A stretch of 57,086 nt of DNA, taken from positions 1 through 57,086 of the forward strand of contig CAZAPM010000008.1 in assembly GCA_964487475.1 (NCBI GenBank), written 5' to 3'. Position numbers and translations under genes: made by a program. This stretch comes from an uncultured Planctomycetales bacterium (GTDB lineage Bacteria; Omnitrophota; Gorgyraeia; Gygaellales; Profunditerraquicolaceae). How positions within the stretch are numbered: the first letter of the stretch is position 1; the number at the start of each line of letters is the position of its first letter. Positions 1-57,086 of this stretch are shown here, in pieces. The notes under the pieces are model-generated. The model had not been told where the DNA came from, ran no database searches, and worked only from the letters and a program-made list of their open reading frames with translations.

Positions 1-2
1 AC

Positions 3-818
3 CTTGCGCATACCCTCGGCCCCATGCTGGAGAGAAGCTACGAGCGTCAGCCTACCTGCTACCTGAGGGCGCTGGAAGCGCATCTGTTGAGCGCCGCGTT
101 CACCCCGAACCAGGGCCATGTGCTGGACATCGGATGCGCGCAGGGTTTCTTTGAGACCCTGCTCGGCCAGCCCCTCGAAAAGATCACCGGGATCGATCTC
201 GCACGTCATCAGCTCGTAAAGCGCGGACGACGCTCCGTGCAGGCCTCGGCACAGGCGCTGCCTTTTGCCTCAGGGGCATTCACCACCGTCTTCTCCAACA
301 GCGTCCTTGAGCACGTCCGGGGGATCGAAGAGGCTCTGCGGGAAGCATACCGGGTGCTCTCCGATGAAGGGGCTTTGCTCATCACCGTACCCTTCAACAA
401 CCGTGCCTACCACAAATCCCGGGCATTCTCTTTTTTTGAAAAACGATATATGCGCATGCACGCGGTGACCGCGTATCTCGAGGACTCACAGTGGCAAACC
501 TTGTTCGGCAAAGCGGGATTCAAGATCGCCTCCGTCCGGTATTACCTGCCTTACCGCATGGCGTACCGCGTATTCTTTTGGAATTCCCTGCTTAATCTCG
601 GGGCAGGGAGGTTCCGGGTGTCGGTGGCCCTCAAAAAACTGTCCCTGCTCCTTTCCAGGTGCGGAATTGATTTTTTAAGACCCCTGATGGATTCTTTCGG
701 CAAGAGGCTGTTCGCGCCCTTGCTCGGCCCCTCGGGATCATCGGGATCATTCGGTGATTTTCATAACGTCTTGTACGTACTGCATAAAACATCCCGAAGG
801 GAGCAGCACCGTGAATAA
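3..818 (+). CDS. Class I SAM-dependent methyltransferase (probably 5'-truncated by the window edge)
   Basis: SAM motif VLDIGCAQG, DLA acidic residue, LPFASGAFTTVFSNSVLEHV. The frame is open from base 3 upstream of the ATG at 24. Confidence 0.85.
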   Translation, partial: LAHTLGPMLERSYERQPTCYLRALEAHLLSAAFTPNQGHVLDIGCAQGFFETLLGQPLEKITGIDLARHQLVKRGRRSVQASAQALPFASGAFTTVFSNSVLEHVRGIEEALREAYRVLSDEGALLITVPFNNRAYHKSRAFSFFEKRYMRMHAVTAYLEDSQWQTLFGKAGFKIASVRYYLPYRMAYRVFFWNSLLNLGAGRFRVSVALKKLSLLLSRCGIDFLRPLMDSFGKRLFAPLLGPSGSSGSFGDFHNVLYVLHKTSRREQHRE

Positions 819-2310
819 AAAAGGTTTTCTGCTGCGCGCGGTATACAGCTACGGAGGGGAGATCTCCGCCTACCTTTTCCTCGGCCTTACCGTCTTTGCC
901 TTAGCCAAGGGGTTGCAGGTCGAGGAGTTCGGCCGGATAAACCTTCTGGTCAGCATCGTCCTGCTGGCGTCAGTGAGTATTGACCTGGGACTGCCCTCGT
1001 TTGTGCTGCGTTATGTCGGGGAGCACATCGAAAACAATCAGCTGCACAAATCCGCTGACCTACTGTATGCCCTGGCGGTCATCGCCCTGTGTGCCGGAGC
1101 ACTGGTATGGGCCGTACTGACCTTCTTCGGGCAGACCATCACCTTCGGAACGCTGCCTCCGGGACCAGCCTACGCGGGTATCGTCGCGCTTTTCGCCGTG
1201 ACCAAATTCCTTTCCGGGATCATGGAGATGTACTTAAGCGCCCTCTACCGGGACGGGTGGAAGAACTCCCTTATCGCCGGCGCAGCGCTCCTGAAACTGC
1301 TGCTCATACTGCTGGCGCTGCATTGGCAGGCACCCCTGACCATGCTTTTCATCCTTTTCTGGTCCACGGAGATGCTTTCCCTCGCGGGGTTCACTGTCCT
1401 GCTGCGACGGTTCCTGCTTAAGCCCGCGGGAAAAGCCGACCTCGCACACGGCTTCGCCGTGATCCGGGAAAAAGCGCATTTCATCATCCGGGAGTACCTC
1501 TACAAGCTTTTAGGATTCCTCTGGGACCCTAAGTTCGACCTTTTCCTTACCACGGGGCTCCTGGGGCTCTACGCGACCGGAAGTTATTCCTTTGCCATGG
1601 GCATCCTGATCTTTGCCACGGCCTGGTCCCCGGATTCCGTGCTCCAGCCGATGCTGCGCGCCTTCATGGTGCGGCAATACGCTTCCCGCAAGAACATCGC
1701 GGGGCTGGCGGAGTTCTTCAGGCTATCCACGACCATCAAGCTTTTTTTCATGATCCCGCTCATAGGATTGCTTACCGTCCTGTGCGCACCCGCCTTGCGG
1801 GTGTTCTTCGCGGGGCAATATCCGGATGCGCTGCCGATATGCCTGATCTTCGCGCCTTTCCTTATCTTCAAGGTCCTGATCAGCCCGATCCGGGAAGTGC
1901 TCATCACCCTTGACCGCAACGACATCTGCCTGCGCAGCCACTGGGCGCTCGCCTATAAGTTCCTGGCGGTGATGCTCATCGTGCCCCGCGCCAAAATATA
2001 CGGCCTGGCCTTCGCCTGCAGCAGCTTTTTCCTGGTGGTCTTCATCCTCCAGTGGATCATGTCGCGCAAAGTGATCCGCCTGCATTTCGAATGGGCGAAA
2101 ATACGCCGGATAGGGGAGAACACCGCGCTATCCTGCCTTACCGCGCTGCTCCTTAGCCCCTGGGCTGCAACGGGAGTGATCCCCCTGATATGCACCGGCC
2201 TGGCATCCATTGCGCTCTACCTTGCCGCATCCTTCATCAATAAGCCTTTTGACGCGCACGTACGGAAGATGATCAACGAGGCCATCGGCAAGCCGATGTG
2301 GATATTCTGA
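811..2310 (+). CDS. Wzx/MATE-like oligosaccharide flippase
   Basis: About 12-14 hydrophobic segments, 'EEFGRINLL...DLGLP' and 'GLYATGSYS' flippase-like motifs. GTG start at 811 follows a GAAGGGAG RBS and overlaps the previous stop. Confidence 0.8.
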   Translation: MNKKGFLLRAVYSYGGEISAYLFLGLTVFALAKGLQVEEFGRINLLVSIVLLASVSIDLGLPSFVLRYVGEHIENNQLHKSADLLYALAVIALCAGALVWAVLTFFGQTITFGTLPPGPAYAGIVALFAVTKFLSGIMEMYLSALYRDGWKNSLIAGAALLKLLLILLALHWQAPLTMLFILFWSTEMLSLAGFTVLLRRFLLKPAGKADLAHGFAVIREKAHFIIREYLYKLLGFLWDPKFDLFLTTGLLGLYATGSYSFAMGILIFATAWSPDSVLQPMLRAFMVRQYASRKNIAGLAEFFRLSTTIKLFFMIPLIGLLTVLCAPALRVFFAGQYPDALPICLIFAPFLIFKVLISPIREVLITLDRNDICLRSHWALAYKFLAVMLIVPRAKIYGLAFACSSFFLVVFILQWIMSRKVIRLHFEWAKIRRIGENTALSCLTALLLSPWAATGVIPLICTGLASIALYLAASFINKPFDAHVRKMINEAIGKPMWIF

Positions 2311-2314
2311 CAAT

Positions 2315-3799
2315 ATGAACGCTGCCTTTCTCAAGACCCCGGATTCACTGCTGGTCCACCCCGCGATCGGGTTCACTTCGGTCGCCACCATGGTGGCGGC
2401 TGCCGGTCACCATACCGTATTCGTAGACCTTTCCTTAAGCGGATACCCCTTTGAGCGCCTGCACTATAACCAGGCGTACATGGCGGGGCTTGCCCTCAAC
2501 TGGGAGGCAGTGGAAAAGGATATCGCCGCAACAGACGCGCACGCCTATTTCATCACCGCATCCTTTACCCGCTACCTTCCCGAGACCTTCCGCACGGCGC
2601 GCCTGATCAGGAAACACCACCCCGGCGCCTTGATCGTCGCCGGAGGGGTGCACGCCAGCTACCTGCCGCTGCGCACCCTTGAGGAGTGCGCCGAGATCGA
2701 CGCGGTCGTGATCGGGGAAGGAGAGCATGCGGCAGTGGCGATACTGGAAACCGTGAAGCACAATAAACCTCTGGAAACCGTCCCCGGCCTTGCCTGCAGG
2801 ATCAACGGAAAAGCGACGCTTACCGGCGGGTGCGGATTCGAACCCCTCCTGGACGACCTGCCCTCACCTGATCGCCGGCTCTGGCCGGAAAGAGAGTACC
2901 GGACCGTCTGGAAGCACCTTTTCGAGGGCCGGGACCCGTTGGGACTGATCATGACCTCGCGCGGCTGTGTCGGCCGCTGCCTTTTCTGTGCCAGCGGAAA
3001 GAGACAGATCACCTTCAACAAACTTCGTTTCCGCAGCCCCGGATCGGTCCTGGAAGAGCTGCAGATGCTGATCACGGATTTCCATATCACCAGTGTTGAC
3101 GTGCTTGACGACTGCCTGACCCTCAATAAACCGCTGCTTCCGGAGTTATGCGAGTTCATCTCCCGACATCATCTGCCCTGGGTGTGCAAATCCCGCATAG
3201 ACAAACTGGACCTAGAGACCATCCGCCTGCTCAAAAAACACGGGTGCGAAAGGGTGTTCGTGGGAATGGAATCCGGTGACGATAACATCCTGCAGCAGAT
3301 GGGCAAGCATGTGGACATGGCCCTGATCAGGCGCGTCAGCAGAGACCTGATGCGGGAGGGCCTCGATTTCAGCGCCAGTTTCACGGTCGGCCATCCCGGG
3401 GAGACCGAAGCATCGATCCGTAAGACGACCGACTTTGCCTCATCGCTGGCGCGCAGGGGTAAACGGGTGGGGATATACCTCATCACCCCGTACCCCGGAA
3501 GCGCGCTTTACGATTCGGCGACGGAACACGGCTGGCTTCTGCCGTGCGAGTGGCATGAGTTCGACCAAAGTGCGAGCGGTAAACCCATCTATGCGCCGGA
3601 TGGCTGGACCCCGGAGCAACTGCAGGCCAGCTACCGCCGGGCCTGGAAAAAGGTATATCAGGCGCATGTGCAGAGTTTCCTGCTGCATCCGGGAACACTG
3701 CTCCTTAAGCTCAAGGGCAAGGGGGCGAAAGCCTTGATTAAGGTTTTTACCTGTGGTATTGTAAATGCAGCCCGACGGCTATGGAAAAGGAAAAAATGA
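2315..3799 (+). CDS. Cobalamin-binding radical SAM enzyme (class B type)
   Basis: N-terminal B12-binding-like domain (GGVHAS, GEGE), CxxxCxxC motif (SRGCVGRCLFC), GMESG, PYPGS. Confidence 0.9.
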   Translation: MNAAFLKTPDSLLVHPAIGFTSVATMVAAAGHHTVFVDLSLSGYPFERLHYNQAYMAGLALNWEAVEKDIAATDAHAYFITASFTRYLPETFRTARLIRKHHPGALIVAGGVHASYLPLRTLEECAEIDAVVIGEGEHAAVAILETVKHNKPLETVPGLACRINGKATLTGGCGFEPLLDDLPSPDRRLWPEREYRTVWKHLFEGRDPLGLIMTSRGCVGRCLFCASGKRQITFNKLRFRSPGSVLEELQMLITDFHITSVDVLDDCLTLNKPLLPELCEFISRHHLPWVCKSRIDKLDLETIRLLKKHGCERVFVGMESGDDNILQQMGKHVDMALIRRVSRDLMREGLDFSASFTVGHPGETEASIRKTTDFASSLARRGKRVGIYLITPYPGSALYDSATEHGWLLPCEWHEFDQSASGKPIYAPDGWTPEQLQASYRRAWKKVYQAHVQSFLLHPGTLLLKLKGKGAKALIKVFTCGIVNAARRLWKRKK

Positions 3800-5136
3800 A
3801 CCTGACGCGCCCTGACCGCCTGAAGACACGGTTTTCATTCCTGATCGCGCTGTACTGCGCGCTGCTTCCCCTGATGGAAGTGCCGCAAACCGCGCTGCTG
3901 GGAAAGAAGATCCAGTACAGCGATGCCGTATTCCTCGCCGCGGCGCTGCTTTTCGCGGGACTCCTGCTTGAAAAACTGGTCCGGCCGCTGAAAGACCGTA
4001 TCTTCCTGCCTCTAGGGATCTATTTCTGCGCAGCGGTTGCCTCCATCTGGCCTGATGTCTCCTCACGGGGGATCCTGGAGACCGCGGGAATTGCGTATCT
4101 GACAGCCCTTTTCACCATGATCTATTTCTCCCTGGCACAGGATGATTCCGGAAGGATACAGCGCTTTCTCTCGACCGGCTGGGGGATAGGTTTCGGCCTG
4201 GTGTGCGCAGGCATACTTGCGGGTTTTACGGACGGATATCTCCTGCATAAGGAGCGATCCCTTTTTCTGATCAGTTACGGGGCGGATGACCGGTATAAAC
4301 TCATGCACCGGATGGTCCCGCGTATCGTCTCCACCTTGCGCAGCCCCGACATGATGACCAGCTACCTGATCGCCACTGCCGCGTTCGTACCCGGATGGTG
4401 GCAGGCGTGCCGGACCCGAGCACATAAATCCCTGCTCCTGGCAGGATGCGCCATAGCCGTTGCGGGTGCCGTGCTTTCCACCTCCCGCGGTATCATCGGC
4501 CTTTTGGCTGCAATAAGCATCCTTACACTTGCCTGGAAAAGCACACCCTGGCTCAAAACAATACGCGTATCTACGGCCGCAACCGCGCTGCTGCTATCCC
4601 TGCCCATGGCTGCGGTCACGATATGCGAGCCTTCGCGCATCGAGATCACACGTACCCCGCAGGGCAGGGATACGCATATGCTGGCAGTGGATTTCCATAT
4701 CGCCAACAAGGTCAACTACTGGAACTATGCCTGGCGCATGAGCCTGGACCATCCGCTGCGGGGAGTGGGAGCGGGGAATTTCAACCGCTCCCTCGGGGAA
4801 TATTTTTCGCGGGATCCGGGAAGGGACGAACGCTTCAGAGCGTTTTCCAACTACGATCCGCATCAGACATACCTGGGAGTGCTGGCGGAAACCGGGATAT
4901 TCGGGCTGGCCGGATTCTGCGCCTTTCTCGGGCTGGTCTTTTGGAGGACCATACGGGCGATCCGCAAGGGGAGAGACAGAGCTCCCCTGATCGGGATCGC
5001 GGCAGCTTTCGCCGGTCTCGGGATACTTTCGCTGACCATGGACGCGCAGAACCTGCGGCACCTCTGGATACTGGCGGCGATAGCATCCGCATACCACTAC
5101 CGTCACACCCGCACGTTACCTCAGGAGGACAGATGA
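3796..5136 (+). CDS. O-antigen ligase / Wzy polymerase family membrane protein
   Basis: Multi-TM protein with STSRG, GVGAGNF and PHQTYLGVLAETGIFG (Wzy_C-like). ATGA overlap with the upstream stop. Confidence 0.8.
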   Translation: MNLTRPDRLKTRFSFLIALYCALLPLMEVPQTALLGKKIQYSDAVFLAAALLFAGLLLEKLVRPLKDRIFLPLGIYFCAAVASIWPDVSSRGILETAGIAYLTALFTMIYFSLAQDDSGRIQRFLSTGWGIGFGLVCAGILAGFTDGYLLHKERSLFLISYGADDRYKLMHRMVPRIVSTLRSPDMMTSYLIATAAFVPGWWQACRTRAHKSLLLAGCAIAVAGAVLSTSRGIIGLLAAISILTLAWKSTPWLKTIRVSTAATALLLSLPMAAVTICEPSRIEITRTPQGRDTHMLAVDFHIANKVNYWNYAWRMSLDHPLRGVGAGNFNRSLGEYFSRDPGRDERFRAFSNYDPHQTYLGVLAETGIFGLAGFCAFLGLVFWRTIRAIRKGRDRAPLIGIAAAFAGLGILSLTMDAQNLRHLWILAAIASAYHYRHTRTLPQEDR

Positions 5137-6005
5137 AGATCCAGGGCCTTTCCGTGGTGATACCCGCCTATAACGAAGCCGGGGGGATCTCCCGGGTGAT
5201 ACACGCGCTTGCCAAGACCCTGCCGGAGATAGCCTCTGCCTTCGAGATCCTGGTGGTCGACGACGGCTCGCAGGACAACACCCGCGGGATCGCGGCGGCA
5301 GCAGGAGTGGTCACGCTGGCCCATACCCATTCCATGGGCTACGGCGCGGCCCTTAAGACCGGGATCAGGCACGCGCAGCATCCCTGGATCATGATCATCG
5401 ACGCTGATGGTTCATACCCGCCCGAATCGGCAAAACTCCTGGCGCAGCAGATCGACGAATCGACCGACATGGTGGTGGGCGCGCGTATCGGCAAAGGCGC
5501 CTACACCACGCCGGTAAGGATGCCGGCGAAATGGGTCTTGAAGAAACTCGCCCAGTACCTGACGGGCGAGACCATCCCGGACTTAAACTCCGGCATGCGG
5601 ATATTCCGCAAGGAGCTGGCCCTCAGGTTCATGCACATACTGCCGGCCAAGTTCTCCTTCACCACCACCATCACCCTGGCGGCCCTAAGCAACGATTACA
5701 TCGTCAAATACTGCCCGATCGAATACCGCAAACGGGTGGGGACCTCGAAGATCAAACCGGTGCAGGATACCGCATACTTCCTCACCCTGATCGTGCGCAC
5801 GATACTTTACTTCAATCCCCTTAAAATATTCGTTCCCTTGTCACTGCTGCTCTTCGCCGCGGCCGGCATCACCTTTTTCTGGAGCAAGCTCATTTTCGGA
5901 AAAGTGGCGGACTTGACCGTCCTGCTGCTTTGCCTGGGGGGGATACAGATAATCGTCACGGGATTGCTGGCCGACCTCATCGACAAACGAATCTCCCGGG
6001 GATAG
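5133..6005 (+). CDS. GT2 glycosyltransferase (DPM1-like, two C-terminal TM helices)
   Basis: SVVIPAYNE, VVDDGSQD, IIDADGSY, DLNSGMR. GGAGG RBS and ATGA overlap at 5133. Confidence 0.9.
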   Translation: MKIQGLSVVIPAYNEAGGISRVIHALAKTLPEIASAFEILVVDDGSQDNTRGIAAAAGVVTLAHTHSMGYGAALKTGIRHAQHPWIMIIDADGSYPPESAKLLAQQIDESTDMVVGARIGKGAYTTPVRMPAKWVLKKLAQYLTGETIPDLNSGMRIFRKELALRFMHILPAKFSFTTTITLAALSNDYIVKYCPIEYRKRVGTSKIKPVQDTAYFLTLIVRTILYFNPLKIFVPLSLLLFAAAGITFFWSKLIFGKVADLTVLLLCLGGIQIIVTGLLADLIDKRISRG

Positions 6006-6007
6006 CC

Positions 6008-6772
6008 ATGCCCGAGACGCCTGCGAAGGTCAACCCGTACCATTACTTCCTGGCCACGCGGCTGCGCAGCCGGCTCATCCTGAAGCATTACTCCTCCCGG
6101 GACCGGGGGGTGATGATCGACGCCGGATGCGGCGCAGGATACATCACCTCGCTGTTGGGAGAGTCCGGATTCATCGTCGGGGTAGACCGGGATAAAGCCT
6201 CCCTGACACAGGCGGCGCACAAAGGCCGCTTCGCCTGCGCGGATCTTAGCCGGCTTCCCTTTAAAAACGGTTCCTGCGATTCCCTGCTCTCCAGCGAGGT
6301 CCTGGAGCATCTCACCGACGAAATGCCGGCCCTGCGCGAATTCCGGCGGGTGCTTAAGCAGGGCGGTGAGGCTTTCATTACCGTGCCCTGCACCGAAGGA
6401 GCGCTTTCCCGCTCACCATTGCGCCGCGCCGGCCACGACCTTCCCGGCCTGGAATTCCACCACCGCAGCGGCTATTCCTTAAAAGAGCTCACCGCGCTGC
6501 TGGAACGCGCGGGATTGAAGGTGCTGGGGCACCGCTATTGCACCGGTATTTTCTCGGAGCTCATGGTGGAATGGTCGAAAGCGGCGTATTTGAAAGGCCA
6601 TAAGGGATTCCGCAGCCAATCCGAGGGGATGCGGCTGGCGCGCTCACCCTTATGGACTCTGTACGTTACGCTGATCTTTCCTTTGATCTATGCCTTCGGG
6701 ATACTCGAAGACGAAGTATTCAACCGCCTGTTCAAAGGCCACATCCTCATGGTGCGAGCACAAGCGATATGA
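6008..6772 (+). CDS. Class I SAM-dependent methyltransferase
   Basis: IDAGCGAG, GVD, LPFKNGSCDSLLSSEVLEHL, RVLKQGG. Confidence 0.88.
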   Translation: MPETPAKVNPYHYFLATRLRSRLILKHYSSRDRGVMIDAGCGAGYITSLLGESGFIVGVDRDKASLTQAAHKGRFACADLSRLPFKNGSCDSLLSSEVLEHLTDEMPALREFRRVLKQGGEAFITVPCTEGALSRSPLRRAGHDLPGLEFHHRSGYSLKELTALLERAGLKVLGHRYCTGIFSELMVEWSKAAYLKGHKGFRSQSEGMRLARSPLWTLYVTLIFPLIYAFGILEDEVFNRLFKGHILMVRAQAI

Positions 6773-7935
6773 AAATAGGCATCCTGGTCAAGAATTTCCA
6801 GCCGCCCTGGAATGAAGGGGTGAAGAACAACATCCGCGTGATCTGCCAGGGCCTCAAGGCCATGGGACACGAGGTGTTCTTCTTAAGCGTCTCCGATCAA
6901 GACGGGGAGCGCCTCCTGGAAGAAGGCCGGTCCTACCTGATCAAATCCCCCATGTACCGGACTCCTCTGCGCTACCTTTGGTATCCGTTAGGGTTCCTGC
7001 GGCTGTTCCTGAAAGGCAAAGGCATCATCCGGAGAGAGCGGCCGGAGGTGTTCCTGGTCAGCTTCGGGTCGAATGCGCTCCTGGCTGCCGGCCTGCGCGC
7101 TTTATCCGGAGTGCCCTTCAAGATCGTGCAATTCCTCTATAATGACTGGTACTCCCGGCAAAAGGTGCCGGCGAAAGTATTCCTGATGGAGCATCTTACC
7201 CAGTGCCTCTTCAATAACCGGCTGCTCACAAAAGCCAGCGTAAGGCACTGCGACACCGTCATCGCCACTGCCGGATACCTGGCAGAGCGCATACGCGCGC
7301 TGGCTTCCGCAAAAACCCGGGTCGAGTTCATTCCCAACGGGGTCGACACCCAGCACTACGCGCCCGGCCCGCGGAGCAGATATAAAGAGAAGCTGGTGAT
7401 CGGTTTCATCGGCCACTTGACCCACTCCAAAGGGTTCGGCGTCCTGAAAGCCGCGCTGGAATCCCTGGAGCCGGGTCTGGACATACGGCTGGTCGCGGCG
7501 ATCTCGCATACGGGCGCGGAGAGCCGGGCCATGGAAGGAGTACGTTCGCTCCCCATCCCGGTCGAGATACTGGGGACGGTCGAGCAATCCGATTTCTACC
7601 GGAGCGTCGACGTAGTCATCTATCCCCTGCGGTATCCCTTCGGGACGATCGCCTACCCCAACATCGTGCTGGAGACCATGGCCAGCGGAAGAGTGATCGT
7701 GGTGACCGACCTGCCCGGAACAAGGGAGATCGTCGAATCCGGGAAGAACGGGATCCTCCTGAAAAGCCCCGAGAGCGCACAGGTGCGGCAGGCGCTGCTG
7801 GACCTTTATCGTGACGAACCCCTGCGCAGGCGCATCGGAGCGCAGGCCAGAGAAACCGCGTTACAGCGCTACCAGTGGCCCGCGCTCATCGAAAAGATCG
7901 AATCGTCGCTGCATCCAGAGAAGGGAGAAGGATGA
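6769..7935 (+). CDS. GT4 glycosyltransferase (GT-B)
   Basis: IPNGVD, GHLTHSKG, PNIVLETMASG. ATGA overlap. Confidence 0.88.
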   Translation: MKIGILVKNFQPPWNEGVKNNIRVICQGLKAMGHEVFFLSVSDQDGERLLEEGRSYLIKSPMYRTPLRYLWYPLGFLRLFLKGKGIIRRERPEVFLVSFGSNALLAAGLRALSGVPFKIVQFLYNDWYSRQKVPAKVFLMEHLTQCLFNNRLLTKASVRHCDTVIATAGYLAERIRALASAKTRVEFIPNGVDTQHYAPGPRSRYKEKLVIGFIGHLTHSKGFGVLKAALESLEPGLDIRLVAAISHTGAESRAMEGVRSLPIPVEILGTVEQSDFYRSVDVVIYPLRYPFGTIAYPNIVLETMASGRVIVVTDLPGTREIVESGKNGILLKSPESAQVRQALLDLYRDEPLRRRIGAQARETALQRYQWPALIEKIESSLHPEKGEG

Positions 7936-8678
7936 AAGAACGTTCCCTTCCCGAACATTACCGCAAAGATGCACACGCCCAAGGGTATATCCGGCGCAGG
8001 TTCTCCTCTGCGGGAGGATTGGCGCTGCAGGAGATCGAGCTAAAGGCCTTTTCCGAGTTACTGGGAAAAGGCCCCTATTCCAGGATACTGGAACTGGCCT
8101 GCGGCACGGGAAGACTTACCCGCCTGCTCAACGAACGGTTCCCGCACTCCCTTATCGGCGTTGACGCTTCCCTCGCCATGATCAGGGAGATCGGCAGTGG
8201 GGTGCGCGTGCCCATCGCCTGCGCAGATATCTTTGACCTGCCCTTCAAACCCGGATCGTTCGATGCCTGCATCAGCCTGCGCCTCTTCCATCATTTCACC
8301 CCGGCTAAAATAGCATTAGCCCTGGCCGCAGTGCGCCGGGTATTATCCCCCGGAGGAGTGCTCATTTTCAACACCACAAAAGCCTGCAGCCTGGCGGCTG
8401 CCGGGGCGTGGACCAATATGCTGCGGGATAAATTCGCCTACCAGCATTTCATCTCCGACAAAGCGGTGCGCCGCATACTGCTCGGGGAAGGATTCTCCGT
8501 TGCGGAGAAAAAGGATGTGCTCTTCATGCCCTCCTTTGCCTTCCGTTTGGCTAAAACCCCGCCTCTGGCTTCCGCCGTTCGCGCGCTGGATCGCGCCGGA
8601 CAGGCCTTCGCACCCGGCGCCTGCAGCATGACGGTGTGGAAAGCAGTCTGTACCCCGCAGCAGGGAAGCGCACGATGA
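7932..8678 (+). CDS. Class I SAM-dependent methyltransferase
   Basis: ILELACGTGR, GVDAS, LPFKPGSFD, LFHHF, RVLSPGG. ATGA overlap. Confidence 0.88.
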   Translation: MKERSLPEHYRKDAHAQGYIRRRFSSAGGLALQEIELKAFSELLGKGPYSRILELACGTGRLTRLLNERFPHSLIGVDASLAMIREIGSGVRVPIACADIFDLPFKPGSFDACISLRLFHHFTPAKIALALAAVRRVLSPGGVLIFNTTKACSLAAAGAWTNMLRDKFAYQHFISDKAVRRILLGEGFSVAEKKDVLFMPSFAFRLAKTPPLASAVRALDRAGQAFAPGACSMTVWKAVCTPQQGSAR

Positions 8679-10117
8679 AGATACTCTTTGTCACCAACGT
8701 CATGAGCCAGTTCATGGATTTCGCCCCCCTGGGGATCATGTACCTTTCGGCGGTGGCGAAAAAAGCCGGCCACGAGACACTGGTCACGGACGCGGAGTAC
8801 TCAAAGATACTGCGGGCCTGCCGGGAGGAAAAGCCGGAGGTGGTGGCGTACTCCGTCACCACCGGCTACCACGGGTATTTTTTAGCCCTCAACCAAAAAC
8901 TGAAAAAAGCCCTGCCCGGAGGTTTTTTTGCCGTCTTCGGCGGCCCGCATGCCACCTACTTCCCCGAGATGGTGAAGGAGGAAGGAGTGGATGCCGTTTT
9001 CCGCGGAGAGGGAGAAGAGGCTTTTGCGGAGTTCCTGCAGGCGTTCCCGCACCGGGAAAAACTCTATCGACTGCGCAACTGCTGGGTCAAAGATATGGCG
9101 GATCCTGCGCGCATCCATGAGAACCCCCTGCGCCCGCTGATCGACGACCTGGACCTCATACCTTTCCCCGACCGCGCCCTGATCAGCCGCTACCTGCGCA
9201 AACCCCTGGGTTTCCACACCTTCATGTCAAGCCGGGGATGCCCTTACCAGTGCACCTACTGTTTTAACGCCGCTTACCGCGCCCTTTATCAGGGACTGGG
9301 AAAAACCCTGCGCAAAAGATCGGTCGGCAACCTGATCGAAGAGATATCCCGGGTCAAATCGGAATTCCCCCTGCAACACGTTTCCTTCCAGGATGACGAG
9401 TTTTGCGGATCGCTGGAGTGGCTTAAGGAATTCAGCGCGGAGTACCGCCGGGTTATCGGGGTGCCGTTCTCCTGTAATTTCCGGCCCAACCTGGTCACCG
9501 GAGAAAAGGTCGCCCTGCTTAAGGAAGCCGGGTTGTCCTCCGCCAGTATGGCCTTCGAAGCCGGAGATCCCCGGGTCAGGAACGAGATCCTCAAAAGGAA
9601 CCTTTCTCAGGAAACCATGCTCCACGCGGCGCACACCATCACCTCCGCAGGCGTATTCCTGACCATCCAGAATATCCTGGGAATCCCCGGAGGAAGCCTG
9701 GAGGCGGACTTGAAGACCCTGGACCTCAACATCGCCGCCAGGCCGGGGTATGCCTGGGTATCCATATGCGCGCCTTATCCCGGGACCGAACTGGGCACCT
9801 ACGCCCGGGACCGGGGATATTTTGACGGTACGCTCGATTCCCTGACCCCCACCTACCATTTCCGTTCCTCCCTTACTATCAAGCACAAAAGGGAGGTGGA
9901 GAACCTGCATAAACTATTCGCCATTGTCGTAGAATACCCCTGGCTTAAGCCGCTGGCGCGGCAACTGATCAGGCTTCCCCTTACGGGAGTGTATAATTTA
10001 GCCCGAAAATTCTTCAAAGGCTGGATCTATTACCGCAAGAACAGGTTTAAAATGCGCTTCAGTCTCGCGGAAAAGCTGAAATACGGCCTTAAGTTCCTTA
10101 CAGAGACCGGCGGATAA
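8675..10117 (+). CDS. Cobalamin-binding radical SAM enzyme (class B type)
   Basis: PLGIMYLSA, GGPHATYFPE, GEGE, SRGCPYQCTYCFN, PYPGT. ATGA overlap. Confidence 0.92.
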   Translation: MKILFVTNVMSQFMDFAPLGIMYLSAVAKKAGHETLVTDAEYSKILRACREEKPEVVAYSVTTGYHGYFLALNQKLKKALPGGFFAVFGGPHATYFPEMVKEEGVDAVFRGEGEEAFAEFLQAFPHREKLYRLRNCWVKDMADPARIHENPLRPLIDDLDLIPFPDRALISRYLRKPLGFHTFMSSRGCPYQCTYCFNAAYRALYQGLGKTLRKRSVGNLIEEISRVKSEFPLQHVSFQDDEFCGSLEWLKEFSAEYRRVIGVPFSCNFRPNLVTGEKVALLKEAGLSSASMAFEAGDPRVRNEILKRNLSQETMLHAAHTITSAGVFLTIQNILGIPGGSLEADLKTLDLNIAARPGYAWVSICAPYPGTELGTYARDRGYFDGTLDSLTPTYHFRSSLTIKHKREVENLHKLFAIVVEYPWLKPLARQLIRLPLTGVYNLARKFFKGWIYYRKNRFKMRFSLAEKLKYGLKFLTETGG

Positions 10118-10119
10118 CC

Positions 10120-11256
10120 ATGGATACGCCACACAGTATACTTTGTCTTTCCTCATCCTTCTGGGGCTTGCGAAAAGGCAGCCGCGAACACCTCATGTCC
10201 CGGCTGGCACACGAGCGGACCGTGCTATACGTCGATTACCAGTGCGACCCCCTGCAGGTGGTACGTTATCCCCATGTCCGCGCCTTTGCGGGAGTGACTG
10301 CCCGGCTGATAAAGATCTCGGATTCGCTTTTCGTGATGCGGCCAAGGATGCAGCTGCCTCCCTGGATCCCCGGAGCACGCGCAGTGAACGAACGCCTGCT
10401 GCGGGCACAGATCAGGAAGGCCATGGACACCCTGAGAATACACTCGCCTCTGCTGTGGGTATACCATCCCCGGTACGCGAGGCTCTGCAGCAGCCTGCCA
10501 CACCGGGGAGTGTTATACCACTGCATAGATGATTATCCTGCGGAGCTTAAAAGAACGGCCCGCGACAGGTTAGCCGCTGAGGAACAACAGCTCTGCCGGC
10601 AGGCGGATATCGTGATCGCACAAAACCAGAAGCTGTATGATAAACTTAAACCCCACAGCCGCAGGATATCCCTGATGGAGCCGGGGGTTGACGACGACCT
10701 TTTTCAGGCAGGCGCCCGCGCGCGCGCCATCCCAAAGCCGGGGACCTGTATCGGGCTCATCGGCAGCTTCGACCACCGCCTGAATTACCGCCTGGTGCGC
10801 GAACTGGCAGAGCGGATGCCTCAGGCGCATTTTCTGCTGGCCGGGCCTTTGATGAGCCGCGCTCCGGAGCTTCGCCGCCTGCTTACGCTTCCTCACGTCG
10901 AATACTTAGGGTCGCTGGAAAAAGGCCTTCCGCAGGTATACGGCCGCTGCAGCGGAGGGATCATTCCCTATCACGTCACCGAGTTCACCAACGGGATCGC
11001 CCCCCTCAAAGCGTACGAGTTCTTCAGCTTCGGAGTGCCGGTAGTGGCCACCCCTTTTGCGGCAGCCCGGGACCTGGCAGCGCAGGGACTTTTATATGTT
11101 GCGCAAGAGGCCGATTTCGTGGAAAATAGTGTGCGGGTGTTCTCCGGGCAGGAGGACCCTGCGCTGGCGCAGGCGCGCATACGCTTCGCCGGAGAACGGC
11201 TTTGGTCCCAAAAAGCCGCACACATACGCGGAATCCTCGCCGACCTACACCTATGA
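10120..11256 (+). CDS. GT-B glycosyltransferase (GT4/TuaH-like)
   Basis: LYHCIDDY, IGSFDHRLN, GIIPY...PLKAYEFFSFGVPVVAT. Confidence 0.82.
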   Translation: MDTPHSILCLSSSFWGLRKGSREHLMSRLAHERTVLYVDYQCDPLQVVRYPHVRAFAGVTARLIKISDSLFVMRPRMQLPPWIPGARAVNERLLRAQIRKAMDTLRIHSPLLWVYHPRYARLCSSLPHRGVLYHCIDDYPAELKRTARDRLAAEEQQLCRQADIVIAQNQKLYDKLKPHSRRISLMEPGVDDDLFQAGARARAIPKPGTCIGLIGSFDHRLNYRLVRELAERMPQAHFLLAGPLMSRAPELRRLLTLPHVEYLGSLEKGLPQVYGRCSGGIIPYHVTEFTNGIAPLKAYEFFSFGVPVVATPFAAARDLAAQGLLYVAQEADFVENSVRVFSGQEDPALAQARIRFAGERLWSQKAAHIRGILADLHL

Positions 11257-13145
11257 TCAAAGGCAAAGACATACTCTGCATCTCATCCATCGACTGGAAC
11301 TTCAACTGGCAGGGCCACCAGGAGATCATGGCTGCCCTGGCGGCAGAGGGGAATCGGGTGCTCTTCATCGAGAACACCGGAGTGCGCACTCCCGGGATAA
11401 AGGACCTTTCCCGGATCTCCTCGCGCCTGCGCAGCTGGATCACCAACGTCAAGGGATTCCGGAAGGAGAGGGAGAACCTTTTCATTTATTCTCCCGTGAT
11501 ACTGCCGTTCCCTTACTCCAGGACCGCCCGTTGGATCAACCGGCGCATGCTCATCCGGCCGCTGCAGAAATGGCTGCGGCTCATGCGTTTTCAGCCCGAT
11601 ATCATCTGGACCTTCCTGCCGACGCACACCGCGCTGGACATCATCGACCAGATCGATCACGAGATCCTGGTGTACTACTGCATCGCCGACTTTTACGAGC
11701 TTACCGGAAGGTCCACAAAATCGCGCAAAGCGGAGCAGGAGCTCCTTTCGCGCTGCGACCTGGTGTTTGCGCAAGGGGAGGACCTGGCCCGCAAGTGCCG
11801 CGCCCACGCGCGTTCGGTGCACATCTTCCCCTTCGGGGTCAACTGGAAGAATTTCGCGCAATCCGTTGACGGAATGCCGGAGCCGCGCGACCTGGCCCGG
11901 CTGCCGCATCCGCGAATCGGCTATGTCGGAGGCATCCACCGCCATATCGACCTGGCGCTGGTGCATGCCCTCGCCACAGGGCACCCCCAATGGAGCTTCA
12001 TCATGGTCGGGCCACAGCAGACGCATACCCCTCTGCTGGAGAACCTCCCGAACGTGTATTTCATCGGAGCTAAACCGTTCCCGGAACTTCCCGCGTACGT
12101 GTCCCGGTTCGACGTCTGTCTTATCCCTTACCTTAAAAGCGAATACACTGCCACCGTATACCCGACCAAACTGAATGAATACCATGCTGCCGGAAGACCG
12201 GTCGTATCCACGGATATCCCCGAAGTGATCCGCTACAACCGGGACCACGGAGATATCGTCTACTTAGCCGGCACCGCGGAGGAGTTTTCCCGCCAGATAG
12301 AAAAAGCCCTGGCGGAGGACTCTCCGCATTTGGAGACGGCCCGCAGACAGGCGGCCTCCACCCACAGCTGGGAAACACGGATCGAACAGATGAGCACGCA
12401 TATGGAGCGCGCGCTGCAGGATAAGAGCGGCCGCAGGGAGGAATGGGGAAAGCTGTTGCGCACCCTTTACCGCCGCAGCCGGCATAAAGTGTTCAAAGCG
12501 CTGGCGGTCTTTGCCTGCGCCTACGGCCTTTTGTTCTATACTCCCGCGGTGTGGATACTCTCCAGGCCCCTGATGGTGACGGATGCACCGGAGAAAGCGG
12601 ATGCCATCGCGGTATTCGCCGGAGGGGTGGGGGAATCGGGCAAAGCTGAACAGGGGTATGAAGAGCGCCTCTCGCACGCGATAGACCTCTACCGCAGCGG
12701 GTACGCGCCCCGGATCATCCTTTCCTCGGGATACACGTATTTCTTCAAGGAAGCGGAGGTCATGAAGCGGCTGGCCATGGCCGAGGGCGTCCCGGAAAGC
12801 GCGCTGATACTCGAAGAGCGTTCCGCCAACACCGTCGATTACGTACGCAACGCTGCGGGGATCCTGCGGCAGCACGGATGGTCCCGCGTGCTCGTGGTCA
12901 GCTCGCCCTATCACGGCCGCAGGATACGGATGACCTTCCAAAAGCACGCCCCGGACATCCGGGCCAGGATCACCCCCATCGCCAACAGCCTTTTTTTCGA
13001 TCATGCGGCGTTTGACGCGAAGGGCAAAAGAATATGGAAACGGATTTCCTTCAGACAAGCCAAAGCCCTGGCGCACGAATATTGCGCCATCGCATATTAC
13101 TGGCTCACGCCAGGCAAGGCAAGGAGCGGACATGCGCCTCATTGA
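11253..13145 (+). CDS. GT-B glycosyltransferase fused via a TM helix to a YdcF/ElyC (DUF218) domain
   Basis: N-terminus YYCIADF, YVGGIHRHID, PTKLNEYHAAGRPVVST. Hydrophobic helix near aa 410-435. C-terminus ADAIAVFAGG, ILEERSANT, VVSSPYHGRR, LAHEY. Confidence 0.82.
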   Translation: MIKGKDILCISSIDWNFNWQGHQEIMAALAAEGNRVLFIENTGVRTPGIKDLSRISSRLRSWITNVKGFRKERENLFIYSPVILPFPYSRTARWINRRMLIRPLQKWLRLMRFQPDIIWTFLPTHTALDIIDQIDHEILVYYCIADFYELTGRSTKSRKAEQELLSRCDLVFAQGEDLARKCRAHARSVHIFPFGVNWKNFAQSVDGMPEPRDLARLPHPRIGYVGGIHRHIDLALVHALATGHPQWSFIMVGPQQTHTPLLENLPNVYFIGAKPFPELPAYVSRFDVCLIPYLKSEYTATVYPTKLNEYHAAGRPVVSTDIPEVIRYNRDHGDIVYLAGTAEEFSRQIEKALAEDSPHLETARRQAASTHSWETRIEQMSTHMERALQDKSGRREEWGKLLRTLYRRSRHKVFKALAVFACAYGLLFYTPAVWILSRPLMVTDAPEKADAIAVFAGGVGESGKAEQGYEERLSHAIDLYRSGYAPRIILSSGYTYFFKEAEVMKRLAMAEGVPESALILEERSANTVDYVRNAAGILRQHGWSRVLVVSSPYHGRRIRMTFQKHAPDIRARITPIANSLFFDHAAFDAKGKRIWKRISFRQAKALAHEYCAIAYYWLTPGKARSGHAPH

Positions 13146-13980
13146 CGATAAGGGAAAATTACTCGGATTGATCAACCCCATCGATCTTTTCTTCCTGCTG
13201 CTGGGAGCGCTGCTACTGCCGGCGACGGCAATGTTGCTGCATCTGGGAGCATCCCCCCAGGGCGCGTTGGGACTGCCGGTAGAGACCGAACTGGCCTGCA
13301 AATGCATCAAGATACCCCCAGACGTGCTTCCTCTGGTCAAAACCGGTAACACCGCCCTGGACAGGCGGACCAAACAGGTGACCGCTACGATCACCAAAAC
13401 CGGAGAGCCGCAGCCTTACGGTATCAGCATTTCCCTGGGGGACAAATACCGGCAGGTGATCCAGGATAAACACCTGCATCAGATGCAGGTGCACTTCAAG
13501 CTTCACGCCCAGGCCCAGGGGGATACCCTCTTTTACAACGGCTACCGCATCAACATCAATACCCCGTTCCAGTTCGAGACCAACAATTACCGGCTCACCT
13601 GTCTGCCCCTCAGTTCCCTGGAAATGTACGGAAAGTGGAAGACCATCACCGTACGCTTCGTGGACGTCTCCCCGGAGCTGCGCGCCTTGATCAACTCCGG
13701 GCATATCGAACGGGACGAGAACGGGGCTATCATCGCCAAGCTGGCGGAGATCACCGGCGCGGTGCCGGTCTCTGTCTCCACGGTGATCGGCAACCGGTTC
13801 CTGCTGATCAACGACCCCAGCCGCAAGGACATCACTGCGCGCATGGAAGTGCTCTGCTCGGACAACGGGGGATTGCTCCTCTTCAAGGAATTCCAGATAA
13901 AGGTGGGAGCGCAGATCGTGTTCAATTCGGATAAATACGTCGTCTCCGGGATAATCACCGGGATAGAGGATCCCCGATGA
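13132..13980 (+). CDS. DUF4330-like membrane-anchored protein (two tandem domains)
   Basis: N-terminus MRLIDDKGKLLGLINPIDL plus TM helix. Each half ends in a similar motif (RININTPFQFETNNY / IKVGAQIVFNSDKY). Confidence 0.7.
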   Translation: MRLIDDKGKLLGLINPIDLFFLLLGALLLPATAMLLHLGASPQGALGLPVETELACKCIKIPPDVLPLVKTGNTALDRRTKQVTATITKTGEPQPYGISISLGDKYRQVIQDKHLHQMQVHFKLHAQAQGDTLFYNGYRININTPFQFETNNYRLTCLPLSSLEMYGKWKTITVRFVDVSPELRALINSGHIERDENGAIIAKLAEITGAVPVSVSTVIGNRFLLINDPSRKDITARMEVLCSDNGGLLLFKEFQIKVGAQIVFNSDKYVVSGIITGIEDPR

Positions 13981-14141
13981 CGATACGGACGATCCTTAAC
14001 GGCTCCCTGGTGATCAGGAAACTGCGCAGCGGAACACGCAGGATCAAGGCAGCCTTACCGGCATCCCGGAGCAGGATCATCCGCGGAAGCAGGGTGCTGC
14101 GATTTCTAAATAACTGTTGCAAGTCCCTTTTTTTGCACTAG
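13977..14141 (+). CDS. Putative 54-aa highly basic small protein (absent from the ORF track)
   Basis: ATGA overlap with the DUF4330 stop and GAGGA RBS 6 nt upstream. MTIRTILNGSLVIRKLRSGTRRIKAALPASRSRIIRGSRVLRFLNNCCKSLFLH. Confidence 0.45.
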   Translation: MTIRTILNGSLVIRKLRSGTRRIKAALPASRSRIIRGSRVLRFLNNCCKSLFLH

Positions 14142-14144
14142 AAT
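14117..14144 (+). promoter_or_regulatory. Putative sigma70 promoter for the epimerase operon
   Basis: TTGCAA-16 nt-TAGAAT in an AT-rich stretch. GGAGG RBS lies before ATG 14186. Confidence 0.5.
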
Positions 14145-14185
14145 AATTATGTTCTGCTCATAATCATCCCGTTACGGAGGCAACC

Positions 14186-15157
14186 ATGAAGATACTTATC
14201 ACGGGAGGCGCCGGGTTTATCGGTTCGCATCTCGCGGAGCGTTTGCTCGCCGAAGGTAATTCGGTCGTAGCTTTAGACGACCTTTCCACCGGCAGGATGG
14301 AGAACATCTCCGCCCTGCAGAGCAATCCCAACTTCCAGCTGGTGATCGGCACCATCCTCAACGAAGTCCTGGTGGATAAACTGGTGGAGCGCTGCGATGC
14401 CATCTTCCATCTGGCAGCCGCGGTCGGGGTGGAACTGATCGTCAAAAAGCCCCTGGAATCCCTTACTACCAACATAAAAGGCAGCGAGATCGTGCTGGAG
14501 ATGGCGCACCGCTACCATAAGAAGATCCTCATCACTTCCACCTCCGAGATATACGGGAAGAACGTCAACGGCCCCCTGAAAGAAGGGGATGACCGCATTC
14601 TGGGCTCGCCTTTGAAGACACGCTGGAGCTATTCCACCGCCAAGGCCGTAGACGAGATGCTGGCCTATGTCTACTGGAAGGAAAAAGCGGTGCCTGCGGT
14701 GATCGTGCGGCTCTTTAACACCGTCGGGCCGCGCCAGACGGGATACTACGGGATGGTCATGCCGCGCTTCATCGAGCAGGCGCTTTCCGGAAAACCCCTT
14801 ACCGTATACGGGACCGGAAAACAGACCCGCTGCTTTACCCACGTCAAGGACGTGGTCAGCGCCCTGATCAAACTGATCCAGGAGCCGAAAGCGGAAGGGG
14901 AGGTCTTCAATATCGGCAGCCAGCAGGAGATCAGCATCGAAGATCTGGCCAAAGAGATCATCAAATTGACCGGAAGCGCCTCAAAGATCGAGTATATCGC
15001 CTATGAGACCGCCTACGAGGAAGGATTCGAGGACATGCAGCGCCGGGTTCCCGATATCGGCAAGATCCATTCCTGCATCGGCTATACCCCTTCCTATAAG
15101 CTCGAGCAGATCATCAAGGATATAGTCGCCTATATCAGTTCTAAACAGAAGAAGTGA
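14186..15157 (+). CDS. NAD-dependent nucleotide-sugar epimerase/dehydratase (extended SDR)
   Basis: GGAGFIGS, TSTSEIYG, YxxxK (YSTAK), RLFNTVGPRQ, RCFTHVKD. Confidence 0.92.
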   Translation: MKILITGGAGFIGSHLAERLLAEGNSVVALDDLSTGRMENISALQSNPNFQLVIGTILNEVLVDKLVERCDAIFHLAAAVGVELIVKKPLESLTTNIKGSEIVLEMAHRYHKKILITSTSEIYGKNVNGPLKEGDDRILGSPLKTRWSYSTAKAVDEMLAYVYWKEKAVPAVIVRLFNTVGPRQTGYYGMVMPRFIEQALSGKPLTVYGTGKQTRCFTHVKDVVSALIKLIQEPKAEGEVFNIGSQQEISIEDLAKEIIKLTGSASKIEYIAYETAYEEGFEDMQRRVPDIGKIHSCIGYTPSYKLEQIIKDIVAYISSKQKK

Positions 15158-16365
15158 AGCCTCGGACGCGCATACCGCTCCTGCGCATCATCGCCCGCCT
15201 CAATATCGGCGGCCCCGCGCTGCATACCGTGATCCTGACCCAGGGCCTGAAGCAGGAGGGTTTTGACACGGTGCTGGCGTGCGGACCGGTAGACCCCCAG
15301 GAAGGGGACATGTCCTATTTCGCGCGAGAGCGCGGGGTAGAGGTGCGCCTGATCCCGTCCCTTACCCGGAAAATATCACCCCTCAAAGACCTTACCGCTG
15401 CCGTATCGCTTTTCAAATTGTGCCTGGAGCATACACCCTGGGTGATACATACCCATACCGCAAAAGCCGGAGCACTCGGACGCCTGGCAGGATATCTTTA
15501 TAAAACCTGCTTCAGAAACAGAAATACCCCCTGCGTGCTGGTGCACACCTTCCACGGCCATGTTCTGGAAGGGTATTTCCATCCGGCGATCAACGCCTTT
15601 TTTACGGCGCTCGAACGGCTGCTCTGCCTTACGACCGACCGCATTCTCACCGTAAGCGACTCCGTTAAAGAGGAACTGGTATCCCGCCGCATTTGCCCTG
15701 CCGATAAGATCGAGGTCATACCCTTAGGCTTTGACCTTTCCGCGTTTACCGCCGTCACCGAACCCAAAGAAACGGAGACCTTCACCATAGCCATGGTCGG
15801 CAGGATGGTCCCCATCAAGAACCACCGGATGCTGCTGGAGGCGCTGGCACTACTTAAGAAAAAGGACCCTCGCCGGTCATTCTCCTGCGTCCTGGCCGGG
15901 GACGGGGAGTTGCGGCCGCAGCTGGAAGCATACGCCCGGGAACTCGGCATCGAAAACCAGGTGCATTTTTCCGGATGGCAGAAGGATACCGCGCAGATCT
16001 ATTCCCGTTCGGATTGCGTGGTCCTGACCTCCCTTAACGAAGGTACGCCAGTGTCCCTGATCGAAGCCATGGCCAGCGGCCGTGCCGTAGCCGCCACCAG
16101 GGTAGGAGGAGTGCCTGACCTGATGGGAAGACCCTGCCAGCCGCCCTCCCTGGCGCCCGGAAGTATCAGCGTGCACGAGCGGGGGATACTCGTCGCCTCG
16201 GGGGATGCGGCTGCGCTGGCAGAGGCTTTGGATACGTTACGCCAGCAGCCGGCGCTTCGCGCCATGCTCGCGGCCAGGGGCAGGGCTTTCGCCTCGACGG
16301 CCTTCACCCGCGAGCGCCTCTGCGGCGATATAAAAAACCTGTATGCAAAGCTGCTGAAGCAATGA
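15154..16365 (+). CDS. GT4 glycosyltransferase
   Basis: RIIARLNIGGPA, HTHTAKAG, HTFHGHV, GRMVPIKNH, SLNEGTPVSLIEAMASG. GTGA overlap. Confidence 0.92.
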   Translation: MKPRTRIPLLRIIARLNIGGPALHTVILTQGLKQEGFDTVLACGPVDPQEGDMSYFARERGVEVRLIPSLTRKISPLKDLTAAVSLFKLCLEHTPWVIHTHTAKAGALGRLAGYLYKTCFRNRNTPCVLVHTFHGHVLEGYFHPAINAFFTALERLLCLTTDRILTVSDSVKEELVSRRICPADKIEVIPLGFDLSAFTAVTEPKETETFTIAMVGRMVPIKNHRMLLEALALLKKKDPRRSFSCVLAGDGELRPQLEAYARELGIENQVHFSGWQKDTAQIYSRSDCVVLTSLNEGTPVSLIEAMASGRAVAATRVGGVPDLMGRPCQPPSLAPGSISVHERGILVASGDAAALAEALDTLRQQPALRAMLAARGRAFASTAFTRERLCGDIKNLYAKLLKQ

Positions 16366-16371
16366 TATAAT
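16363..16371 (+). promoter_or_regulatory. Extended -10 element (TGnTATAAT) 8 nt before the wecA-like start
   Basis: TGATATAAT at 16363-16371, ATG at 16380, no Shine-Dalgarno sequence in between. Confidence 0.5.
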
Positions 16372-16379
16372 TACGCATT

Positions 16380-18161
16380 ATGAGCATGCAGGATTTTCTC
16401 TTCTACTTCGGGTTCCCTTTTCTGGGAAGTCTCTGCCTGACCCCCCTGGTCCGCTCCTTTGCCCGGGCGCATAACATCATCTCGTACCCCCGGCAGGACC
16501 GCTGGCATAAACACCCCACCGCGCTCTTAGGCGGCATCGCCATCTTCCTGGCCGCGATCATCCCCCTGATCCTGCTCTCCTCCCATGACCGCAAGACCTT
16601 AGGGTTGATCGGAGGGGGGACGCTGCTTTTCCTGGTCGGCCTGGCGGACGATAAATTCCATTTCGCGCCGTACACCAAGCTCTTCGCCCAGCTGATCGCG
16701 GGAAGCATCGCCGTGCTGGCCGGCATATCCATCGGCATGCCCGTGAACCAGTTGTTATCCGTTCCCCTGACCCTGCTCTGGATCGTAGGCATCACCAACG
16801 CCTTCAACCTCCTGGACAACATCGACGGTCTGGCCGCCGGGATCGCCGCCATCGCCGCGGCCATGCTCTTCATCACCTCCGTGATCTTCGCCTACAATCC
16901 GCTGGGGCCGGCAGGGCTGGTGCTCGCAGGCGCCGCCTTAGGGTTCCTGCCGTACAACTTCAATCCGGCGAAGATCTTCATGGGGGATTCCGGAAGCATG
17001 TTCTTAGGGTATTCCCTGGCCGTGGTCTCCATCTCCGGGACCAGCCGGCACCTTTCCAACCTGCTCATCACCCTTTTCATCCCGGTACTGATCCTCTGCG
17101 TGCCTATCTTCGACACCCTCTTCGTGATGATCGGCCGCACCATCCAGGGGAAAAAGATATTCGAGGGGGGAAAGGACCATACCTCGCACCGCCTGGTCAC
17201 CCTGGGGCTTTCCCCGAAGAAAGCCGTGGTGCTCATGTATGCGGTCAGCATCGTCTTCGGCCTGATCGCGCTTTCCTACCTGAAGCTCGACTTCTTTCTG
17301 GTCTCCATCATCGCCTTCCTGGGGGTGTGCATCCTGATCTTCTTCGGACACTTTCTTTTCGAAGGCACCTCGTACAAGGCAGCGACTGCCGGAAAACCCC
17401 TCGATCCCGCGGGAAGGAAGGTGGTGCTGACCGGGTTCTTCATGCATAAGAGGAGGATCCTGGAAGTGGTGCAGGATTTCCTTTTCGTCTGCACCGCGTA
17501 CTACGCGGCATACTTCCTGCGCTTCGAGGGAGGCCTCCTGGCGAGCAACCTGGAACTCCTCAAGAACTCCCTTTTATGGATCATCCTGATCAAGATGTCA
17601 GTCTTCTTCGCCTTCGGATTGTACCGGGGGGTATGGCGCTATATCGGCATCTCCGATTTCTTCACTATTTTCAAGGTCTGCTCCATCGGTTCGCTCTTCT
17701 CCGTGCTCTTTCTGACCTTCGTCTTCCGGTTCAAGGATTACTCCCGGGCGGTGTTCATCATCGACTGGCTGATCCTGCTGCTCCTGCTGATGGGCTCGCG
17801 TTTCCTGCTGCGCATGATCGTGGAGTTCTTCAGCCGGGTCTCCACCAAGGGTAAGCGGGTGCTCATTTTCGGGGCAGGGGATATCGGAGAGATGGTGGTC
17901 CGCGAGATGCGCCGGGACAAATCCCTGAGCTACTGCCCGGTGGGGTTCGTGGATGACGATCCCCGGAAGACCGGGATCAAGATCCACGGGGTACCCGTGA
18001 TGGGGACCAGGCAGGGGATGGAGGAGCTGATCCAAAAGAAGGGGATCGAGGAGCTGATCATCGCCATTTCCAGCATCTCCCCGGAGGAGATGGATAAGAT
18101 CGTCCGCCTATGCAAAGAGCATCACCTCACCTACCGCAAGGTCAAAGGCATCCTGGAATGA
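16380..18161 (+). CDS. WecA/MraY-family polyprenyl-phosphate sugar-1-phosphate transferase fused to a CapD/PglF-type membrane plus CoA-binding-like domain
   Basis: GLADDK, NAFNLLDNIDGLAAG, FMGDSGS, KDHTSHRL. Then YRGVWRY, VLIFGAGDIG, GFVDDDPRK, EELIIAI. The protein ends before any dehydratase catalytic domain. Confidence 0.85.
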   Translation: MSMQDFLFYFGFPFLGSLCLTPLVRSFARAHNIISYPRQDRWHKHPTALLGGIAIFLAAIIPLILLSSHDRKTLGLIGGGTLLFLVGLADDKFHFAPYTKLFAQLIAGSIAVLAGISIGMPVNQLLSVPLTLLWIVGITNAFNLLDNIDGLAAGIAAIAAAMLFITSVIFAYNPLGPAGLVLAGAALGFLPYNFNPAKIFMGDSGSMFLGYSLAVVSISGTSRHLSNLLITLFIPVLILCVPIFDTLFVMIGRTIQGKKIFEGGKDHTSHRLVTLGLSPKKAVVLMYAVSIVFGLIALSYLKLDFFLVSIIAFLGVCILIFFGHFLFEGTSYKAATAGKPLDPAGRKVVLTGFFMHKRRILEVVQDFLFVCTAYYAAYFLRFEGGLLASNLELLKNSLLWIILIKMSVFFAFGLYRGVWRYIGISDFFTIFKVCSIGSLFSVLFLTFVFRFKDYSRAVFIIDWLILLLLLMGSRFLLRMIVEFFSRVSTKGKRVLIFGAGDIGEMVVREMRRDKSLSYCPVGFVDDDPRKTGIKIHGVPVMGTRQGMEELIQKKGIEELIIAISSISPEEMDKIVRLCKEHHLTYRKVKGILE

Positions 18162-19378
18162 CCCGCGCGCTTCAGGAGCATCTGGAAAAGGCGGTCGTAG
18201 TGTGCGCGGGGATATTCCTGCTCTGGGGGATATTCGACGCCAAAGCCGCCAAGATACTCCTCATGATCATGCTGGCGGCCATCCTGGTGAAAACCATCCT
18301 TTCCCGGGGACAGGATTGGCCGGAGAGGTTCTTCATCGCGCCGGGCCTGCGTTATCCGGTCTTCGCCTTTTACGCGGCGTGCCTGCTCTCCGTTGCGTTG
18401 AGCATCGATCCCTACCACAGCCAGAAGATATTCTTCTCCCGCTATGCGCCTTATGCCGGGTTCATGATCGCGGGGATATGGCTCGGCCGCACCCACCCCG
18501 CCTGGCTCAGCCGCCTCATGTACGGATTCCTCCTGCTGCAGCTCGTGCTGGGAGCAGGGATGATCCGGGATTATTTCTTTTATGCGCAGACCAATCCCGC
18601 GATGGTGGAGCGGCTCTGGTCCACGTTCGGTATCCGCATCGAGTATTACGGCCTGCCGGTATTCCTCTCCATGTTCATACCCTTCTGCTGCGCCTGCGTG
18701 ATAAAAGGCCGGCGCGTCTTCCTGCAGCTGGTCTCTTTGGCCGCGCTGGCGTGCCTCATCCCGAGCCTGGCGCTGAATTCCTCGCGCATCGCCATGGCCG
18801 GGGTGATCGCCGGGATGCTGTTCGTCGTGGCGACCATGCACCGTAAAAAAGCCGCGATCGGGATGCTTATCGCGGCACTCTTCATTACCGGCCTGCTGGC
18901 CGTTCCGCAGGCCAGGCAGCGGCTCAAAACCGTACGCACTCCCGCAGAATGGTCGAACCGCATCCCCCTTTACCGCGCCGCGCTCTCCATGATCAGGGAC
19001 CAGCCGGTCATGGGCACGGGCTTAGGCACCTTTGAAAAAGTGCTGCACTGGCCGAAATACGAACTTCCGGAAGATTATCCCGTGCCACGGGAGCTCAACC
19101 TCCATGCGCATAACACCTACCTGGAGGTGGCTGCGGAGACGGGATTGATAGGAGGGATATGCTTTCTCTGGATCTTCGCGGCCTTTTTCCTGCACGCGTG
19201 GAAGGCGGTCAAGGACGATCCGTACCCTTTCACCGCCGGCTTAAGCGCGGCGATGCTTTCGGTGCTGGTATTCGCCTTCGGGTCGACCATCCTTACCGTC
19301 GGGATCACCGTGCCGGGCTACTTCTGGTTCCTCTTCGGCGTATCCCTTGGATCCGTCACTTCCCGCTTCCGCCGCTGA
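18158..19378 (+). CDS. O-antigen ligase family protein (Wzy_C)
   Basis: LNSSRIA, WSNRIPLY, PVMGTGLGTF, HAHNTYLEVAAETGLIG. ATGA overlap. Confidence 0.85.
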   Translation: MTRALQEHLEKAVVVCAGIFLLWGIFDAKAAKILLMIMLAAILVKTILSRGQDWPERFFIAPGLRYPVFAFYAACLLSVALSIDPYHSQKIFFSRYAPYAGFMIAGIWLGRTHPAWLSRLMYGFLLLQLVLGAGMIRDYFFYAQTNPAMVERLWSTFGIRIEYYGLPVFLSMFIPFCCACVIKGRRVFLQLVSLAALACLIPSLALNSSRIAMAGVIAGMLFVVATMHRKKAAIGMLIAALFITGLLAVPQARQRLKTVRTPAEWSNRIPLYRAALSMIRDQPVMGTGLGTFEKVLHWPKYELPEDYPVPRELNLHAHNTYLEVAAETGLIGGICFLWIFAAFFLHAWKAVKDDPYPFTAGLSAAMLSVLVFAFGSTILTVGITVPGYFWFLFGVSLGSVTSRFRR

Positions 19379-19410
19379 TCTACCACCCCTTGCCCGGGGG
19401 AAAATCCACC

Positions 19411-19449
19411 TAAATATTTATTGCTCAAGCAGTTATTGTGTGTTATTTT
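19411..19449 (+). promoter_or_regulatory. Putative sigma70 promoter with an upstream AT palindrome
   Basis: Perfect palindrome TAAATATTTA (19411-19420), then TTGCTC-17 nt-TATTTT preceded by TG. Confidence 0.4.
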
Positions 19450-19484
19450 AATCATACTATTACCGGTATACGGAGCAACGGCGC

Positions 19485-20531
19485 ATGCCTCAATATGATC
19501 TAAATCTTCGAGAGTATCTTCGTATTTTCCGCAAGAGAAGTTATGCCATAATCGCCGTATTCCTTCCCGTCACTCTCGGCAGCGCGTTATACCTTTCTTC
19601 GCAGCCCGCTCATTACAGGGCCGACGCCACCATCAAGATCGAAGAGCGCAAGACCATCGCCGGTATGCTCACGGAGTGGATCATGTTCAATCCCGGCGAT
19701 ATCATGGAAACCCATACCCAGACCATCAAAGCATACCCGGTGCTCAAGCGCACCGCGGAGGAAATCGGGCTGCTGGCTCCCCAGGCAGACACGGAGGCGG
19801 CGAACGCCGCGGTCAGCGCCCTGCAGGGACAGATCGAGACCGAACGGGTCAGCCGGACCAACATGATCCGCATCATCGCGACCGCCGATACACCCAAAAA
19901 AGCCATGGACATGGCCAACACCGTGGCCCGGGTGTATATCGACGAAAATATGCGGGAAAAATCCACGCAAGCCAGACAAGTGCGAAGTTTCATCGAAGAG
20001 CAGCTGGCTTCCCTGGAAACACAGCTTAAACGATCCGAAGAAAAGCTCAGCTCCTTTTCCGAACAGGTCCGGAACATCTCCCTGTCCGGACCTATCCAGT
20101 CGAGACTGGTCGACTTACAGTTCAGCCTCGCGGAATTGCTGCAGCAGTACACGGAGAAGCATCCGAAGGTCCTGCAGTTGCAGGAGCAGATCTCCCGGAT
20201 CGAATCGCAGCTTACCACCATGTCCAGCCAGGAGCTGGAATATACCCGCATTTCCCGGGAGATCGAAGTGAATAAAAAGCTCTTCTCCATGCTGAAGGAG
20301 AAGCTGGAAGAGGCGAAGATCAACGACGCGCAGAGAGTGGAGGATATCACCGTGGTCAATCCGGCGTTCCTGCCGCAGGTGCCGGTATCCAGTGCGATAC
20401 ACGGCGCAAAATTGCTCACGAGCGCCTTCGTGGGGCTGCTGCTCGGGCTTACCGTAGCCTTCATCCTGGAGGCCCTGGACACTTCCCTCAACATTATCAA
20501 AGAGGTGAAAAAAAACCGGGAGGGACGCTGA
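19485..20531 (+). CDS. Polysaccharide co-polymerase (Wzz/Wzc N-terminal part) without a tyrosine-kinase domain
   Basis: DLNLREYLRIFRKR, two TM helices flanking a coiled coil, YTEKHPKV, Pro-rich PAFLP before TM2. Ends at EALDTSL...EGR. Confidence 0.8.
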   Translation: MPQYDLNLREYLRIFRKRSYAIIAVFLPVTLGSALYLSSQPAHYRADATIKIEERKTIAGMLTEWIMFNPGDIMETHTQTIKAYPVLKRTAEEIGLLAPQADTEAANAAVSALQGQIETERVSRTNMIRIIATADTPKKAMDMANTVARVYIDENMREKSTQARQVRSFIEEQLASLETQLKRSEEKLSSFSEQVRNISLSGPIQSRLVDLQFSLAELLQQYTEKHPKVLQLQEQISRIESQLTTMSSQELEYTRISREIEVNKKLFSMLKEKLEEAKINDAQRVEDITVVNPAFLPQVPVSSAIHGAKLLTSAFVGLLLGLTVAFILEALDTSLNIIKEVKKNREGR

Positions 20532-22420
20532 TGGGGGGCATCTGCGGGATTTGGCATTTTGATAAGGCTGCGGCTGTCGATCGCGGCCGCATCGATGCCA
20601 TGATCGCCCATATGCACCACCGCGGACCGGACAGCAAAGGCACTTTCATCAGCGGCCAGGTAGGCTTGGGAGCAGCCAGGCTGAAAGTCCTCGATCCGGA
20701 ACACGGGGACCAGCCGATCTACAACGAGGACCGCAGCGTCGCGGTGGTCTTCAACGGAGAGATCTACAATTACCGCGGTGTGCGCGCGCTGCTGGAAGAC
20801 AAAGGACACCGTTTCTCCACCGCCACGGACACGGAAGTGATCGTGCACGCCTGGGAATCCTACGGCCGCATGAGCCTGGAACTGCTGCGGGGAATGTTCG
20901 CCTTCGCGCTCTATGACCACCGCACCCGGGAACTTTTCGTCGCCCGTGACCGTCTGGGGATCAAACCGCTTTATCTGTTCCGGGACCAGGCGATCCTGGC
21001 CTTCGCCTCCGAGATCAAGCCGCTCTTCGAGGCCGACTGCTCGCGTATCCCCAGGGCCATCGATCCGTATGCGCTCGATGAGTTCTTAAGCCTGCGCTAC
21101 TGTATCGAACCGCGCACCATATTCGACAAGATAGAAACGCTGCCTCCCGGATACTGCCTTTCGGTAAAGAACGGTTCCTGCGAGATGTCCCGCTACTGGG
21201 ACCTGCGTTTCCATGCGGCCTCGAAAAAAGCCTTACGTCCCGGGCAGACTGCGGAAAAATGCCTGGAACTGCTGGACGGGTCCACGGCGCTGCATTTGGC
21301 CAGCGACGTGCCGATAGGCGCTTATTTAAGCGGAGGGGTCGATTCCTCCGCGATCGTGCAGCTGATGCAGGCGCACTCGGGACAGCCGGTACACACCTTT
21401 TCCGTGGGATACCCCCAGGATGCGCGCAGCTACGACGAAACCCCCTTTGCCCGGTTTGCCGCGGAGGTGCTGCGAAGCAGCCATCAGAGCCTGGCGATGA
21501 ACGCGGAGGATTTCCGCGCACTGCTGCCGCTGTACGTGCGCCACCAGGAGCAGCCACTCGGAGACGCATCCCTGGTGCCGTTCCTGTTCCTCTCCCGCCA
21601 CGCCTCACGCTCCATGAAAGTCATGCTTTCCGGCATGGGAGGGGATGAGTTCTTCTTCGGATACCCGGAGATGCGCGATGCCGTGGTCAACCTGGCCTTA
21701 AGCCGCCTGACCAGAGGCACACTGACGCAACGAGGGATACTGGCGGCATTTTCCCGCGGCGCGTATCCTCCCGGGATACTCCGGGGGCTAGCGCGCATCG
21801 CATTCTTCCCTCCCCGTGCCTTTATGCTGCCCCGCTATTTCCAGCCCGCGCATAAGGACCTGCTTTACGGTGAAGCGCTGCGCGACGCCAAAGTACGCCA
21901 CCACACCGATCAGGCGATCAAAGCCGTGCTGCTGCAGGCGCCGGAGGGGGCAAACGCCTATCAGCAAACCCTCTATGTCTGGACGAAAACCATGCTGGCT
22001 TCCAATATACTGCAGGGAAGCGATAAAGCCAGCATGGCCGCCTCCATTGAAATGCGCGTACCGCTGCTCGACCATACCCTGGTGGAATTCCTGGCGAACA
22101 CGCCCCTGAACATACTCTACGCCTCAGGGAGATACAAGTACCTGCTCAAGCGCTCCATGCGCCACCGTCTGCCTGCCCACATACTGGAGAGGAAAAGAAC
22201 GGGGTTCCAGACTCCCGAGGTACCCTGGCTCTGCGGTGCGCTGCGCCCAACGATAGAAGAAACTCTGCGTCAAAGCCGGGGAGTACGCTACGGTTATTTC
22301 TCCGGCAAAGGGATCGAGACCCTGCTTCGTTCGTTCACCCGGGAAGATCCCGCGGCAGTAAGAAGGATATGGCTGCTCTACCTGTTCGAATTATGGCATA
22401 AGGAGTTCTTCGGCGCATGA
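20531..22420 (+). CDS. asnB: Asparagine synthase B-like amidotransferase/ligase with a non-canonical N-terminus (MGGICG)
   Basis: HRGPD, FNGEIYN, TDTEV, RDRLGIKPLY, LSGGVDSS, SGMGGDE, EMRVPLLD. Start overlaps the upstream TGA. Confidence 0.85.
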   Translation: MGGICGIWHFDKAAAVDRGRIDAMIAHMHHRGPDSKGTFISGQVGLGAARLKVLDPEHGDQPIYNEDRSVAVVFNGEIYNYRGVRALLEDKGHRFSTATDTEVIVHAWESYGRMSLELLRGMFAFALYDHRTRELFVARDRLGIKPLYLFRDQAILAFASEIKPLFEADCSRIPRAIDPYALDEFLSLRYCIEPRTIFDKIETLPPGYCLSVKNGSCEMSRYWDLRFHAASKKALRPGQTAEKCLELLDGSTALHLASDVPIGAYLSGGVDSSAIVQLMQAHSGQPVHTFSVGYPQDARSYDETPFARFAAEVLRSSHQSLAMNAEDFRALLPLYVRHQEQPLGDASLVPFLFLSRHASRSMKVMLSGMGGDEFFFGYPEMRDAVVNLALSRLTRGTLTQRGILAAFSRGAYPPGILRGLARIAFFPPRAFMLPRYFQPAHKDLLYGEALRDAKVRHHTDQAIKAVLLQAPEGANAYQQTLYVWTKTMLASNILQGSDKASMAASIEMRVPLLDHTLVEFLANTPLNILYASGRYKYLLKRSMRHRLPAHILERKRTGFQTPEVPWLCGALRPTIEETLRQSRGVRYGYFSGKGIETLLRSFTREDPAAVRRIWLLYLFELWHKEFFGA

Positions 22421-22470
22421 CCGGATCACGGGATTGCGCATGAGTTCCCTCTTTCGAAAGGAGATCGCAC

Positions 22471-23520
22471 GTGGATCTGCATAGCTTCCAGTATAAGCGC
22501 ATACTCGTCATCAATTTGGGAGGCATCGGGGACGTCCTGCTCTCGACGCCTGCGCTGCGTACGCTGAAGAACACCTATCCCTTTGCGGAGATCAGCATGC
22601 TGGTGGTCCCCAGGGTAGTTCCCCTGGCAGAACGACTTCCGTACATCACCCGGGTATATTCCTTCCAGAAGACCGGATTCGACCTTTTCGATGCCGTACA
22701 GAACATCCCCAACCTGATGCTGCTGCGCAACGGCAAATTCCACCTCGCGATCAACATGCGCAGGATCAGTTCGCTGGAAAGTTCGCGCAAATTACAGATG
22801 ATATTGAATATCATCCGGCCCGCGCAAACCGCCGGCAGGAACACGGAAGCGCGGGGAGGATTCTTCACCATCAGCATACCCGAAGAGGACTTGACGAAAA
22901 CCTCCGAGATGGACCACGACCTTGCCCTGGTCGAACAGCTGGGGGTCAAAATAAGCGACCGGGCTATCGATTTCCCCCTGCGCAGCGAGGACAACACCGC
23001 GGTCGAGAGGATCATGAAACGCTATGACCGGGAGTTACACACCCCGATAATCGTAGTGCAACCGGGAGGCAAGCCGGGAAAGCGCTGGATGAAAGACCGT
23101 TTCTCCCAGCTGATCAACCGGCTGCGCACCTCAACCGACGCGTTCTACGTCATCACCGGGTCGAAGGAAGAACGCGGGTTAGCGGCGCACATCGCTTCCT
23201 CGGCCGGGACGGATGCGGCCAATCTGGCGGGTAAACTCACCATATTCCAGACCGGCGCGCTGCTGAAAAAAGCCAAACTTTTCATTACCAACGATAACGG
23301 TATGATGCATGTGGCCGCTGGATTGCAGGTGCCCATGGTGGCAATGCTTACCCCCGGCAGCATCAGCCGGTACGATCCCCGGATAGTGGACCCGAAAGCC
23401 CTGGTGCTCTGGAAGGAGCCTCCCTGCGCGCCGTGCATCCGCGACGACTGCACCGATCCGGCCTGTCTTCAGGATATCAGCGTGGAAGAAGCCCTGGAAG
23501 CCTGCCTCACATTCCTATGA
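22471..23520 (+). CDS. GT9 (heptosyltransferase-like) glycosyltransferase
   Basis: ILVINLGGIGDVLLSTPALRTLK, NLAGKLT, ITNDNGMMHVAAG, PPCAPC. GTG start with AAGGAG RBS. Confidence 0.9.
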   Translation: MDLHSFQYKRILVINLGGIGDVLLSTPALRTLKNTYPFAEISMLVVPRVVPLAERLPYITRVYSFQKTGFDLFDAVQNIPNLMLLRNGKFHLAINMRRISSLESSRKLQMILNIIRPAQTAGRNTEARGGFFTISIPEEDLTKTSEMDHDLALVEQLGVKISDRAIDFPLRSEDNTAVERIMKRYDRELHTPIIVVQPGGKPGKRWMKDRFSQLINRLRTSTDAFYVITGSKEERGLAAHIASSAGTDAANLAGKLTIFQTGALLKKAKLFITNDNGMMHVAAGLQVPMVAMLTPGSISRYDPRIVDPKALVLWKEPPCAPCIRDDCTDPACLQDISVEEALEACLTFL

Positions 23521-23573
23521 GCATGCTTTCCCGTATCTATAACCGGCGCCGAAACCCGCTTTCATCATATGTA

Positions 23574-23602
23574 TTGACACTAAAAAACCCGAGCATTAGA
23601 AT
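23574..23602 (+). promoter_or_regulatory. sigma70 promoter, 9 nt before the wza-like ATG
   Basis: TTGACA-17 nt-TAGAAT. Confidence 0.7.
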
Positions 23603-23611
23603 GGTGGAAGA

Positions 23612-24499
23612 ATGCTTACCACACTGACGATCCGGGTTCTGATGGTATGGTGCATCATGACCGCGCTTCCGGGAAATACCGTTCATGCCGAGCCTGCGCG
23701 CGCGGAAGAAGCCATGGATCTGTATCGGAAGGGCAACGATCTCTACTCGCAAGGCAGCTACCGGCAAGCCCAGGAATACTATAAGAAAGCCGCCGAGCTG
23801 ATGAGAACGGCAGAACTCGAACCTCCGCAGGAAGCGGAGCACCGGCCTTCTGCGCACCCGGCCCCGCAGGAGGCGGGGCACCGGCCACTACCTCTTGGGC
23901 CGGGTGCGCAAGGAACAGAGGCGAGGGGTGAGTATACGATCGGGCAGGGGGACATCATCCATCTTTCCGTATGGCAGAATCCCGACTTGGAGCAGGAGAC
24001 CGTGGTGCGGCCCGATGGCAAGATCTCCGTACCCCTGGTCGGAGACATCCCTGCGGTAGGCCTTACCCTTACCCAGCTCGACGATTCCATCACCCGGCAG
24101 CTCCGTGAATTCATCCGCCGGCCGGAAGTATCCCTTTCCATCAGCAAGCTGGGGGGCAATAAAGTACTGGTCTTAGGAGCGGTCAATGCACCCGGAGTCT
24201 ACTCCGTCAACGGCCAGAAAAGCGTACTGGAGGCGATCAGCCTGGCACAGGGGTTCCACAAGGATGCCGCACCCACCAGCGTGATCCTTATCCGGGGAGG
24301 TCTGCGCAGCCCCGTACCACAGCGCTTAAACCTGGCCAAGGCGCTCAGAGGGATGCCGAGAGAGAACACGACCCTGCTGCCGGAAGATGTCATCTACGTG
24401 CCGCGCAAGTTCATCGCGGACGTCAATTACGTCCTTTCCCAGATCCTTGACCCCATCGCCAAAGGGGTATACACCGCCAAGGAACTGCAGACGTTTTAA
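23612..24499 (+). CDS. Wza/Poly_export-SLBB polysaccharide export protein with an N-terminal TPR-like repeat
   Basis: YTIGQGDIIHLSVW, VRPDGKISVPLVGDI, VLVLGAVNAPG, LLPEDVIYVP, C-terminal amphipathic helix. Confidence 0.85.
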   Translation: MLTTLTIRVLMVWCIMTALPGNTVHAEPARAEEAMDLYRKGNDLYSQGSYRQAQEYYKKAAELMRTAELEPPQEAEHRPSAHPAPQEAGHRPLPLGPGAQGTEARGEYTIGQGDIIHLSVWQNPDLEQETVVRPDGKISVPLVGDIPAVGLTLTQLDDSITRQLREFIRRPEVSLSISKLGGNKVLVLGAVNAPGVYSVNGQKSVLEAISLAQGFHKDAAPTSVILIRGGLRSPVPQRLNLAKALRGMPRENTTLLPEDVIYVPRKFIADVNYVLSQILDPIAKGVYTAKELQTF

Positions 24500-24501
24500 T
24501 A

Positions 24502-24530
24502 TTGACAATCCCCCGAATATCGTTTATAGT
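24502..24530 (+). promoter_or_regulatory. sigma70 promoter of the pgk operon
   Basis: TTGACA-17 nt-TATAGT. GGAGG RBS at 24546-24550. Confidence 0.75.
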
Positions 24531-24556
24531 AAAGCCTTTCAATCTGGAGGAAAACC

Positions 24557-25741
24557 ATGGCTAAAATGACCCTTAAAGACCTCGAACTCAAGGATAAGAC
24601 CGTACTGATGCGCGCGGATTTCAACGTGCCGCAGGATGCGAACCTGAACATCACCGACGACAACCGTATCCGCGCCACGCTTCCTTCCATTACCTATATA
24701 CTGGAGCACGGGGCCAAAAAGCTCGTGCTCATGAGCCACCTGGGCAGGCCTGACGGCAAACCCGTGGCCAAGTACAGCCTCAAACCCGTGGCCGAGAGGC
24801 TCGCGGCCCTGACCGGGACAAAAGTCTGCTTTGTGCCGGAGTGCGTGGGGGAATCGGTGCAAAAGGCCGTTTCCGGCGCTTCCGAGAAGATCGTGCTCCT
24901 GGAGAACCTCCGCTATCATGCCGAAGAAGAGGCCAATGACCCGAACTTCGCCAAAGCCCTGGCTTCTCTGGGAGATATCTACGTCAATGACGCCTTCGGC
25001 ACGGCGCACCGGGCGCACGCGTCGACCGAGGGAGTGGCGCATTATTTAACCTCGGCCGCCGGACTCCTCCTGGAAAAAGAGATCAAATACTTAGGGGACG
25101 CGGTGGAGAATCCCGCCAAGCCTTACATGATCATCCTGGGAGGCTCGAAAGTCTCCGACAAGATCAAACTGATAGAGAACCTGCTGCCGAAATGCGACGC
25201 CATCCTGATCGGCGGAGGCATGGCCTACACCTTCCTCAAAGCCAAAGGGGTGGAGATAGGCAACTCCAAGCTGGAAAAGGACAAGGTGGATTACGCCAAG
25301 GGCCTTTTGGATAAAGCGGCGCAGCTGCACAAAGAGATCCTCCTGCCGGTGGACAACGTGGCAGTGGAGACGGTGGATGCCAACGCCAAGACCGAGCTGG
25401 TGGGAGAAGCGGTTCCCGCCGGCAAGATCGGGGTGGACATCGGCCCTAAGAGCATCGCGCTTTTCAAACAGAAGCTTTCCTCGGCCAAAACCGTGGTATG
25501 GAACGGCCCGGTGGGGATATTCGAGATGGACGCCTTCGCCCAAGGGACCAAAGCGCTGATGGATTTCCTCTCCACCCTCAAAGGAGTCAACACCATCATC
25601 GGCGGAGGGGATACCGCGGCCGCGGCGGCGAAATTCAAGGTAGAGGATAAGATGACGCACATTTCAACCGGCGGCGGGGCCAGCCTGGAACTGCTGGAAG
25701 GCAAAGTGCTTCCCGGCATCGCCGCGCTTACGGAGAGATGA
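24557..25741 (+). CDS. pgk: Phosphoglycerate kinase
   Basis: RADFNVP, SHLGRP, LENLRY, NDAFGTAHRAHAS, GGSKVSDKI, HISTGGGASLE. Confidence 0.98.
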   Translation: MAKMTLKDLELKDKTVLMRADFNVPQDANLNITDDNRIRATLPSITYILEHGAKKLVLMSHLGRPDGKPVAKYSLKPVAERLAALTGTKVCFVPECVGESVQKAVSGASEKIVLLENLRYHAEEEANDPNFAKALASLGDIYVNDAFGTAHRAHASTEGVAHYLTSAAGLLLEKEIKYLGDAVENPAKPYMIILGGSKVSDKIKLIENLLPKCDAILIGGGMAYTFLKAKGVEIGNSKLEKDKVDYAKGLLDKAAQLHKEILLPVDNVAVETVDANAKTELVGEAVPAGKIGVDIGPKSIALFKQKLSSAKTVVWNGPVGIFEMDAFAQGTKALMDFLSTLKGVNTIIGGGDTAAAAAKFKVEDKMTHISTGGGASLELLEGKVLPGIAALTER

Positions 25742-25747
25742 TCAGCC

Positions 25748-26521
25748 ATGAGAAAAACCATCATTGCCGGTAACTGGAAGATGTACAAGACCATCAGCGA
25801 AGCGCTGGAACTGGTCAACGGGCTCAAACGCGAAGTGTATTCTCTGCCGGATGGCGTATGCGAATGCGTGGTCTGCCCGCCCTTCACCGCCTTAAGCGAA
25901 GTCTCCGAGCTTCTCGCCGAGACCGTCATCTCCTTAGGCGCACAGAACTGCCACTGGATGGAGGAGGGAGCCTTTACCGGAGAAGTCTCCTGCAAGATGC
26001 TCAAGGACGCAGGATGCGCCTATGTCATCATCGGGCATTCGGAACGGCGCCAGTATTTCGGAGAGACCAACGAAACCGTCAACAAAAAAATCAGATCCGT
26101 CCTGGCCGCGGGCCTGACCCCCATCCTCTGCATCGGGGAGACCCTGCAGCAGAGAGAGGCCGGAAAGACCTTTGACGTGATCAAGGACCATCTGGAAGGC
26201 GGGTTGCAGGGGATCGCCGCCGAAGAGATGGAGAAGATCGTCGTAGCCTACGAACCGGTGTGGGCGATCGGCACAGGCAAGACCGCGACGAGCGCCCAGG
26301 CCCAGGAAGTGCACCATTACGCCAGAGAGCTCCTGGCAGGGCGGTACTCCCGCAAATGCGCGGATGCCGTGCGTATCCAGTACGGAGGAAGCGTCAAACC
26401 CGAGAACATAACCGAATTGATCCAGCAAAAGGATATCGACGGCGCGCTCGTGGGAGGCGCCAGCTTGACCGTCTCCTCTTTTGCCCAGATCGTGAAAAAA
26501 GCCAGCGAGGTTTCCAAATGA
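25748..26521 (+). CDS. tpiA: Triosephosphate isomerase
   Basis: AGNWKM, IGHSERR, AYEPVWAIGTG, YGGSVKP, LVGGASL. Confidence 0.98.
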   Translation: MRKTIIAGNWKMYKTISEALELVNGLKREVYSLPDGVCECVVCPPFTALSEVSELLAETVISLGAQNCHWMEEGAFTGEVSCKMLKDAGCAYVIIGHSERRQYFGETNETVNKKIRSVLAAGLTPILCIGETLQQREAGKTFDVIKDHLEGGLQGIAAEEMEKIVVAYEPVWAIGTGKTATSAQAQEVHHYARELLAGRYSRKCADAVRIQYGGSVKPENITELIQQKDIDGALVGGASLTVSSFAQIVKKASEVSK

Positions 26522-26898
26522 ACGTGCTCATCACCATCATCCATGTGATCGTATGCCTTATCCTTATCGCCATCGTGCTTATCCAGCGCGGAAGGGGAGG
26601 AGGAGGGCTGGTGGAGGGGTTGTCCGGAGTGGAATCCATGTTCGGCACCAAGACCACCGCATTCTTGACCAAGACCACCACCATCTGTTCGGTGATATTT
26701 TTCCTCACCTGCCTGTCCCTGGCCCTGCTTTCGGTCAGGCAAAGCCGGTCGCTTTTGCACGGCAAGAACGTAGCCGCGCCGGCCGCCGCTTCGGCTTCTG
26801 CCGCAGCGGAGACCGCAGCAGAGGCACCGGCAGCTGTTCCGGCTCCGGCTCCGGCTCCGGCAACCACGGTACCCGAAGGAACCGCGAAAACAAAATAA
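26518..26898 (+). CDS. secG: Preprotein translocase subunit SecG with an Ala/Pro-rich tail
   Basis: Two TM helices, LIQRGRGGG, FLTKTTTI. ATGA overlap with tpiA, and pgk-tpiA-secG synteny. Confidence 0.92.
   Translation: MNVLITIIHVIVCLILIAIVLIQRGRGGGGLVEGLSGVESMFGTKTTAFLTKTTTICSVIFFLTCLSLALLSVRQSRSLLHGKNVAAPAAASASAAAETAAEAPAAVPAPAPAPATTVPEGTAKTK
26839..26861 (+). repeat. CCGGCT hexamer microsatellite (about 4 copies) encoding PAPAPAPA in the SecG tail
   Basis: ccggct ccggct ccggct ccggc read directly. Confidence 0.8.
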
Positions 26899-26907
26899 AC
26901 GCGATCC

Positions 26908-28563
26908 GTGACCACACGAGCGCGATACGGTAGAAAAGACAAGAGAGCGCGGCCGCTGAATGCGGCTGCGCTTTTTTGCTTTTTCTGCGCGCTTTACCCG
27001 TCATCCGCGCGCACGCAGAGCGTTCCCGCTGAAAAATACGGGGATGCCTATGTGACCTCCTCCATCTCGGACGCCCGCACCCTGATGCCCCTGCTGGCCT
27101 CGGATACCGCCTCCTCCGCAGTGACCGGAATGATCTTCAACGGCCTGGTCAAATATGACAAGGACCTGCGCCTGACCGGCGACCTGGCACAGCGCTGGGA
27201 TATCGAGGATGACGGCGTCACCATTATTTTTCACCTTCGGCCCGGGGTACGCTGGCATGACGGCGCGCCTTTTACCGCCGCGGACGTGGAGTTCACCTAC
27301 CGCACCCTCATCGACCCCAAGGTCAAAACGCCCTACAGCGGCGATTTCGAAAGAGTTAAATCCCTGGAGGTCATCGACCCTTTGACGGTCAAGGTGACGT
27401 ACAAGGAGCCCTTTTCTCCCGGACTTTCCAGCTGGGGGATGCCCATGATCCCGAAACATCTGCTGGAGGGAAAGGACCTTAACTCATCCCAATTCGCCCG
27501 CCGGCCGGTCGGCACCGGTCCGTACCGTTTCGTCCGCTGGAACTCTCAGGACCTGATCGAACTCTCGTCCTTCCGGGAGTATTTCGAAGGACGGCCGAAG
27601 ATCGACCGTTACTTCTCCCTGGTGATACCCGACGAATCCATGCAGTTCCTGCAGCTCATCACCCAGGGCACGGATGCCGCGGGACTGACCCCGCTGCAGT
27701 TCATCCGCCAGAGCGATCATTCCGCCTTTACCCGGCACTACCGGAAGTTCCGTTACCCGAGCTTCTCCTACGTCTACCTCGGCTATAACCTCGCGCATCC
27801 GCTCTTTTCCTCCCCGCGCGTGCGCACCGCCCTTAACCTGGCCGTGGACAAGAAAGAGATCATCGACATCGTGCTCCTGGGACTGGGCAAACCGGCTACC
27901 GGCCCGTTCCTTCCCGATTCCTGGGCCTACAACCCCGAGGTAAGACCCGCTCCCTACGATCCGGACCAGGCGAGGAGCATCCTGCAGCAGGAAGGATGGA
28001 GCGACTCCGACCGGGACGGGATACTGGATAAGGAAGGGGTCCCCTTTGCGTTCACGGTGATCACCAACCAGGGCAACGAGGAGCGCCTGAAGGTCGCGCA
28101 GATCGTTCAGCGCAGGCTTTCGGCGATCGGGATCAAGGTCAAGATCAAAGTGGTGGAGTGGAGCGTCTTCCTGACCGAGCACATCGGCCGCAGGAATTTC
28201 GATGCCGTGCTGCTGGGCTGGTCCATTCCGCTCGATCCGGACAACTACGATATCTGGCACTCCTCCAAGACCAAAGAAGGGGAGTTCAACTTCGTGGGAT
28301 ACCGTAACCGGGAAGTGGACGAACTGCTCACGCAGGCCCGCCGGACCTTCGACCAGTCCAGCCGGCAGAGGATGTACCGTCAGGTGCACCGGCTGATCTA
28401 CGAGGACCAGCCGTACCTTTTCCTGTATGTCCCTGACACGCTTTTCGCCCTGCACCGCCGTTTCCAGAACGTGGCGCCTGCGCCGGCGGGATTAGGATAC
28501 AATTTCATCGAGTGGTGGGTCCCGGAAGGCTCCCGGAAATACAAACCGCTGTTGGAACCGTAA
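26908..28563 (+). CDS. Peptide/nickel ABC transporter substrate-binding protein (family 5)
   Basis: IFNGLVKYD, LAQRW, VRWHDGAPFTAADVEFT, PVGTGPY, VRTALNLAVDK. Exact start uncertain. Confidence 0.9.
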   Translation: MTTRARYGRKDKRARPLNAAALFCFFCALYPSSARTQSVPAEKYGDAYVTSSISDARTLMPLLASDTASSAVTGMIFNGLVKYDKDLRLTGDLAQRWDIEDDGVTIIFHLRPGVRWHDGAPFTAADVEFTYRTLIDPKVKTPYSGDFERVKSLEVIDPLTVKVTYKEPFSPGLSSWGMPMIPKHLLEGKDLNSSQFARRPVGTGPYRFVRWNSQDLIELSSFREYFEGRPKIDRYFSLVIPDESMQFLQLITQGTDAAGLTPLQFIRQSDHSAFTRHYRKFRYPSFSYVYLGYNLAHPLFSSPRVRTALNLAVDKKEIIDIVLLGLGKPATGPFLPDSWAYNPEVRPAPYDPDQARSILQQEGWSDSDRDGILDKEGVPFAFTVITNQGNEERLKVAQIVQRRLSAIGIKVKIKVVEWSVFLTEHIGRRNFDAVLLGWSIPLDPDNYDIWHSSKTKEGEFNFVGYRNREVDELLTQARRTFDQSSRQRMYRQVHRLIYEDQPYLFLYVPDTLFALHRRFQNVAPAPAGLGYNFIEWWVPEGSRKYKPLLEP

Positions 28564-28567
28564 CCTT

Positions 28568-29545
28568 ATGTTCATACGCTATCTCCTCAAAAAGCTGCTG
28601 CTGATGGTGGTGATGCTTTTCGGGATCACGGGGGTGAGCTTCTGCGTGATCCATCTCGCGCCCGGTACCCCCACGGTGCTGGAACAGTCCCTGAACCCGA
28701 AAGTCTCCCGGGAGACCCGCGAGCGCCTCGACGCGCTCTACGGGCTGGACAAGCCGCTGCACGTGCAGTACCTGCGCTGGCTCAGACGCACCGTCTCCCT
28801 CGACTTCGGGGAATCCTTCAGCGACCAGCAGCCGGTGATGCGCAAGATACTGGACCGGCTCCCCCTGACCGTCGGCATCAACGCGGCATCCCTGCTGATC
28901 AGCCTGGCCGCAGGCATACTCCTGGGGATCCGCTGCAGCCGCGCCCCGGGCCGTTTCTTCGACCGCGCCTGCACGGCGGCGTCCTTCGCGGCGTTCTCCG
29001 CGCCCACGTTCTGGATCGCCCTTATCGCCATCCAGTTTTTCTGCGTCAGCCTAGGGTGGTTCCCCTTGGGACGGATAGCTTCCCTCGATTACGAGATGCG
29101 CCCCGTGACAGGAAAGATCCTCGACGTCTCCTGGCACCTGGCGCTGCCGGTGCTGATCTCCAGCATCGGAGGGACCGCGGTGGTCATGCGTTACATGCGC
29201 AACAGCATGCTCTTCGTGCTGCAGCAGCCCTACATCACCGCGGCCCGCGCCAAGGGACTGCCGCAGCGGCGCATCTTCCTGGTGCACGCGCTCAAGAACG
29301 CCATACTTCCCATCATCACCCTGGTCGGACTTTCCATACCCGGGCTGCTGGGAGGAAGCGTCATCTTCGAATCGATCTTCGCGCTTCCCGGAGTGGGAAG
29401 GCTTTTCTATGAAGCGGTCATGACGCGGGATTACCCCCTGATCATGGCGGAAGTGGTCCTGACCGGGGTGCTCACCATGATCGGCAACCTGCTTGCCGAC
29501 ATCGGCTATGCGCTGGCCGATCCCAGGATCCGTTACGGACGATGA
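28568..29545 (+). CDS. Opp/Dpp ABC permease (OppB-like)
   Basis: YGLDKPLHVQY, EAA-like YITAARAKGL, RDYPLI. Confidence 0.92.
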   Translation: MFIRYLLKKLLLMVVMLFGITGVSFCVIHLAPGTPTVLEQSLNPKVSRETRERLDALYGLDKPLHVQYLRWLRRTVSLDFGESFSDQQPVMRKILDRLPLTVGINAASLLISLAAGILLGIRCSRAPGRFFDRACTAASFAAFSAPTFWIALIAIQFFCVSLGWFPLGRIASLDYEMRPVTGKILDVSWHLALPVLISSIGGTAVVMRYMRNSMLFVLQQPYITAARAKGLPQRRIFLVHALKNAILPIITLVGLSIPGLLGGSVIFESIFALPGVGRLFYEAVMTRDYPLIMAEVVLTGVLTMIGNLLADIGYALADPRIRYGR

Positions 29546-30348
29546 AGAACACACCGTTGCTGCTCGGGATTTCCTGCATCGCGCTGCTGTGCCTTGCCGC
29601 GCTGGCCGCGCCCCTGATCACTCACTACGACCCGGCGCATGTCGATTCCTCAAGCCTGCTGCTGGCGCCCGATGCGCGACACTGGCTGGGCACGGACAGC
29701 CTGGGCCGGGACCTTTTCTCGCGCATGCTCTACGGCGCGCGCATCTCCCTCTTAGTGGGATTCCTGGCCATGGGGGTGGCGACCGTGCTGGGAGTGGGCT
29801 TAGGCGCCCTGGCAGGTTTCTACGGAAAAACCGCGGATACGATCATCATGCGTTTTGTCGATATCATGCTGTGTTTTCCCACCATCTTCCTGCTTTTGGC
29901 GGCAGCCGCGCTCCTGGAGCCTTCCGTGTTCACCCTGATCGTGATCATCGGCGCCACCAGCTGGATGGGGACCTGCCGGCTGGTACGAAGCGAGATACTT
30001 TCCCTCAAGGAACGGGAATTCATCCTGGCCGCGCACGCCGCAGGCGCGTCAGACTGGCGCATCATCACCAGGCATTTGCTTCCCAACTGCCTGGGACCGG
30101 TAATGGTCAACGCCACTTTAAACGTCGCCTCGGCCATACTGATCGAATCATCCTTGAGTTTCTTAGGGTTGGGAGTACAGCCGCCCACGCCCAGCTGGGG
30201 TAATATCCTGATCGAATCAAAATCGACCATGACCGTCGCCTGGTGGCTGACGGTATACCCGGGAGCGGCGATCGCCCTGACCATCGCATCCTTCAACCTT
30301 TTAGGAGAAGGGCTTAAACGCCTTTTCGGCCATGCGCCCCTTTCTTGA
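29542..30348 (+). CDS. Opp/Dpp ABC permease (OppC-like)
   Basis: HWLGTDSLGRDLFSR, EREFILAA, HLLPN, LSFLGLGVQPPTPSWG. Confidence 0.93.
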   Translation: MKNTPLLLGISCIALLCLAALAAPLITHYDPAHVDSSSLLLAPDARHWLGTDSLGRDLFSRMLYGARISLLVGFLAMGVATVLGVGLGALAGFYGKTADTIIMRFVDIMLCFPTIFLLLAAAALLEPSVFTLIVIIGATSWMGTCRLVRSEILSLKEREFILAAHAAGASDWRIITRHLLPNCLGPVMVNATLNVASAILIESSLSFLGLGVQPPTPSWGNILIESKSTMTVAWWLTVYPGAAIALTIASFNLLGEGLKRLFGHAPLS

Positions 30349-31126
30349 TGCCCGCGGCATCTCGATAGAATTCCGCAACGGGAAGCACGCGCAGCGCGTC
30401 GTGCGCCAGGCGTCCTTTTGCCTGCACCGGGGAAAGACCGCGGTACTGGCAGGGGAATCCGGCGCGGGAAAGAGCCTTACCGCCCGCGCCCTGACCGCGC
30501 TCCTTCCGGCACACGCCCGGGCCACCGCAGGGGAGATCCGCGTCGGGGAAGAGGTCATGGCGGCAAACGATCCCGTCCGCCTCGCGCTGCTGCGCGGACA
30601 CACGGTCGCCTACATCTTCCAGGAACCCGGGGCATACCTGAACCCGGTGCTGACGATCGGCGCGCAGATCGCGGAAGCGTTCGTGACGCACCAGCGCCTC
30701 TCCTGGAAGGAAGCGGGGACCCGCGCGCTGGACCTGCTGGAAACGGTGCGCATCGGAGATCCCCGGCGGATCGCCGCCAGTTACCCTCACCAGCTTTCCG
30801 GCGGGATGAACCAGCGGGCCGCCATCGCCCAGGCGCTTGCCTGCGATCCGGCGGTACTGGTCGCGGACGAGCCTACCACCTCCCTGGATGCCGCCACGGA
30901 ATACCAGATCGTGGAGCTGCTCAAGGAACTTTGCGCGTCCAGAGATTTCGCCCTGCTCTTCATTACCCACAACCTGGGGCTGGCCCGAAGGATCGCGGAT
31001 TGCGTCTACATCATGTACCAGGGCTCCGTGGTAGAGGAGGGAAGCCCGGACAACATATTCTCATCCCCCAGGCATCCCCATACGCAACTGCTGATACGCG
31101 CATATGAAAGGATAGGAAGGATATGA
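30332..31126 (+). CDS. Opp/Dpp ABC ATPase (OppD-like, short C-terminus)
   Basis: GESGAGKS, LSGGMNQR, ADEPT, FITHNL, PRHPHT. Confidence 0.92.
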   Translation: MRPFLDARGISIEFRNGKHAQRVVRQASFCLHRGKTAVLAGESGAGKSLTARALTALLPAHARATAGEIRVGEEVMAANDPVRLALLRGHTVAYIFQEPGAYLNPVLTIGAQIAEAFVTHQRLSWKEAGTRALDLLETVRIGDPRRIAASYPHQLSGGMNQRAAIAQALACDPAVLVADEPTTSLDAATEYQIVELLKELCASRDFALLFITHNLGLARRIADCVYIMYQGSVVEEGSPDNIFSSPRHPHTQLLIRAYERIGRI

Positions 31127-31884
31127 GCCTGCTGATCGAAGCGCAGCGCGTCACCAGATCCTTCGCCCAAACGCAGAGCTGGGGGGATTCCGGCGCCAGG
31201 ATCCTGGCCCTCGACAAGGTAAGCTTCGGCGTTGCCGAAGGGGAGACCCTCGGGATCGTCGGAGAATCCGGAAGCGGCAAGACCACCCTGGCCCTGATCC
31301 TGCTCGACCTCCTGAAACCGGACTCCGGCAAGGTCATCTATCACGCCTCGCTTCGGGAGAACCTGCGCAAGCACCTGCAGATCATCTTCCAGAACCCCCT
31401 GCAAAGCCTCGATCCCCTGATGACCATCGAGGAGATCGTCAGCGAACCCCTGGTCATTCACCGGATGGTCAAGGGGAAAAAAGCCGCCCGGGAGGAATCT
31501 GCCCGCCTGCTTAACTTAGTCGGCCTCTCCCCGGACCATCTCAGCCGGCGTCCGCACGAGTTCTCCGGAGGCCAAAGACAACGTATCGCCATTGCCCGGG
31601 CACTGGCCTGCAAGCCCAGACTCCTGGTACTCGACGAACCGCTTTCCTCACTTGACCTGACACTGCAAGCCCAGCTTACGGAGATGTTCCTTTCCCTTAA
31701 ACAGGAGCTTGGTCTTACCTATATTTTTATCACCCATAATCTGGCCTTGGTCAAAGCCATCGCCGGGCGGTGCATGATCCTCAAACAAGGCAGGATCGTA
31801 GAAGAGGGGAAGACGCAAGTAGTATTCGAAGCCCCTAAGGATCCGTATACTTTACACTTATTGAACTGCGCGAAGGGTTTATGA
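31123..31884 (+). CDS. Opp/Dpp ABC ATPase (OppF-like, short C-terminus)
   Basis: GESGSGKT, FSGGQRQR, LDEP, FITHNL, PKDPYT. Confidence 0.92.
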   Translation: MSLLIEAQRVTRSFAQTQSWGDSGARILALDKVSFGVAEGETLGIVGESGSGKTTLALILLDLLKPDSGKVIYHASLRENLRKHLQIIFQNPLQSLDPLMTIEEIVSEPLVIHRMVKGKKAAREESARLLNLVGLSPDHLSRRPHEFSGGQRQRIAIARALACKPRLLVLDEPLSSLDLTLQAQLTEMFLSLKQELGLTYIFITHNLALVKAIAGRCMILKQGRIVEEGKTQVVFEAPKDPYTLHLLNCAKGL

Positions 31885-31925
31885 TAAATTGTCCGCATCT
31901 TTTAATATGCCATATAATGGATATT

Positions 31926-31957
31926 ATCTAATTTTACGGTAGATTTTATGGTATACT
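31926..31957 (+). promoter_or_regulatory. Extended -10 promoter with overlapping direct and inverted repeats upstream of the pilin genes
   Basis: TGGTATACT at 31949-31957. ATTTTA(C/T)GGTA direct repeat at 31931-31941 and 31943-31953. ATCTA-N9-TAGAT inverted repeat. Confidence 0.5.
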
Positions 31958-31972
31958 TTTAATGGGAAGAGC

Positions 31973-32425
31973 GTGAATAAACCGGGACGGTATCAAGTAT
32001 TACGTATGCGCATGCGAAAACGCAATAATAAAGGTATGAGCCTGGTGGAAGTACTGATCGCCATCGCGGTGTTCTCGATAGGGGTGGTCGCGCTTTTAAG
32101 CAGTATCGTCTCCGTATTCTTCCTTTTGGAATCCTCAAAGAACCAGGCCCTGGCGCTTTCAGACGTGCGCAGCATCATGGAGCGCATCCGCGCCACTCCT
32201 TACTCCAATATGCTGACTGATTTTCCCGATGCTACGGTGAACGGCCCTTCAGGATCCAAACGTTATTCGACGGTCCTGGGAGGGTACGGGCTGGGCACGG
32301 AGAACATGACCGTGACCTACACCAACAGCGCGACGGACCCCCTGGAAGTGAAGGTCACCGCCCGCTGGAGGGACAGGTTCGGCCGAAGCGAGACGTTAGC
32401 CCTGTCCACGTATAAGACGAGGTAG
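31973..32425 (+). CDS. Type IV pilin-like protein (PilV/pseudopilin-like)
   Basis: Class III signal: basic leader ...RKRNNKG|MSLVEVLIAIAVFSIG with Glu at +5. Start is GTG 31973 or ATG 32006/32012. Confidence 0.85.
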   Translation: MNKPGRYQVLRMRMRKRNNKGMSLVEVLIAIAVFSIGVVALLSSIVSVFFLLESSKNQALALSDVRSIMERIRATPYSNMLTDFPDATVNGPSGSKRYSTVLGGYGLGTENMTVTYTNSATDPLEVKVTARWRDRFGRSETLALSTYKTR

Positions 32426-32427
32426 CG

Positions 32428-33000
32428 ATGAAAAAACTGGGACGAAGAGGCCTTTCCCTGGTCGAGACGGTCATCACGGTGGGGATCATGCTGCTGACGG
32501 TGGATATCGCCTACAACGTCTACGTGACCAACTTCGACATGTGGGATGTGGGAAACGAGCAGGCGGAGCTGCAGTACCAGGCGCGAAGCGCCTTGAACCG
32601 CATGACCGCGGAGCTTCGCAACACCACGCGCACCTCGACCCAGACCCCGTCCCCCAACATCTCCATTCCCTCGACCCCGAACAACAAATCCATCCAGTTC
32701 ACGCTTCCCGAAGAGGATATGGGCGGGGGAGTGAGCGTGGTCAACGACGAAATAGACTGGGATACTAATACCAATATCCAATACCAGTATGTGCCCGGCC
32801 AGAAAGAGTTGCGCCGATCGGTGGGAGGCACGCACCTGGTGCTGGCTTCGAACGTATCGGACGTGCAGTTCATCGACACGGGAATCGACGGCTCGCTGCT
32901 GCGCGACGAGCTCAAAATCGTCCTGACACTGCAAAAGACCATCCGGGGAGGGAAAGTGATCACGGCCACCGCCCAGGGGATCGTCAAACTGAGGAACTAA
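32428..33000 (+). CDS. Type IV pilin-like protein (PilW-like)
   Basis: MKKLGRRG|LSLVETVITVGIMLL with Glu at +5, and ALNRMTAELR helix. Confidence 0.85.
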   Translation: MKKLGRRGLSLVETVITVGIMLLTVDIAYNVYVTNFDMWDVGNEQAELQYQARSALNRMTAELRNTTRTSTQTPSPNISIPSTPNNKSIQFTLPEEDMGGGVSVVNDEIDWDTNTNIQYQYVPGQKELRRSVGGTHLVLASNVSDVQFIDTGIDGSLLRDELKIVLTLQKTIRGGKVITATAQGIVKLRN

Positions 33001-33002
33001 AG

Positions 33003-34628
33003 ATGCGATTACGCACGAATAAAGCGCAAGCACTGATCCTGGCGTACATGGTGATCGCGGTATTCCTGCTGATGTCATCGGCGCTTTCCACCCGGGCGAT
33101 CGTGGAAGGGCGCGCATCCTTAGTCAACAACCGGCAGGCCGAGGTGTTCTACCTGGCGGAAGGGGGCACCGAGAGGGCCATCGCGGTCTTTTCCGCGGCC
33201 ATCGCTAATTACCAGACCATCCCGGGAACGGTCACCACCACGTTCCCCTCGTTTCATAACGTCACCGTCAACTCGACCATCACCGACTTGGAGAGCGGCA
33301 ACTCCACCGACCGGACCACAAGCGCGGGGGGCAGTTTCGTGAAGATCCGGCAGTACGAGATCACCACCACCGCCGTGCACCCGTCGGATGCCAACATCAC
33401 CGCGACCGTGCACCAGATCATCGAACGCCGCCTGATACCTACCTTCCAGCACGCGGTCTTCTACAACGACGACCTGGAGATCATCCCCGGGGCGAACATG
33501 AACCTCTCCGGCCGCATCCACTGCAACGAGGATATGTACCTGGACGCCTATGCCGGAAGCACCCTGACCATCAACTCCACGTACATACATTCCGCCGGGA
33601 ACATCTACAACCAGCGCAAGGATGACGGAAGCGAACAGGGAGGGGAGGTAAGCATCCGGGAGAACAAGACCGGCTCCCCCAGTTATGAGGACATGGATAA
33701 CCTCGACTGCGACAATGCCTCCTGGCTTTCCGCAGCCGATGCCCGATGGAACGGATCGGTCATGAGCTCGGTGCACGGCATTACCAAGCTGACCGCGCCT
33801 GCGGTAGGCAGCATCGCACCGGGAGGGTATTACGCCTCCAACGCCAATCTTGTCATCACCGCCAACGGCTCTGCCGTCACCGTGACCAAGGGCGGAGTGC
33901 CGCTGACCCAGGGGGTGGATTACCCCAACGGCACGTTCCAGGTCAAGACCACCTTCTACGATAACCGCGAGTCCCAGACCGTGCAGATGCTCGAGATCGA
34001 TATGCGAAAGCTCGCCGGATACAACACCACCAATGCCACCAACGCGACGTTCTCCAACAATCTGCCCTCCAACGGCCTGCTCTATGCCAGCATCGGCGGC
34101 ACCGGATCGAACCTGCCGGGGGTAGCGCTCACCAACGCCACCGAGATCAGGAGAAGCGGCGGATTGACGGTGGTATCCCAGAATCCGGTGTACCTGAAAG
34201 GCAACTATAACACCGTCAACGAAACCTCTGCCGCCATCATCTGCGACTCGCTGAACTTAGTCTCAAACGCCTGGAAGGATTCCAACAGCACTGGAAACAT
34301 CAACGGCAGGGTGGCTAACGCCACCGTATATAACAGCGCCTTTATCGCGGGGGTCGACGAAACGGTAGCCGGCAGTTACAACGGCGGCCTCGAGAACTAT
34401 CCCCGGTTGCACGAAAAATGGGGCAGCGTCAACCTGACCATCAAGGGCTCCTTTGTCGAGCTCTGGCAGACGCAGGTAGCAGACGGCAACTGGCCGGGTA
34501 CGGGTTCCGTGTACACCCCACCGGTGCGCAAATGGAGCTATAACGAGAACTTCAACAACGTCTCGAACCTTCCGCCCTTCACCCCCTACGCAGTCGAAGC
34601 CGAAAGAATAGCGTGGTGGATAGATTGA
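33003..34628 (+). CDS. PilX-like minor pilin with a large Asn/Thr/Ser/Gly-rich extracellular domain
   Basis: N-terminal KAQALILAYMVIAV (pilin helix lacking Glu5), QAEVFYLAEGG (PilX-type), C-terminal GSFVELW and YTPPVRKWSY. Third gene in the pilV-pilW-pilX order. Confidence 0.75.
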   Translation: MRLRTNKAQALILAYMVIAVFLLMSSALSTRAIVEGRASLVNNRQAEVFYLAEGGTERAIAVFSAAIANYQTIPGTVTTTFPSFHNVTVNSTITDLESGNSTDRTTSAGGSFVKIRQYEITTTAVHPSDANITATVHQIIERRLIPTFQHAVFYNDDLEIIPGANMNLSGRIHCNEDMYLDAYAGSTLTINSTYIHSAGNIYNQRKDDGSEQGGEVSIRENKTGSPSYEDMDNLDCDNASWLSAADARWNGSVMSSVHGITKLTAPAVGSIAPGGYYASNANLVITANGSAVTVTKGGVPLTQGVDYPNGTFQVKTTFYDNRESQTVQMLEIDMRKLAGYNTTNATNATFSNNLPSNGLLYASIGGTGSNLPGVALTNATEIRRSGGLTVVSQNPVYLKGNYNTVNETSAAIICDSLNLVSNAWKDSNSTGNINGRVANATVYNSAFIAGVDETVAGSYNGGLENYPRLHEKWGSVNLTIKGSFVELWQTQVADGNWPGTGSVYTPPVRKWSYNENFNNVSNLPPFTPYAVEAERIAWWID

Positions 34629-34639
34629 GCAGAAAGCGA

Positions 34640-34709
34640 AACACCAGCCTTTCCTATTAGGCCGGGTGTTAGTCCACCCTGGCGCATACCGATAAAGCCA
34701 GGGGTGGGC
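34640..34709 (+). other. Two tandem stem-loops after the pilin operon (terminator, RNA stability element or small structured RNA)
   Basis: AACACCAGCCT...AGGCCGGGTGTT (34640-34670) and GTCCACCCTGGC...GCCAGGGGTGGGC (34672-34709). No poly-U tail. Confidence 0.5.
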
Positions 34710-34717
34710 GGAAATCC

Positions 34718-34746
34718 TTGTAAATTCCCCGCCGTAACGATATAAT
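34718..34746 (+). promoter_or_regulatory. sigma70 promoter predicted to give a leaderless marC mRNA
   Basis: TTGTAA-17 nt-TATAAT, then 6 nt to ATG 34753, with no SD. Confidence 0.65.
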
Positions 34747-34752
34747 ATCCCT

Positions 34753-35352
34753 ATGTTCAGCCTTTTCGAGCCTTTTATCCTGGCGTTCATACCCGTATTC
34801 GTAGCCGTCGACTCCCTGGGCAACGTGCCGGTCTTCCTTTCCCTGATCGACGGCATGAACCGGGCGCAGCGGCAGCGGACCATCGCCGTTTCCGTCACCA
34901 CGGCCACGGTCATGGCCCTGCTCTTCATGCTGGTGGGCAAGGTGGTCTTCAACCTGATCGGCATCTCCGTCCCCGACTTCCAGATCGCCGGCGGGGTACT
35001 GCTCTTCGTGATCGCCACCCGGCTGCTCCTGCCCGGGAACTCCTCCAAAGCGCCCCTTTCAGACGGGAATAAAGAGATCGCGGTCTTCCCCCTGGGCACG
35101 CCCCTGATCACCGGCCCGGCGGTCCTTACCACCACCATCATGATGCTGGATACCTACGGGCTTTTCCCCACCTTCGTCTCTTTGACCCTGAACATGGGGA
35201 TCGTCTGGGTGGTCTTTGCCAACTCCGGACTTATCGTGCGGATCATGGGGATCAACGGCACCAAAGCCTTCGCCAAGGTCATTTATATACTGCTGGCGGC
35301 GATCGGCGTGATGATGATCCGCAAGGGGATCACCGCGGTCATCGCGCCATGA
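34753..35352 (+). CDS. MarC family integral membrane protein
   Basis: FVAVDSLGNVPVF, FQIAGGVLLF, AVFPLGTPLITGPAVLTT. Confidence 0.9.
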   Translation: MFSLFEPFILAFIPVFVAVDSLGNVPVFLSLIDGMNRAQRQRTIAVSVTTATVMALLFMLVGKVVFNLIGISVPDFQIAGGVLLFVIATRLLLPGNSSKAPLSDGNKEIAVFPLGTPLITGPAVLTTTIMMLDTYGLFPTFVSLTLNMGIVWVVFANSGLIVRIMGINGTKAFAKVIYILLAAIGVMMIRKGITAVIAP

Positions 35353-36575
35353 TGAAAAAAGTCCTTACCTTTATCATGGCCGGCGGCAAAGGGGAGAGGC
35401 TCTGGCCCCTGACCAAGGACCGCACCAAACCCGCCGTACCTTTCGGCGGGATCTACCGGATCGTCGATTTCACCCTTTCCAACTGCGTCAACTCGGGCCT
35501 GCGCCGGGTCTATGTCCTGACCCAGTACAAATCCGCTTCCCTGCAAAGGCACATCCGCGTGGGGTGGAACATCCTTTCCTCGGAACTGGGGGAATACCTT
35601 GAGCTCCTGCCGGCGCAGCAGCGCACGGGGGAGAGCTGGTACCAGGGTACGGCGGACGCCATCTACCAGAACTTTTACACGGTAGAGGAGGAGCAGCCCG
35701 ACGAAGTGCTCATCCTCTCCGGGGACCATATCTACAAGATGAACTATTACGCCCTGATAGATTTCCACCGCAAGACCAAGGCGGACCTGACGGTAAGCGT
35801 GGTGGAGGTCGCCAAAGAGCAGTCCCCGCACCTGGGAGTGGTCGAGACGGACCAGCAGCACTGGATCAAGGGATTCCAGGAAAAACCCCGCGCGCCGAGG
35901 GTCATCCCCGGGGCGCCGGATAAGATCTACGCCTCCATGGGCATCTACGTCTTCAACGCGGACGTGCTGGCGACCCAGCTCAAAGAGGACGCCGTCACAG
36001 GGGGCTCGGCCCACGATTTCGGCAAGGATATCATCCCCCATATGCTCAACCAGGGGTACAAGATCGCCGCGTACAACTTCCGCGACGAGAACAACAAAGA
36101 GGCCCAGTACTGGCGTGATATCGGGACCATCGACGCCTACTACGAAGCCAACATGGACTTGGTGCAGGTGGACCCGATCTTCAACCTCTACGACCGGAAC
36201 TGGCCCCTGCGCACCTACCAGGAGCAGTTCCCCCCGGTCAAAACGGTCTTTTCCGGGGACGAGATCACGGGCAGGGTGGGGCTGGTGCTTGATTCCCTGG
36301 TCTCCAGCGGCTGCATCGTCAGCGGCGGCCGCGTACAGCGCTCGATCCTTTCCCCGGACGTGCGCATCAACAGCTACTCCCAGGTCTACGACTCCATCCT
36401 CATGGAGGGGGTCAACGTGGGCCGTTACTCCAAGATACGCAAGGCCATCATCGACAAGGACGTCAACATCCCTCCGGGCACGGTCATCGGGCACGACCTC
36501 CAGGAGGACAAACGCCGGTTCTTCGTGAGCGAGGGAGGAATCGTGGTAGTGCCCAAAGGAGCTCATTTGACATGA
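35349..36575 (+). CDS. glgC: Glucose-1-phosphate adenylyltransferase
   Basis: AGGKGERLWPLT, KPAVPFGGIYRIVDF, WYQGTADA, LSGDHIYKMNY, FQEKP, ASMGIYVF, YWRDIGT. Confidence 0.96.
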   Translation: MMKKVLTFIMAGGKGERLWPLTKDRTKPAVPFGGIYRIVDFTLSNCVNSGLRRVYVLTQYKSASLQRHIRVGWNILSSELGEYLELLPAQQRTGESWYQGTADAIYQNFYTVEEEQPDEVLILSGDHIYKMNYYALIDFHRKTKADLTVSVVEVAKEQSPHLGVVETDQQHWIKGFQEKPRAPRVIPGAPDKIYASMGIYVFNADVLATQLKEDAVTGGSAHDFGKDIIPHMLNQGYKIAAYNFRDENNKEAQYWRDIGTIDAYYEANMDLVQVDPIFNLYDRNWPLRTYQEQFPPVKTVFSGDEITGRVGLVLDSLVSSGCIVSGGRVQRSILSPDVRINSYSQVYDSILMEGVNVGRYSKIRKAIIDKDVNIPPGTVIGHDLQEDKRRFFVSEGGIVVVPKGAHLT

Positions 36576-37021
36576 TCCGTAAAGCGGTGATCAAAGATAT
36601 CAAAAGCATACAGGCCCTGATCAACGGGTTCGCCAGGCAGGACCTGATGCTGCCGCGTTCCCTCAACGAACTCTACGACAACCTGCGGGACTTCTGGGTA
36701 TGGGAGGAGCGCGGCAAGGTGCTCGGATGCTGCGCGCTGCACATCTGCTGGCAGGACTTAGTCGAGGTCAAATCCCTGGCGGTCGCCCGGGCCAGCCAGC
36801 ATAAGGGTATCGGCACCCAGCTGGTCGGCGTCTGCCTGGAGGAAGCAAAACGCATGGGCGCCCGCAAGGCCTTCACCCTCACCTACAAGCCGGAATTCTT
36901 CAGGAAACTCGGCTTTCGCCGGGTCAAGCACGCCGATCTTCCGCACAAAGTCTGGGCGGAGTGCATCAACTGCCCGAAATTCCCCAATTGCCAGGAGATC
37001 GCGCTCACAAAATCCTTGTAA
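36572..37021 (+). CDS. GNAT N-acetyltransferase (short ArgA-like amino-acid acetyltransferase)
   Basis: MLPRSLNELY, EVKSLAV, QHKGIG, FTLTYKPEFF, LPHKVWAECINC. Confidence 0.85.
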   Translation: MIRKAVIKDIKSIQALINGFARQDLMLPRSLNELYDNLRDFWVWEERGKVLGCCALHICWQDLVEVKSLAVARASQHKGIGTQLVGVCLEEAKRMGARKAFTLTYKPEFFRKLGFRRVKHADLPHKVWAECINCPKFPNCQEIALTKSL

Positions 37022-37043
37022 TAACAGGAAAGTATGGTATTAT
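37016..37043 (+). promoter_or_regulatory. Promoter of the acyl-CoA dehydrogenase/etf operon
   Basis: TTGTAA-16 nt-TATTAT with a TG extension. GGAGG RBS at 37067-37071. Confidence 0.6.
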
Positions 37044-37079
37044 ATTTGTCTTTGCAGCACTTAACCGGAGGAATACGTC

Positions 37080-38231
37080 ATGAATTATATGCTTACCGAA
37101 GAACAACAGATGATCAAGGACCTCGCGCACAAGATCGCGGAGGATAAGATCCGCCCCGTGGCGGCCAAGTATGACGCCACCGAAGAGTATCCCTGGGAAG
37201 TGATGAAGGTCATGGCCGAGTCCGACATGTTCGGGCTCTTCATCCCCGAGGCATACGGCGGCATGGGGGTCAACGTCATGAACCTCTGCCTCGCGACCGA
37301 GGAGTTCTCCCGGGCCTGCGGCGGTATCGCGGTATGCTACGCGGCGAGCGCCTTAGGGACGTTCCCCATCGTGCTTTTCGGCAACGAGACCCAGAACAAG
37401 AAATACCTTCCGGACTTGGCCAGCGGCAAGAAGATCGCCGCCTTCGCCATCACCGAGCCGGAAGCCGGGTCTGACGCCTCCGGGATCAAGACCACCGCCC
37501 GCAAGGAAGGCAATCATTACGTCTTAAACGGCCTCAAGCACTTCATCACCAACGGCGGCGATGCGGAAACCTACGTGGTCATCGCCATGACCGACAAGAA
37601 CAAGGGCGCCCGCGGCGCCTCCGCGTTCATCGTGGAGAAAGGCACTCCCGGCTTTACCTTCGGAAAGAAGGAGGATAAATTCGGCATCCGCGCCTCGTCC
37701 ACCCGCGAGCTCATCTTCACCGACTGCAAGATCCCGGCGGAGAACCTGCTCGCACGGGAAGGGATGGGTTTTATCGTCACCATGAAGACCTTCGATTTCT
37801 CCCGTCCCGGAGTCGCGGCCCAGGCCTTAGGCATCGCCCAGGGCGCGTTCGAGCTGGCGGTCAAGTACGTCAAGGAACGCCATCAGTTCGGCAAACCCAT
37901 CTCCGCCAACCAGGGGATCCGCTGGATGATCGCCGACATGGCCACCGAGATCGAAGCGGCCCGCGGGCTGGTCTATAACTGCGCGCGGATGGTGGACGCG
38001 GGGATCAAGGACGTTTCCAAGGAATCCGCCATGGCCAAGATGTACGCATCCGACGTGGCCATGAAGGTATCCGTGGACTGCCTGCAGCTTTTCGGCGGGT
38101 ACGGCTACATGAAGGATTACCCGATCGAGAAATACGTGCGCGACGCCAAGATCACGCAGATCTACGAAGGCACCAACCAGATCCAGCGCGATATCATCGG
38201 ATTGCAAACGATCAAAGAACTGGCCAGATAA
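37080..38231 (+). CDS. Acyl-CoA dehydrogenase (butyryl-/caffeyl-CoA reductase-like)
   Basis: AFAITEPEAGSD, LNGLKHFITNG, GKKEDKFGIRAS, QLFGGYGY, YVRDAKITQIYEGTNQIQR. Confidence 0.95.
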   Translation: MNYMLTEEQQMIKDLAHKIAEDKIRPVAAKYDATEEYPWEVMKVMAESDMFGLFIPEAYGGMGVNVMNLCLATEEFSRACGGIAVCYAASALGTFPIVLFGNETQNKKYLPDLASGKKIAAFAITEPEAGSDASGIKTTARKEGNHYVLNGLKHFITNGGDAETYVVIAMTDKNKGARGASAFIVEKGTPGFTFGKKEDKFGIRASSTRELIFTDCKIPAENLLAREGMGFIVTMKTFDFSRPGVAAQALGIAQGAFELAVKYVKERHQFGKPISANQGIRWMIADMATEIEAARGLVYNCARMVDAGIKDVSKESAMAKMYASDVAMKVSVDCLQLFGGYGYMKDYPIEKYVRDAKITQIYEGTNQIQRDIIGLQTIKELAR

Positions 38232-38246
38232 ACCAAAGGTAGACCT

Positions 38247-39029
38247 ATGCATATCATCGTCTGCATCAAACAGGTCCCGGAGACCACGGAAGTGCGCATC
38301 AACCCGGAGACCAACACCCTGATCCGCGAAGGGGTCAAAGCCATCATCAATCCTTTCGACATGTACGCCATCGAAGCGGCGGTACGGCTCAAGGAACAGA
38401 ACACCGGCAAAGTAACGGTGGTGTGCATGGGCCCGCCGCAGGCGGAAGCCGCCTTGCGGGAGGCCATCTCCATGGGATGCGACGAAGGGATACTGGTGTG
38501 CGACCGCGCGTTCGCGGGAAGCGATACCTGGGCTACCAGCTACACCCTGGCCGGCGCCATCAAGAAGATCGGCGCTTTCGATATCATCGTCTGCGGCAAA
38601 CAGGCCTCGGACGGGGATACCGCGCAGGTGGGACCCGGCATCGCCACGCACCTGGACCTGCCTCAGGTCACCTACGTGAAGAAGATCGAAGAGGTCAAGG
38701 ACGGGAAGATGCGCGTGGAGCGGCTGATGGAAGAAGGATATGAGGTCATCGAAGTGCCGCTGCCGTGCCTGCTGACCGTGGTCAAAGAGCTCTGCGAACC
38801 GCGCATCCCCTCCCTTAAGGGGATGATGAAAGCCAAGAGCGCCAAGATTACGCAGTGGGGCCAGAAGGACCTCGACCTGGACCCCCAGGCGATCGGCCTG
38901 TGCGGCTCGCCCACCCAGGTGGTCAAGATATTCACCCCTCCGCAGCGCGAGGGAGGACAGATCCTTACCGGAGAGCCGGCGGAGATCGCCGCGCAGCTGG
39001 TATCACTTATCAAAGACGAGGTACATTAA
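38247..39029 (+). CDS. etfB: Electron transfer flavoprotein beta subunit
   Basis: CIKQVP, INPFDMYAIEAA, DRAFAGSDTWATS, CGKQASDGDTAQVGP. Confidence 0.95.
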   Translation: MHIIVCIKQVPETTEVRINPETNTLIREGVKAIINPFDMYAIEAAVRLKEQNTGKVTVVCMGPPQAEAALREAISMGCDEGILVCDRAFAGSDTWATSYTLAGAIKKIGAFDIIVCGKQASDGDTAQVGPGIATHLDLPQVTYVKKIEEVKDGKMRVERLMEEGYEVIEVPLPCLLTVVKELCEPRIPSLKGMMKAKSAKITQWGQKDLDLDPQAIGLCGSPTQVVKIFTPPQREGGQILTGEPAEIAAQLVSLIKDEVH

Positions 39030-39032
39030 GCC

Positions 39033-40235
39033 ATGGCCGTCCAGATCATAGTCGAGAAGTGCACCGGGTGCACCCTTTGCCTCAAAGCCTGCCCCTTCGA
39101 CGCCATCCGCATGATGGAGAAGAAGGCGGTGATCGATTACCACAAATGCACCCTCTGCGGAGCGTGCGTCCAGGCCTGCAAGTTCAAAGCGGTGCTGATG
39201 GAGAAGACCGGAACGGTCTGCGCCCTGCCCTCGATCAAGGATTACAAGGGGATATGGGTCTTCATCGAGCAGAAAAAAGGAAAGGTGCAATCCGTCTCCT
39301 ACGAACTGCTGGGAAAAGCCCAGGAGCTGGCCAAGAAGCTCAACACCCAGGTCAGCGGGATCCTGATCGGCCACAACGTCGCCGACCAGACGGACGAACT
39401 GATCTGGCACGGCGCCGACCAGGTGTACCTGGTGGAAGCGCCCGAGATCGCGGAGTTCCAGGACGAGCCCTACACCAACATCCTGGTCAAGCTCATAGAA
39501 AAACATAAGCCCGAAGTGCTCCTTTGCGGCGCCACCGCCATCGGCCGCTCCCTGATCGCGCGGGTGGCGATCAGATCGAAAGCGGGACTGACGGCGGATT
39601 GCACCGGATTGGACATCGACCCGGAAAAGAAGATCTTGCTGCAGACCCGTCCGGCATTCGGAGGCAACATCATGGCCACCATCATCTGCCCCAATTACCG
39701 GCCGCAGATGTCCACCGTGCGCCACAAAGTGTTCACCCCGCTTCCCGCGGACAAGCACCGCAAGGGAAAGGTCATCCGGGAGACCTTCGGCCAGGAGGAG
39801 TACGCCTCCCGGGCCAGGCTGCTGGATATCGTGGACGAAGTGGAATCCCTGGTCAATATCGCGGAAGCGGACATCATCGTTTCCGGAGGACGGGGGATGG
39901 GGGGTAAAGAGAACTTCAAGCTCCTGGAAGAACTGGCGCATGCGCTGGGAGGGGCGGTAGGCTCATCCCGCGCGGCGGTGGATTCCGGATGGATGCCTTA
40001 CTCGCACCAGGTAGGACAGACCGGGAGGACCGTGGCGCCGAAGCTCTACATCGCCTGCGGGATCTCCGGGCAGATACAGCACCTGGTAGGGATGTCCTCA
40101 TCCAAGGTGATCATCGCCATCAACAAGGACCCGGAAGCGCCCATCTTCAAATACGCCACCTACGGCATCGTCGGGGACGTATTCCAGATCGTACCGGCAC
40201 TGACGAAAGCGTTCGCCCAGGCCCGGGGCAGATAG
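39033..40235 (+). CDS. etfA: Electron transfer flavoprotein alpha subunit with an N-terminal 2x[4Fe-4S] ferredoxin domain
   Basis: CTGCTLCLKACP and CTLCGACVQAC. GLTADCT, RPAFGGN, VSGGRG, QVGQTGRTVAPKLYIACGISGQIQH. Confidence 0.95.
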   Translation: MAVQIIVEKCTGCTLCLKACPFDAIRMMEKKAVIDYHKCTLCGACVQACKFKAVLMEKTGTVCALPSIKDYKGIWVFIEQKKGKVQSVSYELLGKAQELAKKLNTQVSGILIGHNVADQTDELIWHGADQVYLVEAPEIAEFQDEPYTNILVKLIEKHKPEVLLCGATAIGRSLIARVAIRSKAGLTADCTGLDIDPEKKILLQTRPAFGGNIMATIICPNYRPQMSTVRHKVFTPLPADKHRKGKVIRETFGQEEYASRARLLDIVDEVESLVNIAEADIIVSGGRGMGGKENFKLLEELAHALGGAVGSSRAAVDSGWMPYSHQVGQTGRTVAPKLYIACGISGQIQHLVGMSSSKVIIAINKDPEAPIFKYATYGIVGDVFQIVPALTKAFAQARGR

Positions 40236-40251
40236 TATTTGCACAACCCTG

Positions 40252-40303
40252 TTGCATTCCGGGTGGTTTTTGTGTAAAATACCTTTGTCGGTCAACACAA
40301 AGG
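40252..40303 (+). promoter_or_regulatory. Promoter of pilZ-smc with an operator-like inverted repeat over the predicted start site
   Basis: TTGCAT-17 nt-TAAAAT (40252-40280), then CCTTTGT-N8-ACAAAGG (40282-40303). Confidence 0.5.
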
Positions 40304-40310
40304 GGGGACG

Positions 40311-40670
40311 GTGATGGCGTTCGAGGAAAAGAGAAGGTATCCGCGCATCTGCTGCAATTTCGAGGTCGAGTATTCCCGTTCCGATGACGATTCGTGCCAG
40401 ATCTACACCACCAGCAGCCGCGATATCAGCCGGGGCGGCATCCGCTTCATCTCCCTCGAAGAACTGCCCATGGGCCAGTGCCTCAAAATGCGCTTCACCT
40501 CCCTTGACGACGAACAGATCATCTTTGCCACCGGAAGGGTCGTCTGGATCGATAAATTCGTGGTAGGGGACATCAATTCCAGCACGGCGTACGAGACCGG
40601 GGTGGAATTTTTCGACCTGGACGAAACGGCAGCAGAGCAGCTCGCCCGCTTAACCCACAAACCTGTGTAA
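40311..40670 (+). CDS. Stand-alone PilZ domain protein
   Basis: EKRRYPR (RxxxR), DISRGG (DxSxxG), GRVVW, TGVEF. Confidence 0.9.
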   Translation: MMAFEEKRRYPRICCNFEVEYSRSDDDSCQIYTTSSRDISRGGIRFISLEELPMGQCLKMRFTSLDDEQIIFATGRVVWIDKFVVGDINSSTAYETGVEFFDLDETAAEQLARLTHKPV

Positions 40671-40691
40671 TGCCCGCACGGAGACCCCGGC

Positions 40692-43600
40692 ATGTATTTT
40701 AAACGTCTAGAGATCGTCGGCTTCAAATCCTTCTACCACAAGACCAACCTCGATTTTGAACCCGGCATCACCGCGATCGTCGGGCCCAACGGCTGCGGCA
40801 AATCCAACATCTTCGATTCCATCCGCTGGGTCCTGGGCGAACAGTCGGTCAAGGCCCTGCGCGGCACCGACATGCAGGACGTCATCTTCAACGGCACGGA
40901 ATCAAAAGAGCCCCTGGGGATGGCGGAAGTCACCCTGGTCTTCGATAACAGCAACAAGCATTTTTCCGTCGACCATACGGAGGTTGCGGTCACCCGCCGC
41001 CTCTACCGCTCGGGGGAAAGCGAATACCTGCTCAACAAGAACATCGTGCGGCTGAAGGATATCCTGGACCTGCTCATGGGAACCGGGATCGGCGCGGAGA
41101 GCTACTCCCTGATCCAGCAGGGGAAGATCGACCTGGTCTTAAGCGCCAAACCCGAGGACAGACGGCTGGTCTTCGACGAGGCATCCGGGATCAGCAAGTA
41201 CAAGGCCCAGAAGCGGGAGACCCTGCGCAAACTCGAGGACACGGAACAGAACCTGCTGCGGGTCAACGATATCGTCACGGAAGTGAAGCGGCAGATCGGT
41301 TCCCTGGAGCGCCAGGCGAACAAGGCCCGCCGCTACAAGGAGGCTTTCGAAGAGCTCAAAGCCAGGGAGATCCAGCTGGCATCCTTAGAAAAGCAGGCGC
41401 TGCTGGCACAGCAGGAGGAACTCTCCCAGACGCTCTCCCGGCTGCACGCAGACCAGGAGAGCCTGCAGCAGGGGATACTCTCGCAGGAATCCAGCATCAG
41501 CAACCGCCAGCAGGAACTCAAGGACCTGGAGATCCTGATGCAGCGCACCAAGGAAGAGATCCTGCAGCTGCACGGCACGGAATCCCGCAACCAGGAGCAT
41601 ATCCGCTTCAACGAAGAGCGGATCAGGGAGCTGGACGCCTCGAACGTACAGCTGGCGTTACAGATCGAACAGATGCGCGTGCGCATCGCCGCGGATGAGG
41701 AAAAGCTCAACGCCACCCGGCAGGAATATGACGGGATCGCCCAGGCGGTGCAGGAGAAGACCGCGCTGCTGGCCCAGAGGGAACAGACCCTCGCCGAGGT
41801 CAACGCCTCGATCAAGAACTCGCTGCACGCCATCTCCCAGACCAAACAGGACATCCTTGACGCCGCCAGCCGCCTTTCCGCGGTCAACAACTCCATCGCG
41901 GACACCTCCTCGAAAAAACAGGTGTATGCGGCGCGGCAGAACCGCCTGACCCTGGAAAAAGCCAAGATCGGCCAGGAATACGCGGACATGGAGCAGAGCC
42001 TCGCGCAGGTATCCCAGGAACTCTCCGCCTGCGAAGCGCAGTTCGCATCCACGCAGGCGCGCATCGCGCAGACGAAAGAGGCGGAAGCGCAGGAAAAGCT
42101 CTCGTTGAACCAGCTCATCTCCCGTATCGAAGAGCTGGTGATGCAAAAACTCACCCTGGAATCCCACCGGGAGTTCCTCTCGCAGCTGAAATCGAAATAC
42201 GAGGACCTGGGAGAATCCCTCAACGCCACCATCTACCTCGACAAACTGCCCTCCGAGAAACTGGGAGGCATGGTGGTGAAGATCCGGGAATATCAGGACC
42301 TGCAGGCCCAGGAAGGCACGCCGGGAGTGCTCAAGATACTCGGCGAAGCCAAGCCGGTGGACTTGGACACCCAGCGCATCAGCGAACGCATCGCGGAAAC
42401 GGAGCAGGAGATCGTGGCCTTGAACGGCCAGAAAGCGCAGAAGGAAGCGGCGACGGACGAGATCATGCGCTCCATCGCCCAGCTCCAGGAAGAGCTTCGC
42501 TCCCAGGAGATCACCCTCGCCAACAAGCGCACCAACCGGCAGAACCTCACCGACCAGTGCGGCAAGATACGGGAGGAAGAGGAGCTGATCCTGGCGGAGA
42601 TCTCGGACGTGATCCGCGACATGACGCAGTTCGACGCCGCCTTGCAGCAGTTCCAGGCGCAGCAGGCAGAGCTGACCGCCCGGCAGAAGGAACTGGAAGA
42701 TTCCATCCTGCACGAGCAAAACGCCATCACCGCGCACAACCAGACCAAGGAAGAAGCGCTGATGTACATCACCCAGGTCAAGACGGAACTGGAGGCGCTG
42801 CAGAAGAAGAAATCGTCGGACGAAGCGACCATCCGTATCCTGGAGGAGACCTGGCGCCAGGACACCCAGAATTCGGAGGCGCTCACCCGGCAGCAGCAGG
42901 AGCAGACCCTGCGGCAGGAGGCCCTGCGCAAGGAGATGGCGGATCTGGAACGCGCCATCCAGGAAGCCCGCGCCGCGGTCGAAAGCCACACCCAGTTCCT
43001 TTCCCAGTCCCGCGCCTCGTACGAGACGATCTCCAACGCCATCAGCGACGTGGTCGCCAAGATCTCCCTGGACCGCACCGCGCTGGAGGAATGCCGCCAG
43101 CGGATGCATGACACCCAGATGAAAGCCAAAGACTACGAATTCAAATACGAAGGGCTCAAGGAGCGCATCCTGCAGGGGTACAAGATCGACCTGGACACCC
43201 TGGCCGCGCAGGATCCCGAAAGCGGCGCGCCCCCGGAAGAAGGGGCCCTGCGGGAGGAAGTGCGCCAGCTTAAAGCCCGCATCGACTCCTACGGAGCGGT
43301 CAACCTGGTCGCTATCGAAGAGTACGACGAGCTCAAGCAGCGGTATGATTTCCTCACCCAGCAGCAGGCGGACCTCTTCACCGCCAAGGACTCCCTGCAC
43401 GAGGCCATCCTCAAGATCAACCGCACCACCAGGAAGATGTTCATGGAGACCTTCGAAAAGGTGCAGGTGGAGTTCCGCAACTATTTCAAGCTGCTCTTCA
43501 ACGGCGGGGAGGCCCAGGTGTACCTGCTCGACGAATCCGACCCCCTGGAATCGGGGATCGAGATCATCTGCCGTCCCCCGGGCAAAAAGCTGCAGAACAT

Positions 43601-43940
43601 CCTGCTGCTTTCCGGCGGCGAGAAATCCATGGCCGCCATCGCCCTGATCTTCGCCATCTTCAAGGTCAAACCGGCGCCGTTCTGCGTCCTGGACGAGATC
43701 GATGCCGCCCTGGACGAAGCCAACGTCGACCGCTTCGGCAGGATCCTCTCGGAGTTCACCAACACCTCGCAGTTCATCGTGATCACCCACAATAAAAAAA
43801 CCATCGCCAACGCCGACGTCATGTACGGCATCACGATGGAGGAATCGGGGGTCTCGAAGATCGTGTCGGTGAAGCTTTCCCAGTCGAAAGAGAAGAAAGA
43901 GGATACCGCCGCGTCCCTGCCTCAGCCCACTCCGGCCTAA
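40692..43940 (+). CDS. smc: Chromosome segregation protein SMC (hinge region atypically short)
   Basis: MYFKRLEIVGFKSF, GPNGCGKSN, IQQGKI, long coiled coils, GAVNLVAIEEY, LLSGGEKS, VLDEIDAALD, VITHN. Confidence 0.93.
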   Translation: MYFKRLEIVGFKSFYHKTNLDFEPGITAIVGPNGCGKSNIFDSIRWVLGEQSVKALRGTDMQDVIFNGTESKEPLGMAEVTLVFDNSNKHFSVDHTEVAVTRRLYRSGESEYLLNKNIVRLKDILDLLMGTGIGAESYSLIQQGKIDLVLSAKPEDRRLVFDEASGISKYKAQKRETLRKLEDTEQNLLRVNDIVTEVKRQIGSLERQANKARRYKEAFEELKAREIQLASLEKQALLAQQEELSQTLSRLHADQESLQQGILSQESSISNRQQELKDLEILMQRTKEEILQLHGTESRNQEHIRFNEERIRELDASNVQLALQIEQMRVRIAADEEKLNATRQEYDGIAQAVQEKTALLAQREQTLAEVNASIKNSLHAISQTKQDILDAASRLSAVNNSIADTSSKKQVYAARQNRLTLEKAKIGQEYADMEQSLAQVSQELSACEAQFASTQARIAQTKEAEAQEKLSLNQLISRIEELVMQKLTLESHREFLSQLKSKYEDLGESLNATIYLDKLPSEKLGGMVVKIREYQDLQAQEGTPGVLKILGEAKPVDLDTQRISERIAETEQEIVALNGQKAQKEAATDEIMRSIAQLQEELRSQEITLANKRTNRQNLTDQCGKIREEEELILAEISDVIRDMTQFDAALQQFQAQQAELTARQKELEDSILHEQNAITAHNQTKEEALMYITQVKTELEALQKKKSSDEATIRILEETWRQDTQNSEALTRQQQEQTLRQEALRKEMADLERAIQEARAAVESHTQFLSQSRASYETISNAISDVVAKISLDRTALEECRQRMHDTQMKAKDYEFKYEGLKERILQGYKIDLDTLAAQDPESGAPPEEGALREEVRQLKARIDSYGAVNLVAIEEYDELKQRYDFLTQQQADLFTAKDSLHEAILKINRTTRKMFMETFEKVQVEFRNYFKLLFNGGEAQVYLLDESDPLESGIEIICRPPGKKLQNILLLSGGEKSMAAIALIFAIFKVKPAPFCVLDEIDAALDEANVDRFGRILSEFTNTSQFIVITHNKKTIANADVMYGITMEESGVSKIVSVKLSQSKEKKEDTAASLPQPTPA

Positions 43941-43960
43941 CCGGCGCTTTTACGCGCCGG
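43941..43960. terminator. GC hairpin at the convergent smc / diguanylate cyclase junction
   Basis: CCGGCGC-TTTTAC-GCGCCGG, a perfect 7-bp stem whose loop holds the cyclase stop codon. No clear U-tract. Confidence 0.35.
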
Positions 43961-45179
43961 CGTTGCCGTTTCCGCCGTTCTCCCCGAACGGGGTACGGCA
44001 GCAGGTGTTGTTCTTGCCGCTGCGCTTCGCCTGGTATAACGCCTTATCTGCGGATGCGATCAATTCGGAAGGGGTGGAACCGTCCTCGGGGAACGTGCTT
44101 AACCCGATGCTCATGGTGAGCTTCTTCTGGGGCATGACCTCTTCGTGGACGAACTTGCTGCGCTCGATGTCGTGGCGCAGCCTCTCCGCGATGAAAAAAG
44201 CCTCGCGTTTATCGGTCTGCGGCAGGATCACCATGAACTCCTCGCCCCCGTAACGGCAGACGAAATCCATCTTGCGCGACTGGTTCTTGAGCAGCTGCGC
44301 GAGCTGCTTCAATATCTGGTCCCCGGCCTGGTGGCCCAGGGTATCGTTGTAGATCTTGAAGTCGTCGATATCCAGGGCGATGAGGGAGAGGGGCATCTGC
44401 GCCGCTTTGCACCGCTCCATATGGTCCTGCAAAAGGTACTGGAAGCGGCCGTGGTTCCAAAGCTGGGTCAGAGAATCCAGGTGCACCTGAATGACGGTCT
44501 TCTCGTAAAGCTGGGAGTTCTCGATCGCCAGGCCCGCCTGGTTGGCCAGCATGATGAGCATGTGCAGGTCGTCCTTGGAGATGGGCTTCTTGGTGATGAA
44601 GTTATCCGCGAGGATGATCCCGTTGACCTTATCCTTGGCTTTCAGAGGGACTATGGCGACTTCCTCGCTCTTCATGAACCCCAAGACCGGGTCATGGGCG
44701 TATTTGGCGAAGGTCTCCTTGGTCAGATGTATGGGCATACCCTCCAGGACGCATAACGCCAGCACGCCGCCGCCCGCTTCTTTCAAGGGGAGCTTGACGT
44801 GTTTCAGATGGCGGGTCAGGCCGGAATCCTTGGCATCCTTGAGGAAGGTATAGGCGTTGATCAGGTCTTCCAGGGTCTTATGCTCGGTCTCGATCTGGTG
44901 CCAGATGCGGTTGGCTTCCTCACCGGTCTCCGGGCCGATGCTGAGCTTCGCTTCCAGGAGATTATCCGCCTCGTTGACCAGGAAAAGCACCGCACGGTTG
45001 AACCCCAGCCCCATGTGCGCGGTCACCCCGGTCAGGATGATATAGAGGATCTCATCGAGCTTGAGGGTGGTGCGCATGGCGTTGGAGATCTCGTAGAGGA
45101 TGGTAAGCTCGGTCTTGGCGCGTTCCAGTTCCTGCGAGATCCGGCCGTGCTCTTCTGGAGTAGTGCGGGTGTCGTCCAT
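43950..45179 (-). CDS. GAF-GGDEF diguanylate cyclase
   Basis: GAF-like (LYEISNAM...GFNRAVLFLV...QAGLAIEN), DSLTQLWN, LDIDDFKIYNDTLGHQAGD, RKMD I-site, RYGGEEF. Start revised to ATG 45179 because a promoter lies directly upstream. Confidence 0.93.
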   Translation of the reverse strand: MDDTRTTPEEHGRISQELERAKTELTILYEISNAMRTTLKLDEILYIILTGVTAHMGLGFNRAVLFLVNEADNLLEAKLSIGPETGEEANRIWHQIETEHKTLEDLINAYTFLKDAKDSGLTRHLKHVKLPLKEAGGGVLALCVLEGMPIHLTKETFAKYAHDPVLGFMKSEEVAIVPLKAKDKVNGIILADNFITKKPISKDDLHMLIMLANQAGLAIENSQLYEKTVIQVHLDSLTQLWNHGRFQYLLQDHMERCKAAQMPLSLIALDIDDFKIYNDTLGHQAGDQILKQLAQLLKNQSRKMDFVCRYGGEEFMVILPQTDKREAFFIAERLRHDIERSKFVHEEVMPQKKLTMSIGLSTFPEDGSTPSELIASADKALYQAKRSGKNNTCCRTPFGENGGNGNAGA

Positions 45180-45188
45180 ATTGATGTA

Positions 45189-45217
45189 AATGTACCATAA
45201 CCTGGCGGACGTGTCAA
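45189..45217 (-). promoter_or_regulatory. sigma70 promoter of the cyclase gene
   Basis: Minus strand TTGACA-17 nt-TACATT with a TG extension, 9 nt before the ATG. Confidence 0.65.
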
Positions 45218-45236
45218 CTGCTACCGGCCAAAATGG

Positions 45237-45265
45237 TTGACACCCCGCCCCTTCAGTGGTATAGT
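45237..45265 (+). promoter_or_regulatory. Strong sigma70 promoter of the rpsU operon
   Basis: TTGACA-17 nt-TATAGT with a TG extension, divergent from the cyclase promoter. Confidence 0.75.
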
Positions 45266-45321
45266 TATTTCCCTGTCCAATCATACAAACCGTAGTACAT
45301 TCCAGAAAGGGGATGGTCACC

Positions 45322-45483
45322 TTGTCACAGGTTGAAGTCAAGAAAGACGAGCCGTTCGAAGCGGCATTGCGCCGTTTCAAGAAGAAGATCGAGCAGGAAG
45401 GGATCCTGAAAGAGGTCCGGGACCGCAAGCACTACGAAAAACCGAGCGAGCGCAAGAGAAAAAAGATGCGCAGAATGAAATAA
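45322..45483 (+). CDS. rpsU: 30S ribosomal protein S21 (absent from the ORF track, <60 aa)
   Basis: (M)[55 protein letters not shown] start after AAAGGGGA; alternative ATG at 45313. Confidence 0.95.
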
Positions 45484-45485
45484 GC

Positions 45486-46409
45486 ATGCGCTTCGGGCTT
45501 TCCACGTCGTGGAATGCGTACCGCCACGATGCAGGCGCACCCTTGATCCTTGAAATCCAGGAAGCAGGTTTTGACTCGGTCGAGCTCAGTTTCAATCTGA
45601 CCTCCGCCATGGTCCGGCAGGTCCGCGACCTGGTGGTCCAGGGCCGGGTCAAGGTGTTGAGCCTGCACAACTACTGCCCCGTGCCCGAGCTATTCCCCCG
45701 GGAACAGGCGTTGCCGGATTCCGTGTCTTTAGCCTCCTGCAACGAGGAGGAGCGGGCGCTGGCGGTAAAATTCACCGTACGGACCATCGATACGGCCGCG
45801 GAACTCGGCGCAAAGGCGGTCGTGCTGCACTGCGGAAGGGTGGAGATGCCGGATAAGACCCGGGAACTGATCCGGATGCACGAAGCAGGCATGGCCGGCA
45901 GTGAAGCGTTCGTCCGGGTGCGCGAAGAGCACCGGGCGGCGCGAAGCCAGGCGGCAGACGGACACTTTTACGGACTTTTGCGCAGCATGGATACCCTGGT
46001 GGCCCACGCCAGCGTGCGCGGGATCACCTTAGGGGTGGAAAACCGGTTTTATTTCCGCGAAATACCTTCTCCGGACGAGATATCCCGGATCATGGAGCGC
46101 TTCGAAGGCGCTCCCGTAGTGTACTGGCACGATACGGGCCACGCCCGGGTCATGGAACAACTCGGTTTCGCCGGCCAGGCGGAGTATCTCGACCGCCACG
46201 CGAAATATCTCGGGGGGATGCACCTGCATGACGTGGCAGGGTGCCGGGACCATCTGCCATTAGGCAGCGGGGACCTTGATTTCAGCCGTATCCTTTCTTT
46301 TGCCCCGGAAAAGGCGATACTGATCCTGGAAATACACAAGCCGGCTGCCGCGCAGCAGCTGGCAGACAGCAGGCAACGGCTAACCGCTTTGCTCAATGAA
46401 CGGCACTAA
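45486..46409 (+). CDS. Sugar phosphate isomerase/epimerase (xylose isomerase-like TIM barrel)
   Basis: SLHN, VVLHCG, LGVENR, WHDTGHA, MHLHD, DHLPLGSGDLDF, ILEIH. Confidence 0.85.
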   Translation: MRFGLSTSWNAYRHDAGAPLILEIQEAGFDSVELSFNLTSAMVRQVRDLVVQGRVKVLSLHNYCPVPELFPREQALPDSVSLASCNEEERALAVKFTVRTIDTAAELGAKAVVLHCGRVEMPDKTRELIRMHEAGMAGSEAFVRVREEHRAARSQAADGHFYGLLRSMDTLVAHASVRGITLGVENRFYFREIPSPDEISRIMERFEGAPVVYWHDTGHARVMEQLGFAGQAEYLDRHAKYLGGMHLHDVAGCRDHLPLGSGDLDFSRILSFAPEKAILILEIHKPAAAQQLADSRQRLTALLNERH

Positions 46410-47220
46410 GGTCCGTCCCCCCGCAGTCGCGGGACAATTTTATCCCTCAAGCCCGGCAGGGATTCGCTCCCTGATCGCCGGATTCCTTAAAGATACCCCT
46501 GTCACCGCCCGCAACGCCATTGCCTGCATGATGCCGCACGCCGGATATGTATATTCCGGAAAAGTGGCGGCCCTGACCGCCGCCTCGGCGGTGATGAAAG
46601 AGCGGGTCGTGCTCCTGGGCCCGAACCATACCGGTTACGGCCAGCCGTACAGCGTCATGAGCCAGGGGATATGGCAGACCCCGCTGGGAGAGCTGCGTAT
46701 CGACACCCATATGGCGGAATCCCTGATCGCGGCCTGCCCGCTCCTGGAATCCGACGATCTGGCGCACGCCTACGAGCATTCCCTGGAGGTGGAGCTGCCG
46801 ATCCTGCAGTACTTTTTGCGCTCTTTCTCCATAGTACCGATCGCCCTGCTTTCCCGGGACCTTCAGGCGCTGCAAAGCATCGGCGCCTGCATCGCCCTGG
46901 TCATCAAGAAGATGCGGCTGGAATCATCCACCCTGATCGTAGCCAGCACCGACATGTCGCATTACCGGCCGCGCAAGGTCGCGGAAGCGAAGGATAAACT
47001 GGCGCTGGAGGCGATCCTCGCGCTGGACGAAACGAAACTGGCGGCCGTGGTCGCCAAGGAAGATATAAGCATGTGCGGGGTGGCACCGGTGATCGTCATG
47101 ATCGCGGCAGCCAAATCCCTGGGAGCTTCCTCCGCCACCCTGGTCAAGTACCAGACCAGCGCGGAGACCTCGAAGGACAACACCAGCGTAGTCGGATACG
47201 CCGGAGTGCTCATCACGTAA
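46396..47220 (+). CDS. MEMO1 family protein (AmmeMemoRadiSam protein B)
   Basis: RPPAVAGQFYP, PHAGYVYSG, LGPNH, EHSLEVELP, ASTDMSH, SMCG, VVGYAG. Confidence 0.92.
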   Translation: MNGTKVRPPAVAGQFYPSSPAGIRSLIAGFLKDTPVTARNAIACMMPHAGYVYSGKVAALTAASAVMKERVVLLGPNHTGYGQPYSVMSQGIWQTPLGELRIDTHMAESLIAACPLLESDDLAHAYEHSLEVELPILQYFLRSFSIVPIALLSRDLQALQSIGACIALVIKKMRLESSTLIVASTDMSHYRPRKVAEAKDKLALEAILALDETKLAAVVAKEDISMCGVAPVIVMIAAAKSLGASSATLVKYQTSAETSKDNTSVVGYAGVLIT

Positions 47221-47242
47221 ACACCTACAACCGGAGCGGAAA

Positions 47243-47590
47243 ATGGAAGAGAAGCATATAGACGAAAGCTGGAAAGACGCCGCAGCGAAGGAAAAAGACA
47301 CCCTCAAACAACAGCCGCAGGAAGAAATGGTAGCTCCGGAAGCGACTTTCAGCTTCTTTATCACTACCCTGGCACTGCAGGCCTCCATCGCCCTGGGAGT
47401 GATCCCCGATCCGGCGGATAACAAGAAGGTGCAGAATTTCCCGCAGGCAAAATTCCTGATCGATACCCTGGAGATGGTCCAGCAGAAGACCAAGAACAAC
47501 CTGACCGAAGAGGAAGCCGGACTCCTGGAAAACATCCTTTATGAACTGCGCATGCAGTTCGTCGCCGTACAAAAAAACCACCCGGCATAA
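47243..47590 (+). CDS. DUF1844-like protein
   Basis: FSFFITTLALQASIALG...AKFLIDTLEMVQQKTKNNLTEEE...LYELRMQFV. Confidence 0.8.
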   Translation: MEEKHIDESWKDAAAKEKDTLKQQPQEEMVAPEATFSFFITTLALQASIALGVIPDPADNKKVQNFPQAKFLIDTLEMVQQKTKNNLTEEEAGLLENILYELRMQFVAVQKNHPA

Positions 47591-47603
47591 CAGGAGGTTC
47601 ATA

Positions 47604-47774
47604 ATGATCGACAAAGAGCTACTCGCCATCCTGGCCTGCCCCGCGTGCAAAGGGGACGTCAAAATGGAAGGGGAACGGATCGCCTGCACCAAATGCGGCA
47701 ACCGGTATCCGGTAAAGGACGGGATCCCGGTCATGCTGATCGAAGAAGCGGAAAAGGGCGCTCCGGCTAAATGA
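47604..47774 (+). CDS. Trm112/YcaR-like zinc-ribbon protein
   Basis: [12 protein letters not shown]...[26 protein letters not shown]. Confidence 0.88.
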
Positions 47775-48220
47775 GCACTCCCAGGCTGCGCATCCTGGTC
47801 CTGCACGGCCCGAACCTGCAGCTGCTGGGCACGAGGGAGCCCCAGGTGTACGGGACCACCACCCTGGCCCAGATCAACCGCATGCTGCGGGCAGAGGCGG
47901 CACGCCGCCGCGTCACCTTGAAGATCCTCCAGTCCAACGTGGAAGGGGAGCTGGTGGACGCCGTAGGCAACGCCAATAAGCAGAAGTATCAGGGCATATT
48001 GATCAACCCGGCCGCCTATACCCACACCAGCGTGGCGCTGCGGGATGCCATCTCCGCCTGCGGGATACCCGCGGTCGAAGTGCACCTTTCCAACATCCAC
48101 ACCCGCGAAGAATTCCGGCACCGCTCCCTGATCAGCCCCGTAGCCAAAGGCACGATCATGGGATTCGGGCCAAAAAGTTACTCCCTGGGACTGGCTGCGC
48201 TATGCGATCTGCTCACGTGA
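47771..48220 (+). CDS. aroQ: Type II 3-dehydroquinate dehydratase
   Basis: [53 protein letters not shown]. Confidence 0.96.
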
Positions 48221-49290
48221 CCCCGTCACCCCTCAGCCGGCTGCGCCGGGAACTCGCCCGCCTTGCCCTGGACGGGGTGCTGATATCATCCGGCGCCAAC
48301 GTTTCGTACCTTACCGGCATCATCAGCCGGGATTCCTATCTGCTGGTCACCGCGCACAAGACCTTTTACCTCACCGATTCGCGTTACCTCGCTGAAGCGC
48401 AACTTTCTCTGCCCAAAGGAGTATTTACCATCGTTCCCCTGAACGGGCCGGTTTCCCTGCTGATCGCAGATATGGCCCGCACCCACCGGCTCTCCCGGCT
48501 GGGAGCGGAGGAGAAACACCTCTCCTACTGGAGCTTTTCCCGGATCAAGGAGGTCCTGGAGAAGGGGGGAACGTGCCGGCTTGCCCCTTTCGGCGATTTC
48601 GTGGACACCTTACGGCAGGTAAAGACCCCCGCTGAGATCGCGACCCTCTCACAGGGACTGGCCGTCACCATGGCCGCATATACCCATATCGCGCGCTTCC
48701 TGGAGCCCGGGTTGACCGAACTCGAGGTCTCGGCCGAGATCGAACGGTTCATCCGCACGCAGGGGGCCAGCGGCGCCTCCTTCGACATCATCGTCGCTGC
48801 CGGAAAGAACGGCAGCTATCCCCACTACCTCACCGGCACCCGGAAGATCGCGGAAAACGACTCCGTGCTGGTGGACATGGGGGTATCCTATCTGGGGTAT
48901 AAAACCGACTTGACAAGAGTTTTTTTCTTGGGTAAAATTAATGTTCTTACCCGGCGCATCTATACCATCGTGCGCCAGGCGCAGGAGAAAGCTTTCAAAG
49001 CCATCCGGCCCGGGGTCAAGGCCAGCGCAGTGGATGCCGCGGCACGCAGGCATATCGCTGACAAAGGGTTCGGCCGCTACTTCGAGCACAGCACCGGACA
49101 CGGGGTAGGGCTGGAAGTTCATGAAGGGCCTTCCATTTCCGGAAAAAGCCCCCAGATTCTGCAAAAAGGTATGGTATTCACCGTTGAACCAGGGATCTAT
49201 CTGCCTGGGAGAACAGGGGTCAGGATCGAAGATATGGTCCTGGTCACCGGCAAAGGAGTGGAGGTATTAAGTGGCGCTCTCGATAAATGA
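48217..49290 (+). CDS. Xaa-Pro aminopeptidase (M24 family)
   Basis: [53 protein letters not shown] overlap. Confidence 0.92.
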
Positions 49291-49834
49291 GGTAAAAATG
49301 GGTGTTACGGTACTGGTCGATGACCAGTGCTGGGTGGTCATAGACGCGCAGCACGTCAAGCCCGGCAAGGGGTCGGCGTTCGTGCGGGCCAAACTGCGCA
49401 ACCTGCGCAACGACAGCGTTCAGGAAAAGACCTTCCGCGGGGATGAGAAGGTCGACGAAGCGTATATCGAAGAACGCAAGATCCAGTACCAGTATAACAG
49501 CGGGGATATGTACCATTTCATGGACCTGGAGAACTACGAGGACCTGGCCATCTCCAAGGACACCTGCGGGGACAAGATCAAGTTCATGAAAGACAACCTG
49601 GAAATGGTCGCCCTCTACTACAACGATTCCTGCCTGAACGTCAGCCTGCCTTTTTTCATCGAATTCAAGATCATCGAAACCGAACCCGGGATCAAGGGCG
49701 ACACCGCCAAAAGCGGCACCAAGCCCGCCAAGATCGAGACCGGAGCGACCGTACAGGTACCTCTGTTCGTCGATTCCGGGGACCGGATCAAGATCGACAC
49801 CCGTACCGGCCAGTACGTCGAGCGCGTCAACTAA
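49271..49834 (+). CDS. efp: Elongation factor P
   Basis: HVKPGKGSAFVRAKL, TEPGIKGDTA, KPAKIETG, VQVPLFV, IKIDTRTGQYVER. GTG start with GGAGG RBS. Confidence 0.97.
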   Translation: MALSINEVKMGVTVLVDDQCWVVIDAQHVKPGKGSAFVRAKLRNLRNDSVQEKTFRGDEKVDEAYIEERKIQYQYNSGDMYHFMDLENYEDLAISKDTCGDKIKFMKDNLEMVALYYNDSCLNVSLPFFIEFKIIETEPGIKGDTAKSGTKPAKIETGATVQVPLFVDSGDRIKIDTRTGQYVERVN

Positions 49835-49845
49835 TACGAGGTAAT

Positions 49846-50310
49846 ATGATGAACCTGAAAGAGATCAAGGAAATGGTCACCCTGATGAACGAGAACGGCC
49901 TGATGGAGCTGGAGGTCGAAAAAGAAGGGATGCGCATCAGGCTGAAGAAGACACAGGGTGAACCGCAGGGATACTCCGGTCCGGTGATGATCGAGAAGAC
50001 CGCCGTGCCCATGCCCGCGGCAGCGGCCCAGGCCGCGGCGCCCGCGGCAGCGGCAGCTCCTTCCAAGAACACGGTCGAGATCAAAGCGCCCATGGTAGGG
50101 ACCTTTTACCGCGCGCCTTCTCCCGAAGCCCCCCCGTACGTGGAAGTCGGACAGGTCATCGAGCCGGGGCAGGTCATCTGCATCCTGGAAGCGATGAAAC
50201 TGATGAACGAGATCAAAGCTGAGATCAAGGGCAAGATCCTTGACGTCCTGGTGGACAATGCCGAACCGGTGGAGTTCGGCCAGCCGATGTTCCTTATCGA
50301 ACCGTTATAG
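49846..50310 (+). CDS. accB: Acetyl-CoA carboxylase biotin carboxyl carrier protein
   Basis: Ala/Pro linker, APMVGTFYRAPSP, EAMKLMNEI. Confidence 0.97.
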   Translation: MMNLKEIKEMVTLMNENGLMELEVEKEGMRIRLKKTQGEPQGYSGPVMIEKTAVPMPAAAAQAAAPAAAAAPSKNTVEIKAPMVGTFYRAPSPEAPPYVEVGQVIEPGQVICILEAMKLMNEIKAEIKGKILDVLVDNAEPVEFGQPMFLIEPL

Positions 50311-50323
50311 GCCTTAACCATAT

Positions 50324-51682
50324 ATGTTCTCCAAAATCCTGATCGCCAACCGGGGCGAGATAGCCCTGCGTATCATCCGCGCCTGCCGGGAAATGGGTAT
50401 CCGTACCGTCGCGGTCTACTCCGAAGCCGACCGTTCATCCCTGCACGTGCGCATGGCGGACGAGGCCATCTGCATCGGCAAGGCCAAGAGCGCCCAGAGC
50501 TACCTCAATATCCCCTCCATCATCAGCGCCGCAGAGATCACGGACGTGGAAGCCATCCATCCGGGATACGGATTTCTTGCGGAAAACGCGCATTTCGCGG
50601 AGATCTGCGAATCCTGCCAGATCACCTTCATCGGCCCGACCTCCCAGAACATCAAGCTCATGGGGGATAAGATGGCCGCCCGGGAATCCATGCACAAGGC
50701 GGGATTGCCCATGCTTCCGGGAAGCGAAGGCACCATCAAGACCAAGGAAGAAGCGTTGAAGACCGCCAAGAAGATCGGGTATCCGGTCATCATCAAAGCG
50801 GCGGCGGGAGGCGGGGGGAAAGGCATGCGCATCTGCCACAATGACATCTCCCTGGTCTCGAGCCTCATGATCGCGCAGCAGGAAGCGGAAGCCAATTTCG
50901 GCAACCCGGCCGTCTATATGGAGAAATACCTGGAAAGCCCCCGTCACGTGGAGATCCAGCTGCTGGGGGATAAGCACGGCCACCTGATCCATCTGGGGGA
51001 GCGCGACTGCAGCATCCAGCGCCGCCACCAGAAGCTGGTCGAGGAATCCCCCTCGCCTGCGGTCGATTCTAAACTGCGCAAGAAAATAGGGGAGCTGGCG
51101 GTCAAAGGGGCCAAATCCGTCAATTACATCAACGCCGGCACCATGGAATTCCTGCTGGACAAGAACCTCAATTTCTATTTCATGGAGATGAACACCCGCA
51201 TCCAGGTGGAGCATCCGGTCACGGAGCTTACCTCGGGGATCGACCTGATCAAGGAGCAGATCCGCATCGCCGCGGGGAATAAGCTCGCCCTGCGCCAGGA
51301 GGACGTGCACCTTAAGGGCCACGCCCTGGAGTGCCGCATCAACGCCGAGGACCCGGACAACAATTTCATGCCTTCACCGGGCAGGATCGAATCGCTCATA
51401 CTTCCCGGGGGACCGGGGATCCGGGTGGACACCCACGTCTATCAGGGCTACGAGATCCCGCCCTTCTACGATTCCATGATCGCCAAGGTGATCGCCTTCG
51501 GGGCCACCCGTAACGACGCGATCAGGACCATGCAGCGGGCGCTGCACGAGTTCACCATCGCGCCCATCAAGACCACGGTGCCTTTCCATCTGAAGCTGAT
51601 GGCGCACCCGCAGTTCCTCAAAGGCGAAGTTTCCACCCATTTCCTGCAGGATATGGTGCAGGAGAAGAAAAGCGGAGAATAA
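50324..51682 (+). CDS. accC: Biotin carboxylase
   Basis: [62 protein letters not shown]. Confidence 0.98.
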
Positions 51683-51688
51683 TCCCTT

Positions 51689-52051
51689 ATGCACCGCCAC
51701 GATTCCCGCACCGACCTGGGCGTGATCAAGATACATGCCAACGTGATCTCCTCGATCGCCTCCATCGCGGCCTCGGAAATAGAAGGGGTCAAGAAGGTCG
51801 GGGGCACCTCCAAAGGCATCGTGGAGCTCCTGCGCTGCAAAGCCGGCCAATGCGGCATCCGGGTCGGCATCGACAAGCATGACGAAGTGCACATCGCCAT
51901 TCCCCTGGTGATCAAGTTCGGGTTCAACATCCCCGAAGTGGCCAACCGGGTGCAGGAGAACGTGCGGCAGGCGCTGGAAAAGATGACCAGCGTTCCCATC
52001 AAGGACATCGATATCAACGTACAGGGGATCGAAAAGGAGGGAGCAGCATGA
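51689..52051 (+). CDS. Asp23/Gls24 family envelope stress response protein
   Basis: LGVIKIHANVISSIA, IVIKFGFNIPEVANRVQENV-like segment, IDINVQGI. Located after accC as in Firmicutes. Confidence 0.88.
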   Translation: MHRHDSRTDLGVIKIHANVISSIASIAASEIEGVKKVGGTSKGIVELLRCKAGQCGIRVGIDKHDEVHIAIPLVIKFGFNIPEVANRVQENVRQALEKMTSVPIKDIDINVQGIEKEGAA

Positions 52052-52677
52052 GGATATTCACGGTGCTCGGGATCATCTTCTATGCCACGATTCTCATCCT
52101 CATCGGCGCGGGGCTCATCCTGGCGGCGGTGCTTTCCTCGGTCGAGCAGTCGCTCGTGACCGCCAACGACCTGGTCAGCCTCCTGGCGTACTTCCAGGAC
52201 ACCTTTTCCGCCCGCCTGATACTGGGACTTTCCGGGATCCTCCTGATCCTGATCAGCTTCTCCTTCGCCCAACTGATACTCGGCCGTTTCCAGAGCGAGA
52301 AGACCATCGCCTTCACCACCGCGTCCGGGGAAGTGACGGTGACCCTGACCGCGATCGAGGACCTGATCAAGAAACTGGCCGGCCTGCTTCCGGAGATCAA
52401 GGAGCTCCGCCCGGACGTGATCGCCAGCAAGAAGGGCATCATCGTCGACCTGCGGGTGGTGCTGCGCACGGAAGCGAGCATCCCGGAACTCTCCGCCCGG
52501 CTCCAGGATATCGTGCGGGGCAAGATCCAGGAAGTGCTCGGACTGGAAGAGCAGATCATCATCAAGATCCATTTCGTCAAGATCATCACTTCGGAAGACA
52601 AGGATAAAAAACATCATTACAAGGAGCCGCCCAAGGACGATCCGATCGTCCCGTACAGCGGCTACCGCAGAGTCTAA
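52048..52677 (+). CDS. AmaP-like alkaline shock response membrane anchor protein
   Basis: Two N-terminal TM segments followed by an Asp23-like domain (GEVTVTLTAIEDL...LQDIVRGKIQEVLGL). Confidence 0.72.
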   Translation: MRIFTVLGIIFYATILILIGAGLILAAVLSSVEQSLVTANDLVSLLAYFQDTFSARLILGLSGILLILISFSFAQLILGRFQSEKTIAFTTASGEVTVTLTAIEDLIKKLAGLLPEIKELRPDVIASKKGIIVDLRVVLRTEASIPELSARLQDIVRGKIQEVLGLEEQIIIKIHFVKIITSEDKDKKHHYKEPPKDDPIVPYSGYRRV

Positions 52678-52692
52678 AAGGAGGAAACACCC

Positions 52693-53724
52693 ATGGCAGC
52701 ACGCATCGGCATCTTGACCGGCGGGGGCGATTGCCCCGGCCTCAACCCCGTGATCAGAGCAGTGGTCCGCAAGGGCATCCTGGAGGGATTCGATATCCTC
52801 GGGATCAAGAACGGTTGGAAGGGGATGATCGAGAACGACACTACCTCTCTGGACTTAAGCTCCATTTCCGGGATCCTGCCCAAAGGCGGCACGATCCTCG
52901 GCACCAGCCGCACCAACCCCTTCAAGAAAGAAGGGGACCTGATGAAGTGCAAGGAGAATTTCAAGAAGATGGGCCTCGACGCCCTGATCGCGGTAGGCGG
53001 AGAGGACACGTTAGGCGCCGCCTCCAAGCTCTGCAAGGAAGGCCTGCAGGTGGTGGGCGTGCCTAAGACCATCGATAACGACCTTTCCTGCACCGACTAT
53101 ACCTTCGGGTTCGATACCGCCATCAACATCGCGATGGAGTGCATCGACCGTCTCCACACCACGGCGGAGAGCCATCACCGCATCATCGTGGCGGAGCTCA
53201 TGGGACGGCATGCCGGATGGATCGCCCTGGAAGCGGGGATCGCGGGAGGGGCGGACGTCATCCTCATCCCCGAGATACCCATCGACATGGACGAGGTCGT
53301 GGCCAGCCTCAAGAAACGTCATTCCCGCGGCAAGACCTTCAGCATCGTGGTGGTAGCCGAAGGCGCGGAGTTCAAGGATAAAGGCATGATCACCCAGGAG
53401 AAGACCCTGGATTCCTTCGGCCATGTGCGGTTAGGAGGGATCGGGGAGATCCTGGCCCAGGAGATCGAGAAACGCACCGGTTTCGAGACCCGCGTCAGCG
53501 TCTTAGGGCACATCCAGCGCGGCGGTTCTCCCACCGCATTCGACCGGGTGCTCGGCACCCGTTTCGGCGTGGGCGCGGTGGAACTGGTCAAGCAGAAGAG
53601 GTTCGGCCGGATGGTCGCCTTATCCGGCAACAAGATCATCGACGTTCCCCTGGACCAGGCGGTAGGAACGCTGAAAACCGTGGATAAGGAACTCTACGAA
53701 ATCGCCAAGGTGTTCTTCGGCTAA
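52693..53724 (+). CDS. pfkA: 6-phosphofructokinase, mixed-substrate group III
   Basis: ILTGGGDCPGLN, GGTILGTSR, GGEDT, PKTIDND, MGRHAGW, VVAEG, LGHIQRGG. Confidence 0.95.
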   Translation: MAARIGILTGGGDCPGLNPVIRAVVRKGILEGFDILGIKNGWKGMIENDTTSLDLSSISGILPKGGTILGTSRTNPFKKEGDLMKCKENFKKMGLDALIAVGGEDTLGAASKLCKEGLQVVGVPKTIDNDLSCTDYTFGFDTAINIAMECIDRLHTTAESHHRIIVAELMGRHAGWIALEAGIAGGADVILIPEIPIDMDEVVASLKKRHSRGKTFSIVVVAEGAEFKDKGMITQEKTLDSFGHVRLGGIGEILAQEIEKRTGFETRVSVLGHIQRGGSPTAFDRVLGTRFGVGAVELVKQKRFGRMVALSGNKIIDVPLDQAVGTLKTVDKELYEIAKVFFG

Positions 53725-53739
53725 ACTCGAGGTGCAAGG

Positions 53740-54318
53740 ATGCGTGAAAGAATCGCGGATATCCTCCTGGAGAGCATCCAGGTAAAGGAAGAGCTGTTGC
53801 GCAACTACGTCGGACAGATCAAAGACATCGCCGATCTGCTCATCGAATGCCTGAAGAAGAACGGCAAAGTGATACTTTTCGGCAACGGCGGATCGGCCAG
53901 CGACGCGCAGCACATCGCCGCGGAACTGATCGGCCGCTTCAAGAAGGACCGCACCGCGTTGGCCGCGATCGCGCTGACCGTCAACACCTCGGTCCTGACC
54001 TCCCTGGCCAACGATTACGGTTTCGAGATCGTCTTCTCCCGCCAGATCGAGGCCCTGGGGCAGAAGAACGATATCGCCATCGGCATCTCGACCAGCGGCA
54101 AAGCCAAGAACGTCGCCAACGGCATCAAGCAGGCGAAGAAAATGGGCTTGAAGACCATCGCCCTGACCGGAGGCGACGGCGGGGATATCGCCAAACTGGC
54201 GGATGTTTCCCTGGTCATCCCTTCGCCGGTCACGGCCAGGGTGCAGGAAGCGCATATCACCATCGGCCATATCATCTGCGAACTGGTGGAGCAGACACTG
54301 TGTCAGGATCAAAAATAA
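53740..54318 (+). CDS. gmhA: Phosphoheptose isomerase
   Basis: FGNGGSASDAQHIAAELIGRF, ANDYGF, STSGKA, VQEAHI. Confidence 0.95.
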   Translation: MRERIADILLESIQVKEELLRNYVGQIKDIADLLIECLKKNGKVILFGNGGSASDAQHIAAELIGRFKKDRTALAAIALTVNTSVLTSLANDYGFEIVFSRQIEALGQKNDIAIGISTSGKAKNVANGIKQAKKMGLKTIALTGGDGGDIAKLADVSLVIPSPVTARVQEAHITIGHIICELVEQTLCQDQK

Positions 54319-54791
54319 AGACTAGCCAGCGGCTTGCGGGCATCCTCCGGAAACGGCAAAAACAAGGCGATAAAGTCGTCTTTACCAACGGCTGTTTCGA
54401 CCTGCTGCACCGGGGCCATGTGCAGTACCTGGAAGCCGCCCGGAACAAGGGGAACTGTCTGGTGGTGGGAATGAACACCGACGCCTCGATCCGCAGGCTC
54501 AAAGGCCCGCAGCGCCCCCTGGTGCCCCTTGCGGACAGGGCCAGGGTGATCGCGGCCCTGGAAAGCGTGGATTTCGTGGTGCCCTTTTCCGAGGATACGC
54601 CGGAGAAGCTGATCCGGCTGCTTAAGCCCGACCTGCTGGTCAAAGGCGCCGATTGGAAGCATAAGGGGATCGTGGGAGCGGATTTCGTCGTTTCATACGG
54701 AGGGAAGGTGTGCACCATCCCTCTGGCCAAAGGCCGCTCGACCACCAACCTCATTGAGAAAATTGTCAAAACCTACGCCCGGAATAGATAG
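54300..54791 (+). CDS. rfaE2: D-glycero-beta-D-manno-heptose 1-phosphate adenylyltransferase (stand-alone)
   Basis: VVFTNGCFDLLHRGH, NTDASIRRLKGPQRP, EDTP, KGADW, GRSTT. GTG start at 54300. Confidence 0.9.
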   Translation: MSGSKIKTSQRLAGILRKRQKQGDKVVFTNGCFDLLHRGHVQYLEAARNKGNCLVVGMNTDASIRRLKGPQRPLVPLADRARVIAALESVDFVVPFSEDTPEKLIRLLKPDLLVKGADWKHKGIVGADFVVSYGGKVCTIPLAKGRSTTNLIEKIVKTYARNR

Positions 54792-55209
54792 GATCATCGA
54801 CGCCAACGCCAACCGGCTGAAGGAAGGCCTGCGCGTCTGCGAAGAGATACTGCGCTTCATCATTGAGGATGCGGCGCTCACCGGAAGGTTCAAAACACTG
54901 CGGCACCGCGTGGACGGACTGATCGGGAAACTCGCCCCCGCCGCGGACAGATTGAGGGAACGCGCCAGCGACCGGGATGTGGGGGAGAAGATCCTGGGGA
55001 AAGAGTTGACGCGCGCCTCGTTGAAGGATGTGTTCTTTGCCAACTCCCAGCGCGCCAAAGAATCATGCCGCGTGCTGGAGGAGATCGCCAAGCTTAAAAG
55101 TGCCCGGCTGGCGGTCGGCTTCAAGGATATCCGTTACCGGTTGTATGATGCCGAAAAAAAAGCTGCTCCTGCGCTCGAACGTATACGCCATCGCTCAAGA
55201 CGCGGCTGA
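54754..55209 (+). CDS. ThiD2-like protein (N-terminal domain of fused thiamine-phosphate synthases)
   Basis: RIIDANANRLKEGLRVCEE, RERASDRDVG, ANSQRAKESCRVLEE, FKDIRYRLY. Exact start uncertain. Confidence 0.8.
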   Translation: MRKLSKPTPGIDRIIDANANRLKEGLRVCEEILRFIIEDAALTGRFKTLRHRVDGLIGKLAPAADRLRERASDRDVGEKILGKELTRASLKDVFFANSQRAKESCRVLEEIAKLKSARLAVGFKDIRYRLYDAEKKAAPALERIRHRSRRG

Positions 55210-55762
55210 TGCCGCGCGGATCTTAAAGGGATCGTGCGGGATCATCCAGCTGCGGGATAAAGACGCGCCGCCGGCCGCATTGATCCGCGCCGCCAAGGCC
55301 TTTGTCCGCTCGGCCGGAGATTCCGTGGTCACGATCATGAACGACCATCCGGATATCGCCAGGATCTCCGGATGCGACGGGGTGCACGTGGGACAGCAGG
55401 ATTGCCCGGTGTGGCTTTGCCGCAGGATACTGGGGGAGGGGAAGATCGTCGGGGTCTCCTGCCACACTGCGGCCCAGGCGCTCGAAGCCCAGGCCCAGGG
55501 CGCGGATTACATCGGGATCGGCCCGCTCTTCGAGACCAGGACCAAGCAGGACGCGGTGCCGATCGCGCAAGGGTGGATCGCGCCGCTGCTGAAGCAGCTG
55601 CGCATCCCGGCATTCGCCATCGGAGGCATCACGCACCGCACTATCACGGCGCTCATGCGCCTGGGATTCACGAGGATCGCGGTCTCATCCGCGCTGATCA
55701 ACGCTTCGCACCCGGCAGCCGCCGCACGGAGATTTTCCGCGGCGCTGCGGGGATCACAATAG
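55148..55762 (+). CDS. thiE: Thiamine-phosphate synthase (TMP-TENI domain)
   Basis: IQLRDK, MNDHPD, DGVHVGQQD, GVSCH, DYIGIGPLFETRTK, AIGGI. Start ATG 55145/55148, or reached by frameshift from the upstream gene. Confidence 0.9.
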   Translation: MPKKKLLLRSNVYAIAQDAADAARILKGSCGIIQLRDKDAPPAALIRAAKAFVRSAGDSVVTIMNDHPDIARISGCDGVHVGQQDCPVWLCRRILGEGKIVGVSCHTAAQALEAQAQGADYIGIGPLFETRTKQDAVPIAQGWIAPLLKQLRIPAFAIGGITHRTITALMRLGFTRIAVSSALINASHPAAAARRFSAALRGSQ

Positions 55763-55774
55763 AAAGGTCCGTTC

Positions 55775-57061
55775 ATGATGACGCAACTGGAGGCGGCGAA
55801 GCAGCACATCGTCACGCCCCTGATGGAACGCATCGCCGGGGATGAAAAGGTGACGGTGGAATCCCTCCGCAGCGGCCTGGCATCCGGAGTGATCGTCATC
55901 CCCCGGAACAAGACCCGCCGTCTTACACAACCCTGCGGCATCGGCAAGGGGCTGCGCACGAAGGTCAACGCCAACCTGGGGACCTCCACGGACAAAGAGG
56001 ACATCGGCCAGGAGCTTAAAAAACTGGCCACCGCCGTATCCTACGGCGCGGATGCGGTGATGGACTTAAGCGTCGGCGGGAACCTTGCGTCCATCCGCGC
56101 GGCCATCCTCAGCCACTCCCCGGTTCCCGTAGGCACGGTCCCGGTGTATGAGATCGCGGTCAACTCCCAGCAGAAACGGCGCGATCCCCTGGCCTTCGAC
56201 CATAAGGACATGCTCAAGGTACTCGAAGCCCAGGCCAGGCAGGGAGTGGACTTCTTCACCATCCACTCCGGAGTGACCAAGGCCAACGCCGCGGCGCTGG
56301 TGCGCCAGAAAAGGCTGATGGGGATCGTCTCCCGCGGAGGAGCGCTCATCGCCGCCTGGATGCGCAGGCACAGGAAAGAGAACCCCTTTTTTGCGTATTT
56401 CGACGAGATCCTGCAGATCGCCCGGGAGTACGATGTCTGTTTGAGCCTGGGCGACGGGCTGCGTCCCGGCTCGATCTTCGACGCGACCGACGCGCCCCAG
56501 ATCGCGGAACTCAAAACCCTGGGAGAACTGGCGCAGCGGTGCCGGAAAGCCGGGGTACAGGCCATGATCGAAGGCCCCGGGCACGTGCCTCTTGACGAGG
56601 TCGAAAAGAACATCCGGCTTCAGAAACGCCTGTGCAAAGGCGCTCCTTTTTACGTGCTGGGCCCGCTGGTGACCGACGTGGCCGCGGGGTACGACCATAT
56701 AACCTCGGCGATCGGGGGCGCGATCGCGGCGGCAGCCGGGGCGGATTTCCTCTGCTACGTCACGCCGGCGGAACATTTGAGGCTGCCTTCGATCGACGAC
56801 GTGAAAGAAGGGGTGGTGGCTTCCCGGATCGCCGCGCACGCCGGGGATATCGTCAAGTTCCCCCACGCCCGGGAGTGGGACAGGCAGATGTCCCTGGCCA
56901 GAAGGAAGCGGGACTGGAAACGCCAGATCGCCCTTTCCATCGACCCGGTAAAAGCCAAGGAATACCGGGGAAGCTCCAAGCCGAAGATGTCGGATGTCTG
57001 CACCATGTGCGGCAAGTTCTGCTCGATGAAATTGATGGAAGAAACGGTAGGCTGCGCGTAA
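55775..57061 (+). CDS. thiC: Phosphomethylpyrimidine synthase
   Basis: KVNANLGTS, DAVMDLSVGG, IVSRGG, LSLGDGLRPG, EGPGHVP, YVTPAEHL, CTMCGKFC. Confidence 0.97.
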   Translation: MMTQLEAAKQHIVTPLMERIAGDEKVTVESLRSGLASGVIVIPRNKTRRLTQPCGIGKGLRTKVNANLGTSTDKEDIGQELKKLATAVSYGADAVMDLSVGGNLASIRAAILSHSPVPVGTVPVYEIAVNSQQKRRDPLAFDHKDMLKVLEAQARQGVDFFTIHSGVTKANAAALVRQKRLMGIVSRGGALIAAWMRRHRKENPFFAYFDEILQIAREYDVCLSLGDGLRPGSIFDATDAPQIAELKTLGELAQRCRKAGVQAMIEGPGHVPLDEVEKNIRLQKRLCKGAPFYVLGPLVTDVAAGYDHITSAIGGAIAAAAGADFLCYVTPAEHLRLPSIDDVKEGVVASRIAAHAGDIVKFPHAREWDRQMSLARRKRDWKRQIALSIDPVKAKEYRGSSKPKMSDVCTMCGKFCSMKLMEETVGCA

Positions 57062-57067
57062 GAGCTG

Positions 57068-57076
57068 TGGTATAAT
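57068..57076 (+). promoter_or_regulatory. Extended -10 element for the next gene beyond the window
   Basis: TGGTATAAT. The window ends 8 nt later with 'AT', possibly the start of an ATG. Confidence 0.45.
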
Positions 57077-57086
57077 CGTTGTTTAT

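Follow-up and report, generated by a model that had tools for sequence, protein, structure and literature searches.

We found that an AsnB-family gene in a bacterial surface-glycan cluster encodes glycine in place of the nucleophilic cysteine that every comparable homologue retains. The features of its product, P0001, are best explained by a lineage-specific, glutaminase-dead glycan amidotransferase of the WbpS/WbqG type that, if still active, would draw on free NH3, a reading to which we give about an even chance. Judged against its homologues, the loss of the cysteine is a one-off, lineage-specific event and not the mark of a new enzyme class.

Results

An intact AsnB-family gene in a glycan locus

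The window is the whole stretch of 57,086 nucleotides that was analysed; all coordinates are window positions, and residues are numbered on P0001 with the initiator Met as 1. The gene and its immediate surroundings are as follows:

19485 to 20531, + strand: Wzz/chain-length-determinant-like gene, upstream of asnB and translationally coupled to it (Pfam Wzz and GNVR; TIGR03007 at 3e-38, below cut-off)
20519 to 20523, + strand: Shine-Dalgarno-like GGAGG, read from the sequence, with a 7 nt spacer to the ATG at 20531
20529 to 20531, + strand: TGA that terminates the preceding wzz-like gene and overlaps the ATG of asnB (ATGA coupling)
20531 to 22420, + strand: AsnB-family gene for P0001 (629 aa), a class II/Ntn amidotransferase joined to a PP-loop synthetase
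22471 to 23520, + strand: adjacent GT9-family glycosyltransferase gene (Pfam Glyco_transf_9, 8.8e-23)

Positions 20531–20548 read ATG GGG GGC ATC TGC GGG, giving the N-terminus MGGICGI. Upstream, the frame stays open for 85 codons to a stop at 20273–20275, and this stretch holds no ATG, GTG or TTG, bearing out the claim of an earlier note on this DNA that no other start exposes a Cys. From these sequence signals, the assignment of the start to ATG 20531 is secure and well supported. The frame runs without internal stops or frameshifts, and the gene is, by its sequence features, a genuine, expressed-looking member of the AsnB amidotransferase family.

Both halves of P0001 were recognized by Pfam (GATase_7, PF13537, 1.3e-42; Asn_synthase, PF00733, 6.8e-85), and the protein passed TIGR01536 (asn_synth_AEB; 432.7 bits against a cut-off of 267.1, residues 3–559). 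The best-scoring NCBIfam model was TIGR03108 (eps_aminotran_1), which covered the full length (1–621) at 480.6 bits, below its curated cut-off of 816.9. A confident AF2 model (pLDDT 93.1, pTM 0.93) predicts the two-domain AsnB fold, with residues 2–9 forming β-strand 1; Foldseek placed TsnB9 (7ylz) and AsnB (1ct9) at the top, and 7ylz, 1ct9 and 6gq3 all matched with probability 1.00.

The surface-glycan cluster occupies positions 1–24500 and includes WecA-like, two Wzy_C (Wzy-like), Wzz, GT2/GT4/GT9 and Poly_export (Wza) genes; profiles and neighbouring genes thus agree with the original description, an AsnB homologue that belongs to a glycan locus. The locus itself contains no uronic-acid genes; two homologues of UDP-sugar dehydrogenase are encoded elsewhere, on contigs C9 and C31. 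The genome also encodes two Amt ammonium transporters, which are weak evidence for ammonia use because Amt is near-universal. Along its entire length, the adjacent GT9 product matches the C-terminal half of each of the AsnB–GT9 fusions P0267, P0137 and P0245 (E 6e-50 to 1e-36). Prediction of a complex between P0001 and this GT9 protein gave a score of 0.01 and a mark of 0.32, which we counted neither for nor against an interaction. A 518-aa ORF beside the relative P0164 showed no similarity to the 518-aa ORF at 754–2310 of the window.

Glycine replaces the nucleophile in P0001 only

20534 to 20536, + strand: second codon, GGG, encoding Gly where the family has its nucleophile Cys (sequence and homologue alignment)

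Cys occupies position 2 (MCG) in each of the 262 homologues whose N-terminus could be aligned, and P0001 alone has Gly. This total comprises 117 of the 117 alignable sequences among the best 119 word-search hits and 145 of 149 further 50%-identity representatives; the four others offer no countable position 2, three being N-terminally truncated and the match to P0207 beginning at profile position 17. The nearest relatives are Cys-bearing AsnB-like proteins, including the two closest (P0002 and P0003, hereafter the sisters; best match 48% identical), and no indel separates the sisters from P0001, placing the replacement in the exact family register. The reading of positions 20531–20548 and the 262 homologues together confirm MGGICG with Gly at the nucleophile position, as first noted, whereas the search for relatives that share Gly2 found none. 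Glutamine hydrolysis by class II amidotransferases depends on the Cys-1 thiolate (PMC6748925). With Gly at the Ntn nucleophile position, this activity should therefore be lost, in support of the earlier inference that P0001 cannot use glutamine.

Could Cys5 serve as the nucleophile instead, freed by cleavage of an MGGI propeptide or by translation from ATC 20540 to give a CGIW N-terminus like that of human ASNS? Propeptides occur in other class II amidotransferases, for example B. subtilis PurF and GltS, and phmmer pairs Cys5-Gly-Ile-Trp of P0001 with Cys1-Gly-Ile-Trp of human ASNS. Moreover, the 25 residues from Cys5 to the HRGPD motif fall inside the family range (24 in human and 28 in E. 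coli). However, Cys5 is ancestral, being present in 100 of 119 relatives (MCGICGI), and many others have A, V, T or S there, as expected of a buried strand residue and not of a new nucleophile. The three-residue slide of strand 1 that such a role demands finds no matching indel relative to the sisters, and the model places residues 2–9 within that strand. The AsnB family is not known to have propeptides, and the ATC lacks a Shine-Dalgarno sequence at a usable distance, while ATG 20531 has one. We consider the Cys5 explanation hardly credible.

An assembly or consensus artefact concealing a true TGC or TGT codon is extremely unlikely. Codon 2 does sit in a G6 run, within ATGGGGGGC, and the metagenome-assembled genome is a 36-contig draft. 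Nevertheless, conversion of a Cys codon to GGG requires two base changes within one codon, no indel in the G-run restores Cys, and the K556R replacement 1.66 kb away, together with the altered loop ARLKVLDP (both described below), shows true divergence of this copy. The source assembly contained no variant contig or copy of the start region. One scan of metagenome contigs for the exact start-region pattern returned 0 matches, giving no second assembly, and an exact-sequence look-up of P0001 found no record.

The glutamine pocket is retained and the synthetase site is altered

20678 to 20680, + strand: Arg50 codon, retained; equivalent to E. coli AsnB Arg49, which binds the glutamine carboxylate (R in 119/119 and 151/151 homologues)
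20753 to 20761, + strand: Asn75-Gly76-Glu77 codons, retained; oxyanion hole and glutamine pocket (homologue alignment)
20828 to 20830, + strand: Asp100 codon, retained; binds the glutamine α-amino group (homologue alignment)
21329 to 21349, + strand: PP-loop SGGVDSS (aa 267–273), intact; homologues show little or no variation at S267, G268, G269, D271 and S272
21635 to 21637, + strand: Met369 codon, at the E. coli AsnB Glu348 position within SGMGGDE (aa 367–373; phmmer alignment to 1ct9)
22196 to 22198, + strand: AGA codon for Arg556, where E. coli AsnB has Lys449 and the human enzyme Lys466 (alignment to 1ct9, 7ylz and 6gq3)

The glutamine pocket and oxyanion residues of E. coli AsnB are R49, N74, G75, E76 and D98 (PMC6748925). 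The synthetase half of P0001 retains D372-E373, D498, E507 and R509 as well as SGGVDSS, whose persistence had been remarked on before and is confirmed, and all 35 columns that are invariant in the 120-sequence alignment are kept.

Glu348 (human Glu364) is needed for aspartate adenylation. The equivalent column is E or D in 117 of 119 close matches, Val in both sisters and non-acidic in 29 of 152 representatives (~19%). The change from SGEGADE to SGMGGDE reported in the earlier note is thus real, but it lies at a variable position, one at which Cys-bearing sisters have Val. We rejected SGMGGDE as the mark of a dead synthetase site because the position varies among Cys-bearing relatives. Judged from this alignment, Met369 argues against aspartate as the acceptor, not against activity. 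The sisters share oddities of the synthetase site with P0001 (Val/Met369, D484Y/W, K529L and a changed Y381) and yet have Cys, so the acceptor site looks like one belonging to an NH3 transferase fed by glutamine.

A second unique change, overlooked in the earlier note, is K556R. The column is Lys in 270 of 270 homologues (119/119 and 151/151) and Arg in P0001 only. This Lys (E. coli Lys449, human Lys466) contacts the phosphate of the acyl-AMP and is reported as indispensable to AS-B (PMC6748925). Given replacement of an invariant, reportedly essential Lys, even NH3-dependent activity of P0001 may be low or absent.

The earlier note had also suggested, as an alternative to ammonia use, that an amine or amino acid is ligated onto a sugar carboxyl. 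Such neofunctionalization has a precedent in the moenomycin enzyme MoeH5, an amidotransferase of the AsnB type, which attaches NH2, Gly, Ser, Cys, Ala or C5N to a uronic acid (PMC8778134), and P0001 resembles an amide ligase in having lost Cys and in being non-acidic at the Glu348 position. The latter is also true, however, of ~19% of Cys-bearing representatives, and Met/Val369 and the other synthetase-site changes are common to the Cys-bearing sisters. In addition, the glutamine pocket is fully kept, although superfluous for a ligase with an external amine, the loss of Cys is a singleton and not a clade, and P0001 scored far below the cut-offs of the lasso cyclase (NF033535, 228.4 against 525) and macrolactam cyclase (NF033561, 58.7 against 300) models. 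The proposal is therefore unsupported by the shared synthetase site and the intact pocket, and we regard it as very unlikely.

The gene remains under constraint

P0001 is 52–54% identical to the sisters in the N-domain and 46% in the C-domain. Tajima relative-rate counts were equal, without acceleration in either domain (N, 24.1 versus 19.2; C, 32.8 versus 34.5). Of 72 conserved N-domain (glutaminase) columns, P0001 departs at 9, one sister at 1 and the other at 3 (Fisher p=0.011, where the two sisters are not independent of each other), an excess that, at the sequence level, fits relaxation as well as adaptation. Lineage-specific changes also affect the glutamine loop, in which RRLSIIDL reads ARLKVLDP. 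Together with K556R, this mild drift suggests that catalysis has been weakened rather than re-invented. From the equal rates, the kept invariant columns and the absence of stops or frameshifts, it follows that the gene is still constrained, as far as sequence comparison can tell. A search of 40 related genomes for orthologues found none closer than 37%.

The earlier note had said that its interpretation would fail if close orthologues all kept Cys and this copy showed relaxed selection. All relatives do keep Cys and the glutaminase columns show a modest excess of substitutions, but overall acceleration was not seen. The Cys-bearing relatives and the signs of relaxed constraint leave its claim of novelty weakened, whereas simple decay is not demonstrated, the relative rates being unaccelerated.

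A competing reading is that P0001 is catalytically dead, either as a young, undisrupted pseudogene or as a pseudoenzyme with a structural role, for instance as a partner of GT9 or of the Wzz/Wzy machinery. C2G and K556R fall one in each active site, and both are unique changes at positions conserved in every relative compared; the retention of Cys by all relatives and the 9 of 72 substituted glutaminase columns point the same way. The lack of an orthologue in the 40 related genomes makes the gene accessory, and single-chain AsnB–GT9 fusions among the relatives make a physical partnership plausible. Against this, all 629 codons read through without disruption from a coupled start that has a Shine-Dalgarno sequence; P0001 retains the 35 invariant columns, the PP-loop and every residue of the glutamine pocket; it evolves no faster than the sisters; and the exchange of K for R is conservative. 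At 1.87 Mb, the genome is also small, and genomes of this kind are generally expected not to retain dead genes for long. On balance, we judge a dead enzyme somewhat unlikely.

Comparison with characterized AsnB-like enzymes

P0001 resembles WbpS/WbqG-type proteins (TIGR03108; P. gingivalis PGN_1234, PMC7468200) in its two-domain AsnB architecture of about 630 aa, in its location beside glycosyltransferases within a Wzx/Wzy-type glycan locus and, by analogy, in the expected chemistry, which turns a sugar carboxyl into a carboxamide at the expense of ATP. It differs in scoring below the TIGR03108 cut-off, in having Gly for Cys, Arg for the Lys449 equivalent and Met for the Glu348 equivalent, and in a locus without uronic-acid genes.

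The E. coli AsnB C1A variant (1CT9) likewise combines a thiol-less glutaminase domain with a retained glutamine pocket, and the fold matches that of P0001 (Foldseek E 1e-28, TM 0.64/0.81). According to Boehlein, Richards & Schuster, C1A and C1S reportedly retained ammonia-dependent synthesis in work of 1994. Unlike these Cys1 variants, P0001 is natural and not engineered, has Gly instead of Ala or Ser and also carries the K449R-equivalent change; Met at the Glu348 position and the glycan context further suggest that its acceptor, in contrast to that of E. coli AsnB, is not aspartate.

β-Lactam synthetase (β-LS; 1JGT), carbapenam synthetase (CPS; 1Q15), lasso cyclases (NF033535) and MoeH5 share with P0001 the AsnB fold, a non-functional glutaminase half and a residue other than Glu at the Glu348 position (Tyr in β-LS and CPS), and they employ a nucleophile other than glutamine-derived NH3. 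However, these enzymes form whole clades with a dead glutaminase, whereas P0001 is a single sequence whose nearest relatives bear Cys. In ligases and cyclases that evolved without Cys, the pocket for glutamine is generally degenerate as well, while all pocket residues are retained in P0001, and Foldseek ranked the β-LS and CPS structures below AsnB and TsnB9.

TsnB9 hydroxyamidotransferase (7YLZ) was the best match among solved structures (sequence E 2.9e-45; fold E 6.5e-34, TM 0.78/0.84) and is itself an AsnB-like enzyme with a non-aspartate carboxyl as its target. In contrast to P0001, its residues at the Glu348 and Lys449 positions are Glu (LSGEAADE) and Lys; the two proteins are 22% identical over the structural alignment, and TsnB9 belongs to a secondary-metabolite pathway and not to a glycan locus.

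Discussion

We propose that removal of Met would leave P0001 with a Gly N-terminus, which could neither form the glutamyl thioester nor release NH3 from glutamine. The glutaminase half would persist in folded form with its pocket for glutamine, and the synthetase half retains the PP-loop as well as those acidic and Arg residues on which carboxyl adenylation depends. If active, the enzyme would adenylate the carboxyl of a sugar or glycan intermediate and then amidate it with free ammonia, like laboratory Cys1 mutants of AsnB, probably in partnership with the GT9 transferase encoded next to it. Uronamides are the products of AsnB homologues of the WbpS/WbqG type (PMC7468200); C1A AsnB retains binding of both glutamine and AMP (PMC11615228), and ASNS accepts NH4Cl as a nitrogen source (PMC6748925). 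Free ammonia, already suggested in the earlier note, would be a reasonable fallback for P0001.

A variant of this scheme keeps the Cys-less domain as a glutamine sensor, with glutamine in the intact pocket inhibiting or gating free-ammonia glycan amidation at the synthetase site. The NH3-dependent reaction of E. coli AsnB C1A and C1S is inhibited by glutamine. Although we think a sensor improbable, it would tie surface-glycan amidation to the nitrogen status of the cell.

If the codon is real, P0001 is a natural counterpart of the laboratory C1A and C1S AsnB mutants in a streamlined, uncultured bacterium, and a glycan amidotransferase could persist on free ammonia or without catalysis. It also calls for caution in annotation, since P0001 passes the 'glutamine-hydrolysing' TIGR01536 model though presumably unable to hydrolyse glutamine. 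The loss of a single Cys opens no long-standing question and would not greatly surprise a specialist.

AsnB-like domains are repeatedly fused to glycosyltransferases, GT9 included. These fusions and the variability of the Glu348 position (roughly a fifth of the nearest representatives) bear on the substrates of these very common enzymes, and as by-products of the analysis they may outweigh the single substitution in usefulness.

Glycine at the nucleophile position of an AsnB homologue

The gene for P0001, an AsnB-family protein, opens with ATG GGG GGC ATC TGC GGG (window 20531–20548) and is preceded by a ribosome-binding motif:

20519–20523, +, GGAGG before the P0001 ATG, with a 7-nt spacer
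20531–22420, +, P0001 gene, a 629-codon open reading frame

The start codon and the TGA of the preceding Wzz-like gene overlap as ATGA; upstream, the P0001 frame stays open for 85 codons, through the wzz 3′ end, to a stop at 20273–20275. These codons include no ATG, GTG or TTG, confirming an earlier note that no alternative start exposes a Cys. The internal ATC at 20540 has no Shine–Dalgarno sequence at a usable distance. An A8 run (20508–20515) lies near the end of the wzz-like gene, 15 nt 5′ of the asnB start; a ±1 slip there would alter the Wzz C-terminus.

Among the best 119 hits of a word-indexed search, run against 5.8 billion protein clusters, Cys is at position 2 in all 117 alignable sequences. 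From 1.84 billion representatives, a profile search recovered another 149 proteins: Cys is present in 145, 3 are truncated and one (P0207) matches only from profile position 17. In total, Cys was found in 262 homologues with an alignable N-terminus and another residue in none, so the reading of MGGICG as Gly in place of the catalytic N-terminal Cys holds. Cys is also kept by both further AsnB paralogues encoded in this genome, which begin MCGICGV and MCGIAGI. The nearest relatives, P0002 and P0003 (hereafter sisters; 48–49% identity, on metagenomic contigs), begin MCGICGIL and align with P0001 without indels over the first 170 residues, which places Gly2 exactly at the nucleophile position.

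It is unlikely that Cys5 serves as nucleophile after processing, as this residue is ancestral and variable (A, V, T or S in relatives) and the register shift would need an indel, none being present. An artefact at codon 2 is also unlikely: turning a Cys codon into GGG takes two base changes, and gaining or losing bases in the G-run would not bring Cys back; unique changes at independent sites along the gene show that it has truly diverged.

Entire families of AsnB homologues without the Cys are familiar (β-LS, CPS and lasso cyclases), whereas P0001, from one assembly, appears to be a single natural 'Cys1 mutant' of an otherwise intact enzyme. A search of 40 related genomes yielded no orthologue of P0001.

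The glutaminase domain retains its pocket

P0001 matches the Pfam families GATase_7/GATase_6 (residues 33–166) and Asn_synthase (245–624). In NCBIfam, it scores 432.7 bits against TIGR01536, 'asparagine synthase (glutamine-hydrolyzing)' (cut-off 267.1), while the top-scoring model, the XrtA/PEP-CTERM (WbpS/WbqG-type) amidotransferase TIGR03108, gives 480.6 bits and falls short of its 816.9 cut-off. We used AlphaFold2 with 120 homologues to generate a high-confidence predicted structure (pLDDT 93.1, pTM 0.93), in which residues 2–9 form strand 1. Its best structural matches were, in order, TsnB9 (7YLZ), E. coli AsnB (1CT9), human ASNS, and β-lactam and carbapenam synthetases.

In human ASNS, Arg48, Val52, Asn74, Gly75, Glu76 and Asp96 bind glutamine and stabilise the Cys1 thioester (PMC6748925). 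Alignments showed that P0001 retains R50, N75, G76, E77 and D100, equivalents of human glutamine-site residues, together with 35 of 35 invariant columns in a 120-sequence alignment. The glutaminase domain is thus folded and has kept its glutamine pocket, with the thiol missing.

There is local drift in the near-invariant RRLSIIDL loop, which is ARLKVLDP in P0001. Among N-domain columns conserved at ≥90%, P0001 departs from consensus at 9 of 72 and the sisters at 1 and 3 (Fisher p = 0.011); because the sisters are not mutually independent and the P0001 changes are mostly conservative, this is modest evidence for relaxed constraint on the domain. In the C-domain, P0001 departs at 7 of 66 such columns and the sisters at 6 and 7. 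The total substitution rate of P0001 does not differ from that of the sisters in either domain, and identity to them is higher in the N-domain (52–54%) than in the C-domain (46%).

The synthetase domain carries a second unique change

The PP-loop SGGVDSS, D372-E373, D498, E507 and R509 are unaltered. Two further positions align with residues important for activity:

21635–21637, +, codon for position 369, the Glu348 equivalent
22196–22198, +, Arg556 codon (AGA), aligned with E. coli Lys449 and human Lys466

Met369 aligns with E. coli Glu348 in 1CT9, which corresponds to human Glu364 and is an aspartate-contacting residue required for activity (PMC6748925). The change of SGEGADE to SGMGGDE had been correctly read, but it is not specific to P0001. 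Although E or D occupies the column in 117 of the 119 close hits, both sisters have Val and retain Cys, and the residue is non-acidic (V, L, I, A, M, H, Q or G) in 29 of the 152 proteins nearest P0001 (149 representatives plus P0001–P0003), in at least two clades and always with an intact Cys nucleophile. On the basis of this distribution, the position is variable in glycan-locus AsnB-like enzymes and probably related to the acceptor; Met369 is no defect peculiar to this gene, and the residue may mark classes with different acceptors.

The Arg556 change was absent from the earlier note. E. coli Lys449 (human Lys466) is a ligand of the acyl-AMP phosphate and is called essential in AS-B (PMC6748925); Lys fills this position in 119/119 and 151/151 homologues. 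Judged by these alignments, P0001 is uniquely altered at one invariant catalytic residue per active site (C2G and K556R).

Ammonia-dependent amidation as a working model

On the established mechanism, an N-terminal Gly excludes glutamine hydrolysis, and the claim that P0001 is unable to use glutamine is supported. AsnB C1A and C1S variants retain the ammonia-dependent reaction. Amt transporters are near-universal, and this genome has two. Asparagine synthetases accept NH4+ directly (PMC6748925), and in E. coli AsnB C1A, glutamine and AMP still bind and the ammonia tunnel is continuous (PMC11615228). The most economical working model has P0001 acting as an ammonia-dependent carboxyl amidotransferase on the glycan.

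The main rival has P0001 catalytically dead, as a recent pseudogene or as a scaffold. In its favour are the double change and the surplus of substitutions where the glutaminase domain is conserved; against it stand the unbroken reading frame, the coupling of the start codon, the preservation of the invariant columns and the lack of any rate acceleration. Ligation of an amine or amino acid to a sugar carboxyl, also proposed previously, has a precedent in MoeH5 (PMC8778134) but is not favoured, because the synthetase-site features are common to the Cys-bearing sisters, the glutamine pocket is unbroken and Cys was lost in one sequence rather than a clade.

Glycan locus and glycosyltransferase fusions

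The gene content of window 1–24500 marks it as a surface-glycan cluster, with methyltransferases, two B12-radical-SAM and two Wzy_C genes, GT2 and GT4 genes, a DUF218 fusion, an epimerase/dehydratase, a WecA-like initiating transferase, Wzz, P0001, a GT9 gene and a Wza-like exporter. AsnB genes adjoin glycosyltransferases here and elsewhere in the genome:

22471–23520, +, GT9 gene adjoining the P0001 gene (family match)
Contig C26, 3297–5162, −, AsnB paralogue, MCG kept, directly beside GT4
Contig C11, 15912–17684, +, AsnB paralogue, MCG kept, directly beside GT4

The C26 paralogue also adjoins a gene for a B12-binding radical SAM protein, of the kind found at the head of the window's locus. 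We saw no gene in this genome that is obviously a housekeeping asparagine synthetase.

AsnB and GT9 are joined in one chain in P0137, P0245 and P0267 (979–1004 aa; three related metagenomic representatives), whose C-terminal halves align with the whole length of the window GT9 (E 1e-36 to 6e-50); we know of no description of this pairing. Longer relatives are fused to GT4, GT2, GT9 plus methyltransferase, flippases and other glycan enzymes, and unfused relatives adjoin glycosyltransferases. Because of these fusions and neighbourhoods, AsnB-like enzymes of the P0001 type would be expected to work on glycan intermediates jointly with transferases. Genetically proven uronamide makers are WbpS/WbqG and P. 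gingivalis PGN_1234 (PMC7468200). The P0001 locus contains no uronic-acid gene; two homologues of UDP-sugar dehydrogenases are encoded outside this contig.

Four cysteines near the GT9 C-terminus (C319, C322, C327 and C332; GCxxPC...DC...C) are invariant in the window protein and the three fusions and form a possible metal-binding cluster. Four fusions of a Wzx-type flippase (Polysacc_synt) to an AsnB-like domain (P0382, P0386, P0387 and P0389; ~1100–1220 aa) do not start with MC; of the four, P0382 alone has an internal HRGPD motif, and no MCG precedes it. Provided that these genes are called correctly, the proteins could represent a clade in which flippase-linked AsnB domains have no glutaminase; one of their clusters has 99 member sequences.

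Follow-up and report, generated by a model that had tools for sequence, protein, structure and literature searches.

An excess of N-x-T sequons in a large ComZ/PilX-like minor pilin of an Omnitrophota bacterium: a candidate N-glycosylated pilus tip

The phylum Omnitrophota comprises ultra-small bacteria that probably live attached to hosts, and nearly all of them have type IV pili (PMC10066038). The window analyzed here, a stretch of 57,086 nucleotides from a Candidatus Omnitrophota bacterium, encodes a 541-aa pilin-like protein that is unusually rich in N-x-S/T sequons, raising the question of whether these sequons are acceptor sites for glycans or have some other origin. An earlier note on this DNA had estimated that about 20 of about 52 asparagines lie in sequons where about nine would be expected by chance. 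Exact counting (N-x-[S/T], x not Pro) bears this out: 20 of the 52 Asn, namely residues 86, 90, 100, 131, 167, 191, 221, 238, 250, 288, 309, 341, 344, 347, 378, 406, 428, 439, 477, and 519, are in sequons, against 9.2 expected from a composition that includes 18.3% Ser+Thr. Composition does not account for the excess, since 20,000 composition-preserving shuffles gave a mean of 9.17 (sd 2.62) and reached 20 or more at a frequency of 1e-4. The Poisson p value is 0.0014, or 0.0066 with the tandem cluster of three sequons counted as one, and Bonferroni correction over the ~45 genes of the window leaves p at ~0.005. The sequon excess is thus a real, non-random feature of this protein.

The excess resides in N-x-T only (15 against 5.0 expected), with N-x-S at 5 against ~4.4. 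N-x-T is the strongest outlier among all i/i+2 residue pairs in the protein (z 4.5), while the reversed motif T-x-N occurs 6 times and N followed by T at gaps of 0, 2, and 3 occurs 2, 2, and 4 times, respectively; the excess is therefore both directional (N-to-T) and specific to the +2 spacing. Nor is the excess a matter of Asn and Thr clustering locally, since NT, NxxT, and TxN are depleted. An origin in DNA repeats was likewise ruled out, as no repeat underlies the sites, the codons of the tandem cluster included. Only two of the 20 sequons carry Asp or Glu at −2 (~1.7 expected by composition), consistent with the earlier observation that most lack the acidic residue of the Campylobacter sequon.

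Turning to the identity of the protein, its description as a PilX-like pilin is upheld: with high confidence, it is a large ComZ/PilX-type minor pilin of a type IV pilus. Its gene is the third of a pilV/pilW/pilX-like trio separated by intergenic gaps of 2 nt and is co-transcribed with the genes for the PilV-like and PilW-like minor pilins (Table 1). The PilV-like ORF opens at GTG 31973, but the likelier start is ATG 32006, from which the leader reads MRMRKRNNKG/MSLVE (the slash marking the presumed cleavage site), with Gly at −1 and Glu at +5. Both upstream genes encode the prepilin peptidase motif (G/MSLVE and G/LSLVE), and the PilW-like protein gave no match in Pfam or NCBIfam. The 541-aa protein itself lacks this site, reading K-A/Q-A-L-I-L with no Glu at +5. 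Column counts across the family show a conserved α1 start, K-[G/A]-Q-A-L-I-L-x-Y, also without Glu at +5; the family consensus at the presumed cleavage site is K-G/QALIL, against Ala rather than Gly at −1 here. A missing Glu at +5 is typical of GspK/PilX-type members.

Table 1. Features of the window bearing on the pilin trio and on possible glycan supply (positions in the window).
Feature	Position	Strand	Basis
Wzx/Wzy-type exopolysaccharide cluster, hypothetical glycan donor	754..24499	+	Domain matches
Wzy_C (O-antigen ligase family) membrane protein	18110..19378	+	PF04932, 2.6e-22
Candidate sigma-70-like promoter, AT-rich interval separating oppF from the pilin genes	31889..31918	+	TTGTCC-18-TATAAT, 10/12, consensus match only
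PilV-like minor pilin	31973..32425	+	Pfam N_methyl 2.4e-8; N-terminal NCBIfam matches to PilV, ComGE, GspI
PilW-like minor pilin, RG/LSLVE	32428..33000	+	ORF and prepilin motif
ComZ/PilX-like large minor (tip) pilin, 541 aa, 20 N-x-S/T sequons	33003..34628	+	Counts, shuffles, homologs, AF2, Foldseek
Pilin-type N-terminal α1 helix, residues 3–68, zero sequons	33009..33206	+	DSSP of AF2 model, column counts
Tandem sequon cluster N-T-T-N-A-T-N-A-T, residues 341–349	34023..34049	+	Predicted loop; lineage-specific

An AF2 model of the 541-aa protein (pLDDT 90.2, pTM 0.85) has the fold of the pilin superfamily, a hydrophobic α1 helix followed by a globular, beta-rich domain. Foldseek returned a sole significant PDB match, the minor pilin ComZ (6QVI; E 9e-8, probability 1.0), with a TM-score of only 0.25–0.28 and 9% identity, and a profile search of the PDB detected no sequence similarity to ComZ. 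The protein matched no Pfam family, PilX_N (PF14341) included, although PF14341 is a precomputed annotation of two homologs and is approached by a 350-aa paralog (a weak 21 bits against a cut-off of 25.5). In NCBIfam, the one similarity was a partial match to HpsA (NF038301; 65 bits against a cut-off of 400, E 2.8e-18). More than 377 homologs were retrieved, all of them Omnitrophota proteins without a name; more broadly, the ComZ-like tip-pilin family is large, previously unnamed, and present in at least 448 species genomes, that of the cultured Syntrophus buswellii included. No type IV pilus machinery genes are encoded within the window, but the trios of relatives sit inside full type IV pilus clusters: in one (L064) the same trio is flanked by two PilB genes, PilC, and PilA on one side and by PilM and a secretin on the other. 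The trio of another relative (L006) adjoins ComEC. By analogy with ComZ, PilX, and GspK, the three pilins of the window would form a priming complex and come to lie at the tip of the pilus.

Within the window, the sequon excess is a property of this one protein. The remaining 44 genes, pooled, encode 48 sequons against 46.4 expected. The two small pilins together have 5 against 3.6 expected, which is no enrichment: the PilV-like protein has 1 (1.5 expected) and the PilW-like protein has the 4 previously counted (2.1 expected, not significant). The periplasmic OppA, used as an internal control in the earlier note, has a single sequon among its 15 Asn as claimed, and OppA and Wza of the window both show no enrichment.

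Comparison with relatives drew on 118 family members and on 47 related loci. When these loci were pooled, with homologous positions counted repeatedly, the observed/expected ratio of N-x-T was 1.57 for minor pilins, 1.34 for PilX-like proteins, 1.17 for other exported proteins, and 0.92 for cytoplasmic proteins; reversed and shifted control motifs were all at or below 1. In these loci, the contrast between exported and cytoplasmic proteins that had been proposed as a check leans toward selection on sequons, with minor pilins but not cytoplasmic proteins enriched. The cytoplasmic proteins of related loci, at ~0.9–1.0 for sequons, also show no avoidance. An export-specific excess of this kind, with cytoplasmic proteins and the remainder of the window both null, is what would be looked for in N-linked glycoproteins. 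Homologs of the same fold from Planctomycetota, Syntrophus, and Ignavibacteria are null for N-x-T (1.07), as are their adjoining pilins (0.67). The N-x-T excess is confined to Omnitrophota pilus proteins, yet it is patchy inside the phylum, and an independent set of 14 Omnitrophota homologs was null (0.92).

One relative (P0098), which has no counterpart above 56% identity in JGI metagenomes or the protein database, carries 34 sequons in 551 aa (z 7.2). In the same locus, the PilV-like pilin has 9 sequons in 142 aa (z 4.7), including one loop in which almost all Asn are in sequons; an adjoining signal-peptide protein has 3 against 0.7, and both cytoplasmic flanks are null. A second PilX_N paralog, encoded in syntenic loci, has 16 sequons against 5.5 and 14 against 5.8. 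Conservation of the window sequons across orthologs, which the earlier note had put forward as a test, gave a divided answer. Four sites are common to 33–58% of homologs, but most others are lineage-specific and not conserved, and 13 of the 20, against a family mean of 3.5, fall in alignment columns in which a sequon is present in under 15% of the family. Rare positions nevertheless recur in sequon-rich relatives: the window protein and P0098 have 5 rare sequon columns in common against 0.46 expected (p 3e-5). Sequon load across the family carries phylogenetic signal (r 0.36–0.44).

Several features of the family alignment lean toward selection on the sequons. Sequons are underrepresented in the buried α1 helix (observed/expected 0.68) relative to the globular part (1.20), Pro is depleted at both x and +3 (odds ratios 0.47 and 0.28, respectively), and within alignment columns Asn couples more strongly with Thr at +2 than at any other offset (odds ratio 1.37, z 4.0), although only modestly above the general co-variation of Asn and Thr (~1.2). 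Overall, the comparative data partly support glycosylation.

We therefore consider N-linked glycosylation the leading explanation of the sequon excess in the 541-aa pilin, unproven and held tentatively. The beta-rich globular domain would have gained N-x-T sequons in this lineage, mostly in loops and at turn-to-strand junctions, and these would serve as acceptor sites for a periplasmic oligosaccharyltransferase (OST) encoded outside the window, with a minimal, Thr-preferring N-x-S/T specificity that needs no acidic residue at −2. Glycans would then coat the exposed pilus tip of organisms thought to attach to host cells by the pilus. Of the earlier proposal of an N-glycosylated pilus tip, the part that stands is the sequon excess, which is clade- and pilus-specific and avoids α1 and Pro; set against it are an OST found neither in the window nor in 1.46 Mb of related loci, the patchiness of the enrichment, and the lack of enrichment in the small pilins and other exported proteins of the window. 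Generalizing from this protein, and on a somewhat weaker footing, certain Omnitrophota lineages may run an N-linked system with a minimal Thr-preferring sequon, one that lays a heavy coat on the tip complex of minor pilins at up to one site every 16 residues.

The most serious alternative is structural. Here N-x-T-[I/V] would be a turn-to-strand element of a beta-rich, solenoid-like domain—Asn capping the turn, Thr facing outward, and Ile or Val facing inward. Some Omnitrophota sublineages would have multiplied this element to aid folding or stability, and it would bear no glycan. Judged from the secondary structure of the AF2 model only, 14 of the 20 sequon Asn are in coil, five (131, 309, 406, 439, and 477) lie at coil-to-strand junctions as this explanation would predict, and the turn-to-strand pattern fits about half of the sites. 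It is also consistent with the enrichment of Ile (2.5-fold) and Val (1.7-fold) at +3, with the placement of the best-conserved sequons on near-invariant asparagines (residue 378, 95% Asn in the family; residue 428, 74%), with a family-wide excess that is modest (1.14 for N-x-S/T, 1.33 for N-x-T) and partly inherited, and with the failure to find an OST. Against this, small pilins of a different fold are enriched more strongly (1.58), TxN, NT, and NxxT are depleted rather than co-enriched, and gains cluster in variable loops such as the PilV-like loop of P0098 and the tandem triple sequon, which the model places in a 20-residue coil. An intrinsic property of the fold as sole cause is ruled out because the distant same-fold homologs are null for N-x-T. 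Overall, we regard the structural explanation as unlikely, though deserving of serious weight alongside N-glycosylation.

The absence of an STT3/PglB gene from the window, remarked on before, was confirmed: no STT3, PglB, or AglB was found by Pfam and NCBIfam searches of all genes or by motif scans. The same held for 105 related loci totaling 1.46 Mb (~1% of each genome), searched in six frames by phmmer with a Pfam-validated PglB probe and by scans for WWDxG and a relaxed motif. Pfam searches of the ten largest multi-pass membrane proteins encoded close to related trios yielded ComEC, MurJ, a PMT-type GT-C, and transporters, and nothing else. If N-glycosylation does occur, its enzyme might belong to an OST lineage outside the PglBs of Campylobacterota and Desulfobacterota, or might be a non-STT3 enzyme.

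As for a glycan source, the earlier note had pointed to the gene cluster at 1–24.5 kb. This encodes a Wzx-like flippase, two B12-radical-SAM enzymes, GT2, GT4, and GT9 transferases, a WecA-type initiating transferase, Wzy_C, Wzz, an AsnB-like amidotransferase, and Wza, and thus reads as an ordinary Wzx/Wzy/Wzz/Wza exopolysaccharide locus; that it might donate a glycan to the pilins is speculation. Its Wzy_C protein may act as a polymerase, as a ligase, or as a PglL/TfpO-type O-oligosaccharyltransferase, and the last of these roles bears on a second, improbable alternative, in which pilin Ser and Thr residues are O-glycosylated by a Wzy_C-family enzyme (PglL/PilO/TfpO) or a PMT/ArnT-type GT-C and the N-x-T motif is incidental or a local preference. 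To our knowledge, all experimentally known glycosylation of bacterial type IV pilins is O-linked, and the 541-aa protein is 18% Ser+Thr. The Wzy_C protein is weakly similar to O-linking ligases (TIGR03097, TfpM), its NCBIfam matches to IctB, PEP_O_lig_1, and TfpM lying far under the cut-offs (24.9 bits against 600 for TfpM). The window also encodes an AglJ-like polyprenyl-phosphate hexose synthase that would feed a periplasmic GT-C enzyme, and one related locus (L010) has a PMT-family GT-C gene 2 kb away from its trio. However, the pilin of L010 shows no sequon enrichment, and the Wzy_C gene of the window lies 13 kb from the trio within the Wzx/Wzz/Wza cluster, a setting in which it is more simply read as a polymerase or ligase. 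Moreover, O-linkage leaves unexplained why Thr is enriched at +2 of Asn but not of Asp, Gln, Gly, Ser, or Lys, and why Pro is excluded at x and +3.

A third possibility, a variant of the N-glycosylation explanation that we consider very improbable, is a cytoplasmic HMW1C-like N-glycosyltransferase that would modify the same sequon from nucleotide sugars before membrane insertion. HMW1C-type enzymes recognize a minimal N-x-S/T without an acidic residue at −2, as the sequons here would suit, and modify adhesins many times over. The family is known mainly from Pasteurellaceae and relatives, however; no GT41-like gene is present in the window, and cytoplasmic proteins show no avoidance of sequons. 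Finally, chance—an Asn/Thr-rich protein picked post hoc among ~45 genes, with a milder excess against the family baseline (Poisson p 0.0025–0.006) and some outliers to be expected among 118 members—has scarcely any likelihood, given a shuffle p value that survives correction for 45 genes, an enrichment only at +2 and only from N to T, rare positions in common with other outliers, a relative at z 7.2, and the phylogenetic signal in sequon load.

Should N-glycosylation of the tip complex prove true, these would be the first bacterial type IV pili with this modification, and the coat would shape the host attachment of ultra-small, host-dependent bacteria. Few bacterial lineages are known to N-glycosylate proteins, and type IV filaments modified in this way are considered a trait of archaea; a tip complex so rich in sequons would take N-glycosylation to a new phylum and a new substrate class, would suggest an OST whose relaxed specificity is of interest to biotechnology, and would give a handle on how uncultured Omnitrophota cells present their attachment organelle.

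Among known systems, ComZ of Thermus thermophilus, a large competence-associated minor pilin, is the only one with a significant structural match. Both proteins have ~500–550 aa and combine a pilin N-terminal helix with a large beta-rich insertion, and each is encoded alongside small minor pilins and has a presumed tip location, whereas sequence similarity is undetectable and the global TM-score is low; we know of no report of glycosylation or sequon richness for ComZ. The PilX and GspK components of the FimU-PilVWXE and GspHIJK priming complexes resemble the 541-aa protein in being third in the trio and in having a hydrophobic N-terminus without Glu at +5, but classical PilX is two to three times smaller. 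HpsA, from cyanobacterial hormogonium polysaccharide secretion, where it is encoded with the pseudopilins HpsB–D, is the only named family with sequence similarity. That similarity is limited to a shared core of three stretches, the conserved RLIPTFQHAVFYNDDLEI core among them, and HpsA has ~1500 aa against 541 here.

With regard to glycosylation, the PilO/TfpO, PglL, and TfpW systems represent the established bacterial route, and a Wzy_C gene is likewise present in the window; those systems target Ser/Thr of major pilins with no Asn motif, whereas the pattern here is Asn-dependent and on minor pilins. The PglB systems of Campylobacter and of the Desulfovibrio type would supply the chemistry needed, the relaxed ones accepting a minimal sequon, and a literature search for Omnitrophota with OST, STT3, PglB, or glycosylation found nothing relevant and no report of PglB in the phylum. 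Campylobacter PglB needs Asp or Glu at −2, and this extended D/E-x-N-x-S/T sequon is not enriched either in the window protein or in the pooled set (49 of 434 sequons against 39.9 expected; 5 of 184 against 16.8 in minor pilins). Archaeal type IV pilins and archaellins, modified by AglB, resemble the Omnitrophota pilins in having many N-x-S/T sequons outside α1 with no acidic residue at −2 and at comparable density (one per 16–27 residues here). They differ in belonging to another domain, in carrying the modification mainly on major subunits, and in having a known OST, against bacterial minor pilins here. A relaxed sequon need not be archaeal- or eukaryote-like, as it was described earlier, because bacterial PglBs of the Desulfovibrio type already accept the minimal N-x-S/T sequon (PMC4894442, PMC12229607).

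The 541-aa protein is encoded by the last gene of a pilin trio (see table), with intergenic gaps of 2 nt and, 5' of the trio, a spacer that is rich in AT and contains a promoter-like site. The first gene matches the N_methyl, PilV, ComGE and GspI models; the 541-aa protein has no Pfam match, and its sole NCBIfam match, to cyanobacterial HpsA, is partial and below threshold. More than 377 homologues, all unnamed proteins, were found in Candidatus Omnitrophota MAGs (best 59% identical), with relatives in at least 448 species-representative genomes; those at 32–37% identity occur in Planctomycetota, Ignavibacteria and the cultured Syntrophus buswellii. An AlphaFold2 model built with 49 homologues (pLDDT 90.2, pTM 0.85) predicts a helix (residues 3–68) followed by a beta-rich body. 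Among PDB structures, only Thermus thermophilus ComZ gives a significant match (E 9e-8, probability 1.0, TM 0.25–0.28); ComZ is a large tip-associated competence pilin, and the resemblance is in predicted structure, with no sequence-level match. Glu+5 is missing from the conserved family N-terminus, K-[G/A]-QALIL-x-Y, as it is from GspK/PilX-type members; the presumed peptidase -1 residue is Gly in 93 of 117 homologues and Ala in the window protein. The database entry for the latter (P0001, 526 aa) begins at Met16, 15 codons late, and so loses the conserved N-terminus. At a related locus, L064, the neighbours of the same trio are PilB (two ATPases), PilC and a major pilin to one side, and PilM and a secretin to the other. 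Because of this N-terminus and the placing of the L064 trio among type IV pilus genes, the earlier description of a PilX-like pilin is right in kind; a more exact name is ComZ/PilX-type large minor pilin of a type IV pilus, and the protein is very probably a new ComZ/PilX-class tip pilin, unnamed so far.

At locus L006, in one relative, a ComEC gene precedes the pilin trio by approximately 1.4 kb, a hint, given the ComZ-like fold, of a DNA-uptake role for the pilus. Within the window, an SMC gene is flanked by genes for a stand-alone PilZ-domain protein and for a diguanylate cyclase (GAF-GGDEF), which may point to c-di-GMP control in the neighbourhood of the pilus and EPS genes.

Coordinates of features in the window and at related loci
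Locus	Feature	Position (strand)	Details
Window	Pilin trio gene 1, PilV-like	31973-32425	likely start ATG 32006; prepilin leader MRMRKRNNKG, cleavage, MSLVE
Window	Pilin trio gene 2, PilW-like	32428-33000	RG, cleavage, LSLVE
Window	Pilin trio gene 3, 541-aa large pilin	33003-34628 (+)	33003-33047 omitted from P0001
Window	PilZ-domain protein	40311-40670 (+)	
Window	GAF-GGDEF diguanylate cyclase	43950-45428 (-)	
1-24.5 kb cluster	Wzx-like flippase		
1-24.5 kb cluster	Two B12-binding radical-SAM enzymes	2315-3799 and 8636-10117 (+)	
1-24.5 kb cluster	GT2, GT4, GT9 transferases		
Window	GT2 with N-terminal extension	4446-6005 (+)	extension of 230 aa
1-24.5 kb cluster	WecA-type initiating transferase		
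Window	593-aa fusion	16380-18161 (+)	N-terminal domain PF00953
1-24.5 kb cluster	Wzy_C protein		resembles exosortase-associated 'O-glycosylation ligase' TIGR03097
1-24.5 kb cluster	Wzz		
1-24.5 kb cluster	AsnB-like amidotransferase	20531-22420	best match XrtA/PEP-CTERM amidotransferase TIGR03108
1-24.5 kb cluster	Wza		
L006	ComEC (Competence, DUF4131)	7115-8626	
L011	Second pilin trio	10991-13000	absent from window
L007	Second pilin trio	11546-13541	absent from window
L064	Three minor-pilin trios in a row	8788-12821	within T4P cluster
L080	Large-pilin homologue locus, S. buswellii DM-2	2894522-2916084	NZ_CP175563.1

The earlier note had reported a strong enrichment of N-x-[S/T] sequons (x not Pro) in the 541-aa protein from a manual count, and this observation was confirmed in all details. 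The exact count is 20 of 52 Asn, at the same sites, including the tandem N-T-T-N-A-T-N-A-T (residues 341–349). With Ser+Thr at 18.3%, 9.2 sequons are expected; in 20,000 composition-preserving shuffles, the control that the note had proposed, the mean was 9.17 (sd 2.62) and 20 or more were reached in a fraction of 1e-4 (Poisson p 0.0014, or 0.0066 with the tandem cluster counted as one). The excess lies in NxT alone (15 versus 5.0 expected; NxS 5 versus approximately 4.4), the top outlier of all i/i+2 residue pairs (z 4.5). Local Asn/Thr co-clustering is ruled out because the reversed motif T-x-N occurs 6 times and N..T spacings of 0, 2 and 3 only 2, 2 and 4 times. The ORF contains no DNA repeats. 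Asp or Glu at -2, said to be missing from most sequons, is present at 2 of 20. The counts of four for the PilW-like protein (2.1 expected) and one for OppA (1 of 15 Asn) also held; the PilV-like protein has 1 (1.5 expected), and the other 44 plausible window genes together have 48 versus 46.4 expected. Among the window genes compared, enrichment in the source organism is limited to the large pilin, in which it is a genuine, non-random feature. Asn makes up 9.6% of this protein, compared with 1–5% of the other proteins of the genome (59% GC); mean Asn is 8.3% in Omnitrophota family members versus 6.6% in distant homologues.

The 117 homologues taken together show only a weak excess (observed/expected NxS/T 1.14, NxT 1.33, NxS 0.95, TxN 1.07), with a heavy right tail of z-scores led by homologue P0098 (34 sequons, z 7.2), followed by the window protein (4.05) and then P0082, P0010 and P0053. 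Sequon load correlates with that of the nearest neighbour (r 0.36–0.44), a phylogenetic signal. Conservation in orthologues, which the note had put forward as a check, is divided: sequons at residues 378, 428, 90 and 250 recur in 58%, 45%, 35% and 33% of homologues, and 13 of 20 fall in columns where less than 15% of the family has one (family mean 3.5). P0098, at approximately 51% identity, has 12 sequon columns in common with the window protein, five of them rare versus 0.46 expected (p 3e-5), and rare columns of the two are found again in other sequon-rich members. Observed/expected sequon ratios in the family show depletion in alpha1 (0.68) and enrichment in the globular part (1.20); predicted coil holds 14 of the 20 sequon Asn of the 541-aa protein. 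In 1,378 pooled sequons, in which homologous positions are counted many times, Pro is found less often than in non-Asn controls, with odds ratios of 0.47 at x (p 4e-6) and 0.28 at +3 (p 3e-9). Asp or Glu at -2 is not enriched, and minor pilins have less of it than expected (5 versus 16.8). Within alignment columns, Asn–Thr(+2) coupling is the highest of all offsets (Mantel–Haenszel odds ratio 1.37, z 4.0, versus a general background of approximately 1.2).

In a comparison of exported with cytoplasmic proteins like the one proposed, pooled over 47 loci, NxT observed/expected is 1.57 in minor-pilin neighbours, 1.34 in PilX-like proteins, 1.17 in other exported proteins, 1.01 in multi-pass membrane proteins and 0.92 in cytoplasmic proteins, with the control motifs S/T-x-N, N-S/T, N-x-x-S/T and T-x-N all at or below 1. 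At the P0098 locus, a 142-aa PilV-like pilin has 9 sequons versus 2.5 expected (z 4.7) and a downstream signal-peptide protein 3 versus 0.7; both cytoplasmic flanks are null. Loci L011 and L007, syntenic with the window (pgk-tpi-opp-trio-marC-glgC-GNAT-acd-etfBA), carry a second trio whose PilX_N/DUF7305 protein of approximately 350 aa has 16 versus 5.5 and 14 versus 5.8. The L064 small pilins are sequon-rich (12 versus 4.0, pooled); its large ComZ-like protein is not (5 versus 6.1). A property of the fold is ruled out as the sole cause of the excess, since 23 distant same-fold homologues are null (NxT 1.07, TxN 1.12) and their neighbouring pilins give 0.67, versus 1.58 for those in Omnitrophota. 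An independent JGI metagenome set of 14 Omnitrophota homologues is also null (NxT 0.92); the trait is patchy within Omnitrophota. The homologue from S. buswellii DM-2 (35% identical; 7 sequons versus 7.1 expected) is not sequon-rich; this cultured organism, with a complete genome, provides an experimentally tractable holder of a family member.

Because the gain of N-x-T is lineage-specific, directional, Thr-biased, Pro-avoiding and pilus-restricted, we tentatively favor, as the best single explanation in the source organism, that the sites may have been selected as minimal sequons for Asn-linked glycosylation; its probability is higher in the P0098 lineage. Weighing against it are the restriction of the enrichment to the large pilin in this organism, the null JGI set, the repeated counting of homologous positions in all the pooled statistics, and the negative gene and literature searches for an oligosaccharyltransferase given below. 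A structural turn–strand motif, N-x-T-[I/V], is a possible though somewhat doubtful alternative, consistent with the enrichment of Ile and Val at +3 and with the location of approximately half of the window sequons at predicted turn-to-strand junctions.

O-glycosylation, with the N-x-T motif incidental, is improbable; this classical route stays a rival because polymerase, ligase and PglL/TfpO-type O-oligosaccharyltransferase are equally plausible roles for the Wzy_C protein of the 1-24.5 kb cluster. The cluster, earlier suggested as the glycan donor, is a conventional Wzx/Wzy-type polysaccharide locus, and nothing ties it to the pilins. It looks like a PEP-CTERM/exosortase-type EPS cluster; no exosortase was seen in the window. 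The reducing end from the WecA-type initiator would be a HexNAc, acceptable to oligosaccharyltransferases (OSTs). The 593-aa fusion joins a WecA/MraY-type polyprenyl-phosphate HexNAc-1-P transferase domain to a non-catalytic CoA_binding_3/WbaP-N-terminal-like half typical of another phosphoglycosyltransferase family, and it lacks a Bac_transf catalytic domain. The extended GT2, whose best NCBIfam match is of the archaeal AglJ/dolichyl-phosphate hexose synthase type (sub-threshold at 118 bits), is by sequence a predicted polyprenyl-phosphate sugar synthase, implying a periplasmic GT-C partner, which is absent from the window. A cytoplasmic NGT variant of N-glycosylation is very unlikely, and chance warrants equally little credence.

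As the earlier note had stated, no STT3/PglB/AglB gene was found among the window genes; nor was one found in the window plus 105 related loci (1.46 Mb, approximately 1% of each genome), using a Pfam-validated PglB probe (PF02516, 377 bits) and relaxed WWDxG motifs. The searchable literature holds nothing on OSTs or N-glycosylation in Omnitrophota, and the main genomic surveys of the phylum treat type IV pili as attachment organelles only. The relaxed sequon per se is not archaeal/eukaryote-like, as it had been labeled, since it is already a feature of bacterial PglBs of the Desulfovibrio type (PMC4894442, PMC12229607). Asn-linked glycosylation of these pilins, if confirmed, would be a variant within known bacterial N-glycosylation and pilin glycosylation, and not a new category.

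What the first reader, a model, noticed from the sequence alone, without database searches (positions are those of the whole stretch)
42195..42369. SMC appears to lack the canonical hinge domain
Seen: the head motifs (Walker A, signature, Walker B) and both coiled-coil arms are intact, but the protein is 1082 aa. Between the arms there are only about 55-60 non-coiled residues (YEDLGESLNATIYLDKLPSEKLGGMVVKIREYQDLQAQEGTPGVLKILGEAKPVDLD). I cannot find the usual hinge features (GVxGxVxxL..., ALGxxLQxIVV, GRATFLPL, GX6GX3GG). Established: Bacillus SMC is 1186 aa and dimerises through a hinge of about 150 aa. The roughly 100-aa deficit matches the missing hinge. Inference: a minimal or alternative dimerisation module in an otherwise canonical condensin SMC. 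There is no frameshift, so it does not look like an assembly break. scpA/scpB are not in the window.
Basis: partly seen in the sequence, partly recalled or inferred. Interest (0 to 1): 0.72.

Follow-up and report, generated by a model that had tools for sequence, protein, structure and literature searches.

The report
Omnitrophota SMC with a mini-hinge
In this bacterium, and in a whole branch of the phylum Omnitrophota, the chromosome-folding motor SMC has a conserved stub of about 57 residues in place of its usual ring-shaped hinge of about 170 residues, with heads and arms unchanged, which gives a natural test of what the hinge is for.

Summary
ORF 40692-43940 (+) encodes a 1082-aa SMC with all head motifs. 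Pfam finds no SMC_hinge even at E<=10, while eight sister proteins used as controls behave as expected: six long forms hit it and two divergent short forms do not. About 56 non-helical residues (505-560) link two coiled-coil arms.

The short form is lineage-wide. All 120 best database hits and about 40 species-representative Omnitrophota MAGs share it. It is monophyletic (200/200 bootstraps) and sister to hinge-bearing Omnitrophota SMCs (195/200). It sits at the same locus as those (ACAD-EtfB-EtfA-smc-GGDEF). Arm lengths are unchanged (N-arm 332 aa in both forms); only the middle differs (49-60 vs 165-176 aa).

The module is strongly conserved, has no Cys/His, is predicted as a beta-hairpin after an extended hydrophobic segment, resembles no solved hinge, and occurs in no other protein among 1.84 billion representatives. 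Its N-terminal edge is colinear with the canonical hinge entry, which suggests reduction in place.

My best reading is a channel-less minimal dimerisation tip. Dimerisation, ScpAB and the absence of a second SMC could not be tested. I found no published report. It contrasts with known channel-less hinges, which have much longer arms.

The parts
40692..43940 (+). smc gene, 1082 aa, short form without a hinge
   Evidence: SMC_N E=1.2e-72; TIGR02168 887 bits (cut-off 567); B. subtilis Smc head structures E=1e-139.
40782..40805 (+). Walker A P-loop (residues 31-38, GPNGCGKS). In six relatives this is the insertion site of a ~551-aa intein
41202..42197 (+). N-terminal coiled-coil arm (residues 171-502, 332 aa), the same length as in hinge-bearing relatives
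   Evidence: 332 aa in all 25 short and long forms; helix, pLDDT above 90.
42198..42266 (+). Module part 1 (residues 503-525): YEDLGESLNATIYLDKLPSEKLG. Junction and extended segment with the near-invariant residues N511, A512, D517 and P520 and the hydrophobic run 512-516. It is colinear with the canonical hinge entry (EGxxESVKxI...G)
   Evidence: conservation; alignment; hhalign probability 90%, E=1.6e-6 with the flank; no regular secondary structure in the monomer model.
42267..42302 (+). Module beta-strand 1 (residues 526-537, GMVVKIREYQDL). G526, L527, V528 and K530 are 97-100% conserved. It aligns with the first canonical hinge motif GVxGxV
   Evidence: strand in both models.
42303..42326 (+). 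Hairpin loop of variable length (residues 538-545 here; about 0-30 aa in relatives)
42327..42371 (+). Module beta-strand 2 and exit (residues 546-560, VLKILGEAKPVDLDT). G551, E552, A553, K554 and L558 are 100% invariant in 120 relatives
   Evidence: weak alignment of GEAKPI-LD to the canonical exit linker KEAIP-LFGR (probability 21%).
42372..43286 (+). C-terminal coiled-coil arm (residues 561-865, about 305 aa; 310-313 aa in long forms)
43287..43937 (+). C-terminal head half, with signature LSGGE (43608-43622) and Walker B/D-loop (43680-43715)
40311..40670 (+). PilZ-domain gene directly upstream of smc. It is part of the conserved neighbourhood in some relatives and is not shown to be functionally linked
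   Evidence: PilZ E=3e-16; homologue in 11 loci.
43950..45428 (-). GAF-GGDEF diguanylate cyclase gene, convergent with smc. It is a syntenic marker shared with the loci of hinge-bearing orthologues
   Evidence: (next to smc in at least 32 short-form loci and in long-form loci L044, L045, L046, L048).

Best explanation
This is the orthologous chromosomal Smc (condensin) of a large clade within Omnitrophota. In that clade the ancestral hinge toroid of about 170 aa was reduced in place to a tip of about 57 aa. The tip keeps the hinge entry (junction and first strand), lacks the entire hinge core including the glycine-rich dimer interface, and ends in a new invariant element, fKlSGEAKPIeLD. I infer the rest. 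Two such tips pair through their beta-hairpins and the exposed hydrophobic run A512-L516 into a small intermolecular sheet. That would make a constitutive but channel-less dimerisation point, which closes the Smc ring so that ATP-driven loop extrusion by the unchanged heads and 332-aa arms can proceed. The function recently assigned to the hinge channel, as a gate for single strands that lets obstacles be bypassed, would then be missing. Shown here: absence of the hinge, conservation of the module, monophyly, orthology by synteny, unchanged arms, and the uniqueness of the module. Inferred: homodimerisation, absence of a channel, loop extrusion with ScpAB, and being the only SMC in the cell.
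For: No PF06470 at E<=10, while the positive controls hit it. No hinge-coding DNA in any frame. All 120 best hits are 1065-1101 aa without PF06470. About 40 species-representative MAGs carry the short form. Short forms are monophyletic in 200/200 bootstraps and sister to hinge-bearing Omnitrophota Smc in 195/200. The gene order ACAD-EtfB-EtfA-smc-GGDEF flanks both forms. The N-arm is 332 aa in both forms, and only the middle differs, 49-60 vs 165-176 aa. Module residues G551, E552, A553, K554 and L558 are 100% invariant, and N511, A512, D517, P520, G526, L527, V528 and K530 are 97-99% conserved. That matches the conservation of the head motifs and far exceeds that of the arms. The beta-hairpin at 526-537 and 546-556 is reproduced in two models, while the hydrophobic run 512-516 is left unstructured in the monomer, as expected for an interface. 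The N-edge is colinear with the canonical hinge entry (probability 90%, E=1.6e-6, 35 bits against 21 bits for the coiled-coil flank alone). The module is found in only 20 of 1.84 billion representatives, always at about position 495-577 of an SMC, so there is no donor family. [quoted passage not shown]
Against: The tip has only moderate confidence in the monomer models (pLDDT 52-67 and 61-81). The canonical dimer-interface motifs are absent. Compared without their flanks, module and hinge show no significant profile similarity (E=0.09, 0.013 and 0.25), so the claim that the module is a remnant rests on colinearity at one edge. ScpA and ScpB were not found in the window or in about 0.9 Mb of relatives' flanks, which is uninformative because they are usually encoded elsewhere. 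A second SMC elsewhere in these genomes is not excluded. The module carries a net charge of about -4, so there is no obvious DNA-binding patch.
Confidence: 0.55

Rival explanations
1. The tip is not a homodimerisation element. It caps a coiled-coil hairpin and either binds another protein or nucleic acid, or the ring is closed only at the heads and kleisin or along the arms.
For: The canonical dimer interface is gone. Invariant charged and polar residues (N511, D517, E552, K554) could equally serve a heterotypic interface. A PilZ gene and a GGDEF gene flank smc. The monomer models fold without needing a partner.
Against: Ring closure at the distal end was required for loop extrusion in the engineered hinge-less Wadjet (PMC12647877). 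PilZ is found in only 11 loci and not always adjacent to smc, and the GGDEF gene also flanks hinge-bearing orthologues, so neither is specific to the short form. An exposed run of five conserved hydrophobic residues and an edge-exposed hairpin are typical of self-association.
Confidence: 0.17
2. The short form is a specialised paralogue that coexists with a canonical hinge-bearing Smc, so the hinge function is not lost from these cells.
For: Whole genomes could not be inspected here. NCBI does not name these proteins SMC.
Against: The short form occupies the same syntenic locus as the hinge-bearing Smc of sister lineages. It is their sister clade in the tree and scores as a TIGR02168 equivalog. 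No isolate in the genome scan yielded both forms. The L044 hinge finds no match within +/-10 kb of any short-form gene.
Confidence: 0.1
3. The hinge was replaced by a foreign or newly arisen domain (a domain swap) and was not reduced in place.
For: The hairpin and the GEAKP element have no significant similarity to any part of the canonical hinge or to any solved structure.
Against: No other protein family among 1.84 billion representatives carries the module, so no donor is visible. The N-terminal third continues colinearly from the coiled coil into the canonical hinge entry. There is no compositional break in the DNA.
Confidence: 0.15
4. It is an assembly artefact, an in-frame deletion in one assembly, or a decaying pseudogene.
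For: None beyond the short length.
Against: Independent assemblies from many studies share the architecture. The module has invariant residues and the reading frame is intact.
Confidence: 0.01

Closest known systems
Canonical bacterial Smc of Smc-ScpAB (B. subtilis Smc; TIGR02168)
   Same: Head sequence (E=1e-139 to 5xg3/3zgx), all ATPase motifs, arm length (N-arm 332 aa vs about 330 aa quoted for B. subtilis Smc in PMC12647877), equivalog-level HMM score, and a syntenic position shared with hinge-bearing orthologues.
   Different: It lacks the hinge domain PF06470: no GVxGxV...ALG..LQ.IVV, no GRATFLPL and no glycine-rich interface. Instead of about 170 aa it has 57 aa.
Natural channel-less hinges: MukB, Wadjet-II/III JetC, Acetobacter/Gluconacetobacter Smc (Liu et al. 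2025, PMC12647877)
   Same: SMC proteins whose distal dimerisation element has no central channel, which is inferred here from size.
   Different: Those still have a folded hinge-derived domain and, as a rule, much longer arms (N-helix about 511 aa in Acetobacter). Here the arms are unchanged at 332 aa and the element is far smaller.
Engineered Smc(Zh) with a Rad50 zinc hook (Buermann et al. 2017, PMC5344682) and ecJET(core) with a 9-residue linker and a disulfide (PMC12647877)
   Same: SMC motors that work with a minimal, unrelated distal dimeriser. They show that such an architecture can be functional.
   Different: Those are artificial. This one is natural, conserved across a clade, and has no metal-binding Cys/His or disulfide.
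Rad50/SbcC and archaeal ASRP/ClsN zinc hooks
   Same: A very short apex between two long antiparallel helices.
   Different: There is no CxxC motif (105 of 120 module sequences have no Cys at all). HMM scores to Rad50 models are at most 70 bits, against 887 for Smc.
Prefoldin-type tips (coiled-coil hairpin capped by beta-hairpins that oligomerise); a structural analogy only
   Same: The predicted topology of helix, beta-hairpin, helix. Prefoldin appears among the weak fold matches (2zdi_C, E=0.21).
   Different: No sequence or significant structural relationship, and a different function.

Membership tests
Bacterial Smc (TIGR02168 / Smc-ScpAB condensin) | ABC-type head with Walker A, Q-loop, signature, Walker B/D-loop and H-loop, split between the N and C termini | tested here: met
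Bacterial Smc (TIGR02168 / Smc-ScpAB condensin) | Whole-protein HMM score above the curated equivalog cut-off | tested here: met
   887 bits against a cut-off of 567.35; the match is split at the hinge.
Bacterial Smc (TIGR02168 / Smc-ScpAB condensin) | Two antiparallel coiled-coil arms of about 330 aa | tested here: met
   332 and about 305 aa, against 332 and about 310 aa in hinge-bearing relatives; pLDDT above 90.
Bacterial Smc (TIGR02168 / Smc-ScpAB condensin) | SMC hinge domain (PF06470), a toroidal dimerisation domain with a glycine-rich interface | tested here: not met
   no hit at E<=10; controls hit; hhalign not significant; no solved hinge matched; no hinge-coding DNA.
Bacterial Smc (TIGR02168 / Smc-ScpAB condensin) | Orthology with hinge-bearing Smc (phylogeny and synteny) | tested here: met
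Bacterial Smc (TIGR02168 / Smc-ScpAB condensin) | Kleisin ScpA and kite ScpB partners encoded in the genome | not testable with these tools
   Not in the window or in relatives' flanks. Whole genomes could not be read.
Bacterial Smc (TIGR02168 / Smc-ScpAB condensin) | Homodimerisation at the distal end of the arms | not testable with these tools
Rad50/SbcC and ASRP (zinc-hook SMC-like proteins) | CxxC zinc hook at the apex | tested here: not met
   no conserved Cys or His. Rad50 models score at most 70 bits against cut-offs of 700-1087.
RecN | Short (about 550 aa) SMC-like protein matching the recN model | tested here: not met
   TIGR00634 scores 42.8 bits against a cut-off of 408; the protein is 1082 aa.
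MukB/MksB/JetC | MukB-type head and a small hinge-derived dimerisation domain | tested here: not met
   No MukB or JetC family or structure appears among the matches.

The most novel reading that the evidence does not exclude
A whole bacterial clade runs its only chromosomal Smc without a hinge toroid and without the compensating longer arms seen in every other known channel-less SMC. If so, hinge-gated obstacle bypass is dispensable in nature. A tip of about 57 residues based on a beta-hairpin would then be a previously undescribed, minimal, metal-free way of closing an SMC ring.
Probability: 0.45. Interest if true: 0.8.

Novelty: new variant of a known kind. Interest (0 to 1): 0.62.

Why it matters
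What the SMC hinge does has long been debated. Recent work proposes two things: the toroid's channel is a gate that lets loop-extruding SMCs pass RNA- or ssDNA-tethered obstacles, and lineages that lost the channel compensate with much longer arms (PMC12647877). This clade is a natural counter-example. The hinge core is gone, the arms are unchanged, and the heads are highly conserved. That makes several questions directly testable.

- Can a 57-residue tip close the ring?
- Can it replace the B. subtilis hinge?
- Do such complexes fail at obstacle bypass?
- What lets these cells live without it? Omnitrophota cells are ultra-small with genomes of 0.86-3.2 Mb (PMC10066038), and the genes in this window are almost all co-oriented.

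There is also a practical point. Public annotation calls these proteins 'AAA family ATPase' or 'hypothetical protein', so Smc is under-called in this phylum.

Tried and rejected
2. phmmer of the central 130 aa against PDB gave only a chance V-ATPase match (E=0.07).
3. Foldseek of the 231-aa model returned only generic coiled-coil hairpins (V-ATPase D/G, prefoldin; best E=7e-3). Foldseek of the 91-aa tip model returned nothing meaningful (best E=1.5, TM<=0.28).
4. hhalign of the module alone against the hinge alone was not significant. The halves without flanks were not significant either.
5. Regex probes for ScpA (F.GP[LFIM][DE][LVIM]L[LVIM]) and ScpB ([ILV]EA[LIVM][LIVM]F[VASLI]) in the window and 58 loci gave one spurious antisense hit.
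6. An exact look-up of the window's SMC in the contig index found no record.
8. Literature searches for hingeless, mini-hinge or channel-less Smc, and for Omnitrophota or Omnitrophica with SMC or hinge, found no description of this variant.
9. A zinc hook was considered and rejected, because there is no conserved Cys or His.
10. A link to c-di-GMP signalling through the PilZ and GGDEF neighbours was considered and set aside, because the GGDEF gene also flanks hinge-bearing orthologues.
Full report
THE OBSERVATION. The window carries one uninterrupted 1082-aa reading frame at 40692-43940 on the + strand. Pfam assigns SMC_N across residues 3-1055 (E=1.2e-72) and reports no SMC_hinge (PF06470) even with the threshold relaxed to E<=10. 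The NCBIfam bacterial Smc model TIGR02168 scores 887 bits, above its curated cut-off of 567. The match is split, however: the first stretch ends at residue 513, which is profile position 513 of 1181. The related model TIGR02169 resumes at residue 582, which corresponds to profile position 678. The two head halves match B. subtilis Smc head structures at E=1e-139 (5xg3, 3zgx), and no hinge structure is matched. Walker A (residue 31), Q-loop (140), signature LSGGE (973), Walker B/D-loop (997) and H-loop (1031) are all present. Two AlphaFold2 models with different construct boundaries both end the N-terminal helix at residue 504 and restart the C-terminal helix at 560-561.

CONTROLS AGAINST ARTEFACT. 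Canonical-length SMCs fetched from sister lineages serve as a positive control for the Pfam test. All six scanned hit PF06470 at E=1e-11 to 1e-19, while the two most divergent short forms (46% identical to the window protein) do not. tblastn with 13 canonical hinge segments finds nothing in any frame of the 57-kb window (best E=0.056 over 24 aa at an unrelated position). The same query recovers every long-form locus at E=1e-45 to 1e-119 and none of the short-form loci. Base composition across the site (GC 0.54-0.63) matches the flanks, and only short repeats expected by chance are present.

THE TRAIT IS LINEAGE-WIDE. All 120 best hits among 5.8 billion proteins are 1065-1101 aa and 55-62% identical, and none carries PF06470. 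Those with names are from Candidatus Omnitrophota/Omnitrophica. A scan of one genome per GTDB species returned about 40 loci with the short form and about 15 with an SMC of about 1200 aa. The latter include Omnitrophota members (Ca. Tantalella remota, Ca. Makaraimicrobium thalassicum and others). A neighbour-joining tree was built on 1001 aligned columns with the central region removed. It recovers the short forms as monophyletic in 200/200 bootstrap replicates and as sister to the hinge-bearing Omnitrophota-type SMCs in 195/200. This is a simple distance tree on 25 sequences, so it is adequate for this question but is not a full phylogeny. The gene order MarC, GlgC-like, GNAT, acyl-CoA dehydrogenase, EtfB, EtfA, (PilZ), smc, convergent GAF-GGDEF is conserved in short-form loci. 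The core order ACAD-EtfB-EtfA-smc-GGDEF also flanks the hinge-bearing gene in L044, L046, L047 and L048. The short form is therefore the positional orthologue of a canonical smc, and the hinge was lost once, within Omnitrophota.

WHAT CHANGED AND WHAT DID NOT. Using shared landmarks in one alignment, the N-terminal arm is 332 residues in every short and every long form. The C-terminal arm is 301-306 residues in short forms and 310-313 in long forms. One short-form locus, L036, has a C-arm of 351 aa. The middle is 49-60 residues in short forms and 165-176 in long forms, apart from a Zixibacteria outlier at 151. The change is thus confined to the hinge.

ANATOMY OF THE MODULE. Across 120 relatives the consensus is KYEDIGESMNAVIYLDKLP.E..sGLVvKI, then a loop of about 0-30 aa, then fKlSGEAKPIeLDTq. 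G551, E552, A553, K554 and L558 are invariant. N511, A512, D517, P520, G526, L527, V528 and K530 are 97-99% conserved. This matches the conservation of the catalytic head and is well above that of the arms. There is no conserved Cys or His, so it is not a zinc hook. Both structure models give a beta-hairpin (strands 526-537 and 546-556; pLDDT 52-67 in the long construct and 74-81 in the short one). It is preceded by an extended segment (505-525) that contains a run of five conserved hydrophobic residues and has no regular structure in the monomer. No solved structure resembles it. The long model matches only generic coiled-coil hairpins, and the tip-only model matches nothing. An exhaustive HMMER scan of 1.84 billion representatives with the 81-aa module finds 20 proteins. 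The module is always at about residues 495-577 of an SMC of about 1070-1090 aa, of fragments of one, or of a 1630-aa intein-bearing copy. The named clusters among these are all Omnitrophota. The module exists in no other protein context.

ORIGIN. In the alignment of short and long forms, the short form stays colinear through the coiled coil and into the canonical hinge entry. FLEKLKTKYEDIGESMNAVI corresponds to FLEKLIEEREGVNESVKEII, and sGLVVKI lies over the GVxGxV motif. After that, about 110-115 residues of hinge core are missing. Profile-profile comparison supports the N-terminal edge (probability 90%, E=1.6e-6, 35.1 bits, against 20.8 bits for the coiled-coil flank alone). It supports the C-terminal edge only weakly (GEAKPI-LD against KEAIP-LFGR, probability 21%, 21.1 against 17.5 bits). 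Without flanks nothing is significant. Together with the absence of any donor family, I favour reduction of the ancestral hinge in place. The second strand and the GEAKP element would then be new or diverged beyond recognition.

HOW IT MOST LIKELY WORKS. Established knowledge sets the frame. In B. subtilis the hinge can be replaced by the unrelated Rad50 zinc hook with near-normal growth, and arm length must fall in discrete windows (PMC5344682). In Wadjet the hinge and distal arms are dispensable for loop extrusion, but the ring must stay closed. The hinge channel is proposed to be a gate for ssDNA- or RNA-tethered obstacles. Known channel-less hinges (MukBEF, Wadjet-II/III, Acetobacter Smc) go with much longer arms, for example an N-helix of about 511 aa against 330 aa (PMC12647877). 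Against this background, the most economical reading is that the Omnitrophota tip is a minimal constitutive dimeriser. Hairpin-to-hairpin pairing, with the conserved hydrophobic run as the interface, would close the ring for an otherwise standard Smc motor. At about 57 residues per chain the tip cannot plausibly form the basic toroidal channel. This part is inference, because no dimer prediction could be run and the canonical interface motifs are absent. I put about 0.55 on this reading. The rivals are a non-dimerising or partner-binding tip (0.17), replacement by a foreign or novel domain instead of reduction in place (0.15), a paralogue coexisting with a canonical Smc (0.10), and an artefact (0.01).

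WHAT COULD NOT BE SETTLED. ScpA and ScpB are not among the roughly 50 ORFs of the window, and signature probes did not find them in about 0.9 Mb of relatives' flanks. These genes are normally unlinked to smc, so this says little. Whole genomes could not be read, so a second SMC elsewhere is not excluded, although synteny and phylogeny argue that the short form is the orthologue.

NOVELTY. Searches of the held literature found no description of this variant. The terms covered Omnitrophota or Omnitrophica with SMC or hinge, and hingeless, mini-hinge and channel-less. Two Omnitrophota genomics papers never mention Smc, Scp or hinge. The paper that lists natural channel-less hinges does not mention this phylum. 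NCBI names these proteins 'AAA family ATPase' or 'hypothetical protein'. I rate it a new variant of a known kind. It is a true Smc orthologue that fails one defining feature of the family, and unlike other channel-less SMCs it keeps arms of canonical length.

Noticed in passing
L039:5397-7049 (also L015, L025, L023; by length L014, L020); the equivalent site in the window is 40782-40805: In six relatives the short-form smc carries a ~551-aa intein inside the Walker A P-loop (GPNGCGK|C...VHN|SNIFD). Pfam gives Intein_splicing at E=5.5e-28 plus a LAGLIDADG homing endonuclease. The window's own gene has no intein.
   Followed up: yes
window 40311-40670 (+) and 43950-45428 (-): smc is flanked by c-di-GMP genes: a PilZ-domain gene 21 bp upstream and a convergent GAF-GGDEF cyclase 9 bp downstream. 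The GGDEF neighbour is conserved in at least 32 short-form loci and in several loci with a hinge-bearing smc. PilZ is present in 11 loci and is not always adjacent. No functional link is shown.
   Followed up: partly
window 1-57086: Gene orientation is extremely biased. About 48 of the 50 ORFs with assignments lie on the + strand; only the GGDEF gene and a 298-aa ORF without any Pfam hit (47225-48121) are on the - strand. Strong co-orientation would reduce head-on encounters for a translocating Smc, which is relevant if hinge-gated bypass is missing. I did not test this genome-wide.
   Followed up: no
proteins P0003, P0006, P0125, P0135, P0139-P0146; loci L002, L005, L007, L013: Public annotation calls these Smc orthologues 'AAA family ATPase' or 'hypothetical protein'. 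Several MAGs that carry them are labelled Planctomycetales, Margulisiibacteriota or Patescibacteria, although their smc and its synteny group with Omnitrophota.
   Followed up: partly
window 24-24499: A large cluster for surface polysaccharide or LPS-type biosynthesis. It includes several class I methyltransferases, two B12-binding radical SAM enzymes (2315-3799, 8636-10117), GT1, GT4 and GT9 glycosyltransferases, two Wzy-type ligases or polymerases, Wzz, asparagine synthase and a Wza-like exporter.
   Followed up: no
window 31973-34628: A type IV pilin-like gene (N_methyl motif, 31973-32425) is followed by two ORFs of 190 and 541 aa that have no Pfam match.
   Followed up: no
L010 (9992-12064 and 12068-13240), L032 (8216-11527 and 11478-13100), L050 (8750-13300): In two MAGs the smc frame is split into two pieces, by a stop or a frameshift. 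In L050 the etfA and smc genes lie in one stop-free frame of 1517 aa. These are probably assembly or sequencing errors, and I did not examine them.
   Followed up: no
protein P0012, module region: One relative has a partial duplication inside the hairpin loop (…LKLSGEPRINPADFLRGEAKPIDLD…). This shows that the loop tolerates insertions while the GEAKP element is kept.
   Followed up: no
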